Position numbers and translations under genes: made by a program. This document shows positions 1 to 64,000 of a stretch of DNA of 64,000 nucleotides, piece after piece. Numbering within the stretch: position 1 is the stretch's first letter; every line of letters starts with the position of its first letter. Source of the stretch: Anthoceros angustus (Eukaryota > Plantae > Anthocerotophyta); contig MU008236.1 in assembly GCA_010909165.1 (NCBI GenBank), forward strand, positions 1-64,000, given 5' to 3'. Below the pieces are notes generated by a model, which was given only the letters and a program-made list of their open reading frames with translations, did not search any database and was not told where the DNA came from.

Positions 1-584
1 CTTCCTCACCGTTCCTACTTTGCATTATTTCCCTAGGTTGGAGTTTGCGACCACCATTGGCCACAAACATTGCTAGATGGAAAGTAGTAACTTTTTGGGT
101 GACACCCTTTTTTTTGAATTGTTTTCGAATGCCTTCAAAGCTTTTAGGGCCCATCAAAACCCCTTGATTATTTGCGGAAAACCCTTGAGATTATTAACCC
201 TTCAAAATTATAAATGTTGTGAAGAGATAGAAGCGCAAGGCACTTAGGCTATTGTTGAGAGGGCCTCGGTGCTCCCCTTGTTGCTGAATTTAGAAGCGAT
301 GAGACGTGTGAGCATTGGTGTAGGGATGGGGTGGATGATGCTGCGATGGAGACTTTGCTTTTGCGGATGCACTCAATGATTGTTGAAAGAGGGCTCTGGG
401 TGAAATGTTTGTCCCAGTGATTTTGATGCTATCAAGTATGTGTATACCTCTGCTAAAAGTGTGCTCGTTTGGCTTGAAATTTTGCAACTTTGTAATAATG
501 GATCAAGGATTTTGCTCTTGGAGAAGGTTGAGGAATCTAGCTAAGGCTTTGGGGCACACATTTTGGTGGAAGGTAGACGACTTT

Positions 585-722
585 TCTTTACCATTTTGGG
601 GCTGCTGTGGCGTGTCAAGTTCTTTACCATTTTGGTGGGGCTGCTTGTGGTGCATCAAGTTGTTTACCATTTTGGTGGGGCTGCTTGTGGTGTGTCAAGT
701 TCTTTACCATTTTGGTGGGGCT
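585..722. repeat. About 40-bp tandem repeat, ~3.5 copies
   Basis: Unit TCTTTACCATTTTGGTGGGGCTGCTTGTGGTGTGTCAAGT recurs head-to-tail with small variants and no spacers. Confidence 0.85.
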
Positions 723-1040
723 TTGCTGTGTGTGTAAGTCGGTGTCATGTAAGCTAATCTCGCTTTGGCTCTATTGGATTTTGACTTGCATCTTATATTC
801 CTCTTCACATGCATGTTCATGACCCGCACATATGATGGCCTTCAAATCCAGGAGAATATCTAGTAGGAGGATCATCACAACCTTCAAGTGCAAGCGCATT
901 CTACAATACCGCCTTGTAAAGATCGTGCGAACTTACAAGGCGTCGGCGGATTATGTTACAATATATATTGCCTTCATTTATCCTAATTTTAAGATATTAT
1001 GTATGCATTATTTTATGTGGTCCCTAATTAGGGCCAAATT

Positions 1041-3937
1041 TAGTTAAAATAATATGTATATATATACTGCCCAAAAATTAGGATTTAAATGGAATGGATA
1101 TAATGTAATTACATTATTAAATTCATAGATTTATAATCTTAATTAGATACCTATTTATTTAATTCAATAATTATTTTGTCAATATTATCATATATTGTAT
1201 AAAGAGTCGTGTATTGTATGATATACATGTATAATTTGATCTTCATATGATACCATATAGTATACCTTATGTCCGTACCGTATGTATGAAAAGAGATGTA
1301 TACTATTTTGTAGAATACGTATATATTTTAATGTATAAACAACGTTGTAAATCATTGAGGCGTGAATTTTTCAAGTTGTAATCTACCTTGTAGATGTTGT
1401 AAAACTAGCGATTCGTGAATTTTGAGGTTGTAAATGAGGTTGTAAATGAGGTTGTAAATGAGGTTGTAAATGAGGTTGTAAATGAGGTTGTAAATGACGT
1501 TGTAAAAGAGGGTTTGAAGGTTGTAAATGAGGTTGTAGCAATGAGTTGTAAATAGACCCACTTGTACAACCACGTTGTATCAACTACAACCTCCTAATAA
1601 CAACGTTTTTATAACTAGATTACGCGTTGTAAATGGCGTTGTCATTTGGGTTATGTAAAAAAGTTGTAAATAGCGTTGTAAAGCGGCTACCGGACACCTT
1701 ACCCGTCCGGTTAGGTGGCACGTGGTACCATGTCATCAAGTTCTTGGCGTGGCCACGTCATCAAGTTAATGACGGTAACGGTAAGTCCGCCGCCCGAAAT
1801 GTCAAGGTGCCAGCCTCCACCATCCTCACTTCCTCTAGCCAAGGTCCGAAATTGGAGTATCGCTTGGTAGCGATGTTGCGCTCACCAGTGCCAGGGCTCC
1901 ACACTTCCGCCGCCTTCTTGGGTCCCCATTTCACGCTCCTCTTGCTCCATTGGAAGTTGTGGGCGCCAACAATTCTCTCCTCACATCGTGCGTTGGTCGC
2001 TCCAACCACGGTGGTGCGTCACAGTGCTGGGCGCTTGAAAAGACAACGCCATGAGCCGGGTGTCTGGCCGAGGCTGCGAAACCGCGAGGTGTTGGGAAGA
2101 ATGACCTTCGCTCCGGCCCTTGACGTCGAGGTAGTAGCTGGCAGCGGGGAGGCGTCTCTTGTGCCTGCATCGAGGCTCGCAAATCTGGCCTTATGCCGCC
2201 GTACTAGCCTTATCTTTGGCCATGCGGAGGCGTGAATACACCTACTCATGACCCAGCAACCTTCTGGTCACGGTCCACATGCCTATCCACCTCGGTCTAC
2301 GTGGCCGTCAGCCATCACTGTCGCTCCCACTTCCCAAGTTACTTTTCTTGGCGTACTTATCCCGTCCTACTCCGGAGTATAGTCTGGACTTACCACAGTG
2401 TACTCCGAAGTGCGACTATGTTCCGCTCCGGAGTGTCGTCCGTAGCTACTCCGGAGTGTCGTTTGTAGCTACTCGAGTGTGGGCCGAGTCTCCCGCACCT
2501 ACTCGGGTGTGGGCCGGAGCTCACTCCGGGTGTGGGCAGGAGTTAGTTAAAATAATATGTATATATATACTGCCCAAAAATTAGGATTTAAATGGAATGG
2601 ATATAATGTAATTACATTATTAAATTCATAGATTTATAATCTTAATTAGATACCTATTTATTTAATTCAATAATTATTTTTTAAATATTATCATATATTG
2701 TATAAATACTCGTGTATTGTATGATATACGTGTATAATTTGATCTTCATATATGATACCATATAGTATACCTTATGTCCATGCGTATGTATGAAAAGAGA
2801 TGTATACTATTTTGTAGAATACGATATATATTTTAATGTATAAACAACGTTGTAAATCATTGAGACGTGAATTTTTCAAGTTGTAATCTACCTTGTAGAT
2901 TTTGTTGTAAAACTAGCGATTCGTGAATTTTGAGGTTGTAAATGAGGTTGTAAATGAGGTTGTAAATGAGGTTGTAAATGATGTAAAGCGTTGTAAAGCG
3001 TTGTAAATAATAAAGTAAGGGTGTTTGAAGGTTGTAAATGAGGTTGTAACGTATATTGTAAAATACGTTGTAAATAGACCCACTTTACAACCTAGTTAAG
3101 GTCAGGAACTACAACCTCCTAATAACAACCTATTTTATAACCTAGATTACAAGGCAACCACGCGTTGTAAATAGGCGTTGTCATTTAGGTTTGTAAGCAG
3201 GCGAAGTTGTAAAAATGGCGTTGTAAAGCTGCCGGACACCACCGTCCGGTTAGGTGACGTGGCCACCATGTCATCAAGTTGCTGGCGTGGCCGCCACGTC
3301 ATCAAGTTGCTGACGTGGCAATCTTGCCTCTCGGACTAGAGTGACGCTATCAAAAGTCCAGACCGCACTGAAAATGTCAAGGTGCCACTGCTCCACCAGC
3401 TCCTCCGCTTCCTCTAGCCAAGGTCCGAAATTGGGGTATCGCTTGGTGACGATGTTGCGCTCCACCAAGTCGGGGCTCCCCGCCTTCTTGGAATTGTTCT
3501 CTCAATTCTCTGCCGTGTCCAAGCGGGTGGGCGTGGTGCTGGGCGTCCTCTTGTGCCGAGGCGCTTGGAGGCTCGCAACCTCTGGCCTTAGCAGTGACCT
3601 AGCCTTATGCTGGCGCGGCATGCTGGAGGCGTGAATGCACTATAGCGGCCAGCCCCTCGGTCTGGTCATTTGCATGCCTATCCACCTCTCGGTCACAGTC
3701 ACGTGGCCACTGTCATCCCTGTCTAGCTCCCACTCCCAGTTACTTTTCTTGGCGTACTTATCCGTCCCTACTCGAGTATAGTCCGACTTACCACGGTGTA
3801 CTCGAGTGGAACTATGTTCCGCCTCCTGGGAGTGTGCGTAGCTACTCCAGGAGTGTCGTTTGTAGCTACTCGAGGTGGGCCGAGCTCGCGCCCTACTCGG
3901 GTGTGGGCCGGAGCTCGCTGCCTCGGGAGTGGGCAGA
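1041..3937. repeat. Tandem duplication 1 (1041-2543 / 2544-~3937)
   Basis: TAGTTAAAATAATATGTATA starts at both 1041 and 2544, and the following ~1.4-1.5 kb is colinear with indel noise. Confidence 0.9.
1424..1507. repeat. 12-bp minisatellite (GAGGTTGTAAAT)n
   Basis: Six perfect units at 1424-1495 plus degenerate ones; the duplicate copy at 2932-2979 has four units. Confidence 0.95.
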
Positions 3938-4105
3938 CTCAGCTGCCTACTCCGGATGTGGGCCGGGCCCTTTGCTACTCCGGAGGTTTCCGACCTTATT
4001 TCCCCATTTCCGACTTATTTCCTACTCTACACCCACAAAAAAAAACAAAAACTAACTCCTTTCCTACTCAAGGGGAGAGTCCGTGGCCCACACACTCCCC
4101 TTCTC
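3770..4105 (-). mobile_element. PPT and start of the 3' LTR of a Ty3/gypsy element
   Basis: On the minus strand the polypurine GAGAAGGGGAG (4105-4095) is followed directly by TGTGTGGG (from 4094), just downstream of an integrase C-terminus. The far LTR end is not resolved. Confidence 0.6.
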
Positions 4106-4109
4106 ATCT

Positions 4110-5030
4110 GTTGGCGTCTCCGCCAACACTAGGCATGGTTACCTTCACCCACCCATTTGCAAGTGGGTAGCGGCTCACCATCTAAGGCTGAAATTTGGAT
4201 GGACGTTGTCGTGTCACACGCACCACCTGGTAAGGACCCATCCATCTTAAGTAAAGCTTGCCCAGGAAATGCATATGGCGCATCATAAGGAGGCGGATCT
4301 CCCTCCTTCACACTTGGTTCGAGCTTGTGCGTGCCACACCTTGGAATTGATTCACACAGTTACATCCTCTGCTGTGCCTCCTCTCGTCCCTCCGTATGTT
4401 GTACAAACCCTAGCAACCGTTCCAATTGGCTTTCCTCCTCGGTTAGCCGCCCCTTCATCATTACTCGGAACGTGGGTACCTCAAATTCGACTGGCATAAC
4501 CAAAGAATGCCCATAGGTTAGGTAATACGGAGTTCGTTGGGTGGTCACTTTCTCCGCCGTCCTGAAGACCCATAGCGCTGATGGTAGCTTGGTATCCCAG
4601 TCATGCGCATAATTAACCGTGAGCTTATTCAGGATGCGATAGATAAGTCCGTTGGTCTTCTCCGTTAACCCATTGGTCTTCGGGTTGTATGGTGCCGTCT
4701 TGCGATGAGTTATACCAATAGTCCGTCATTGCAGCTATCACATCATTGAGGAAATGAGTCCCCCTATCGCTTATCAACTGCAACGGACATCCATACCGTG
4801 TGATGATGTTTTCGTAGAGGAACTTTGCCACCGTACTTGCAGAGTCCTTTCTTGTTGCCACCGCTTCAACCCATCTGGTGCAGTAGTCCTTCGCCACCAG
4901 GATATATCTCTTCTATGTGTGCTTTGTCGTAGGTTGTATAGGTCCGGAAATTCGATACATTTTCAAAAGGCGCAGTGCCGTTATGGGCTCATGACCATTG
5001 AGTCGTTGGGGTAGGCTTCCCGATCTCTGT
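4110..5030 (-). mobile_element. Ty3/gypsy integrase (core and GPY/F-like tail, no chromodomain seen), frameshifted
   Basis: Peptides QRSGKPTPTTQW, GPIQPT..KRYILVAKDYCTRWVEA, RYGCPLQLISDRGTHFLN and TPYYLTYG..MPVEFEV; typical of non-chromovirus gypsy integrases. Confidence 0.85.
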
Positions 5031-6700
5031 AAAGGTGAGGAAATAATTTCCATCACCAAGGGAAGGCTGCGACAATGGTCCACACAGGTCTGTGTGAACG
5101 AGTTCCAGAACCTCAGAAGCTCGATGTGGGTTCTGATTTTTGAAAGCTGCCTGGTGCCTCTTAGACAGCACACAAGACTCACACAGAGGTAATGGTACCA
5201 CTGGTCCTATGGGTCCATCAGCATAGAGATTGCTGGTTGCCAACCTTTGCAACTTAGTGCTATGTGGGTGCCCCAACCTAGCATGCCACAGCTGACTCTT
5301 AGCAATTTGCTGTGCAGAAGCTAGTGAGGTGTCATGTGTGAGGTGAGAGACAGGCATTCCACTTTGAGTATGGAGGCGAAATAGGTCATGGTCTGACGAC
5401 CCATAGGCTAAGACCTTTCTATGATCAAAAGCATCTATCACCTGGCATTCCGTTATGGTGAATAGGACATGACGGTCATTATCTGAGTTAAGTCTTCTAA
5501 CCGAGACTAGGTTTCTGGTCATGTCAGGCACATAGTAAACATCATTCAAGGTGAATGTATTCCCTGATGGAACCGACAAGTTGACTGTGCCTATGCCAGG
5601 TGAGAAAAGTGACCGATCGTCTCCTAGGTAAACATACTGGTCCTTAGCTGACCTGTATGTTTTGTATACATTACAGCCGGAAACATACGGTGTCTTTTTG
5701 TAGCACCCAGTACCATTCACTAATGGTCTCACCTGCTGCAGTGAGCAGACAGGTTGGGAGCAAGAGTGGGTTAGAAATTTCCCTTGTGCCAACAGTAAGG
5801 GCAGAGGGAGTATTATTCTTCTTTACCACAACATGGGTTTCAGCTGTGTTGCCCTCCTTACGAGGCTGACCAGCTAGTTTCTTGCGGCATTCGCGCTCCC
5901 AGTGTCCCGGCATCTTGCACCAGTTGCAGTTGCTAGTTCTTTTGGTTTTCTTTGAGTTGCTCGTGGATGAGCCAAACTGAGAACTGCTCCCTTAAAGTAC
6001 TACCTCCACCACGGTGTAGTTTTTAGTGCTATTTCCTCCTTTACCACGATTTGACATGTAAAGGGCATGTTGTCTCCCAGTGCGTCCGCTGGGGACTCCT
6101 CTTGTGGCCTCCTCCTACAGCAGTGCTCCCACTAACTCAGAGAATGTGAGCTCAGGGAGTTTGATATTGGCTACCTTAGCCAATTTCTCAGCTTGCATCT
6201 GAGAGGTATTATAAGACGTCACAAAGTGTGACCAGGAGGCAGGCAAGGAGAGCAATAGATACATAACGTATAGCTCATCCTTCAAGGGTTCCCTAGAGGA
6301 GCTTTCTAGCTTCGAAACTAGGGTCCTGAAGTTGCCTATATGTTTTTCTATTGACTCCCCTTCCTTCATTTTAAGGTTGTGGAGATTCTTAAGAGCAGTC
6401 ATCTGGCTTGTGGTGTTGGAGCCAGAGTACAGATCCTGGAGACGATTCCACACATCTGCTGCAGTGTTAGCTCCGACAGTTTGCCTCAACATGTCTGATG
6501 TTAGGCCACTTCGGAGCAGATACAAGGCTGCGTCATTCTTGACTGACCATGCATCCTGATCCTCCTGAGCTTCTGATGTCGGTTTCTCCGTTCCATCTGT
6601 TACCTTCCAAAGCTTTTTAGCCTGGAGTGCTCCCTTCATCCTCATGACCCAGATATCGTAGTCATGCCCTCCGAATCTATCTTTTTCCTTAAAACTATCA
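5030..6700 (-). mobile_element. Ty1/copia gag, protease region, GAG-pre-integrase and integrase N-terminus (truncated)
   Basis: FKEKDRFGGHDYDIWVMRMKGAL..LWKVTDG (gag), zinc knuckle C..CKMPGHWERECRKK, LNDVYYVPDMTRNLVSV, LWHARLGHP, CESC..SK and LELVHTDLCGP..GNYFLTF. Confidence 0.92.
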
Positions 6701-6850
6701 TATGAGATTCCACGGAAGGAAGGCCATCACCCATCTTTGCTTTCCTATGATTGGGTTACCCACTCAACAAGAAATCTATGTCGGAATCACTACTAATACC
6801 TCTTTCTGTTACAGGCATAACATGCACTCTGATCTGAAAAAGGAGACTAG

Positions 6851-9800
6851 AGTATTCATTCCAAGTTTGGAGCAGGTGCGTTGAGCTAAGCCTGCACCTA
6901 TGGATTTGTGTGCTACAGATCAATGATCACGATCTGTGCAACTAATCACAACGCTTCTGCAGGCCCTACAGGATCATGTAAGGATGCAAGCTGTTCAGTT
7001 TCCCTTTGTGCAATCTGATTACGTCTAATTTCCCACCTATTATTTGCGTAGGTGGAACATGAGGGACAGGCATTGGGCTCATTAAAACTATACTGATGAT
7101 TCGTTTTCTTCACAGATTTCATGGCTTTGGCGAAACATAGGGTTACTAGCGATTCGCCTTGAGCCACTAGCGAAACCATGCCCTAACCTCGGTTATGGAG
7201 ATGAGAGAGTGGAGCACTTTATCGTTTTACTACGGGGTTTACGGGCCAATTATTTTTAGGAGTATAGCCCTAGACTTTACAACATGGGTTGCGTTGTTTT
7301 ACTACGGTGGGGTTTCGCCACGACTCAATCGATGGCGTGGCATGGCGAAAGTCCGTTGAAAAGGGGCAATTGAGGTTGAGAACAAGATGGAGGACTTTAC
7401 TACGCAAGTAGGGAAATTACTATAGGGGGTTTTACAAAGGAATCCGTTTTTTACTACAACCTTGTGTTACAACGGGCGTTTACCTTTTTCTAAGGGTCTT
7501 ATTTTCTAAGCAGCCAGGTTCTAAACCCTACACGCCTTGATTTACAACGGATTTATTTTTATATTGTAGAATTTCCGTATGGGATCACTACGGGCATATA
7601 TGACACATGCAATGTGCTGTCTTTTACTAAGTTATTAATTGGATTACAACATGGCCTTTTTATGTTCGGGGTTTGCCACAAACCACGATTGAAAACCCTT
7701 CCATGTTCACACTAATGGGGGTTTGGGCCAAAGCGCCTTTATGGCATCCCACGGAAGCCTCATGGTATCTCGCTCGGCCACCCATTGGAGAATCCGGAGT
7801 CCATGGCACAGGCATCAATTCGAGCATCGAATCTATCTCCGAAGGCAACGGCCCACTACCATGAACGCGTGCGAATTCTAGGAACTCCGCATCCGGACAT
7901 CTGAACAATTCTCTGGGCATCTTCCGCGGTCACGATGGTGTCGCGTGGGGAGTTGACCCGCGCCCATGCGTGTTCAAAGGTGGCGGATGGTGGCCTCGCA
8001 GAGCAACTGCCTGCCACCCATCTCGGAGACCACACTTGGTCTGCGCCATCGATGCTTGTTAATCACAACCACAAACCCTGAAACCAAACACATGTGACCA
8101 TCAATGCCCGATTAGGGGTTTGGGGAATCGCGACTTTGTTGCGGACACAGTGAAGGCAACATGCTCACCGTGTCTGGCGCTCAATCTCCGAATCGCAGGG
8201 CTAATCAGAATCACCTCCTTGAGATAAGCGCCGACGATGAGAAGAGGCCTCGAGGCGGTGGCCTCTTCTTATGGCCTCAGCCAAAGGCTGCCGCCACGTG
8301 TCTTGATCAAGCAGGCGTTTAGCCTGATCAACGGCATGCCGAATGATGCGTTGCCGCTCGTGCTTCTAATGTAACTCGAGTGGTCAAAGATGACTTGAGT
8401 GGTCAAGGCTTGATAAAGAACCCTCAGCCGTAGTTCCATGAGTGCCTTATGGATTAGGGTCCTTGGGTTTGCGGTTTCCATGTGACTTACCTTATATTAC
8501 TTGGGAACATTGCGCGTATGAAATTTTCGAAGGACAAGGACAAGCACTAGTAGGTAGGGGTCCTTGGCCTTTGGGTTTACGATCTGTGCGGCCGGATCTG
8601 AGCCGTTCCCATGGTACAAGGATACATTACCTTAAATACACATCGAGTCGCAAAATCATCTAAGGGCGGGAACGCGGTGGGCCAGCAGCTTCGCCCGAGT
8701 TCCGCCCAAACCCTAAAAGCCATCATAGGTAGAACCACGTCCGGACGGGTGGAGCGATCGATCGACGACCAATTCTAGGGAGACCGGAGAACTTACCACG
8801 CTGTTACAACTAGGACACTTGGGCGCAAGCGGGCGGAGGAGGGATTGACGCCACATCAGCCCTCATTTGGAGTCTGTGGGATATAGGGTAAGGGTGCACA
8901 CTCCTCAGCAGATGCGCGTTGTGTGCCATGTGAGCTGCAAGTGTAGCTATATGCATGCCTTTCGTTTCCAGTGCTCTTGTTAATCACAACCAACCATGGG
9001 TCCAGATGCCAAAATCGCAGAAGATCGAGCCGCGAGGCGAACAAGGACACTCGAGTATTCATTCCAAGTTTGGGGCGAGGTGCGTTGAGCTAAACTGCAC
9101 CTATGGATTGTGCTCTGAGATCAATGATCGATACGTGCAACTAATCACAGCAACTTACAGGCCCCTACGGGATCATGTAAGGATGCAAGCATTAGGTTTC
9201 CCTTTTATTGCAATGATTCGTCTAATTTCCCACCTATTATTTGCGTAGGTGGAACATGAGGGCGAACATTGGGCTCATTAAAACTATATCGATGATTCGT
9301 TTTCTTCCACAGTTTCATGGCGGTTGGCGAAACATAGGGGTTCTTGTTGATTACGCCAGCCACTATGAAACCATGCCCTTTACTAACCTCGGTTATGGAG
9401 AGATGAGAGAGTGGAGCACTTTATCGCTTTTACTACGGGGTTTCGGGCCAATTATTTTTAGGAGTATAGCCCTAGACTTTACAACATGGGTTGCGTTGTT
9501 TTACTACGGTGGGGTTTTCGACTCAATCGATAATGATGGCGTGGCGAAAGTCCGCTTGAAAAGGGGCAATTGAGGTTCGAGAACAAGATGGAGGACTTTA
9601 CTACGCAAGTAGGGAAATTACTATAGGGGTTTTACAAAGGAATCCGTTTTTACTACAACCTTGTGTTACAATTACCTTTTTCTAAGGGTCTTATTTACTA
9701 AGCAGCCAGGTTCTAAACCCTACACGCCTTGATTTACAACGGATTTATTTTTATATTGTAGAATTTCCGTATGGGATCACTACGGGCATATATGACACAT

Positions 9801-11250
9801 GCAATGGGCTGTCTTTTACTAAGTTATTAATTGGATTACAACATGGCCTTTTTTGCGTGCGTTCAGGGTTTGCCACAAACCCTGATTGTAAACCCTTCCA
9901 TGTTCACACTAATGGGGGTTTGGGCCAAAACGCGCCTTTATGGCATCTCACAGAAGCCTCATGGTATCTCGCCGCTCGGCCACCCATTGGAGAATCCCGG
10001 GCGTCCATGGCACAGGCATCAATTCGAGCATCGAATCTATCTCCGAAAGGCAACGGCCCACTACCATGAACGCGTGCGAATTCTAGGAACTCGCATCCGG
10101 GACATCCTGAACAATTCTGGGCATCTTCCGCGGTCACGATGGTGTCGCGTGGGGAGTTGACCCGCGCCCATGCGTGTTCAAAGGTGGCGCGGATGGTGGC
10201 CTCGCGGCAGCTCGCCACCCATCTCCGGAGACCACGGTCTTCGCCATCGATGCTTGTTAATCACAACCACAAACCTGTAAACCAAACACATGTGACCATC
10301 GAAATGCCCGATTAGGGGTTTGGAGTCGCGACTTTATTGCGGACACGCGAAGGCAACATGCTCACCGTGTCTGCGCTCAATCTCCGTAATCGCAGGGCTA
10401 ATCAATCACCTCCTTCAAGATAAGTCGCATCCGACGATGAGAAGAGGCCTCGAGGCGGTGGCCTCTTCTTATGGCCTACAGCCAAAGGCTCGCCACGTGT
10501 CTTGATCAAACAGGCGTTTGTCACATCCAACGGCATGCGGAATGATGCGTTGCCTGTGCTCGTGCTTCTACAACTCGAGTGGTCAAAGATGATGAGTGGT
10601 CAAGGCTTGATAAAGAACCCTCAGCCGTAGTTCCATGAGTGCCTTATGTCGGATTAGGGTCCTTGGGTTGCGGTGTTTCCATGTGACTTACCTTATATTA
10701 CTTGGGAACATTGCGCGTATGAAATTTTCAAGGACAAGGACAAGCACTAGTAGGTAGGGGTCCTTGGCCTTTGGGTTTACGATCGTGGGGGCTGCTGTGA
10801 GCCGTTCCCATGGTACAAGGATACATTACCTTAAATACACATCCGAGTCTTGGCAAAATCATCTAAGGGCGGGAAGCGGTGGGCCGCGGCTGAACGCCTC
10901 TCGAGTTCCGCCCAAAACCCTAAAAGCCATCATAGGTCGAGAACCACGTCCGGACGGGGTGGAGCAATCGATCGACTACCACGAATTCTAGGGAGACCAG
11001 AGAACTTACCACTGTTACAACTAGGACACTTGGGCAAAGCGGCGGGAGGAGGGATTGACGCCACATCGCCCTCATTTGGAGTCCATGGGATATAGGGTAA
11101 GGGTGCACACTCGGCGGATGCGCGTTGTGTCCCATGTGAGCTGCAAGTGTAGCTATAGGCATGCCTTTCGTTTCTGCTCTTGTTAATCACAACCAACCAT
11201 GGGTCCAGATGCCAAAATCGCGAAGATCGAGTGGCAGAACAAGGACACTC
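6851..11250. repeat. Tandem duplication 2 (6851-9053 / 9054-~11250)
   Basis: AGTATTCATTCCAAGTTTGG at 6851 and 9054; junction quasi-homology AAGGAGACTAGAG vs AAGGACACTCGAG. Confidence 0.9.
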
Positions 11251-14120
11251 GGGCTTGGCGGCATGCAATGGTTGCCGGAAATGCCGCTGGAGGCAACCGT
11301 GGAGGGGATGACGGACCCAAAGTTGGTTGTACTTGACAAGAACATGGAAGTGGCGCCGCTTTCTTGGACCGTCACCCGAGATTGAAGGCGCATGGCGGAA
11401 TGTTAAAGCATCACGCGATATGTCTGTCCGGGGTAGAGAATGAAGAGCCGAAAAACGGGCTTCAAGCGGGCATGGGGATACCGCGCAAACGGGCGGTGGG
11501 AAAGGCGAGATGGAACGCGCGGTGGTGGCGCTTGGTGCCGATGGCCATGGAAGAGCTCGAGTAGCGAGTTCACACCACGGCCAGCAAGCGTGGCGTGTGC
11601 ACACCCCGGACATTGGGGCCCAAAACCCGTCGCCATGCGATGGCAAAGGCGCCGCTTGCTCGGGTCCGATGGTGATGTTGGGCGTGAGTCATGGTACAAC
11701 GGTCTCGATGAAGATGCCTCGGATGAGGCGCCCGAAATGTGAGGGGGAGAGGTGGAGTCGGACATTGACGAGGAAGGCGCCGCAGTGAGGCGGTCAGTGG
11801 GTCTATGCCGGGCGTTATGGGCGATGTATGACCGACTGCGAGAAGAGTCTCGCGCCTCGCAATCACAACAATAAGGATTTGGCGACGAGACATGGTGGTT
11901 ACCCTCGCCGCTAACCACGATGGATTGGTGGAACATGATGAGGGCCGGTAGGGATCGCCCAACGGTGAGACAACCAACGGCGGTTGTGTGTACCACAATC
12001 GTAAAAGCCAACAATGTGGGCAAATTTCGTGCGACATGTGAAGTCGCAAATGCGGAGAACCCTTTGAGAAGCCTGCAGAGCCTACCCATCGCGGTGTGGA
12101 TGGATTTGGTGTCTCGACATTGGAGATTGTGTGTTGCCAGTGCGGTGTCTTACTTGGTGGTGCGAGTTTCAAAGAACTTCCTCGTGATGAAGATGTTGAG
12201 GAAGATGTTGAGGACACCCTTCCTCCGAATGCCGGATGTGGAGGTGAAGGGCAAGAGGGGTCCAAAGCGGAAGAGGGTTCATCATATCTCCCAGTGTTGC
12301 CCAACATCCGCATCCTTTTGGTACGCAACTTGCGCTCATGAAATCTTGTTAGGGTTACATGGGGTACATATTTATCCACGAAATTCGGTGTGGATCCGAG
12401 TTTCGTTCAGCTGGATCGCCATGATAACCCGGCATGGTTCAGCTGTCTAACGTTCGGTAGTACTAACTCGTTGCAAGCGCTTGTTTTCCGTGGTTCATCT
12501 ACCATGAGAGTCCCTCGTGCTTACCCATGAAGGAGAGTCCATTTTATGTCCGTACATATGCAATCCACTCATACATCCCTTTTGGAAACAGATCAAGCCA
12601 TCCACTTCATGTTGAGACATGTATCGTGCAAACTATGGGCCATGGGAGTTTCAGCCTATTGTCCTGCAGTTTTGAGCATTAATTTGAAGTATTGGAGGAA
12701 CAATGTTAGAAAGGAGGCCGTATCATTTGCGGGGAAAAAGTCGACCCCATTATGTCCCAAAGGTGTGAAGCGGGAGTATTGGGATGTGTTTTGAAGGAGG
12801 AGCAAGACAAGATAAGTGGAGTTGTGGCTCCTAGCCAGAAAAAGCGCGCCATGAGCGAGGATGAAGGAGGTAGGAAGCGGTTCATATTCATGCTTTGGGT
12901 ACGGAGGTCAAGGGTTTTTAGACAGTTTAAAGCGAAGTACTCAAGGGACCCAAGCCCTGAATGAGATAAGGGCTGTAGGAAGTAATCATGGGTCTTGGCT
13001 TTCAAAGGCCGAGAGTGTATTGGAAGGAGTCCAAAATGGAGCGCTTTGGGTCCGTTGAGTGTAAATGGGGAGAAGGAGAAGGCTAATGTGGTGTGGGACA
13101 TGTTGAAGGAGGCGGGATATCGGCGATGAATGCGATGGGAAAGTCATGGAGGCCATCATGAAGCACAATGTTGAGAGGGCGGGTGGATGGTGAGGGAATA
13201 TCTTCCCGCAAATTGGCAAAGGATGCCGAGGGCTAAGGATGCATAAGCCGCCTGTGAGAGTCCTTCTTGTCTTTAGACACCCTGTTTGTCCATGCTTTTA
13301 CATTTCTTTGCTAATGGCTGCTTTTTTGCAGTTGGACAATTTTGGGGCTCGCCATAGAGATGTTGTGTCAGGAGAAGACACAAGTGCACCTTGTGCAGCA
13401 GGATGAGCCGAGACTCGAATGATGGCGTGGTCTAGATAGTAGATTCAGCCATATTTTGTGAACAAACTCCTAAACACTCTAAGCCCCTTTTCTTTTACAA
13501 ATGCTTTTAGGGATCATTCACTTACTACGATACTTTTACTACGGATATTTTCATTTCAGCGCTTTATTATAAGGGTTTTACTACATTACTTTTACTACAA
13601 GAGTTTTACTATATTACTTTTACTACAAAAGTTTTACTACATTGCTTTTACTACAAGAGTTTTACTACATTGTTTTACTACAAGAATTTTACTATATTAC
13701 TTTTACTACAAGAGTTTTACTACATTACTTTTACTAAAGAGTTTTACTACGATCGTTTAAATTAGACCACGTTAATTAACCATGGTTTATTCACACCGGT
13801 TAATAAACCATGGTTTGTTCTTGATGATTTAAACGACACGAGTTAATAACTAATCATGGTTAAAATGGGTTTACCCCGTAGTAAGCGATGAAAGTAATTT
13901 ATGTCGTAATTACACAAGTGGGTAACTACAGGTGCGTGAAGAGAATACATCATATAAATACCGTATTAAATTATAGTATTTATCCCTATATACGGTATGA
14001 GGACATTACCACGGAAATTAACGCTTTGTCTTTACTACGGGTGTTTTACTACTGGAGTAGTAATTGCATAGTAAAGTCTGTTGTAAAGTCCGTTGTAAAG
14101 GTTATGTTTTCCTTGTAGTG
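9361..14120. mobile_element. CACTA (En/Spm) DNA transposon, probably non-autonomous; left end duplicated at 7165
   Basis: The right end reads CACTACAAGGAAAACATAACCTTTACAAC on the minus strand from 14120. The left end CACTATGAAACCATGCCCTTTACTAAC is at 9361. AGC flanks both ends (9358-9360, 14121-14123), giving a 3-bp TSD. TTTTACTAC/TTTACAAC subterminal repeats are dense near both ends. No Tnp2 motif recognised. Confidence 0.72.
13519..13752. repeat. Cluster of TTTTACTAC subterminal repeats of the CACTA element
   Basis: Many TTTTACTA(C/T) motifs in a roughly periodic array (e.g. TTTTACTACAAGAGTTTTACTATATTAC). Confidence 0.85.
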
Positions 14121-15238
14121 AGCAAGGTGTGAAGTTTGAAGTCTATATGCCTGATCTGTTCCTGCACGTCTTTCAAATCTATGCCAAGGGTTGCGATGGT
14201 TCTGTTGGTGTGAACATGACGCCTATCAACATATTGAGAATGAGTCTCGATTCTTTGGGCCAACTGATACTGAAGCCTGTTGTGCAGATTGTGCGGTCAG
14301 AAAACTGTTAGGGTTACCAATAGCAGTTTCTGGAGGACGCTGTAGAAGCCGCCTAGGATTAGTTGTGAAAGTCAGATGCTGGAAATCTGGGTAGAGAAGT
14401 TCCACGATGGTGTTGAAAGCCCGCTCAAGCTCAAATGTTTGGGCAGGCCTGTCCTGATTTCTGACAGTCCATTCGTAGGTTCTTTGATGTAATCTCTCCG
14501 CAATATTCCTATCTGCAGCTCTCGTCCTGGGGCGGTTCTGCCTTTGTTCAATCTGCTCAGCGCGAGGTTGCCATTGCTGGCCCTCGTCGCGTCGTGCCAT
14601 CTAGGATGGCTGAAACTCTGATTGTAGGAATGCACTCAGAATGCATCCTGTAATTTTCTTTTGAATTTATATGTATTGCCTTGTAATGCCTATTGCCTGA
14701 TCTGACAGGTGTCCTAGCGAACCTATATCAGAATTGCTCAAATAGCAATCTGATATAGATGCACTAGGGTGCTCTCCAGATCTGCAAGTGCATTTGCAAA
14801 ACCAGCAATTTAAAAACAACAAGAAAAACAATCAAAGTTTCATTTCTTGATTTGTGTTTTGTTTATCCTTTAAAGAACATTCTTAAAAAGATAAGAACCA
14901 AAAACACACGTTTGTGCATATCCAAATATGCACAATTTGATGTGCATTCTCTAGAATGCAATCCACGCTATGTACGTCTGATACCATGACAAATAACATA
15001 AATAACGCAGACCAATTAAACATTAATTACATTGTGTATATCAAGAACAAGTAAGTGCTTATACAAAGTAAGACAAACTTAAACTAAAACTGAAAGGGTA
15101 TGTCTATTCATCTAAGGGACGTAACCCTAGCCAAGAGGTAGGCTAACTTAGGTTCCTTTTAATCTGACTTCTTAACGTGCTGATAACACTCAAGTAACCC
15201 TTAAGTTCATCACAATCATTACCTACACGCGTTCACAA
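14121..15238 (-). mobile_element. Copia 5' LTR (~14987-15238), tRNA-Met PBS (14977-14986) and leader with a 124-aa ORF
   Basis: The minus strand reads ...TCA|TGGTATCAGA. The leader appears to continue across the CACTA insertion into 7164-6700 and then the gag at 6700. Confidence 0.72.
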
Positions 15239-15245
15239 CCTCAGC

Positions 15246-18200
15246 CGCCTCAACAAGCAAGGCGCCCTCTAACTCTCCCTCTACAGTAGCTGCACCACTA
15301 GCACTGCTCCAAAAATTCACCAACTCCCGACCTACAAAGACACCACAGAATTGTAGGCCATGCCTCAGCGGAAAGGAGTCCACCACGGGTGCCTAGGGAC
15401 CCCCTGACCCACGCCGCAATTTTGTCCCCACCTCTAAGACTAACTCCTCCAACAATTTGAGCACCTTCTTGTTCTGATTTGGGATTCATCCCTTAGGCTC
15501 ACTTGTGGCTTCCTTCCACTATTACCTACACTCTAATTATCTACTCATCTCCCTCCTCCACGCTCAACTCAACTCTCCATTCTCCTCCTACTCTAACTTC
15601 ACTTCAAGCTCACAGGCCCCGGCTCGCCCTTACGACACAACTGCCTAGGGTCCGCCTATAAGCCAACAAGTTCTTCCTTGGGCCGGTTGCTGAGGTTGAC
15701 ACTGTGCCGAGAACCTCCGAGTCTTTCCCACATGAGTCTACCCTCAAGCCGAGTTCCTTGGGCATCGCCACACCCAAAGCAAAGCAATTTCACAGCAACC
15801 ATTCACGAGGGGAGCAACTCGTCGAGGCGCCCGTAGGGAGCGAGCCCTCTACCAAGCACTCCAATCACCGCGAACTTCCTCTCTACTAGACACTGCGTTA
15901 GCTTGCAGCCGGCACAAAATTCCTTCTCAGGGAGCAAAGGACTCGCGTGTATGGAAGTGCAAGACGTGATAATTTACTTCATGAAATCCTCCCCCTCTTA
16001 TAGGGGGATCCTCACATGCGACCTCCCTCTGGTGTTCCCGCTGTAGGCCACCTTTTCCAATAGTCTATTATTCCCTACCACCAGTATTTAAGTCCTGGCA
16101 TCCAAGTCTATTGTCTTATCCTAAGTAAAATTCTATTCTAGTAGGTTCACCAATGTCAATCTTTAAATGAGTTCAGCCTACACCACCTAACGTTCCCATT
16201 TCCCAAAGCACATTTATGGCCATTGACCAATTTGATCCTTATCCTGCTGGGATGGTGACGGGTTCTCTTCTGGTTGGCCTCCTCCTGCCCTCTTGGCTGC
16301 TGGCTCTTCCATAGCCTCAGGCTCCTCTCTAACTTGTGGGGTAAGGGTCTTTCTTGCCCCTTCTTCATTCACCGCGGGGGGTGGCCCTCCGCTCCCTCTT
16401 TCCTCCGTTGGTCGTGCCTCGCCTCCATCACGGGCCGGCCCGTCATCGCTGGTCTTCATCGCTGGCCGCGCCTCTGCAGTACCCGTCCTACCGAGGTAGG
16501 CTGGCAACCTACCGGGGTAGGCTGACACCCTACCGTGGTAGGTTGGTCACTTTCCTCCAGTGCTGCTCCCTTCTTTCCCTCATTTTTGGGGAGGGCTTTT
16601 GGGTCAAGTTCCCCTTTGCTCTCCTGCCTGTTGTTGGATTTGTCCATACATACCATAGAGCATCCTTAGTGATCCTTCCCTCCCATCAACCCACCGGGCG
16701 ACGTCTTCTTCACCTATTGATCCCTCCTCATCCTTTAATGTTGATCTCCTCCGGCGTTGTCACTCCTTCCGCCGGTTTGCCATCCACTACAGGGGGTACG
16801 TTGTTGAGTTCCCCCGACTCTTCGTTGCTCTTGTCAGGCCCTCCATGGCCTGTCCCTTCCCTTGGACCTACGCCCGTAGGCCCTTGTTCTACCACGGTAG
16901 GCGGTAGATTGCCTTCCTACCATAGTAGGGTGATCACCTACCGTGGTAGGCTGATCACCTGCAAGCGTAGGTTGACTTTCTGCTTCTTGTGCCCTCACCT
17001 TCCCGTGGCGCTGTAGAATCCTCCCTCTCCATTCCTTCCTCCAACTCCTCATGGGCCCAAGTCGCTCCCGCCTCATGAAGTCGGGCCTCCCGGCCTCACT
17101 CTCATGAGGGCCTCTCTATCATCATCATAGGCCCTAGTGCCCTTCTTTGTGAGGCGTAGCACCTTATTATTGGCCTTGAGAATTTGATTGTGGAGATGAA
17201 CTCCCAAGCTCTGGTACTTCATCTCAAGGTCGTCAAGGTCTTCAGGCCACGCCCCTTCTTCACACCTACATTTGTAGACGTCCCTTGCCAAAGTCAATTC
17301 CCCCACTCTTACATGGAGGGCGATGTTTTCTTCCCTGGCCTCCTTCAATTGGTTGGTCAATTTTTCTATGGCATAATCTGCCCGAAATTTTCTCTTCTTG
17401 ACCACCAACATCCTATGCACCACTGCTTGGTGGTGCTTCTCTTGCTAAGCCTTCTCTTGCTCTCCTTCCTCGACTCGTCTCGTGAGTTCCAACTGCCGGG
17501 CATTCCTCTCGCATTCCATCTCCTTTTCGAGAGATCTTGTTTGACTAGCTCGGTGCCTCTCACCTCCAGACTTAACCGAGTTTTTGCAGCTCCTCTTCCA
17601 CATCCGGATCTTGATGGCTTGGGTAGCCGCCTCCTGCGCCTCAACAAGCAAGGCGCCTCTAACTCTCCCTCTGATTTTGCACCACTAGCATGCTCCAAAA
17701 TTCACCAACTCCCGACCTACAAAGACACCACAGAATTGTAGGCCATGCCTCAGCGGAAAGGAGTCCACCACGGGTGCCTAGGGACCCCCTGACCCACGCC
17801 GCAATTTTGTCCCCACCTCTAAGACTAACTCCTCCAACAATTTGAGCACCTTCTTGTTACAGATTTGGGATTCATCCCTTAGGCTCTGCTTGTGGCCTTC
17901 CACTATTACCTACACTCTAATTATCTACTCATCTCCCTCCTCCACGCTCAACTCAACTCTCCATTCTCCTCCTACTCTAACTTCACTTCAAGCTCACAGG
18001 CCCCGGCTCGCCCTTACGACACAACTGCCTAGGGTCCGCCTATAAGCCAACAAGTTCTTCCTTGGGCGGCAGGGTTGACACATGTGAGAACCTCCGTGGA
18101 GTCTTTCCCCATAGTCTACCCTGGGCCGAGTTCCTTGGGCATCGCCACACACCCAAAGCAAAGCAATTTCCAAAGAACCATTCACGAGGGGAGCAACTCG

Positions 18201-19987
18201 TCGAGGCGCCCGTAGGGAGCGAGCCCTCTACCAAGCACTCCAATCACCGCGAACTTCCTCTCTACTAGACACGTTGCTAGCTTGGTAGGCAAAATTCCTT
18301 CTCAGGGAGCAAAGGACTCGCGTGTATGGAAGTGCAAGACGTGATAATTTACTTCATGAAATCCTCCCCCTCTTATAGGGGGATCCTCACATGCGACCTC
18401 CCTCTGGTGTTCCCGCTGTAGGCCACCTTTTCCAATAGTCTATTATTCCCTACCACCAGGATTTAAGTCCTGGCATCCAAGTCTATTGTCTTATCCTAAG
18501 TAAAATTCTATTCTAGTAGGTTCACCAATGTCAATCTTTAAATGAGTTCAGCCTACACCACCTAACGTTCCCATTTCCCAAAGCACATTTATGGCCATTG
18601 ACCAATTTGATCCTTATCCTGGGGATGGTGTTCTCTTCTTCCTCCTTGGCCTCCTCCCGCCTCTTGGTCAGCTTCTTCCATAGCCTCGGGGCTCCTCTCT
18701 AACTTGTGGGTAAGGGTCTTTCTTGCCTTCTTCATTCACCGGGGTGGCCCTCCGCTCCCTCTCCTCTTGGTGGTGCCTCGCCCATCACGGGCCGGCCCAT
18801 CGTGGTCTTCAGCCGCCGCGCCTCAGCATCTGGCCCCACCGAGGTAGGGTGGCAACCCACGGGGTGGTCTCACCGTGGTAGGTTGGTCACTTTCCTCCAA
18901 GGTCAGCTCCCTTCTTTCCCTCATTTTTGGGGAAGGCTTTTGGGTCAAGTTCCCCTTTGCTCTCCTGCCTGTTGTTGGATTTGTCCATACATACCATAGA
19001 GCATCCTTAGTGATCCTTCCCTCCCATCAACCCACCGGGCGACGTCTTCTTCACCTATTGATCCCTCCTCATCCTTTAATGTTGATCTCCTCCGGCGTTG
19101 TCACTCCTTCCGCCGGTTTGCCATCCACTACAGGGGGTTCGTTGTTGAGTTCCCCCGACTCTTCGTTGCTCTTGTCAGGCCCTCCATGGCCTGTCCTTCC
19201 CTTGGACCCACGCTGAGGCCCTTGTTCCCACGGTGGGCGGTAGATTGCCTTCACATAGTAGGGTGATCACCTACCGTGGTAGGTGATCACCCGAAGCGTA
19301 GGTTGACTTTCTGCTTCTTGTGCCCTCACCTTCCCGTGGCGCTGTAGAATCCTCCCTCTCCATTCCTTCCTCCAACTCCTCGCAGTCCAAGTCGCTCCCC
19401 GCCTCATCGAAGTCCGAGGCCTCCGGCCTCACTCTCATGAGGGCCTCTCTATCATCATCATGAGGCCCTAGTGCCCTTCTTTTTGTGAGGCGTAGCACCT
19501 TATTATTGGCCTTGAGAATTTGATTGTGGAGATGAACTCCCAAGCTCTGGTACTTCATCTCAAGGTCGTCAAGGTCTTCAGGCCACGCCCCTTCTTCACA
19601 CCTACATTTGTAGACGTCCCTTGCCAAAGTCAATTCCCCCACTCTTACATGGAGGGCGATGTTTTCTTCCCTGGCCTCCTTCAATTGGTTGGTCAATTTT
19701 TCTATGGCATAATCTGCCCGAAATTTTCTCTTCTTGACCACCAACATCCTATGCACCACTGCTTGGTGGTGCTTCTCTTGCTAAGCCTTCTCTTGCTCTC
19801 CTTCCTCGACTCGTCTCGTGAGTTCCAACTGCCAGGCATTCCTCTCGCATTCCATCTCCTGCACTCAGAGATCTTGTTTGACTAGCTCGGTGCCTCTCAC
19901 CTCCAGACTTAACTGAGTTTTTTGCAGCTCCTCTTCCACATCCCGGATCTTGATGGCTTGGGTAGCCAAAACCCGCTCCTGCGCCTC
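15246..19987. repeat. Tandem duplication 3 (15246-17636 / 17637-~19987)
   Basis: CGCCTCAACAAGCAAGGCG at 15246 and 17637; microhomology CGCCTC. Confidence 0.9.
15247..16016 (-). mobile_element. Truncated 3' LTR of the ORF2-bearing retroelement (duplicate 17638-18391)
   Basis: The minus strand begins TGTGAGGATCC at 16016, a few nt after the purine run AGAGGGAGG. Homologous to the TG...CA-bounded 56470-57300. Confidence 0.6.
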
Positions 19988-22740
19988 CATGCATTGAGCC
20001 GCTCATCTTTCCCTCCCTAGAGCATCGGATTTTACTCGTCGCTCTTGCTCTAGTTGGGCGTAATGATCCTTTGCCTTCTACCACCATGTATCTTGTTGAT
20101 TGGTGGATCGGAGGGCTCTCTCTTCCAATTGGGACAACTTCCCCTCCAACGTCTTCTCTGTCCGCTTGTGATCCAAGATGTCTTGTTGGAGCTTCTCTAC
20201 GACCTTCTCCAACTTCGTGACCTTCTCGTCAGACTCCACGGCTTCAAGTTGCCATCTGGTCCCTGCTTGTCTCTCTCCGCCTCGGGCCTTGTTCACCTTG
20301 ACCTCCTCTTGACATGCCATGAGAGAGGCTACTAGCTCCCTTGCCTTCTTCAAATCTCCTTGGCCTCCGCCGGCATGGGTAGATCCCCGCACCGCCGCCT
20401 CTCCATCTCCTCGCTGCACACCGGCTTGCCGCTGGCGCCTCCTTGGCGCCTCCGCCCTCCTTCTCCTTCCTACCGTGGGCTGCACGCCACCGACGTGGCA
20501 GCTTGCCAACCGCGATAGGTTGCTTCCCCACCGCCGTAGGTTGCTTGCCTATCACGGTAGGGTGACGCCTCTTGGCCGTGGCCGCCCTACCTACCATGGT
20601 AGGGTGACGGGGTGCACATCCTTCGAGCACCCAAGAAATGGTGGGAACTCCACCCACCCTTGGGATGACCCTCCACAGAGGGGTAGGCTGCACTCCTACC
20701 ATGGTGGTCCCCTCATATACTACCACTTGGCCTTGATTGTACTGCGCATCTCCTGCCTCCCTTGAGGCTCATTTGAGGATATCCTCCACCTCCGGCAATC
20801 CCATATGTATTGCTATCACCTCCTCCTCTCGGTTTCTTGCGATGCTTGAGGATGCTTGTCCTCCCAAGGTCTTCCTTAAAGCCAAAGGCAAGGGCCTTTC
20901 TAAGCTTGGCTTGAGGTGAATAACCTCAAAGGGATGCCAAGAATCTTGAGCTCCTTGCTAGTCAAGAGCCCCTCCGCTTTCCCACCCTAGAGCATCGGAT
21001 TTTACTCGTCGCTCTTGCTCTAGTTGGGCGTAATGATCCTTTGCCTTCTACCACCATGTATCTTGTTGATTGGTGGATCGGAGGGCTCTCTCTTCCAATT
21101 GGGACAACTTCCCCTCCAACGTCTTCTCTGTCCGCTTGTGATCCAAGATGTCTTGTTGGAGCTTCTCTACGACCTTCTCCAACTTCGTGACCTTCTCGTC
21201 AGACTCCACGGCTTCAAGTTGCCATCTGGTCCCTGCTTGTCTCTCCTCTGCCTCTCGGGCCTTGTTCACCTTGACCTCCTCTTGACATGCCATGAGAGAG
21301 GCTACTAGCTCCCTTGCCTTCTTCAAATCTCCTTGGCTGGCCTCCACGGCCTTGTGGATGGGTAGATCCCGCCGCTCCATCTCCTCTTTGCCGCTGCGGC
21401 GGCTGCTGGCGCTCTCTTGGCGCCTCGCCCTCCTTCTCCCTTCCCTACCGTAGGCTGCACCGCCTACCGGCGTGGGCTTGCCAACCGCGATAGGTTGCTT
21501 CCCCACCGCCGTAGGTTGCTTGCCTATCACGGTAGGCTGACTGCCTACGGTCGTGGGCTGCCTACCTACCATGGTAGGGTGACGGGGTGCCTGTCCTTCA
21601 GGCACCCAAGAAATGGTGGGAACTCCACCCACCCTTGGGGATGACCCTCCTACAGTAGTAGGCTGCACTCCTACCATGGTAGGTCCCCCCTCATATACTA
21701 CCACTTGGCCTTGATTGTACTGCATCTCCTGCTCTCCCCCTTGAGGCTCATTTGAGGGGATATCCTCCACCTCCGGCAATCCCATATGTATTGCTATCAC
21801 CTCCTCCTCTCTCGGTTTCGGTGCTGCGATGCTTGAGGATGCTTGTCCTCCCAAGGTCTTCCTTAAAGCCAAAGGCAAGGGCCTTTCTAAGCTTGGCTTG
21901 AGGTGAATAACCTCAAAGGGATGCCAAGAATCTTTGAGCTCCTTGCTAGTCAAGAGCCCCTCCGTTTCCCACAAATGCATCAATTAAGTGCTAAGGTAGC
22001 AAGGCCTCGCACTTCCCTCATTCACAGTGTTGGGCTTGAGGAGCTTCTCCCTATGGTGGATGTAAGCCTCATACATAATTGTTCCCCAATCCGGCTTGGC
22101 TCCTCTCACAATCTTCCACAGGAACTGCAAGAAATTGATGTTAAAATAGGAGCTGCGCTGATAGTTCACCAACCCCAAGACAATCTTGGAGAAGAGCCTC
22201 CACTGGAGCTCCTTGATGTTCTCCGTCTTCCAGCCACTCTTGGTCTTGGCCTTCATCCCCCCATTGACGAGGTCCAATACCTCCTGGGGTATGTCCGTGG
22301 TAGGGGCTCTTTTCCCCCCATTTGACCTCTCAAGAAGAGCAATTCCGGAGCTCTCCTCCTCCGGTCTTCCATACACTTGGCGGATGCTCCTAACCTCCAG
22401 CAGTGGTTCGATCACAGCATTCCTCTCGACAGTGCCAGTGCATCAATTGGTGAAGATTGACATAGCATTCTTCAATTAGCTCCAAATTCGTGTAGGCCCA
22501 TTGGCGACCATACACCCATCCCAACTGTATGTTATCCTCCTCTGCCCACTGCCTGAAATCTACCAAATCCTTGGGGTTCAGCTGCCCCGCGAAGCAAGTG
22601 AATTGCGGCATTTCCAGGCTGCATTCGCCTTATGGTAATCCTCCTGCTATCGGCCTCTTGCCTCTTCCCATGTCGCCGCCTGAGAGTGAGCCCCTGATGG
22701 GCGCCTCCTTCCCCTGTCCCTTCGCTCCTCAAGTCATGGT
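16200..22740 (-). pseudogene. Large accessory ORF ('ORF2') of an LTR retroelement: globular domain, 7-aa QPTxVG repeats and coiled coil; roughly 1000+ aa after collapsing duplications
   Basis: Frame-shifted blocks MPQFTCFAGQ..EECYVNLHQ, LWKIVRGAKPDWGTIMYE, QPT(T/A)VG repeats, a coiled coil and [25 protein letters not shown]; clearly homologous to + strand 35730-36739. Confidence 0.7.
20008..21972. repeat. Tandem duplication 4 (~20008-20977 / 20978-~21972)
   Basis: CCCTAGAGCATCGGATTT at ~20015 and ~20985; microhomology TTTCCC(T/A)C. Confidence 0.9.
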
Positions 22741-22829
22741 TCCTCCTTACTTCCCAAGCGTCTTCAAGGTTGGAAGGAAATTACTTCCCAATTCCAGGCT
22801 GCTTGGGCAGTCTTGGAGCTTCACTCCCA

Positions 22830-25800
22830 GACACTTCTCCTTCTCGCCACTGGCAAACCACCCTGGTGCACAATTACAGCGTTAGTCATGGCTTGCCCTC
22901 CCCAACTGTTGTCCTTCCTCTCGTGGCCCCTTCCTCCAGGGCAAGGCACGCCGACAAGGCAGTCTCGATGCTTCTTCTCGTGCCTTCTCTCGTGCTCTTG
23001 GGTTTCTCTTCCCCTTGCGCCCTCAGTCTCCATAGCTCCTTCAATAAGTTGCGACGCGCCAGGCGCTCCGTCCTCGTGCCTTCTGCCCCTCACAGTGTTG
23101 TCATGAAAGACAAGCAGCACAAGGTGGGACATACTCGGGACAGTCCCAGCGACGAGTATACTCGGGACGGTCCCCAATTCAGCCATACTCGAGATTGTCC
23201 CACCTACAATTAAACAGCGGACAACTCAAGGTAAGAAAGAGTGTTTACTAAATAGAAGGAGCATATGGACAGAATGTTCTAGTATGGATCTTTTTTGCAA
23301 AATATGCTAGTATAGAAATTCTCTTTTTCTTTAAGACAGGTAATCGGCCGGTTATCATCCAAGTACACGTGCTAAATAAGCATGTTAGTTTCAAACCCTA
23401 GGTTAGAGGATGGGTTCACAAAACCCCTCACAGCTAGTTAGGCAGTGCAAAACGTGGGAGAAGCGTGCAGGCGGATCTTTCTTGCGAGAATGATGGAAAT
23501 GGTGGCTGAGGCGAGCGGCGTGAAGATGGCGGCCTTGGAGCAAAGATAAGTGGCAGATTAGGGCTGTTGTATGCAGTTGTTGAAGTTGCACCTGTGAGCG
23601 CTGCGCATAGGGGAGAAATCCCAAGGCCCTTCTTGCAAAAACGCAATCTGTAATGCAATATGGAGTGGAAGCTTAGATTCAGAGCGTGTTTTTGAGCAAC
23701 GGGATGTTGTGTGCAGGCTTGTGTGTGATTTTCCAACTCACAGTCATGCAAACTGCGTGACCCTCTTCAATGCTGGACAGCATGCTGCAAGCAATGCTGC
23801 CTGCTTGTTCACTTCAACAACTACCCTCTTGGGAGCATGGCGCCTAGGGAGAAAGCACAGCAGTGGCGCTGCCAAGCATCTATAGCGAGGCGGCCAGCCT
23901 GAAGACACCCAGCATTGGGTCATGGTAGCTGTTGTGTAAATCTGGACAGGGACAGCAAGCATTCGAGTCTGTCGGCTCCCAGCCAGGACTTGTAGGCAGA
24001 TTGCTGTTGAGGATTACATCTTCTTTTCATTTCAATTCAGGGATTTTATTTGTTACATTCCCATTCAGATCCTTCTTGGTTGACATTTTGGTTGGAAGGC
24101 ACTGATTTCAGTGCATCCTTTTATCAATCTGAGGAGGGATTTGACCAGATTCAGTGTTTCCTTGTTGATTTGAGAGGGGAGCTGACCATACTAGTGCTTG
24201 CTTTCATGGGTGATGCACCCAGATGAGAGTGAGACAAGTCCACGCTACCGCCTTCGAACTCGTGACATTCCCAGCAGGATCACCCGTAAGCGAGTGCAAG
24301 CAAGGAGGAGGTGGGCAACCAGGAGGCAACAGCAGTGGCAGGAGAACATTCAGGACAACATTCAACCTCCAACACTGCAGCCAGCCACAAGTCCTATAGC
24401 TAACTGGTCACCTTTGTCACCAAATTTGTGCGTCAAGCGATTCGACTCGAGAATAGCGGCAAGGACATCCGAGGCAGAGCACCTTTTTCCGGGCAGTCCG
24501 AGCTACAACCGTGCCCGGGCGGTCCAGCCGACAACCATACTCGGGGCAGAACTTAGCTGATTACTCAGGGGATTCAGACACAATGGAGGGAGGAGGACCA
24601 TATCAGCCGAGTGAAATTCAAACATGTTTCAGCATACAATCATCTATATATGTTTGAGTAGTTGGTTGGTATCTAGCCCGGACACTTCTCCTTCCGCCAG
24701 CAAAACCACCGTGCACAATTACTAGTCATGGCTTGCCCTCCCAACGTTGTCCTTCCTCTCGTGGCCCCTTCCTCCAGGGCAAGGCACGCCGACAAGGCAG
24801 TCTCGATGCTTCTTCTCGTGCCTTCTCTCGTGCTCTTGGGTTTCTCTTCCCCTGCGCCTCGGTCTATAGCTCCTTCATTGTTAGTGCGCCAGCGCCTCCG
24901 CCCTCGTGCCTTCGCCTCACGGTTGTCATGAAAGACAAGCAGCACAAGGTGGGACATACTCGGGACAGTCCCAGAAGTATACTCGGGGCGGTCCCAATTC
25001 GACCATACTCGAGATTGTCCCACCTACAAAAATGGACAACCCAAGGTAAGAAAGAGTGTTTACTAAATAGAAGGAGTATATGGAGAATGTTCTAGTATGG
25101 ATCTTTTTGCAAAATATGCTAGTATAGAAATTTCTTTTCTTTAAGACAGGTAATCGGCCGGTTATCATCCAAGTACACGTGCTAAATAAGCATGTTAGTT
25201 TCAAACCCTAGGTTAGAGGATGGGTTCACAAAACCCCACTACAGGCTAGTTAGAGCAGGCTGCAAAAACGTGGGAGAACTGTGCCAAGGGCGGATGCGCT
25301 GCAGAATGATGGAAATGGCTGGGCGCAAACGTGGCTGAGAGGCACGCGTGAAGATGGCGACGCACTGGAGCAAAGATAAGTGGTGACAGTACGTTGTATG
25401 ATTGTTGAAGTTCGAGCTGCGCATGAGAAATCCCAAGGCCCTTCTTGCAAAAACGCAATCAAATGTACAATATGGAGTGGAAGCTTAGATTGAGCGTGTT
25501 TTTGAGCAACGGGATGTTGTGTGCAGGCTTGTGTGTGATTTTCCAACTCACGATCATGCAAGCTGGACCCTCTTCAATGCCGATGGCGATGTCGCAATGC
25601 TTTTGTTCACTTCAACAACTACCTCTTGGGAGCATGGCGCCTAGGGAGAAAGCATGAAAGAAGCGCCGCGCTAAGCATCTATAGCGAGGTGACACCAAGA
25701 CACCAAGATTGGGTCATGGTAGTATGTGTAACCGATGTGACTAAGCATTCGAGTCTGCCGGCTCTACCAGGGACTTGTAGGCGATTCTTGAGGATTACTT

Positions 25801-26415
25801 CTTTTCATTTCAATTCGAGTGGATTTTATTTGTTACATTCCCATTCGATCCTTCTTGGTTGACATTTTGTTGGAAGGCACCGATTTCAAGCATCCTTTTA
25901 TCACGGGAGGAGGATTTGACGATCTGATGTTCCTTGTTGATTTGAGAGGGAGCGGCCATACTAGTGCTTGCTTTCATGGGTGATGCACCGATGAGAGTGA
26001 GACAAGTCCACACGCCGAACTCGTGACATTCCCAGGATCACCGTGGCGAGTGCAAGCAAGGAGGAGGTGGGCAACGAGGAGAACAGCGGTGGCGAGGAGA
26101 ACATTCGTGACAACATTCAACCTCCAACACTGCATGACCACACAGTCCTATAGCTAATCAATACCTTTGTCACACGGCGGAGGCCAGGCCGAGAATAGCG
26201 GCAAGGACATCCGTGAACCCAGAGCACCTTTTTTTCCAGGGGCCCGAGTACCGACGGACAAATCCACGACAACCATACTCGGGGCAGAACTTAGCTGATT
26301 ACTCAGGGGATTCAGACACAATGGAGGGAGGAGGACCATATCAGCCGAGTGAAATTCAAACATGTTTCAGCATACAATCATCTATATATGTTTGAGTAGT
26401 TGGCTGGGTATCTAG
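22830..26415. repeat. Tandem duplication 5 (22830-24680 / 24681-~26415)
   Basis: GACACTTCTCCTTC at 22830 and 24681, with ~1.8 kb colinear. Confidence 0.9.
23099..24085 (+). mobile_element. Probable ~0.95-kb 5' LTR (duplicate 24924-25864)
   Basis: Begins TGTCA and ends TGACA (5-bp inverted termini) in both copies; followed by TTTTG(G)TTGGAAGGCAC and then a gag-like ORF. Confidence 0.6.
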
Positions 26416-26606
26416 CAGATGAGGCTTTGGACCTGTATGAGGTGCACCAGATGGATCTCATGGCAATGGTGGCCACGCCTAATCCTCTTTTCCAGGGTGC
26501 TTTACAATTAGCCTACAACGCTAAACTGGCCACGGCAATCAATACTCACCTCGCGGGCATTGCTCTTTGGGCTCATGACCAGCAGCCACAACCACCTCGG
26601 TTTTAG
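25970..26606 (+). mobile_element. N-terminal part of a gypsy gag-like ORF, truncated
   Basis: NPLFQGALQLAYNAKLA matches NPQFQGVLQLAYNGKLA at ~49350, where the same ORF leads on to zinc knuckles. Confidence 0.55.
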
Positions 26607-27599
26607 CGACTATAGAGAGGTTGGTGGCTATAGTGGGGGTGGATGAGCACATCCTGACAGCTAAACACACCAATCCAGTGGAGGTTGTCATGTTGTTGCT
26701 GTATGGGAAACAGAGCACCTAAGACTCTATGTGGATCTTGTTGGAGCATCACAGGCATAAGCCGATCTTGAAGTGCTTGATGATGTCATGTACATGGCCC
26801 ATGGATGGCCTGACATGACATGTATGCATGTGTATGTATGCATATATGCGTATGGAGATGAAGGATGACATGATGTGTGGACATGTGGCGGTGATGTGTC
26901 ATGGCGCATGCAATCTATATGCATGGTTATGCATGTAAGGCGGTGCTATGGCGCATATATAGATAGATTTATTAGAAAATACATAAAATCATAAATCAAG
27001 GAAAAGGAATAGGCTGTTAAACACATAAAATATTATTATTTGAAGGCCAAGGAAAGTAGGATTATAAAGTGCCCACCATCGATACGGTGGACACTTCATC
27101 GAGAACTCCGGGGTTTTGCCTATATATGTAGGCACCACCATGGATTCTTGGATTGTTGATGTTTGTCTTGTTCTAATAGACAGCCATACTTGTCCTCGTG
27201 TCTTTGTCTCCTAGAGGTTCTTGTGGTTCGTTGCATTACGGTTGGGAGAATTTTCCATCTTGATTTCACCACATCAACAATCCTCTTGTTGGGGACTAAG
27301 ATACTGATCTTGGAGGAGGCGCGCTGGAGATTGGAGGAAGAGGCGGAAGTCGCCCACCATCCAACCTGGAGGCAGTGCGATCCGAGAAGGTTGAGTGTTG
27401 CGAGAACTAGAGATAGGCTGATGTTTTTCGATGGGAATTTCGCCATTGATTACACGGCTTAGGTGTGGTAGTCTCACGATTCGAGTTAGCGTATGCGGAG
27501 AAGAGACGCATACATGAGCCGTTTGTGGATAGGCGGTGGATGTACTTTTACGGCTAGCTGGTTGGGCTAACGGTGGAAACAATTTGCCCTTTGACAACA

Positions 27600-29460
27600 T
27601 CCGTGCGCGTGGTGGGGCATAGGAGAAGTAACCATTGATGGTGTTCACGAGATCGGGGTGGGTGACGAAAGGACACTGCGCCTTCATCGGAGAAGTGCAC
27701 GCGTCTACTACGCCATTCAAGAGGACACGAACAATACGAGACAACGCCGATCACGGAGCAGTTTGGCGATTGGAGTCGCAAGAATGGAGCTTGAGTTCAC
27801 ACCAAGTAAGACGATGTCTTCACAGAAAACATGGAAGCATGTCTCTTGCGATTTCGAGGAGAAGTTTCGTTGGGCAATGGCGGAAAACAAGATGAAATAC
27901 AAGGGAGTTCACTCGGAGGATGGCGTTCATGAAGATGTCATCCTACCTTGCGGTGAGGCTCTAATGTATTACGAGATGAGAAGGCGGGATCCCGAAGGTG
28001 GCAGAGAAGAGAAGCGGTGCATGAGGGCCAAGAGGGCTGGTTCGAGCACCCCCCTCTTCGAGGACAAGCTCGAGCATCCGTGGACTTGATGTTCGCCAAG
28101 TTAACCACCATGTTTCCCCTGACTGGAAAAGATCCGAGGTCGAGGTTTTCTTTCGGGCCTAATGAGACATTGCGTGCATCTTACCTCAGTTGAAGGTTAC
28201 GGTGGAAGACACGGATGTAGAGGCGATGAGGAGGCTGAGATCTTCATGGCGGCTGCGAGACAAAGAAGGAAGGTGATGGACTGCATGGAGCGATGGGAGA
28301 GATATCGGTTGATAGACGCCTCAAATTGCCGAGAAGGTGCTCAAAGGAGATGCGATGGCCAGGCTTACTTGGAGGATCACGGAGTCGTGAAGGGCGCAGC
28401 GGAGAGAGGACACGGAATTCGTGTTTGTTCCAAGGTAGATCGGGAGCAGCACGATCCTCGGGACATGGCAAGCGGCCACATGTGCGAAGGAGAGGCCCTA
28501 ACAATGCAGTCAAGCGGTGTGAAGTGTGGCGGATCTTGGCGCCAAGGCGTTGAATGCGACTACAAGCGGTGGTCGAAGGGCAAGAACTGTAAGTCTTGTG
28601 GCGGATGGGGCACATGGAGGCAGCGTGTTGGGAAGCTCATCCCGAAGCCCAAGCTTGCATCGGGAGAAGGAGAAGGGCAAGGGCCCAAGTCGTAAGGCTC
28701 TCCTCGGGCAAGTGGAGGAGCTCAAGAAGGAGATGGCCAACATGGCCCGGCAGAGCAGCAGGATTTTGTTCTCGACTGATGAAGATGAGGCGTTTGGCAT
28801 GATGGCGGTGCGCAAAAGAAAGAAAGGCATTGTTGACTTTGGTGAAGGCGTCACTGAGTGCGGAACGGAATCGACCAAGATGCCGGAGAGTTTCCGGTCG
28901 AGGAAAACTCCACGAAGGTGTCAAGATCGGTCGAGACATTGAGGCGTTCTGGACAAGGCCATGGAGGTGCGATGAAGTCTTGTGGATCCGGGAGTGAAGG
29001 GCAACAACTTCAAAAACATCATGCGAGAATGGTGGAGAAAGGAGCTTGAATCCAGGATCTCTTCCTAGTATGGCCGGTTTGTGGCGAGCATCGATGCGAG
29101 GGCGAGGTGAAGGAGGTGTTGCCATGATTGATAACACGGATGACCTTTGATGGCTATGCTCCGATGAACGTGCTTGAACCGGAGCGGATCCGATCTGGGG
29201 AACACGGTGCGGGAGGCACTAAAGTTGTCGGACACAAGCTCGTTGCGGCGTGAACATCACCACCTCTGCAGTACCAAGGGCAGTCGGGAATGACGAGGAG
29301 GCCCGTGAAGATTGAATTGAAGCTCGAAGGATGCATCGTTGAAGTGAGATGTTTGGTCACCGGTGCAAAGACATATGATGTCTTCTGGTCGGACGGAACT
29401 CACCCGCCATGGGGTTGATCCCTTGCACCAAGCTTTCTGAGACCATTACGGTGGAGAGGA
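27600..29460 (+). mobile_element. Ty3/gypsy gag (two degenerate zinc knuckles) and aspartic protease, heavily frameshifted
   Basis: KCGGSWRQGVEC and CKSCGGWG knuckles (~28520-28620). VL[D]TGA can be restored with one base at 29170-29186, and the C-terminal VKIELKLEG..VRCLVTGAKTYDV is present. Confidence 0.6.
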
Positions 29461-29789
29461 GATTTCACGCATGTTGCAATTCCTCTAAGGATGAATAGGA
29501 GTGGTGGCAAGAGCAGTGACGAGGATGACGCCATGATTGCCACGGTGCTCGAGTGAGCATCGACATGAGATGTGGGAGGAAAGCAGAGTTATCCTCTCTA
29601 GATGCCAAGCCAAGAGAGCGGAAGGTGTGCTTAAGGTTGTGCTCGATATTTGGATCAAGCGAGGGTTCGAGAACCGGTGAGGATCGACCTGGAATCTCAC
29701 GGACACATGTCCCGAGAGGTCGATCCGGTATGAGGCCCGCCAAGTCGGAGATCGGCGACGATGCTCTGAACGATGGAAGGTGGTCAAGG

Positions 29790-30600
29790 CATCCATTTGT
29801 TGGAGCTCGCCGAAATCGCTGGCACAGGCGGTGTTGCGTGTGGCGATGGCAATATACTGCGTGGAAAAGGATGAGAAGATTCCGCTAGGGTCGAATCTCG
29901 GTTCCTGGCGGTATCCAACACTCGAGCGAGAAGGAAGCGATTCGAGGCTGCGAGCTGCCTGACGTGAACTGGTTGGGAAGCGGGGTTGTCAAGCCGGTGG
30001 ATATCGATCGCGGGATGGGAATGCAAGACATTTTCGGCGGTGGCAAAGGTGAAGGCGTTTTGTTGGCGGAGCTCGCGCGAATCACGCGAGAAGTCCGCGA
30101 ATCCACGATGTTGGTACATTCTGAGAATGTGTGCGACCATGGACAAAGCGTCCGGTAGGGCCCTATGAAGAGATTCGGGCGTGGTTCGGCAATGAGTTGA
30201 TCATGGGCCGCGGTGCGTGTGGCTCATATGCACACAGAGCGATTCGGACAAATGTGGTGGAGGTGCTCGACGACAGAATTTGACAACTCAAGCGGAAGGT
30301 CGTGGATGATATCCTAGAGTTGGGAAGGTGCTCACAGTGAAGAGGATGGACAAGTTGCCATTTTACCACCGTGGTAGGGGAAGCCGAAGGGCATGGCCAA
30401 CTCGTGAGCACACCGCAATCTTATGCCTTGACGGGAGGAGATGGTGTGATTCGGATTTGAAGGGAATGAGCTTGGAGCTCAATGTTGAGGAACGCGAGCA
30501 AGCGATGGGCTTTGCCAAGAAGGACACTCGGACCATGGGCATCAGATCGGATGCTGGATGGCATTTGACATTTGATGCGAGGTGGTGTAAGCCACTTGGC
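29790..30600 (+). pseudogene. C5-cytosine DNA methyltransferase domain inside gypsy pol (frameshifted)
   Basis: Ordered motifs: IHLLEL (I-like, 29791), YCVEKD (II, 29855), LP.DV (III), IAGWEC[QD]FSA.GKG.G (IV, Cys codon 30022-30024), HSENV (VI, 30123-30131), CGSYAHR..RTN (VIII, 30218-30238), ELNVEEREQAMGF..DT (IX, 30475-30513) and a weak G.AFD (X-like). Confidence 0.82.
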
Positions 30601-30719
30601 GTTCCAACTTGCAGCGAAGCGAAAGCCTTCCTCCAACTACAGGATAAAGAGGTTCCTAAGGAAGATGAGTGCGAGAGATTCAGATGGCGGTGGATCTTGA
30701 ATCGTCTACCAAGAGTGTG

Positions 30720-32100
30720 ACGAAAGAGGTTCATGTATGGCACATTGCAGAAGATGTGAGCCCGGAAGATAAGCAGAAAATCATCAACATGCTTGAGAAA
30801 AACAAGGGTGCTTTTGCATTCAGTTGGAAGGAGCTGGGTAGGTATGAGAAGATCAAGTTCAAAGTAGTGACGACTCATGAAGAGCCCGTCTTCAGAAGGA
30901 GGCATCGCCTCAGTTCAGCAGAATGGGAGATTGTTGACAAACGCTGTCAAGACTTGTTCGAAGCAGGGTTGATAAGAAAATCAAGCTCTCAATATGCTGC
31001 TGCGACTGTCCTACCGCTCAAAAAGGATGAGAACGGTGAATGGAAGGACAGGAGGATGTGTGGCGACTACCGACCTCTAAACGAGGTGACTCCTATGGAG
31101 CGGTACCCCATGCCTACTCCAGACGAGATTTTCGATGCCATAGGTAAGGCAAAGTTCTTTACCAGCTTGGACTTCCGCTCAGGCTTCAACCAAATTGTGA
31201 TTGAAGAGCAGGACAAGTGCAAGACCCTTGGGGAAGGACCAGCTTTGGGAGTGGGAGACAATGCCGTTTGGGCTGAAAATGCTATATATTTCCAAAGAAT
31301 TGCGGATCTGGGCTGCAGGTGCCATTTGTGCGTTGTTACATAGATGATATCCGGTCTTTGTGAGACAATCGAAGAACATATGGAGCATCTAGAGATATTG
31401 CTCAGTCAAGCTCGGGTTTGAAAGCTCATCCTAAGAAATGCAAGTTTGCTTTCCAGGATCAGTATGGGGCATGAGATAGTACCGAGGCATCATGCCTCTC
31501 GGTGGCTAAGGTGCGTGATGCAAATGCCTAGACCAAAGGATGTAGCTCTTAGAGCCTTCACAGGTTTGGTGAACTATTACAGGAGGTTTATGAAGGACCT
31601 CGGTTCACATGTAAACCTGTATGAGCTGAAGAAAGACATTGCATGGAAATGGGACCAAGACCAGGAGTTGGCTTGGCAAGATCTTCGGGACCAGTTGGCA
31701 GAGAAGCCTATGCTGGCCAGGCCGAATTTTGATCACCCTTTCACTCTGTACACATCGGAGCACTGAGGCGGTGTTGTCACAACATGGTGCGATGGTGTTG
31801 AGCGAGTGATAGCTTATGCAAGCCGATCTAACAACTCCAAGTGAACTACCTCATATGAGGGAGAGTGTCTTGTCGCATGGGCGCTCGCATTTCGTGGTCT
31901 ATCTGTATGGAAGGCGTTAATCGGTCACAGATCACCAGCCACTTCATTGGCTGATGACCAACATGAAGTTGAGTGGTAAGCTAGCGGTGGCTCTCGAGTA
32001 CGATATGGAGATCGTGCACAGGGCAGGCAAGGTGCATCACAATGCAGATGGGCTAAGCAGAAACCCGCTGGAGAGTGACAAGGATGTCACAGAGCTCGAT
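30720..32100 (+). mobile_element. Ty3/gypsy reverse transcriptase and RNase H; integrase absent
   Basis: GLIRKSSSQYAAATVLP.K..RMCGDYRPLNEVT..YPMP..FFTSLDFRSGFNQI, YIDD at ~31338, IAYASRS, TDHQPL and EIVHRAGKVHHNADGLSR. Confidence 0.95.
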
Positions 32101-32149
32101 GTGATGAGGGGCACGATGGTGCACCCAGCTTCATGGCACTCATGGCCGT

Positions 32150-33240
32150 GATAGATGATCATGAAGAAGGACATGTGCCGACAGAGTCCGCTGTGATGTT
32201 TGAGACATCCTCAAGCCTGATTCAAGAAGGCAAGGTTCGAATGATCAAGGTGCTTGGCTAAACTCAGAAGGCGTGTGGCCAGATACTCCTAGGACTGGTA
32301 GTTCTCACCCTGCACAGCAGCCATGGAGGAGGTCTCGCACAAGCGAGGTGGAGATACTGGAATCTGTGCCCTCTAGGGTGTGCTATGACTGCCGTCAATT
32401 CCAGCAGAGTTTGCAGGACAGGATGGGACCCCAATTTGTGGATGACGAAGATGCGGGTAAGTGGAGCATCTTCTACTCCCGCAAGTATGACCCGGAACGA
32501 GGTATTCCACCTGCAAGTTATGACGAGCTTCACATCTTCCTACTGTATGTTGAGGAGCATCATGACAGCTGTAGGGTGGAGCATTATCCCACAGAACATC
32601 GGGATTTATTTGAGCTCCAGGGGTCCTGGCGTTGCCTCGGACTGGACAAGCTATCTGAGAGGGTGCATGGAGGAATTTCAGCATCACTTCCAAATGCATC
32701 AATGGTTTGATGGGATGAGGTTGCAGTGAGTTCGTTGGTGGGAGACACATAGCCGCTTGATTTTTCTCAAGGAGTGGTTTCGAGTTTTCCACCATCCGCG
32801 ACGGGGGCATCATGTGGTGGCCTCGGCAGTTTTACATTCTGACCAACAAGCTGAGGACCCCTCATGTTGATCAACGTGCTTGGACTCGAGAGGAGAAGGA
32901 CGCGTTCAACTGTCTCAAGAGACTCGCCAGCCCGCACATCTACACTTCCTGTAAGTTACCGTTTTTCAATTACCCAACACAGGAAGCTTACAATCGGGAC
33001 ATGGATGCTGGACAGGATGGCATACATCCTTTTTTCAGCCAGTTCGATGCACAGAAGAGCTTTGTGGAAGAACAGGTTGACAATCTATCTGGATTCAAGC
33101 TGCCCAGCGAGATTACTATTAAGCAGGAGGCACAAGAAGACCCATCAGATGATGAGGATCTCGAAGATGACGCCATTCCTCCTCCTCGGCGTAACCACCG
33201 CTGTTGGACAAGCTACGCTCGCGGTGGGGACGCTGAGTAG
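32150..33240 (+). other. Unassigned frameshifted ORF (3' part duplicated at 34466-35200)
   Basis: Protein-like blocks CYDCRQF, DWTSYLRGCMEEFQHHF, WDEVASEF..FLKEWFRVFHHL and an acidic tail; family not recognised. Confidence 0.35.
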
Positions 33241-36200
33241 TTGTTTGTTTTCTAGGCCAAGATGGTCTAAATAACTTTGTGGGAAACCGGTGGCTAGGCC
33301 TCCAAGTTTCAATTCATGGTCCGGTCCGCCTCTCTTAGGCAAACCCGTCTCTTTAGTTTTGCCCTTGGCCATAGGCCAAGGACAAATTAAGAGCTAGGAT
33401 TATTGCTCGGCCAGGCCAAGGACGCCACAGCAGTGATGCTTAGAAAGGACTTAGCTTGTGGCGAGGCTAGGCAGGCATCATATGCGGCTGGCTGACAAGG
33501 TGTTCATGAGGATTACGGAAAAAGCCTTTGAAGACTCTCGAAAAATTGCAAAGCTTCGTCCTTTGCATGAAGAAAGGAGAGCAGTCACGAGATGACTTTT
33601 GAAGGTTACTGTTGCGAAGGCAGGCATCTTGACGGATCAAGCCGTGGAGAAATTTGGTTGGAGGGGACTCCTTGTTCCATTTTCAGCTCACTTCAGGTGG
33701 ATAAGTATGGTGACAGCTACACCTTGGAACAAGTTCATGAAGAGGTAGAGCGCATAGAGATTGCCCCATGACCAAGGGCAAGGAGGTGGCTACCAAGGAT
33801 GGGACGTCCACCAAGGGAGGTGGCACGGGGAAGGATAAAAACTCTAAGGCGGAGGTGGGGAAATGGAAAGTCCATGACTCACACGTGCTATGGAGGCCAA
33901 ATGTCCTCGGGATCTTGCAGGACTTTAGGCCACAGGCGTGAGAGAGCATCCAGGAGTGGGTGTTATGGGAGGCTGTCTTACACCAACTTTGGAATTAATT
34001 GAAGAATGTTTTGCTAACTGCACCAAGCGAGGAGGAAGAAACAAGAGGTCCCAACGGCAAATAAAGGGTAGCACAAGGGCAAGACACATGAGGCGAGTCA
34101 TGGCCACACAGTCATGAAAATCCGTGACTTGGAAATGGAGTTGGGGAAATTCCGGAGGTTGGAGCGAAAGGAGGAAGAGGCTGGAAGAGCGGACACATTT
34201 TGTCAGAAGATTGGAGATGGAGCGAGAATGCGCAGGAGCATGCACAACTCCCTAGGAGGATAGGGGAGTTAGAAAAGGAGAGCGAGAAGAGGAAGACCGT
34301 CCGGAAAGTGCGGCATGTTGGTGGTAAGGGAGCAGAGATTTTGGGCTAATTATGCCCTATAGGAGAAGTTGATCCACCAACTGCAGACGAAAAGAGTGGA
34401 GAATGTGGCTCTTCACGTCAGGGTGGGGAGTTAACCTTGGGCGAGATGCTTACAAAAGTAAGTGTGAGCTTCACATCTTCCTACGTATGTTGAGGAGCAT
34501 CATGGCGGTGTAGGGTGGAGCATTATCCTGAGGAACATCGGGATTTATTTGAGCTCAGTGGGGTCTGGCGTTTGCCACGGACTGGACAAGCTATCTGAGA
34601 GGGTGCATGGAGGAATTTCAGCATCACTTCCAAATGCATCAATGGTTTGATGGGATGAGGTTGCCAGTGAGTTCGTTGTTGGGGAGACACATACCCTCGT
34701 CTTGATTTTTCTCAAGGAGTGGTTTCGAGTTTTCCACCATCTGCGGGGCCAGGCATCATGTGGTAGGGTGGCCTCGGCGGTTTACATTCGACCAACAAGT
34801 GAGGACCCCTCATGTTGATCAACGTGCTTGGACTCGAGAGGAGAAGGCGTTCAAGCTATCTCGAGAGACTACTTGACCCATCTACACTTCACAGCAAATT
34901 CTGGTTTTCAATTACCCAACACGAGAAGCTTACAATCGGGACATGGATCTTTGGGCGAGGATGGCATACATCCTTTTTCAGCCGATTCGATGCGGAGCTT
35001 TGTGGAAGAAACGGGTTGACAATCTATCTGGATTCAAAAGGCGCGAGATTACTATTAAGCGGGAGGCCTGAAGACCCATCGGATGATGAGGATCTCGAAG
35101 ATGGCGCCATTCCTCCTCCTCGCGGAGACCACCGTCGGTGTTGGACAAGCTACGTTCTCGTGGTGGGGGCGTTGGTGAGTAGTTGTTTGTTTTTCTAGGC
35201 CAAGATGGTCTAAACAACTTTGTGGGAAACCAGGTGGCTAGGCCTCCAAGTTTCCAGGGGCTTCATGTCCTGGGTGCTCGCTCTTAGGCAAACCCGGTCT
35301 CTTTTTGTGCCCTTGGCCATAGGCCAGGACAAATTAAGCTAGGATTATTGCTCTGGGCCAAGGCCAGGGCGCCTGAGCGGTGATGCTTAGAAAGGACTTA
35401 GCTTTGTGGCGAGGCTAGGCATGCACTATGCTCACAGGCCGCGACAAGGTGTTCATGAGGATTCTGGAAAAAGCCTTTCCGCTGAAGACTCTCGAAAAAA
35501 TTGCAAAGCTTGCGTCCTTTGCAAGAAAGGAGAGCAGTCACGGATGACTTTTGAAGATTCTGAGTTCTTGAGAAAGGCGAGGCATCTTGACGGATCAAGC
35601 CGTGGAGAAATTTCCAGCGTTGGAGGGGACTCCTTGTTCCATTTTCAGCTCATCACTTCTACGGTGGATAAGTATGGTGGCACTACACCTTGAGAACAAG
35701 TTCATGAAGGTAGGCGCATAGATTGCCCCATGACCAAGGGCAAGGAGGTGGCTACCAAGGATGGGACGTCCACCAAGGGAGGTGGCACAGGGAAGGATAA
35801 AAACTCTAAGGCAGGAGGTGCAGGCTTCGGGAAATGGAAAGTCGACATGCCACAGCTCACGTGCTATGGAGGCCAAATGTCCTCCAGGGATCTTGCAGAC
35901 TTTAGGCCCTGGGCAGCAGAGGAGAACATCCAGCTGGAGTGGGTGTTATGGGAGGCACTGGTCTTACACCAACCTGGAATTAATTGAAGAATGTTTTGCT
36001 AACCTGCACCAAACAGAGGAAGAAACAAGACAGGTCCCAACAGCAAATAAGGGTAGCACAAGGGCAAGTAGAAGCACATGAGCAGGTCATGGCCACACAA
36101 GCTGTGAAAATCCGTGACTTGGAAATGGAGTTGGGGGAAATTCGCCGGAGGTTGGAACGAAAGGAGGAAGAGCTGGAAGAACGGACACATTTTGTCCGAA

Positions 36201-36476
36201 GATTGGAGATGGAGCGAGAAGTACAGCAGCAGGAGCATGCACAACTCCCTAGGAGGATAGGGGAGTTAGAAAAGGAGAGAGCAGAAGAGGAAGACCGTCA
36301 TGAGGCGGTTGTGCAGCACATGTTGGTGGTAAGGGAGCAGAGATTTTGGGCTAATTATGCCCTATAGGAGAAGTTGATCCACCAACTGCAGACGAAAAGA
36401 GTGGAGAATGTGGCTCTTCACGTCAGGGTAGGGGAGTTAACCTTGGAGCGAGATGCTTACAAAAGTAAGTGTGAGC
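32525..36476. repeat. Tandem duplication 6 (32525-34465 / 34466-~36476)
   Basis: GAGCTTCACATCTTCCTAC at 32525 and 34466; microhomology GAGC. Confidence 0.9.
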
Positions 36477-36739
36477 AGGGAGTGTGGCTTGAGGATTATA
36501 AAGAATTGGAGATGGCACAACAACGATTTGCAGCCCATCTTCACAACAAGGTACTCAAGGCAACTAACGAATTATTGCGGGTTGCTGAGAAAAGAATGTT
36601 GGGACCTCATGATGATGATAGGGAGGCCCTTATGCAGGTCCAACCAAGAGCCTTAGACTTGGAGAATGCCCCAAGCGACATGGATGAAGGAACTTCGCAA
36701 CGGGGGAAACAAGTGGAGCGGCTCCACTTTCCTGTCTAA
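35430..36739 (+). pseudogene. gag fragment followed directly by an internally deleted ORF2
   Basis: FMRILEKAFPLKTLEKIAKLASF matches FMAILEKAFPLKTHEKIAELASF at ~49565. It is followed by MTKGKE..MPQLTCYGGQ..NLHQ joined straight to the coiled coil and ENVALHVRVGELTL. Confidence 0.65.
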
Positions 36740-39310
36740 AAAACCAGGCCCTAACCCTTCTCTTCTTTTTTAATAAAATCTCCACTTTCCTCTCTAAAAA
36801 ACCAGGCCCTAATAGGACATATCACTATCTTTGATAATTGTAATGGTGACCACGTCGGGGATTGCATTTTCCTCTAATTAATTATCAGTAGATGTCTGTC
36901 GGAATTGGGGAAAACCCCTCCGCCCTCTGGGGTTAACTCGCGTGTGTCTGTAGAAGGTCGAGCGCGCCGGGAGACGGTTTGCGGTACTTAGGGCAAAGTT
37001 TTTTACAATCGGCCGTATCAACAATTGGTACAATTGGTGTCCGACCAGTATCTTCACCGTGAATACCCTACGAGGCCGTTACAAATCCGGAGCTCTGCGG
37101 CCGCCGTTACAAATCTGGAGCTCTGCGGCCGCCGACTAGAATCTATCTATAGGCACGGCGCTGGCAGAGTGCACTCCATACTGGCAGGCTTTGGAGGGGC
37201 TACCTACGGGCTTTGTAACGTCGGGGATGGCGCGTTGAGCTTGTAACTGCGCTTCCCAAGGTGCAACCTTGGGGGAGAATACCCTGTTGCGGTTTCATTT
37301 GTTGAGCACAAACACCTTCGCGTTTGAGGCGTACGCAATGCCTAGGAAGCGCAAAACTCCGAAAGACGGTGAAGAGCAGGCACAGGGTCTTCAGGTCACT
37401 TCACAGCCCTCGGCAAATGTGCCACCGAGGGAGGCTGTCGAAATACTTGAGATGGGGCGGATGAATAGGGGGCGATTCGATCTGGGGCCGGTGGCGGTCC
37501 AGTACAGGGAAGGGAGCACCTCCTTCTGTAGGTCCCGCTGGAGTGCCTAGCCTGGGATATTACCCGCCGCAGAACTCTCAAGAAGCAGTTTCCATTTCTG
37601 GGACAGCCTGCACTGCTGATCGAGACTTGCTGAAGGCGCCGAAGGCTTTGCAGCCTGTTGCTAAAGCTTCCACTGGACCTCCTTTTGAATCGATGCCTGA
37701 CTCTGTCTCTCGCGTGGAACCCTCAACATCGCCAGCAAGCAGCTTTGTGAATGCTGGGGCTACAATTGCTAGGCGCATGAATGACTTGCGGCTTCAGGAG
37801 CGTCAAGAAGCATCCGCTCCATCTTCGCCCACTCATGTGCAGGCCCCACCTGTGTCCAGCAAGTCACTGAGGTTTCCTTTGCGGCCAGGAAAGGGCCGCT
37901 CAGGTATCAGTGTTGTCAAGGCGAATCATTTCTTTGCGGAGTTGCCTGATAAAGAATGTTGGGACCTCATGATGATGATAGGGAGGCCCTTATGCAGGTC
38001 CAACCAAGAGCCTTAGACTTGGAGAATGCCCCAAGCGACATGGATGAAGGAACTTCGCAACGGGGGAAACAAGTGGAGCGGCTCCACTTTCCTGTCTAAA
38101 AAACCAGGCCCTAACCCTTCTCTTCTTTTTTAATAAAATCTCCACTTTCCTCTCTAAAAAACCAGGCCCTAATAGGACATATCACTATCTTTGATAATTG
38201 TAATGGTGACCACGTCGGGGATTGCATTTTCCTCTAATTAATTATCAGTAGATGTCTGTCGGAATTGGGAAAACCCTCCGCCCTCTGGGGTTAACTCGCG
38301 TGTGTCTGTAGAAGGTCGAGCGCGCCGGGAGACAGTTTGCGGTACTTAGGGCAAAGTTTTTACAATCGGCCGTATCAACAATTGGTACAATTGGTGTCCG
38401 ACCAATATCTTCACCGTGAATACCCTACGAGGCCGTTACAAATCCGGAGCTCTGCGGCCGCCGTTACAAATCTGGAGCTCTGCGGCCGCCGACTAGAATC
38501 TATCTATAGGCACGGCGCTGGCAGAGTGCACTCCATACTGGCAGGCTTTGGAGGGCTACCTACGGGCTTTGTAACGTCAGGGATGGCGCGTTGAGCTTGT
38601 AACTGCGCTTCCCAAGGTGCAACCTTGGGGAGAATACCTGTTGCGGTTTCATTTGTTGAGCACAAACACCTTCGCGTTTGAGGCGTACGCAATGCCTAGG
38701 AAGCGCAAAACTCCGAAAGACGGTGAAGAGCAGGCACAGGGTCTTCAGGTCACTTCACAGCCCTCGGCAAATGTGCCACCGAGGGAGGCTGTCGAAATAC
38801 TTGAGATGGGGCGGATGAATAGGGGGGCGATTCGATCTGGGGCCGGTGGCGGTCCAGTACAGGGAAGGGGCGCACCTCCTTCTGTAGGTCCCGCTGGAGT
38901 GCCTAGCCTGGGATATTACCCGCCGCAGAACTCTCAAGAAGCAGTTTCCATTTCTGGGACAGCCTGCACTGCTGATCGAGACTTGCTGAAGGCGCCGAAG
39001 GCTTTGCAGCCTGTTGCTAAAGCTTCCACTGGACCTCCTTTTGAATCGATGCCTGACTCTGTCTCTCGCGTGAACCCTCAACATCGCCAGCAAGCAGCTT
39101 TGTGAATGCTGGGGCTACAGTGCTAGGCGCATGAATGACTTGCGGCTTCAGGAGCGTCAGAAGCATCCGCTCCATCTTCGCCCACTCATGTGCAGGCCCC
39201 ACCTGTGTCCAGCAAGTCACTGAGGTTTCCTTTGCGGCCAGGAAAGGGCCGCTCAGGTATCAAGTGTGTTGTCAAGGCGAATCATTTCTTTGCGGAGTTG
39301 CCTGATAAAG
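36590..39310. repeat. Tandem duplication 7 (~36590-37950 / 37951-~39310)
   Basis: AGO exon 1 is cut at GTTGCCTGATAAAGA and jumps back to GTTGCTGAGAAAAGA (36581-36595). Confidence 0.92.
37074..37150 (+). promoter_or_regulatory. Putative AGO proximal promoter: 28-bp direct repeat and TATA-like element
   Basis: GCCGTTACAAAT(C/T)(C/T)GGAGCTCTGCGGCC occurs twice, then TCTATCTATAGG about 190 bp before the ATG. Function is inferred from position only. Confidence 0.35.
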
Positions 39311-42300
39311 ATCTGCACCAGTATGATGTAAGGACGCTTTTTCATGACTCTACTTTGTGTCATCGAATCTATCGGACCTTCGGAACCCATTTTCTCTGAC
39401 TGTTCACCTGTCCAGGTTTCGATTACGCCGGAGGTGACATCCCGTGGGGTGAATAGGGCTGTAATGAAGGTTCTAGTCAGCACCCACAAGGATTCGGCTC
39501 TGGGTCAGCGTTTACCTGTATATGACGGACGGAAAAGCCTTTACACAGCTGGCCCTCTACCATTCCAATCAAGGAATTTCACGTGAACCTCCTAGATGAA
39601 GAGGATGGTACTAATACTCAAAGGTTTGTATCTATTGGTTGAAGCTCTCTTGTTTCCTTTGTGCTAGAAGGTTGTCATAGCTTCTATCCTGTCTTTGCAG
39701 AAGGGAGAGGTCGTTTAGGGTTGTGCTGAAGCTCGCAGCCAGGGCAGATCTGCACCATTTAGGGCAATTCCTGCAAGGTAGACAAGCAGATGCACCACAG
39801 GAAGCTTTGCAGGTGCTCGACATAGTTTTGCGAGAACTTCCCACTCATCGGTATGCCTTTTTCCTGTGATGACGTTAATTCGTTCATCTGCAGCAGTGTT
39901 AGGCCCAGTCTAAGCTGCCTCACCCATTTTGTCTGACTGTAGATACTCCCCAGTTGGCCGATCATTCTATTCACCACATTTAGGACATCGACAACCTTTG
40001 GGAGATGGTCTGGAAAGTTGGCGTGGTTTTTATCAAAGCATTCGGCCTACTCAGATGGGTTTGTCTCTCAATATTGGTGAGGAATATCTTCAGCCTTGCT
40101 TTTGCGAGTATTTTATATTGTGCCTTCGTCTTGTGAGGCATGCTATCCTTCCCTTCGGTTGTTAGCTGCAGAGTGAAGGCAACCAGGTGTTAAAATCAAC
40201 AATTGGTACAATTGGTGTCCGACCAATATCTTCACCGTGAATACCCTACGAGGCCGTTACAAATCCGGAGCTCTGCGGCCGCCGTTACAAATCTGGAGCT
40301 CTGCGGCCGCCGACTAGAATCTATCTATAGGCACGGCGCTGGCAGAGTGCACTCCATACTGGCAGGCTTTGGAGGGCTACCTACGGGCTTTGTAACGTCA
40401 GGGGATGGCGCGTTGAGCTTGTAACTGCGCTTCCCAAGGTGCAACCTTGGGGAGAATACTGTTGCGGTTTCATTTGTTGAGCACAAACACCTTCGCGTTT
40501 GAGGCGTACGCAATGCCTAGGAAGCGCAAAACTCCGAAAGACGGTGAAGAGCAGGCACAGGGTCTTCAGGTCACTTCACAGCCCTCGGCAAATGTGCCAC
40601 CGAGGGAGGCTGTCGAAATACTTGAGATGGGGCGGATGAATAGGGGGCGATTCGATCTGGGGCCGGTGGCGGTCCAGTACAGGGAAGGGCGCACCTCCTT
40701 CTAGGTCCCGCTGGAGTGCCTAGCCTGGGATATTACCCGCCGCAGAACTCTCAAGAAGCAGTTTCCATTTCTGGGACAGCCTGCACTGCTGATCGAGACT
40801 TGCTGAAGGCGCCGAAGGCTTTGCAGCCTGTTGCTAAAGCTTCCACTGGACCTCCTTTTGAATCGATGCCTGACTCTGTCTCTCGCGGAACCCTCAACAT
40901 CGCCAGCAAGCAGCTTTGTGAATGCTGGGGCTACAGTGCTAGGCGCATGAATGACTTGCGGCTTCAGGAGCGTCAGAAGCATCCGCTCCATCTTCGCCCA
41001 CTCATGTGCAGGCCCCACCTGTGTCCAGCAAGTCACTGAGGTTTCCTTTGCGGCCAGGAAAGGGCCGCTCAGGTATCAAGTGTGTTGTCAAGGCGAATCA
41101 TTTCTTTGCGGAGTTGCCTGATAAAGATCTGCACCAGTATGATGTAAGGACGCTTTTTCATGACTCTACTTTGTGTCATCGAATCTATCGGACCTTCGGA
41201 ACCCATTTTCTCTGACTGTTCACCTGTCCAGGTTTCGATTACGCCGGAGGTGACATCCCGTGGGGTGAATAGGGCTGTAATGAAGGTTCTAGTCAGCACC
41301 CACAAGGATTCGGCTCTGGGTCAGCGTTTACCTGTATATGACGGACGGAAAAGCCTTTACACAGCTGGCCCTCTACCATTCCAATCGAAGGAATTTCACG
41401 TGAACCTCCTAGATGAAGAGGATGGTACTAATACTCAAAGGTTTGTATCTATTGGTTGAAGCTCTCTTGTTTCCTTTGTGCTAGAAGGTTGTCATAGCTT
41501 CTATCCTGTCTTTTGCAGAAGGGAGAGGTCGTTTAGGGTTGTGCTGAAGCTCGCAGCCAGGGCAGATCTGCACCATTTAGGGCAATTCCTGCAAGGTAGA
41601 CAAGCAGATGCACCACAGGAAGCTTTGCAGGTGCTCGACATAGTTTTGCGAGAACTTCCCACTCATCGGTATGCCTTTTTCCTGTGATGACGTTAATTCG
41701 TTCATCTGCAGCAGTGTTAGGCCCAGTCTAAGCTGCCTCACCCATTTTGTCTGACTGTAGATACTCCCCAGTTGGCCGATCATTCTATTCACCACATTTA
41801 GGACATCGACAACCTTTGGGAGATGGTCTGGAAAGTTGGCGTGGTTTTATCAAAGCATTCGCCTACTCAGATGGGTTTGTCTCTCAATATTGGTGAGGAA
41901 TATCTTCAGCCTTGCTTTTGCGAGTATTTTATATTGTGCCTTCGTCTTGTGAGGCATGCTATCCTTCCCTTCGGTTGTTAGCTGCAGAGTGAAGGCAACC
42001 AGGTGTTAAAATCAACTTTTTGGTGGTGCAGACATGTCGTCTACTGCCTTCATTGAGCCACTGCCTATTACTGATTTCGTGGCTCAGATTCTGAATCGGG
42101 ATTTGTCAAGACCTTTGACGGATGCAGACCGGATTAAGGTATCATAGCTCTGCGTGCCAGGTGTTTTAAAGTTTGACCCCGTCCTTGAAATTCCTCTTCT
42201 ATATTATTTTAGGAGGACATCATAGTATGCAGTTCTGCCATAGCGCCTACCAGCTTGGGCTGAAGCCTTGGATGGCAGCTTGTCCTTATCACCCTCATAC

Positions 42301-45300
42301 TGATCTAGCCCATAGCGTCCTGCAGTTGTGCAACTTCATCTGGTCTGCTGGTTGTTACTTTAGTGGTGTCCTCCTGTGTTTGAGTAGCCTTTTCCATTCT
42401 GAGCTGCGGCTGCCCATAGTAGCCTTTTTTATTTCTCGGGGACTTTTAACTCCATGGCTTGGTGGCACCTTCTTTCTTTAGCCCTGAAGCTTATCTGTTG
42501 TGTTACAAGTAGATCTCTCATGCATAGCTAGCATTCTATTGAGTAGCACTTGTTGAATCTGAGCTCATTGTACTATCCATGGGGGTGTTGTACTATTATC
42601 AAGTCAGGATTTGGGCTCGAACTAAATTTTGTGGGACTACTTGCTTCCTCCAGGTCAAGAAAGCACTTGAGGTATTAAAGTGGAGGTGACTCATCGGGGG
42701 CCAATGCGCCGCAAATACCGTATCTCTGGCATAACAGCTCAGGCAACACATGATTTAAGGTGTGCTTGTATAAGAATGGATATGCCCTTTGGAATAGTGA
42801 GGACGTGTCTTTGAGTACCCCTGCCTTGTTTGATCTCGCGAAGTTCGTGGTGGCAGGACTGACAGCTTATTTTGTCCAGCTTTCCAGTAGATGAAGAGGA
42901 TGGTACTAATACTCAAAGGTTTGTATCTATTGGTTGAAGCTCTCTTGTTTCCTTTGTGCTAGAAGGTTGTCATAGCTTCTATCCTGTCTTTTGCAGAAGG
43001 GAGAGGTCGTTTAGGGTTGTGCTGAAGCTCGCAGCCAGGGCAGATCTGCACCATTTAGGGCAATTCCTGCAAGGTAGACAAGCAGATGCACCACAGGAAG
43101 CTTTGCAGGTGCTCGACATAGTTTTGCGAGAACTTCCCACTCATCGGTATGCCTTTTCCTGTGATGACGTTAATTCGTTCATCTGCAGCAGTGTTAGGCC
43201 AGTCTAAGCTGCCTCACCCATTTTGTCTGACTGTAGATACTCCCCAGTTGGCCGATCATTCTATTCACCACATTTAGGACATCGACAACCTTTGGGAGAT
43301 GGTCTGGAAAGTTGGCGTGGTTTTTATCAAAGCATTCGGCCTACTCAGATGGGTTTGTCTCTCAATATTGGTGAGGAATATCTTCAGCCTTGCTTTTGCG
43401 AGTATTTTATATTGTGCCTTCGTCTTGTGAGGCATGCTATCCTTCCCTTCGGTTGTTAGCTGCAGAGTGAAGGCAACCAGGTGTTAAAATCAACTTTTTG
43501 GTGGTGCAGACATGTCGTCTACTGCCTTCATTGAGCCACTGCCTATTACTGATTTCGTGGCTCAGATTCTGAATCGGGATTTGTCAAGACCTTTGACGGA
43601 TGCAGACCGGATTAAGGTATCATAGCTCTGCGTGCCAGGTGTTTTAAAGTTTGACCCCGTCCTTGAAATTCCTCTTCTATATTATTTTAGGGAGGACATC
43701 ATAGTCGCAGTTCTGCCATAGCGCCTACCAGCTTGGGCTGAAGCCTTGGATGGCAGCTTGTCCTTATCACCCTCATACTGATCTAGCCCATAGCGTCCTG
43801 CAGTTGTGCAACTTCATCTGGTCTGCTGGTTGTTACTTTCGTGGTGTCCTCCTGTGTTTGAGTAGCCTTTTCCATTCTGAGCTGCGGCTGCCCATAGTAG
43901 CCTTTTATTTTATCGGGGACTTTTAACTCCATGGCTTGGTGGCACCCCTTCTTTCTTTAGCCCTGAAGCTTATCTGTTGTGTTACAAGTAGATCTCTCAT
44001 GCGCATAGCTAGCATTCTATTGAGTAGCACTTGTTGAATCTGAGCTCATTGTACTATCCCATGGGGGTGTTGTACTATTATCAAGTCAGGATTTGGGCTC
44101 GAACTTCTGAAATTTTGTGGGACTACTTGCTTCCTCCAGGTCAAGAAAGCACTTCGAGGTATTAAAGTGGAGGTGACTCATCGGGGGCCAATGCGCCGCA
44201 AATACCGTATCTCTGGCATAACAGCTCAGGCAACACATGATTTAAGGTGTGCTTGTATAAGAATGGATATGCCCTTTGGAATAGTGAGGACGTGTCTTTT
44301 GAGTACCCCTGCCTTGTTTGATCTCGCGAAGTTCGTGGTGGCAGGACTGACAGCTTGTTTTGTCCAGCTTTCCAGTAGATGAAAGAGGAACTATGAAATC
44401 TGTCACCGAGTATTTTAAGGAAACTTACAGCTATATCATTCGACGGCCATCTTTGCCATGTTTGCAAGTGGGAAATCAACAGCGTGTGAACTACCTGCCT
44501 ATGGAGGTACTGCCTTTATCTGTCACATGCTGGAGGTTGGATCGTCAATCAAGACTTGCAGGCTGTGTCCCTGTCCTGAGCCCCATCATCCTTTGTGTGT
44601 TTTCTTGGTGTGTTTGAGTAGGCTGAAATTCTGTTTCTTGTAAAATATTCAGGTTTGTAAGATTGTAGAAGGGCAGCGATTTTCCAAACGGTTGAATGAG
44701 AGACAAATCACTGCACTATTGAAAGTTACATGTCAGCGGCCAAAGGACAGGGAGATGGACATTGTGCAGGCCTGTCTTATCCTCCTAATCATTATATATT
44801 GGCTGCTTGCCCTACTGCTTTAGCTTAGGTCTGTGGCCAATGGCTTGTGACATGCACAATTACTTATCTGTATGCAGACAGTCCATCACAATGCTTATGA
44901 CAGAGATCCCTATGCCTGTGAATTTGGCATCAAAATAAGTGACAAGCTTGCTTCAGTGGAAGCTCGTATTCTACCCCCTCCACGGGTCAGTTTCTACTTG
45001 TGCCTGGGAATTACACTTGAAAGTGTGAAGTAATGTACCTGATTGTTGTTATTGTACGAGTACAGCTCAAATATCATGATACCGGGCGAGAGAAGGATTG
45101 TTTGCCTCAAGTTGGTCAATGGAACATGATGAACAAGGTAACAACAGACTGATTAACAGAGGACTTATCGGGTTTTTTCTACTCACTGTTCTTCTGGGAA
45201 GTGCAGAAGATGGTGAATGGAGGTGTTGTAAACTTTTGGGCTTGCATCAACTTCTCCCGGAGTGTGCAAGAAAATGTTGCCCGCGGATTTTGCATCGAGC

Positions 45301-48300
45301 TTGCACAAATGTGTCTGACTTCTGGCATGGTAAGAACTAGAAGACTGCTCATGCATTTCACTATTTTCACCTGGCTTTGGGAATACTTGTACGCCTGCAT
45401 GTTAAATAACTATTGTCATATGTCCGGTGTTTTGATTTGTGGCGTAAGAACATGTGTACAGGCATTCCAGAGTGAACCAGTTTTGCCAGTTCACATGGCC
45501 CGTCCGGATCAAGTAGACGAAGCTTAAAAGCTCTGTATCGGGATGCCCAAATGAAACTAAAAGGCAAAGACCTGGAGCTCCTTGTGGTCATTCTCCTGAC
45601 AACAATGGTGCTCTCTGTATTGATTCAGTTGTTGAAGCTCGTTGTATGCCACTGAATTTGAAGGAGGTGGTCTAAGAACCTTTGAGTACAATGAGATTAT
45701 CCTGTGAGGGTTTTCTTGGTGTGTTTTGAGTAGGCTGAAATTCTGTTTCTTGTAAAATATTCAGGTTTGTAAGATTGTAGAAGGGCAGCGATTTTCCAAA
45801 CGGTTGAATGAGAGACAAATCACTGCACTATTGAAAGTTACATGTCAGCGGCCAAAGGACAGGGAGATGGACATTGTGCAGGCCTGTCTTATCCTCCTAA
45901 TCATTATATATTGGCTGCTTGCCCTACTGCTTTAGCTTAGGTCTGTGTGGCCAATGGCTTGTGACATGCACAATTACTTATCTGTATGCAGACAGTCCAT
46001 CACAATGCTTATGACAGAGATCCCTATGCCTGTGAATTTGGCATCAAAATAAGTGACAAGCTTGCTTCAGTGGAAGCTCGTATTCTACCCCCTCCACGGG
46101 TCAGTTTCTACTTGTGCCTGGGAATTACACTTGAAAGTGTGAAGTAATGTACCTGATTGTTGTTATTGTACGAGTACAGCTCAAATATCATGATACCGGG
46201 CGAGAGAAGGATTGTTTGCCTCAAGTTGGTCAATGGAACATGATGAACAAGGTAACAACAGACTGATTAACAGAGGACTTATCGGGTTTTTTCTACTCAC
46301 TGTTCTTCTGGGAAGTGCAGAAGATGGTGAATGGAGGTGTTGTAAACTTTTGGGCTTGCATCAACTTCTCCCGGAGTGTGCAAGAAAATGTTGCCCGCGG
46401 ATTTTGCATCGAGCTTGCACAAATGTGTCTGACTTCTGGCATGGTAAGAACTAGAAGACTGCTCATGCATTTCACTATTTTCACCTGGCTTTGGGAATAC
46501 TTGTACGCCTGCATGTTAAATAACTATTGTCATATGTCCGGTGTTTTGATTTGTGGCGTAAGAACATGTGTACAGGCATTCCAGAGTGAACCAGTTTTGC
46601 CAGTTCACATGGCCCGTCCGGATCAAGTAGACCGAAGCTTAAAAGCTCTGTATCGGGATGCCCAAATGAAACTAAAAGGCAAAGACCTGGAGCTCCTTGT
46701 GGTCATTCTCCCTGACAACAATGGTGCTCTCTACGGTATTGATTCAGTTGTTGAAGCTCGTTGTATGCCACTGAATTTGAAGGAGGTGGTCTAAGAACCT
46801 TTGAGTACAATGAGATTATCCTGTGAGGGTTTAAAGTGACTTGTGGATTGTTGACATCTCTCACTGCAGGTGATTTAAAGAGAATCTGTGAAACAGATCT
46901 TGGTGTTATCTCACAGTGTTGCTTGACAAAGCACGTTTTCAAGATGAGCAAGCAGTACCTCGCAAATGTGGCACTAAAAATTAATGTGAAGGTAGATATC
47001 TGGCTTGCATGATAAATGCTGAATGCCGAAGGTGTCAAGTTGAGCTTGGTGCTTTGCTTGTCTTATTTTGAACGGGTCAGATTGATGACCCACTTTTTAA
47101 CTTCATTGGGTTGTAACTTTTGTTGTAGGTTGGTGGTAGAAACACAGTGTTGGTAGATGCTATTTCAAGGAGGATTCCCTTAGTGAGCGATATTCCCACT
47201 ATCATTTTTGGGGCAGATGTTACCCATCCTCATCCTGGAGAAGACTCAAGCCCATCTATTGCAGCTGTCAGTTTGGACCATGACATTTCTCTATGTATTG
47301 AGGCCCTGGTCGTGCACTTTAAATTCATCCTCAAGCTCTATTGGTCCCTGTGTTTGAAAATCTGCAGGTAGTTGCATCACAGGATTGGCCAGAGGTCACA
47401 AAGTATGCAGGCTTAGTGTGTGCTCAAGCACACAGGCAAGAGTTGATCCAGGACCTGTTCAAATCTTGGGTTGATCCAAAGCGGGGCCCATGCTCTGGTG
47501 GAATGATCAAGTACTTTCTGAACCAGACGGGGTCCATCTGGAGGTCCTTGATGGACCTGCAAAAGCTTCTCTTGCTATTGATGGTTTTCTTCCAGAGCTT
47601 GAAAGCACGATACAATCTCCTTCGTTTCCCTTATATTGTGTTGATCTACAGGGAGCTACTTGTTGCCTTCCACCGAGCGACAGGACAAAAGCCGCTCAGG
47701 ATAATATTTTACAGGTGTTTGGTTTGATTCTTTTGTAATTGTGGTAATTGGGTCAATACTGGCTTTTAAGACCTCAATAATCTTGTCCTGCAGAGATGGT
47801 GTTAGTGAGGGCCAGTTCTACCAGGTTCTTCTTTATGAACTGGATGCCATTCGCAAGGTGAGGATAGTCCTGAATGTTCTGCTTGGGGCCTCCCCTGATT
47901 ATTTAATGTCTGACAAATCATGTGTTTTGTCGCATGCAGGCTTGTGCTTCCCTGGAGCAAGGTTATCAACCGCCTGTTACTTTTGTTGTGGTCCAAAAGA
48001 GGCACCATACCCGTCTGTTTGCCAGTAACCACAACGATCGCAATACAACTGATAAAAGTGGGAACATCCTTCCAGGTTTGGCTCTCTGGTATCTGATATG
48101 CTGGCAGATAGATGTGAGTTTCAGAGCCCGAGGTCTGTGTTGGGAACGCTTGTTAATCTCTTCCATTTGATTTTGATGGGAGTTGCTTTCTGTTTTACTC
48201 AACTGCGCAGGTACAGTCGTGGACTCAAAGATCTGTCATCCTACAGAATTTGACTTTTACCTTTGCAGTCATGCAGGCATACAGGTCGCTGAAATGCAAT

Positions 48301-48956
48301 TTGTCCTTTTGCAAGCTACTTAACCTCGGTGTTCTGAGGTGTGTGATGTTTACACATACGCCTGTTGTTTTCTATTGTCCGCAGGGAACAAGCAGACCAG
48401 CCCACTACCATGTGCTGTGGGATGAAAATAACTTTACTGCAGATAGCATCCAGTCCCTCACTAACAATCTCTGTTACACGTAAGTTCATCGTAGGGTTAC
48501 AAGCAAGCACATGGTCATCTTCTGGAAGTGTTTTGACTGTTCAGGTTTAGCAGCGTTCACAGTTTTCAGCAGTGTGTGGGCTGTATTACAGGTATGCGCG
48601 GTGCACTCGATCTGTTTCTATTGGTAGGCGGCTGCAACCCTTGTTGGAACGAATGTGCTCTGCTTCATAGTGCTTGGCTTGCGTGGTTTTTGATGCTTGC
48701 AAGTTGATAATCCTCTATTTGTCCTGCAGTTCCTCCTGCTTACTATGCACACCTGGCAGCTTTCCGGGCACGATTTTACATGGAGCCTGAAGCATCAGAC
48801 AGTGGCTCCGTAACCAGTGGTGTGGGTCCTACTAGTAGCAGGAATCTGGCTACAGGGAGCTCAAGCTCTCGCACCACCCGGGTGGTTGCTGCTGGTCTAG
48901 TACGCCCATTGCCTGCCCTGAAGGATAATGTGAAGAAGGTTATGTTTTATTGCTAG
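37338..48956 (+). CDS. AGO1: Argonaute, AGO1/10 clade, multi-exon; 5' half fragmented by tandem duplications (ATG copies at 37338, 38692, 40513; TAG 48954-48956)
   Basis: Exons give [89 protein letters not shown] ([35 protein letters not shown]), MID ([33 protein letters not shown]), PIWI ([42 protein letters not shown]) and the C-terminal VMFYC. Introns are in-frame GT-AG plus one GC-AG. The symbol means AGO1-like; AGO10 is not excluded. Confidence 0.95.
38374..42016. repeat. Tandem duplication 8 (38374-40194 / 40195-42016)
   Basis: Microhomology ATCAAC at 38374, 40195 and 42011; promoter and first four AGO exons repeated. Confidence 0.92.
41410..44390. repeat. Tandem duplication 9 (41410-42887 / 42888-~44390)
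   Basis: Microhomology TAGATGAA(A)GAGGA at 41410, 42888 and 44376. Confidence 0.92.
44600..46830. repeat. Tandem duplication 10 (~44600-45710 / 45711-~46830)
   Basis: TTTTCTTGGTGTGTTT(T)GAGTAGGCTG at ~44600 and 45711; the AGO exons from VCKIVEGQR to LPDNNGAL are repeated. Confidence 0.92.
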
Positions 48957-49339
48957 AATGTGTCTCGGGTGATTTCTCATGAATTACAGGAAGGGATGAC
49001 AGCTTTATCTGCTAGGTTGAAGCCTTTGTCAGTCGTCATGGACTTGTGCCCTGGACTTTTTTATGTTGAGTGTTGAAGCAAGCGTAGCATATCCAAATAT
49101 GTTTTTTTGACGTTGAGAGACCCTATTCCTAGAAATTTGTTTTGTCATGATCGTGAAATTACGGAAGTCGCCATCCTCCAATGCGTCTGCGTCTGTAAAG
49201 CACTATTTCTTTAAGGAAGGGCTTTTTCCCAAAAAATTGAAACAATTGCTTGTCATGAAAAAACACCCAAATGCTGGCAAACTATGTTCCAAGCGGCATT
49301 GTATGATCTTCCTCTCCCCTTGCTTCCTCTACTTACGCA

Positions 49340-50508
49340 GGCGAACCGTGAATCCCCAGTTTCAAGGAGTGCTGCAGCTTGCCTACAATGGCAAGTTGGC
49401 CATGGTTGTGAGTGCCCACCAGGCTAAGATTGCTACTGGGACAGTCGCAGCCACCGTTCAGCCACCATCCGTGGTGAGTCTGACTGCTGCTGAGAGGGTG
49501 GCAGCCACGATTGGGGTCCCGGAGTTCATCCAAACTCCCAAGTACTTCAATTCGGTGGAGGAGTTCATGGCCATCCTTGAGAAGGCGTTTCCGCTCAAGA
49601 CTCATGAGAAAATAGCTGAGCTGGCCAGTTTCACTCGCAAGAAGGTGAGGGCTCCGGATGACCTAAATGAGGCTCAGCGCAAGAAGGCCTTTGGGATGTT
49701 GATTGACCAAGGCGGCCGAGAAGTTTCTTACTGGCATTGGAGGGGATCCATTGTTCCACTTTCAACTTGTCACCTCTTTGGTGGACGGTATGAGACATAC
49801 ACGGAATAGGTCCATGAAGGCGGAACGGAAATCGCATTTTCAGCGTATGCTTCTCGACACTCCAAGGCCTTCACGCACTATCAAAGCATGTTTTCCAGCA
49901 AGGGGAACACATCTGGAGGCGAGGGATCAAGGGTTTCCAAGCCCATTCGAGGCCAATCAAGTCGCAGCCATAGCCACCTCCACAGCGCTGTGCAATCGCT
50001 ATGGCAACCCGGATCATTTGGCTCGTGAGCTTCTGTGGAAGGTTTGCATTGTTCCCATTGCAACAAGACTAGCCATTTGGTTACAATCTATTTCCAAAAG
50101 CATTCGGAGTGCGGATATCAGCAAGGATAGTCCACACCTTCAGGACTCCACAGCTACTGGCGGTTGAATGCATCGAAGGGTCGATCGCAGTGGAATGGGG
50201 CCAAGGCCAAGGGCGGCTAACGACAAGATTCTGCATTGGAAGCGGCTGGCAGCACTTACACTCGGCCAGGGGAGCCTAGGCTTGGCAACACCTCCACCTC
50301 CAAGCCTAACGGGACAGCCATTTTGGCACCTCGGCTGAGGAGGAGAGGAGGATTACGCTACATGAGGCTTGTCATCCCAGCATGGACTCCATGCCTGATT
50401 CAGTCTTGCCTGCCACATGGGTAGGATGTGACTTGAAGAAGGCGCATTTGGATGTTGCAGCTGGGGATGCTGATCCCCTTACTCGGCAACAGAGGGCGAG
50501 GGCTGCCA
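49340..50508 (+). mobile_element. Gypsy gag-like fragment with two degenerate zinc knuckles
   Basis: FNSVEEFMAILEKAFPLKT, AAEKFLTGIGGDPLFHFQLV, CNRYGNPDHLARE and CSHCNKTSHL; cut by an LTR at 50509. Confidence 0.65.
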
Positions 50509-51677
50509 TGACTAAAAGGGAAGACGTTGAATTGAAAATAGTGTATAGAGAAATGACATTGTCCAGGCATAAGAAGATTGTCCAGGAAACGTCGTGTCTG
50601 TTCAAGCTAGGCTGGCTTATGCTAACGGATCGTTATTCCTAACACGCCCCCTTAAGCTAGACTATGGATGAGCTATGAACCATCAGCTAATGTCATCCCC
50701 AATCCACTACAGCAGATTTCGTGCTTGGGCTTCGGCATGGCTTTAGTAAGAACATCAGCCCACTGATCACTCGTAGGAGTGTAAGCTAAAGATAATTCTC
50801 CATTTTCCACCTTCTCACGAAGGAAGTAAAAGCGCATCTCGAGGAGTTTTGACCGATCGTGAGATCTTGAGTTTTGAGAAAGCGCAATTGTGGATTAATT
50901 GTCACACATCAGTCGAACGGGACCATCATGAGGAAAACCAATTTCACGAAGAAGACGACAGAACCACATAGCTTCCTTGGCAGCGGTAGCAGCAGCTATA
51001 TACTCAGATTCGGTTGAACTTAGAGCAAATGTGATGCTTTAGGATCGCCAACTCAGCATTTAAAAAAGCAAAACTCAGTATCGATTTAGAATCGGGATCC
51101 TGTCTAATGCATCACCAAATTACAAAGATTGTAGTGAATGCTTTCCATGGTAACATGCCTCGGCCGAGTAGCGGAGATATCTTAATATCCTTTCAGGAGG
51201 ATCAATGAGTAGGACTAGGGGACATAAAGGCGAGAAGTGTGAGAAGCCGAGAAAGCAATATCGTGGTGAGAGTGCACTTAGGTCTTTGAATAGAGCCTGT
51301 AGCTTGACAATAAGGTTGAGCTTTCATTTCAGCCCTAGCAGCATCGTCTTGAGGTGACATAGCCTTGGTCAACTTCACACCAGCTTGTAAAGGAGTATCA
51401 ATCGGCTTGCAATTCTCCATGTGGAACCTGGTGAGAACATCATCGACATACTTGGCTTGATGGATGGCGATGGTCTATTTTTCTGCATCATGTTTAACTT
51501 GAACACCAAGACAATACTCTAGGATGCCATTGTCAGTCATGTGGAATTCGGAGCTCAGCCCTGACTTGGCATGCTTGAGAACCTCTAGATTGTCAGAAAA
51601 GATGGCTAGATCATCAACATAAAGAGCTATGATAACAAGACCTAAAGGTGAGCGTCTAACATGATGAAATAGGTCAC
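50509..51677 (-). mobile_element. Ty1/copia 3' fragment: RT C-terminus, RNase H, PPT and 136-bp 3' LTR (50509-50644)
   Basis: IIALYVDDLAIFS, MENCKPIDTPL and RNase H sequence (TPTSDQWADVLTKA). The minus strand reads TTAAGGGGGCG|TGTTAGG...AGTCA. Confidence 0.88.
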
Positions 51678-54600
51678 TATTAGGGCACTCTTCACTAGGG
51701 CACCTAGAACTTAATGATTTATTTATTTGGATAGGGCATTAAGTAGTTTTCTTCAGTTGGTTACTTAAGTGGTTATTTGTTACAACCACTAGGTGGTTAT
51801 AACCACTTCTAGCCTTCTATATAAGGCATGTACTTTCTATCAAATGTAATGCAACACATATTGCTAGAGCTTGTGTATGATTCTCATCATGGTATCAGAG
51901 CACACTTGCTCTTTGTTTGCTTGTGCATCCTCATGCATCTAAGTAGCTTATCTAGGAGACACTTCCTAATCTAGCATTTGCCTAGATGGATCGTGTTTAT
52001 CCTAGAATTGCTATCTTTGCATGCATTCTTTTTATGCTAACATTTCTCTTTTAACAATGCTTTTATGCACTAATTCTTTGTTCTTCCTCCATGGATTTGT
52101 GTTCCTTAGAAGGAGGCATAGAGTTAAGAAGAGAAGTAGTCCGCAAGACAACAAGAACAAATTAGGAGCCCAACACATAGAAGCAATAGAAGACAACAAG
52201 CTATAGAGAGAGAGAGATAGAAACCTCCTCTTGTATAGCAAACTTCATTGCATCTATTTTAATTTCTAAACCGGATCAAGGGAAGTTTATCAAGCTAGCT
52301 AGAGATTTGCTAGAAGTTTTAGTCCAATTCACGTCAAGGCATTAGAATTAGCTCTCCAACATATCCCAAATTTGAATCGGTATTAGTACTCCTTTATCTT
52401 CTAGTCTCAAGACAAAAATAGCATAGAAACTCTTAGATTTCAAGAAATTGATAGTCAATTAGCAACTCTTAGAATCCAATCCTTTGATCTTAAGGAGAAT
52501 TATCTGAATTAAGGACAAAATTGTCTATTCTCTCTAAGGTTGATAATGCGAGATTTGAGAGCATGCTATCATCATCCGAATCGATTATGATGCAAGAGAA
52601 GAGTTTCGCTGCAATAGAGAAGATCGAGGTCAGATGCGAGGCCTAGTCCTCTAAATCACCTACAATGGCTGGAGTGATCAATGATGAAGAACAACTGCTA
52701 ATTCCCCATTGGGTAATGATAATGCTAACACTTCATTGCATTATCATTATGGTGAGTTCAAAGAGAAAGATAGATTCAATGGAAGGGATTATGACATCGG
52801 TCATTGAGAATGCGAGAGCTTTGCGGCAAAGAGACCTTTGGGGCATCGTCGATGGATCAATTCCAAGGCCACACGCCCGATTTGAACGTGAACTTCAACC
52901 TTCCGGACGCCTTAGAAGGCACAAGATTTATTGGTCGGACTTTCTCAACATATGGTGAGACATGTCGCACACGCAAAGACCTCCAAGGATATGTGGACTC
53001 ACCTTGCTCAATTATATTCATCTCGAGATGTAATGAGTATTGTTGCACTTCACGTAACTTCCGCAACCTCTCAATGAAGGAGTCCGACACCATCGAACAT
53101 CATGTTAATGCATTTCGCACGATCCCATTTGGAATCTTCAATGGCGTACCTATCTCGAGATGGAGGCTTACGTCATTCTCTTATCTTCATTGCCACCTTC
53201 TTATAGGGCTTTCATTACAACTCAAAATGATGATTCGCAATGTCGAAAAGCTGCAGATGAAGATCCAAATGAAGAGCCGACATCGTGTTCCGAACTTATT
53301 GGAGCATTGCTACAGGAGGAGGCAAGGGACGTCATCATCACTCCAGCCAACAAGCGGTGATGTATTCACAAAGGGTAGAGGAAGAGGACGAGGGGAGGCC
53401 GAGGTTCTACTTTCCGACCCCATATCCTGCATACTTTCCATGATGGAGAGGCATCTTCTTCAACACCGCAAGAGGTAACAAGAAGATCGGGATTATATGT
53501 AATTGGTGCGAATCCAAATCACATGGAAAAGGATTGTCGAAGAAGAAGAATGGGAACCTCGAGGCCCCACCGGAGCTAACATTGCAACAAGAAACAATCT
53601 TCCTCAACTCCAGTGCTCACGTGCTTCTTCCAAGCCCTCCAATACCTCATGGTACTTAGAGGGAGCTACTTCACATATTTGTTACAATGAAACTCTTTTG
53701 AGTCTTACTCACCACACCCCGTCTCCTGGAGATGATCACAACCTACCCATTGCGGTTGGTTCGGTTGTATTCAAGTGTGATTCGTTCTTCATCTTCATCA
53801 AGTCCTCCATGTTCCTTCAATGTGCAAGAATCTAGTATCACCGCAAGTCTTTGTCAAGAACACACTGCAGTGATCCTTTATGATAGTTTCTCTTTCATAA
53901 GTGATAGAAACTATACAATCTGCAGCACTTTAGATGATGGTCTCTATAGATTGTCGACAAGTGGGAGCCACCCATTCGCTAATGTTGCCATTCCAAACCC
54001 AATGACACCTACCCAAACCATGCTTTGGCATTGTCGCCTTGGTCATCCTAATAGTCAAAAATTAATCCAAATGTCTAAGGAGCTTTATATAGAACCCTTG
54101 CCTTGCAAAGGTTGAACACCTACCTTGGTGCGAATCTTGTGTCCTCACGCGACATCAAGAGCCTTTCAAAATAAATCTCCACAAAGGGCCAAGTCACCTT
54201 TAGAGATAGTGCACACATTTGTGGACCCTTGTCTACACCCTCCTTTAGTGGTAGTAGATATTTTTGACCTTCATGATGATTTCTCTCGCTTTGTCTTTTC
54301 CTACATCCCGAAAAACAAGAGTGATGCCTTTCACTTCTTCAAGGACTACATGAAATGGGGAGAGACTTACGATCACAAACTCAAGACCTTACGCTCCGAC
54401 AATGGTGGAGAGTTTACATCATCGAATTTGAGGATTTTGTCGAGTGAAGGTATAGCTCAACAACTGCTTGTCTACACTCTCAACAAAATGGCGCCGAGAA
54501 CAAGAATCTACGCCTCAAGAGATCAAGGTTGCTTATTGGTACAAGCTAAGTTATCTAAGGCTTATTGGGTGAGGCCCTCCTAAAGAACCTATCTCATGAA

Positions 54601-56469
54601 TCGATTGCCTACATCGCAGTTCAAGGTATGACTCCATATGAAGCATTCATTGGCAAGAAGCCTTCTATTGACCACCTTGAATTTTTGGATCCCATATGTT
54701 TTTATTCCCAAAGCAAGAAGTTGGATCCCAAAGTACACTTCATTGGCTACCGAAGGTATCAAAGGGTACAAATTGTTCAACCCTTCTACAAGGCAACTTT
54801 TATACGCCCGAGTGTTACTTTTCATGAGTCTTACCTCTTTTCCCCACAGGTGATCGATAGGCTTGGTCCTCCTCTTGATGAGACCATTGACCCTTCTTAT
54901 TTTTGATGATACGATTATTTCACTCCATTTCCCATTCCCGCTTCTCGTGTTCCTTTAGTTGAACCTATTATGCGGAGGAGGAGGAGTTAGCATCTATTCC
55001 ACAACTGGTACAACTCAACGACGATGTTGACATCCCAGAGGCGCGCTTGACACTCATGATGATGAGTTTGATGACCCGGAGGATGACATTGTGGAGCCAG
55101 CAGATCCCGTGCTGATCCCGCCTCCCGTGGATGATGCAGCACAAAGGTACAACCTTAGATCCCGACCTACTATCTCGGTCCTGCAGTTGGAAGGAACCTC
55201 CTTTAGGATACCTAGCTGTTTTGATGATCCTATACCCCTATATCACTTTATTCTCAAGTCTACAAGGCAACTATAGACCCGGAAGAACCTCTTACCTTAA
55301 AACAAGCTTTCTCTTCTCCGAAAAGACTTATGGAAGGTAGTGAGATCGAATATAATTCCCTAGTTAATAACTCTACATGGGAATTGGTCAAACCACCTAG
55401 GGGTAGGAAGATAGTAACCAGCAAATGGGTATTCAAAATTAAAAGAAAAGGAGATGGTTCTATAGAAAGGTATAAGGCACGCCTAGTAGCGAGGTTTTAC
55501 ACAATTCTGGTCTAGATTACATACCTTGGGCCACTTATGCCCCAAGTAAATTTGCCACACTTGAATGATATTTGCCTTATGTGCCCAACATGATCTTGAA
55601 CTCCACATGATGGATGTTAAGACAAGATATTTGTATGGGCTAAGAAGAGAAATATACATGAGACAACCCGAGGGTTCAAGTCAAAGGCAAAGAAGATTGG
55701 GTATGCCGACTCATCAAAGGTTTGTATGGCCTTAAGCAACAGCAAGAATTGGAATTTAACCATACATGTACAACTTATTGGGAGAGGATTTAAGCAAAGC
55801 CGGTGATGCTTGTATGTACATCCTAATATCCGCAATGATATATTTTATCTTCTACTTTATGTTGATGATGTTTTTATGGCAACAAACTCCCTCACTCTCC
55901 TAGCGAAACTAAAGCATGGCTTAGGACTCTATTTGAGATGTCCGATCTAGGAGAAATGACATATGCACTTGGTGTTAATATTATAAATAGAGGTAATAAG
56001 ACTCTAAGTATAGTTCAAACCAAGTATATTAAGGAGAGTTTAGCTAAATTTGGACTTGAGGATGCAAAGCTGCACCCACACCTTTTGCAAGTGGTGTTAG
56101 GCTTACCTATATATGAGTCCCAAAACAAATTGAAGAAAAGCTAGAAATGTCGCTAGCTCCATTTTGTTGGCACTAATATATTTATGCAATTTTACGAGAC
56201 CAGATATATCTTTTGAAGTCGGCCTCGCTCACAATTCTTGGAGAATCGGACGTGAGCCTTTGGATGTCTGTAAGCGTATATTCGATACCTTAAAGGCACT
56301 ATGTACACGTGATCGATGTTCAAGCATACACCAGATCAACACATTAACTCTAAGATATGCCGATGCCGACTATGCCGGTGACCGACACAAGAAAAATCAG
56401 ATCGGTATGTGTACTCTTGGAGGAGCACCAATATATGGTCAAGTAAGAAACAACCTACTATAGCTTTTT
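51678..56469 (+). mobile_element. Ty1/copia: ~210-bp 5' LTR, Met PBS (51890-51901), long leader, gag-PR-INT-RT, truncated at the start of RNase H
   Basis: CA|TGGTATCAGAGC; FKEKDRFNG gag, WYLEGATSHIC, LWHCRLGHP, LRSDNGGEF and TWELVKPPRGRKIVTSKWVFKIKRKGDGSIERYKARLVAR. Confidence 0.92.
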
Positions 56470-57900
56470 TGTCAGGTCCGAGAGTTTAGAAAACCGTCTT
56501 GAGATTCTCCTCTAGCGCCACACTTATCCTTTCGTCGCCGTCGGTTTGTCCCATGAGACTTGTGGAAAGTTCGAGCGGATGACGGTGCCTACCGCTATAA
56601 CACACTTCTTAGCCTTCTAAACAAGCAAGGTGCCTCTACTCTCCTAATACGGCTGCAGCGCTTTGCTAAAAATCACCAATCCTCGACCTACAGCGACACA
56701 ACACACCAGGTCCCGCCTTAGCCGAGGGAGCCGCCCAGGACCCCCGATCCACACCGCAACCGTCCCTACTTAAGACCACTCTTCTCCACTCGGGGAGCTC
56801 TTTTACTTGCAGTTGGGATTCGTCCCTTAGGCTCTGCGTGTGGCCTTCCGCTAACGCCTACACTCTATTCCTCTACTCATCTCCTCATCCTCTTCCTCCT
56901 ATTCTAACCTCAGTTCGGGCTTAAGCTGACTCGCCCTTACGGCACAAGCTTGGCCTCCACCAGAAGTTCTTCCTTGGGCGGCTATGAGTTTGACACCAAG
57001 CAATGAGAACCTGTGAGTCTTTCCCTGTAGTCTACCCTCAGCCGAAAGTCTCTGGCATTGCCACACACCCAAAGCAAAGCAATTTCACAAAGAACCATTC
57101 ACAAGGGAGCAACTGCTTAGGCGCTTGCAGGAGCAAGCCCTCCACTAAGCACTCACCCACAGACTTCCTCTCTACTGACTGCTTGGCTCACAGCCGGCAC
57201 GAAATTCCTTTACAAGGGCAAAGGACTCGCGAGTATGGAAGCGCAAGACGTGATACTTTACTTTGTGAAATCCTCCTCCTCTTATAGGAGGCTTCCCACA
57301 TACAACCTCCCTTAGGTGACCCTACTGCAGGTCACCTTTTCCAATATTCTATTATTTCCTACCGCCAGCATTTAATGCCTGGCACCTAAGTCCATTGTCT
57401 GATCCTTGGTAAATTCTATTCTAGTAACTTCACCTAAGATCATCCTTAAAGGATGTCAGTCTACACCACTTATCCTTTCTATTCTCCTACTCAGCATTTA
57501 TGGTCTTTGACCATACCTAGTCCTCACCTCGCTGGAATAGTGGCGTGTCCTTGGTGGATTGGCTTTCCTTGCCCCCTTTTGCTCTCGCCCCTTCCCAGAT
57601 TCTGTCGTCTTCCAAGTGTGTGGGGCAAGTACAATTTTGCCCCTTCCTCCAGCTCCGCGGGGTGGCGCCCTGATTCCTCCATCATCGGCAAGCGCCCCCT
57701 GCGCCAGGCGCGCCTTCTTTCCGATCTCCGCTCACCGGGCGCTCCTAAGGGCACCCTACGCGGTAGTCTGCGAGACCATCGACTACTATCATGGTAGTCG
57801 ATCTTCATCTTTCTTCTTCTCCCCATCTCCGCCTCTTGAGTTGGAATCTTCCCGTGCTTTCTCCCGCTTTGATTTGTCCATACCTATCAAGGAGCATTCA
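56470..57900 (-). mobile_element. LTR (56470-57300) and 3' remnant of a diverged ORF2-family retroelement inserted in the copia
   Basis: TGTCAGG at 56470 and CCCACA at 57300; colinear similarity to 15247-16250. Confidence 0.65.
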
Positions 57901-58328
57901 CAAATTTTCCTCCCCAATAAATCACAACACTAAATACATGACAGATGGAACTGCGCCGTTAGAACTACCTACCAACTAAGCTACATCATCAATAAAATAC
58001 CTTGCATGCTTAACTTAAATATTCAGTAATTCTAGGGTGGTCAAACAAGCAAGAGATTTACTTAATAAAAGTAAGCCTTACTCCATTAGGCAGGATCTTT
58101 TAATACCTATGGCAACCGGAGTTAAGTTGAGTTATTATAACGGTTTGTTATTCCCTAAGCTCATCTACATGTTAGGTCATGCTCTCGCCACTAAGTGCAC
58201 ATTGTGATGGGGATGGGATTAGACCCACGCCTGCTAGGTCACGTTGATTATCCTAAGTGGTGATTATCTCAAAATGATAATTAATCATATTATTATTTGG
58301 AAAATTGAGTGAAATTTTAATTAATCTA

Positions 58329-58330
<2 letters not shown>

Positions 58331-58386
<56 letters not shown>
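58331..58386. repeat. (TTA)n microsatellite, ~18 units
   Basis: Direct read. Confidence 0.98.
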
Positions 58387-58589
58387 TATCCCTATTAAAT
58401 TATTTATCAATTTTCATATTCCTAATTTCCATTGCATCAACTATCCTCGGAGGAAGAACTTTGTCCCAAAGTTCAATGAGCCCATAAATAAGAGCAAAGG
58501 ATGTTGGGGTAGATTGAGAGGTGATGGGTAAGCTCTCATGTCGCATCCGAGTGCGGGTACCCTTTCCACATAACTAATTAAACATTGAA

Positions 58590-59250
58590 GCTGGATTTGG
58601 CGATGTCTATGTGCAAGGAGAGATTCAACCTCAATTTTGCATCCACGAGGTGCGGCGGGGGGGCAAGGTGGGAGGAGGAGGAGGAGGAGGAGGAGGAGGA
58701 AGGGAGGAGGGGAGGAAGGGAGGAGGAGGAAGGGAGGAGGAGGAAGGAGGAGGAGGAAGGAGGAGGAGGAAGGAGGAGGAGGAAGGGAGGAGGAGGAAGG
58801 GAGGAGGAGGAAGGGAGGAGGGGAGGAAGGGAGGAGGAAGGAGGAGGAAGGAGGAGGGGAGGAAGGGAGGAGNAAACCTCTTGAGTTGGTTCACGGTGAT
58901 GTATGTGGACCTATGCTCTCATCATTAGGTGGTGCCTATTTTGTCACTTTCATAGATGATTTCTCGCAGGTGTGGGTTTATCCTTTGAGGAAAAAGGATG
59001 AAGTTAGCGGTGTTTGAATTTGTCACCCTTAGAAATCGATCGATTGAAGTGTCTAACGGATAATGGTGGAAGTATGTTTCTTTCGGTCATTACGTGATTC
59101 CAAGGGAATCAAAAGAAATTAGTATCTCCTCCACAAAATGGTGTGTGGGCGGATGAAACGAGAACCATTCGAGAGGATCGTGGTTGTTGTCAAACTCTGG
59201 ATTGCCTAATGGGTTTTAGGGGGCGAGCTTTTCTACTAATCATCTTATTA
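58590..59250 (+). mobile_element. Copia integrase fragment interrupted by a ~200-bp polypurine tract (~58671-58872)
   Basis: [28 protein letters not shown] follows the GGA/GGAAG-rich tract and an N at 58873. Confidence 0.8.
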
Positions 59251-59303
59251 AGATCAGGTTGAATTGCTAATGCGAGACGCATCAAAGATGATCTATTAAC
59301 AAT

Positions 59304-62300
59304 TGAATAGGTGGGTACATTGGTAGGCCTTAAATAAGCGGTTACCGAAGGTGCGTCCTATTAACTAGCCTGTTAGTTAATTAACTACCAATCATAACTA
59401 GGTCTAGTCAGACTAACCAACGTGATACAGAACCACGTGGTCTGTCTTATATTCCAACTCTCCCTCTCAGACACGTGCTGGTTGCTGTGAACTGAGAGCT
59501 CCTAAGAACAAACAGAGATCACCGCTGTTGACGCCAAGCTTCAAATATCTCCAAATCGGCTATCACCTAGAGCCAGTCGTCCTTCCACTTGCTGAGCCTG
59601 TAGTCTACAGTGTCTCACAGTGAAGAACACCACTCTTGTGACCAGAAGAGAAGCATGCTTGCAGCTTCGAAACATCAACCTAAGTGACGGAACAAATGTC
59701 ATGGAGGTCCTACCAGATGAGTGATCTGTCTAGTGTCATGAAACTACTACAATCCACCAATCCAAGCCCTTCCTGTGGAAAAGCAGTGTTTGAACTTAGG
59801 CAAGGATTTTGTCAACATCTGTCTCGTGTTGTCGCGATGTACATCGAACCTTGACGATACCCTCTCGCATCCCTAATATAATGATGTTGAATTTGTATAT
59901 GCTTGGTGCGTGCATGAAAGACGGGGTTAGCAACCAAAGCAATTGCGACATGTTGTCAACGCAAAATAGTTGGCCCTTCTTGCTTCATACCCAAATCTTC
60001 ACAAAGCTTTCTTTCCCATTCAAGCCTCCTTAGTAGCTTCGGTGAGTGCCTTGTACTGGACTGCTGAAGATAAAGATATGGCAGCTTGTTTTCTACAAGA
60101 CCAATTAACTACGTGGCCAAGCAAGAAAGCAATATCGATATACTCTTACGTATCAGAAGCCAATCTGCGTCATAACAAGTAAGGTGCGACGCTTCTTTCC
60201 GCTTATAAACATAACAAAAATTGGGTGTACCCTTAAGATACCTCATTATGCGCTTGAGTGCTATCCAGTGATCCTTCCCTGGATTCGTAGAGAACTGTGC
60301 AACAGCATTCACTTAGTTAGAGATATCGGGTCTTGTCTGATTACTTAAGAACATAAGAGTACCCACTCCCATGCGATAAGGAATATTTTCCATCTCCTTC
60401 TTGTCCTCTTCAGATTGTGGACATGATGCGGACGAGAGCTTGATGCCAAGAGCACTGAGTGGTGCGCCTAGCATTCTCCATGTTGAACGTTTGAGCATAC
60501 CGACCGTATCTGATGAAGGTAAATAGCACACACTATCTCTGTACATGCATGCCAAGGATATACTTAACCTTTCCCAGGTCCTTCATCTCGAATTCCTTCG
60601 AGGTCGTCTTGATCTTGTTGACTAGTTCTCGTTATTTCCTTGAATGACTAAGTCATCCACGTAAAGAGCAACTAGCACAAGTGAGCTATCCTTGCGTAGT
60701 ACATAGATGTTAGTATCTGCCTCACTTTGGATAAAACCCAGTTGCTTAAGATAGGAATCCATTCTCTCAAACCACACACGTGGGCTTTGCTTAAGTCCAT
60801 AGATGGAGCGATTAAGTTTACACACCTTGTGCGGGTACGTCTTATCTTCAAAGTCCTGAGGCTGATCCATGTAGATCTCCTCTTGAAGATGTCCATAGAG
60901 AAATGCCGTACACACATCTAGCTGATAGATCTCTAAGTTGAGTTCAGCACATAGAGCTAGAAGCATCCTAACTGATGCAGCTTTAACTACGGGTGAGTAG
61001 ACCTTATCGCCCTGATAATCAACTCCCTCTTTCTGACTATACGCCTTAGCCACTAATCTTGCTTTGTAGCGGATTCTAGGCTCAACTTCCTGGAACTTAG
61101 TCTTAAGAACCCATTTGCATTTGACGGTAGTTCTACCCCTAGGCAGGCTGACCAGAGACCAGGTATTGTTTTTTATTAATGAGTTATACTCATCATCGAC
61201 GGCCAGCTTCCATTTAGCTGCCTCGGGTCTGGAGTAAGCCTCCTGTAAGGTTAAAGGATCTCCCTCTGCTGCAGCAACACTTAAGGCAAAGAGAGTATCC
61301 GAGACACCAACATAGGTCAATCCAGCTTGATTAAACTCAATGTCAAATGGTTGTTCCTTCCAGATGCCTAGGTCTCTCACGTGTAGGATCTAGCGGAGCG
61401 GAGCCTAGGAGGGGATGGAGGAGTGATCAAACCTAGATCAACATGTTCAACGGCACCTGTTGCTATGGATCTTTCTGTTGCTCCCTCGTGGTTTATCTCC
61501 ACTTCCCCCTCTCGAGCGAGCAGGTGCACGGGTGGGCGCATGTGAAGCAGACCAACAACGGCACTGAATCTGCTGGAGGGAGAGGAGCCACAGGAGGCAT
61601 AGGAAAAACAGCAGCAGGAAACGTAGAAGGCAGAACAAGGTGATCAATAGAAATGTCACCAGACGAGCGGGGAGTGCTGGAGCCAGAAGGAGCACCGGGA
61701 AGGACGTCAGAGGAAGACTTCAATGACATTACAAGAGCAGGCACTATCTTGGCCTCATCAAAGGTGACAGTGCGGGCATAGATTGGAGTCCGAGTAAGCA
61801 AGTCCACAAGCTTGTAGGCTTTGCGATCGTCACCATAGCCCACAAACACCAGCTTCCGAGCACGAGGATCAAGCTTGTCACGGTGCTGCTGGGGGACAAG
61901 AGCATAGGCAGGGCAACCAAAAACACGAAGATGTGAAATTAAAGCTTGGTGCCAACACTGTTATGGCGTGCGGCTTGAAACCGACTTGGTAAGAACTCTG
62001 TTTTAATGTATGCCGCGATGACACATCCTCATTAAGGACTTGGGCGGTGAGGCGGGTGAGCATGGCACGGGCCATGGACATCAAATCGCCGTTAGCCTTC
62101 TCACGCCATTACGCCGGAGGTGTAAGGCACGGTGAACGCCTTAAGATGCGCGCTCCTCATAAATCGATGGTTGTTGAGTTCCCCCGCATTGTCGGATCGA
62201 ATACACCGAAGCTTACGGCCAGTCTGTAACTCGGCCATAGCAACAAAGGGTGAGAACACATGATACGAGTCACTCTTAAGACGGATTGGAAACGCAAACG

Positions 62301-64000
62301 TATATCGACTGAAGTCATCAACAACGGTCATAAAATGGTTGGCTCCGCCTAAAGACACAACAGGGAGAGGGCCACATAGATCTATGTGGACCAGATCAAG
62401 GGGTGCCGTAGAACGACTAGCAGGAAGAGAGGGATAAGGAGAACTTCTCTTTGCAAACAGCCGAGGCCTCGAGAGGGAGAAATCCTTGGAAGCTTATCTC
62501 TATCTGAGATCCTGCGAGAGGTGGCAAGCGGTAGGGCATGATGGAATGCCCAAGCACCAAGGAGGGTGTGACCTCCTTTGGTGGGCTTCGTGAGAAGGAC
62601 CACTGTGGAGGCTGCAGGAAACACGGCTCGTGAATACATACAAGTCATGATGGGGACGACCTCGCAGCGATAACGAGGTTAGAAGACCGATATAAAAGCG
62701 ACCCAAAACCGAACTCAAGGCGGAAGCCGTCCCGCACAAGTTGTCGAATGGAGATGAGGTTCTTGGCCATCCGGGGAACATGTAAAACGTTAGATAGATA
62801 CATGAAGGATCTGGCGAGTGAAGACAGCGGAACCACTCCCAATCGAGAGACCGAGTCATCGCCCGGCGGCCTGGCGAGGTCGTGGCCGCCTCGTACTGTG
62901 TGAACATGGTCTTGTGACTACAGATATGCGCTGACGCGGCGGAGTCTATCAGCCATGAAGTTTTGTACTCAGAGGCCACAAGACAAACAGTGAGAGCAAT
63001 CCCAGGTTGAAAAGAGTTCTTGGCCTTAGGCAAGACAGCAACGGCGTTAGCCGTTCAAGGCTCCCGCTTGGCCTCACCAGCTTGTTTCTTCCTGCACTCC
63101 CGTTCCCAATGACCGTGTCGACACATTCACGTTCCTTGCCGCTTTGATGTCTTGACGAGGAAGTGCTGAGAAGCGAGCTTGTCTAAGCCTTGGGAATTGT
63201 TCCCAGTTGTTTTATTAGAATTCTTACTGTGTGGTGGATGTCCTTTAGCGTGAACATGACCGGTCTCCTCCATGTTTTGAAGTCCCGGCGTTGAACTGGC
63301 GAGACTCCTCTTGAAGGAGAGCTCCAGGATCTCGACACGGTAATGTTGGGCACAGCCCGACTTCACACGGGTGAGCATTTCTCCTCGATTTTGTGAGGAG
63401 ACAAAGGTCGGTAGCTAGCCGGAAGGCTAGCGAGTAATAGTGACGGTCAAAATTGATAATGTAGCGACGTGCTCGCAAATCGAAACTTGCTAATATGGTG
63501 AGCAACACTATCGTTAGGTCCCATACGCAAAGAATAAAATTCAAGCGTCTTGTAACCAACGTCATAACATTGGTTGATTGATAGATGTGGTAATTTGCTT
63601 CGCAGTGATGGACGCGCCATCCGTGTGGTGTAAGGTCACCTCATCAAGACCGAGACACAAGCATCACCTGTCTATCTGCCAAACGCGTCAATGGTGGTTG
63701 GGGACCAGGGAGGCGAGTACCTTCCACTATGGGAGTAAATCCCTCTGTATTGTCTTCATGCTTGGACCACACCTCAACTTAGTGCCGTTGAACTGTCCTT
63801 TCCTTGAAGTCGTGTTGGCGTTCACGATGTTGAATGCAGGCCGGTGTCGTAGTAGAAATCGGTGGTGGTGGATGGGTGCACCCCTGGTGGTGGAGTGGGT
63901 GATGGAGGTCGTGAGGTGACCGGAGAGCCATACATGCCCGCCATCTCAAGAGCACTCAAACCGAGCGTGAGCCGGTGGTTATGACAAGGCGTGAGCACGA
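59304..64000 (-). mobile_element. Near-complete Ty1/copia (gag-PR-INT-RT-RH-PPT-3' LTR ~59304-59458), frameshifted; 5' end outside the window
   Basis: DFKEK..FNG gag (~63800), GHWERECRKK knuckle, WLIDSAASAHIC, LRCIRSDNAGE, TWSLVSLPRGRTTVKCKWV..YKARLVAK..LYGLKQSPRVW..LYVDDL and QTRPDISN. PPT GAGAGGGAGAG precedes the LTR. Confidence 0.93.

Follow-up and report, generated by a model that had tools for sequence, protein, structure and literature searches.

Organization of the Element

The window (the whole stretch of DNA analyzed, 64,000 nucleotides) contains on its plus strand what is, with little room for doubt, a Ty3/gypsy retrotransposon carrying a DNMT3-type DNA methyltransferase (DNMT) between protease and reverse transcriptase (RT). 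The order gag-protease-DNMT-RT-RNase H, proposed in an earlier note made from the sequence alone, was confirmed by profile matches in the window. At the 5′ side lies a candidate long terminal repeat (LTR) of 499 bases with TGATG...CATCA ends (26778–27276) and a TATA-like tract near 27120. No partner copy was found in the 64-kb window, and we infer the candidate LTR without a pair; contigs from two public runs (X2 and X3) cover 26802–27202 at about twice the depth of the element body. A CCHC-type Gag zinc knuckle with one frame break was located at 28588–28652 (19.3 bits against a profile of family knuckles, a score reached by none of 60 shuffles, maximum 15.7), and the capsid part upstream of it was marginal (3.0 bits, reached by 1 of 30 shuffles). 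The knuckle is followed by a broken aspartic protease of the family type at 29178–29399 (23.7 bits; shuffle maximum 5.3, 0 of 100 reaching the score), and tblastn from the protease region of relatives matched 29284–29520. The earlier note had read a protease DTG at about 29176; the protease itself stands by profile, but its catalytic Asp is unreadable in frame in this copy.

Downstream of the DNMT region, the Ty3/gypsy RT and RNase H span 30708–32091 (442.8 bits, 14 short-step frame breaks), where RVT_1 and RT_RNaseH_2 also match, below the gathering score. The recognizable element ends within 32092–32330 on the plus strand, where integrase profiles were negative and other repeat sequence follows. 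Integrase profiles remained at or below 4.5 bits across 26–38 kb, and the window's sole integrase match lies within its initial 9 kb, on the minus strand. A search of the window recovered no 3′ LTR and no tRNA gene, and no primer-binding site of the element was identified. Because of its many frame breaks and its lack of integrase and 3′ repeat, the window copy is broken and 3′-truncated, and as assembled it cannot act.

Several other repeats were observed in the window. Capsid-like frames related to the family gag occur at 49117–49809 (with a frame at 49555–49644 scoring 30.2 bits), 35452–35673 and 26355–26528; with no pol nearby, these are possibly non-autonomous relatives of the element. 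Two related repeats with coiled-coil frames (15250–22500, minus strand, and 35984–36739, plus strand) matched no specific Pfam family. Copia-like gag, integrase and RT fragments, recognized by eye, and an unrelated gypsy-type integrase fragment are distributed over 4989–6726, 60622–63054 and 4360–5002 (all minus strand) and 52795–54950 (plus strand).

The Methyltransferase Domain

The whole DNMT region extends over about 29785–30570 on the plus strand. Its N-terminal part (29785–29985) contains motif I-, II- and III-like sequences in the expected place and order, namely IHLLEL (29791–29808), YCVEKD (29855–29872) and LPDV (29955–29966). Singly these are weak, and only slightly above chance (of 200 shuffles, 3, 4, 10 and 16 equal or exceed the four scores obtained). 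The DNMT3-type C5 cytosine methyltransferase core (29986–30543) was recognized by profile and contains motif IV (IAGWEC, 30007–30024, with the catalytic Cys codon TGC at 30022–30024), motif VI (ENV, 30123–30131), motif VIII (GSYAHR, 30221–30238, with AHR at 30230–30238), a target-recognition T at about 30394–30427 and motif IX (EEREQAMGF, 30487–30513). All C5-methyltransferase motifs quoted in the earlier note, as well as the YIDD of the RT (31337–31348), were found where it had placed them, distributed over three reading frames; the second Arg of motif VIII falls across a frame break. A profile search of the region brought up no motif X in this copy.

None of five single-frame pieces of the region matched PF00145 in Pfam, and natural relatives were therefore sought. 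Since tblastn with an intact relative (P0004) gave only E 0.14 on the window DNMT region, a profile was needed for detection. We used a profile of 43 natural relatives in a frameshift-aware scan with an X placed at each break. The interval 29986–30543 scored 38.9 bits at a break penalty of −8 and 51.6 bits at −6, compared with a mean of −0.8 and a maximum of 4.1 in 40 shuffles, −2.5 in the reversed sequence and a maximum of 5.6 bits among the remaining tiles of both strands of the window. The score sinks to 16–18 bits once frame breaks cost 12–16 bits. A profile built from DNMTs of the same architecture gave 68.6 bits against 4.4 in controls at a penalty of −4, and two unbroken single-frame pieces each match, by themselves, a family alignment of 60 rows (hhalign P 1.7e-4 and 4.6e-4). 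The HMM check suggested in the earlier note thus came out positive with the family profile after frame repair (39–52 bits) and negative with PF00145 on single-frame pieces. PF00145 was passed by relatives (P0004, P0036, P0237, P0231 and P0377) and by pieces of the metagenome loci L053 and L091. As judged from its sequence, the window domain is a genuine C5 cytosine methyltransferase with catalytic Cys, Glu and Arg in order.

Frame Breaks and Assembly

The element is present in three public runs (X1, X2 and X3) from two studies. No RNA run is listed as containing it, which carries no information about expression. Contigs of X2/X3, at a depth of 400–600, differ from the window by 3–5% in letters, and over the protease and DNMT they are longer by 11–16%. 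Gaps between such contigs and the window number 70 over 571 bases, 37 over 272 and 29 over 181, and 30746–31200 has no gap at all. As the letter differences are few and the extra letters many, the frame breaks of the window copy are likely to be largely assembly error, a share of true decay left apart. The deep X2/X3 contigs trace the window from gag through protease toward motif I, and from motif IX into the RT. The motif IX-to-RT bridge has a side of 65–85 letters; the short side of the protease-to-motif-I bridge is 25 letters, below the 31-letter minimum of the bridging search, and this counts against the explanation that we favor below. Run X1 has no cover over 29881–30732, a gap that is uninformative given its short contigs and the indel-rich target. 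Other placed contigs have a depth of about 10. This suggests that a close relative of the host (organism B) carries a young family of many copies, although contig depth is not equivalent to copy number.

Head-to-tail duplications of 1–2.4 kb with gap-dominated differences were observed at 6836–11251, 15246–19967, 19996–21972, 22826–26416, 32525–36476 and 36575–46832, and a deep X2/X3 contig joins 33189 to 35128, skipping one duplication period. These duplications, including repeated exon blocks of the host gene described below, are likely assembly stutter. In the indel-rich part (27600–30700), CAG/CTG triplets are depleted (0.46/0.60) and CGA/TCG enriched (1.42/1.39), a skew that is absent from the clean RT frame at 30708–31217. 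The skew would fit long-read errors of the kind that methylation may cause at CHG sites, hinting that the window copy is methylated in its host; no paper on such errors was found in the literature searched. CpG observed/expected ratios of 0.94–1.05 in the gag-protease-DNMT part show no depletion, and sequence errors spoil this measure. Because the base composition of the region is distorted, CpG depletion was unusable as a test of self-methylation and was dropped.

Host of the Element

Outside the element, an AGO1-type gene lies at 37338–48953 on the plus strand, its exon blocks occurring in two to three copies. Its product is identical to that of the hornwort Nothoceros aenigmaticus (P0375) at 873 of 940 covered residues (92.9%), compared with 76.6–83.5% identity to 18 other AGO1 proteins, mostly from named liverworts, mosses, ferns, lycophytes and seed plants. 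The last exon is 93% identical to a EukProt protein of N. aenigmaticus, the next best match being at most 80%. This supports the suggestion of the earlier note that the host is a land plant. Given the gap between Nothoceros and the other AGO1 proteins, the host of the element is very probably a hornwort, not necessarily Nothoceros.

Run X1 contains a piece of the AGO1 5′ region (1,188 bases with 5 differing letters) together with many element pieces, 113 of 379 placed contigs being at least 99% alike. No contig in the runs bridges the element and the AGO1 gene. The nearest named RT is a protein of the liverwort Calypogeia fissa (CAM6125100.1; 54% identity over 158 columns), and repeats on either flank are similar to gag of the element's own lineage.

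A Family of Methyltransferase-Bearing Gypsy Elements

The open RT frame at 30669–31340 was used as a protein query (781 candidate longer proteins) and yielded six matches. Three have a DNMT upstream in the same protein, namely P0001 (in part), P0003 from Closterium and P0004, the last with the order knuckle-protease-DNMT-RT; another has the DNMT in its cluster-mate P0012, and the remaining two begin at the RT. The DNMT of P0004 as query led to 39 proteins, and a profile search of 1.84 billion representatives gave 472 proteins at E ≤ 1e-30, of which 150 are listed. In total, at least 234 proteins with the DNMT domain were collected, and 162 were retained after short and near-identical ones were dropped. 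Most relatives were found through the DNMT, the RT-frame protein search and an RT metagenome search being the only ones not driven by it, so sister elements that lack the DNMT would be missed.

Intact relatives from Closterium and metagenomes carry protease, DNMT, RT, RNase H and integrase in one frame, a fusion that the frame breaks obscure in the window copy. In a quick tree the window RT falls inside a 23-row clade (SH-aLRT 100), in which 19 of the 22 other rows have the DNMT before the RT and 3 begin at the RT. Two architectures are present in the family. In one (Closterium, other records and the window) the DNMT precedes the RT, whereas in the other it follows RNase H and precedes integrase, and a PHD finger is found at the C terminus, as in the chlorophyte Hariotina reticulata and other records. 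Examples of the latter with catalytic residues kept are P0041, P0068, P0238 and L088:699–6800, and this lineage was not seen in the available text of the literature on retrotransposon DNMTs covered here. The two architectures separate in the RT tree (quick method, with one long-branch row outside), and in the DNMT tree (FastTree) they form the two sides of one branch with support 99 (91 versus 32 rows). The window DNMT itself is basal in the family tree on a branch of 1.35, an uninformative placement that counts against the favored explanation. In one subgroup with Pro before the catalytic Cys (P0022–P0033, P0050 and P0231), the DNMT ends a gag-protease frame and RT is absent from the same protein; in this branch, Pol may be divided downstream of the DNMT.

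A metagenome scan recovered at least 48 loci, mostly AT-rich decayed copies, with the order protease-DNMT-RT-RNase H-integrase. At least 10 of these group with the Calypogeia RT (support 98); the window RT lies beside this group with weak support (83), and the Closterium RT rows form a separate branch. When the window RT was compared with metagenome contigs, 334 pattern matches were obtained and none was confirmed. LTR pairs were seen in the related loci L055, L073 and L076. Split direct repeats of the form A-coding-B-A-B were found, among the matches listed, in 3 of 22 related loci of at least 10 kb (L073:2471–13505, L076:2227–12508 and L080:113–11764), around integrase-bearing gypsy elements; the L080 repeats end differently and could be part of another element. 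A viral donor of the DNMT was sought and none was found: 52 viral loci gave weak generic methylase matches (best E 5e-8, 23–46% over short stretches), and 11 viral rows used as outgroup stayed outside the family.

The domain thus belongs to pol and did not arrive as an unrelated insertion, as the earlier note had held, for relatives keep it at the same place in one frame. Although land plants do possess a host DNMT3 gene (PMC6453930) from which a pseudogene could have entered an ordinary gypsy element between protease and RT, such an origin is scarcely credible here: the shared position and open frame in relatives contradict it, family-specific motifs beyond the catalytic core match the window, and the deep X2/X3 contigs follow the region. 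It is also very unlikely that the element comes from an algal epiphyte or a contaminant whose DNA was merged into an assembly rich in errors. The assembly does stutter and is rich in indels, the named DNMT-bearing proteins are from Closterium and Hariotina, and no record bridges the element to AGO1. However, the nearest named RT is that of a liverwort, with Closterium on a separate branch, run X1 holds both the 1,188-base AGO1 piece and many element pieces, and the flanking repeats are like gag of the element's lineage.

Catalytic Residues and DNMT3 Affinity

To our knowledge, a Pro directly before the catalytic Cys of motif IV is near-universal in C5 cytosine methyltransferases. The earlier note remarked on Glu at this position in the window (E-C instead of P-C), a reading that holds, but this is no peculiarity of the copy. 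Among the 162 non-redundant family domains, the preceding residue is Glu in 85 (for example in the intact relatives P0036 and P0377) and Pro in 67 (for example in P0034), and E-C is, across the family alignment, a common family state and not damage of the window copy. Exchanges between Glu and Pro occurred 17 times on the DNMT tree, at least 4 of them forced by strong branches. The catalytic Cys of motif IV and the Glu of motif VI are kept in 162 of 162 domains and each Arg of motif VIII in 161; motifs I and X are also kept in relatives.

By sequence, the best PDB matches of the family are DNMT3C/A/B (E 5.6e-10), followed by M.HaeIII (4.2e-7), DNMT2 (0.039) and DRM2 (0.06). The predicted fold of an E-C relative, P0237 (pLDDT 82.5), matches DNMT3A with E 7.8e-19 and a TM score of 0.82 by target. 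The DNMT3 affinity and unrearranged motif order are seen in the sequences of relatives and the P0237 model; the affinity is drawn from these PDB sequence and structure matches.

Potential Role of the Methyltransferase

We lean toward the view that the locus is a broken hornwort gypsy copy from a family whose DNMT3-type enzyme is active and methylates the element's own cDNA. Taken separately, activity of the enzyme in intact family members is a fairly confident prediction, and the choice of the element's own cDNA as target is evenly poised. By analogy with general gypsy biology, the DNMT would be made as part of the Gag-Pol polyprotein and packaged in the particle, where it may stay on or beside the RT, whether or not the protease frees it, and would meet the cDNA while the RT makes it. 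Using SAM, it could then leave 5mC on the cDNA, most likely in CG context, either ahead of integration or during it. Fresh insertions would already bear a mark resembling that of host heterochromatin, and this mark might lower their expression or keep them from being recognized as foreign DNA that lacks methylation.

Self-methylation of cDNA was put forward by de Mendoza et al. (2018; PMC5890265) as a hypothesis and not as a result. The available text of that paper reports de novo CG methylation in yeast by SymbioDIRS-Dnmt3 domains and no signal from KnitGypsy-Dnmt3, the latter an outcome that its authors call inconclusive; human DNMT3B was likewise negative in that test. The earlier note had taken CG methylation as established for retrotransposon DNMTs of both dinoflagellates and charophytes, which is borne out for the dinoflagellate SymbioDIRS-Dnmt3 and not for the charophyte KnitGypsy-Dnmt3 (PMC5890265). 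As KnitGypsy-Dnmt3 is the only tested member of the gypsy lineage, its negative result counts against the explanation favored here (PMC5890265). So do the Glu of motif IV and, in the window copy, the lack of a PF00145 match in single frames, the missing motif X and the weakness of motifs I–III.

That same result, together with the replacement of the motif IV Pro by Glu in 85 of 162 family domains, could point to a DNMT kept with little or no catalysis, as a module binding nucleic acid or SAM or as a decoy for partners of host DNMT3/DRM, E-C then marking a weakened enzyme. We consider this unlikely, since retention of Cys, Glu and both Arg in 161–162 of 162 domains is unlike a pseudo-enzyme, the 17 Glu/Pro changes (at least 4 forced) fit a tolerated position, and human DNMT3B failed in the same yeast test (PMC5890265). 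The enzyme could also be active on the element's RNA, its integration site or host chromatin instead of cDNA. De Mendoza et al. raise RNA methylation for LINE-borne DNMTs and also effects on chromatin at the insertion site (PMC5890265), and the sister architecture sets the DNMT beside integrase and a PHD finger. This alternative is quite improbable, as the closest solved relatives are DNA enzymes (DNMT3, with DNMT2 only at E 0.039) and in the architecture to which the window belongs the DNMT is fused to the RT, the site of cDNA synthesis.

If the favored explanation of an active enzyme methylating its own cDNA is true, land plants harbor retrotransposons encoding an enzyme that writes the very mark by which these elements are silenced. 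In Anthoceros agrestis, CG and CHG methylation lies mainly on transposons and there is almost no CHH methylation (PMC10952607). Hornworts thus make the question testable, because de novo methylation by an enzyme of the element would be conspicuous against this background. The common E-C variant in turn tests how far the P-C motif can change. The locus belongs to a published kind of element, whose range it likely extends to hornworts, from a poor copy. A broader scenario is offered only tentatively. DNMT3-bearing gypsy elements may be an old green-plant lineage that reached land when the first embryophytes did and that persists in hornworts, liverworts and mosses; the host's close relative would carry a young family of many copies. 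The E-C enzyme would be active and write 5mC on the element's own cDNA, and the DNMT clade would have moved once between the protease-DNMT-RT order of streptophytes and the RNase H-DNMT-integrase-PHD order of chlorophytes such as Hariotina. Presence in all three bryophyte lines, if true, would point to inheritance from an algal ancestor.

Comparison with Known Systems

The published retrotransposon-borne DNMT that we set beside the window element is KnitGypsy-Dnmt3 of Klebsormidium nitens (de Mendoza et al., 2018; PMC5890265), a comparison made by description; no named Klebsormidium sequence was among our protein-search matches. Both are LTR gypsy elements with a Dnmt3-related domain in Pol and a streptophyte host (PMC5890265). 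The KnitGypsy-Dnmt3 domain is intronless, and the figure legends describe split A-coding-B-A-B repeats (PMC5890265), an arrangement shared with the three related metagenome loci L073, L076 and L080. Unlike KnitGypsy-Dnmt3, the window element likely has a hornwort, and thus a land plant, as host, and its copy lacks integrase and 3′ repeats. Later papers, in their available text, place the KnitGypsy-type DNMT in streptophytes with land plants unnamed, and no retrotransposon DNMT of a land plant appears in the available portions of PMC12344493, PMC6453930, PMC10952607, PMC9033089, PMC12513842 and bioRxiv 10.64898/2026.05.21.726589. No report of a DNMT-bearing gypsy from hornworts or other land plants was found in the literature searched, which covered freely accessible papers.

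SymbioDIRS-Dnmt3 of Symbiodinium resembles the window element in having a Dnmt3-type domain in Pol beside the RT, and two domain orders coexist there too (PMC5890265). Unlike the window element, it is a DIRS element with a tyrosine recombinase, from a dinoflagellate, and represents an independent capture (PMC5890265). The EpiLTRs of Cymbomonas and Euglena are likewise LTR elements with a cytosine methyltransferase but, unlike the window element, also encode DAM and a chromodomain; their DNMT groups as sister of DNMT4, and the authors set it apart from the streptophyte Gypsy-DNMT3 (bioRxiv 10.64898/2026.05.21.726589). With host DNMT3 (human DNMT3A/B and mouse DNMT3C structures, and moss DNMT3, PMC6453930) the family shares fold and motif order. 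It differs in its identity of about 20% in structural alignment, in a motif IV of the form W-E/P-C-Q, in a longer target-recognition region and in the lack of PWWP/ADD, and it is embedded in a polyprotein.
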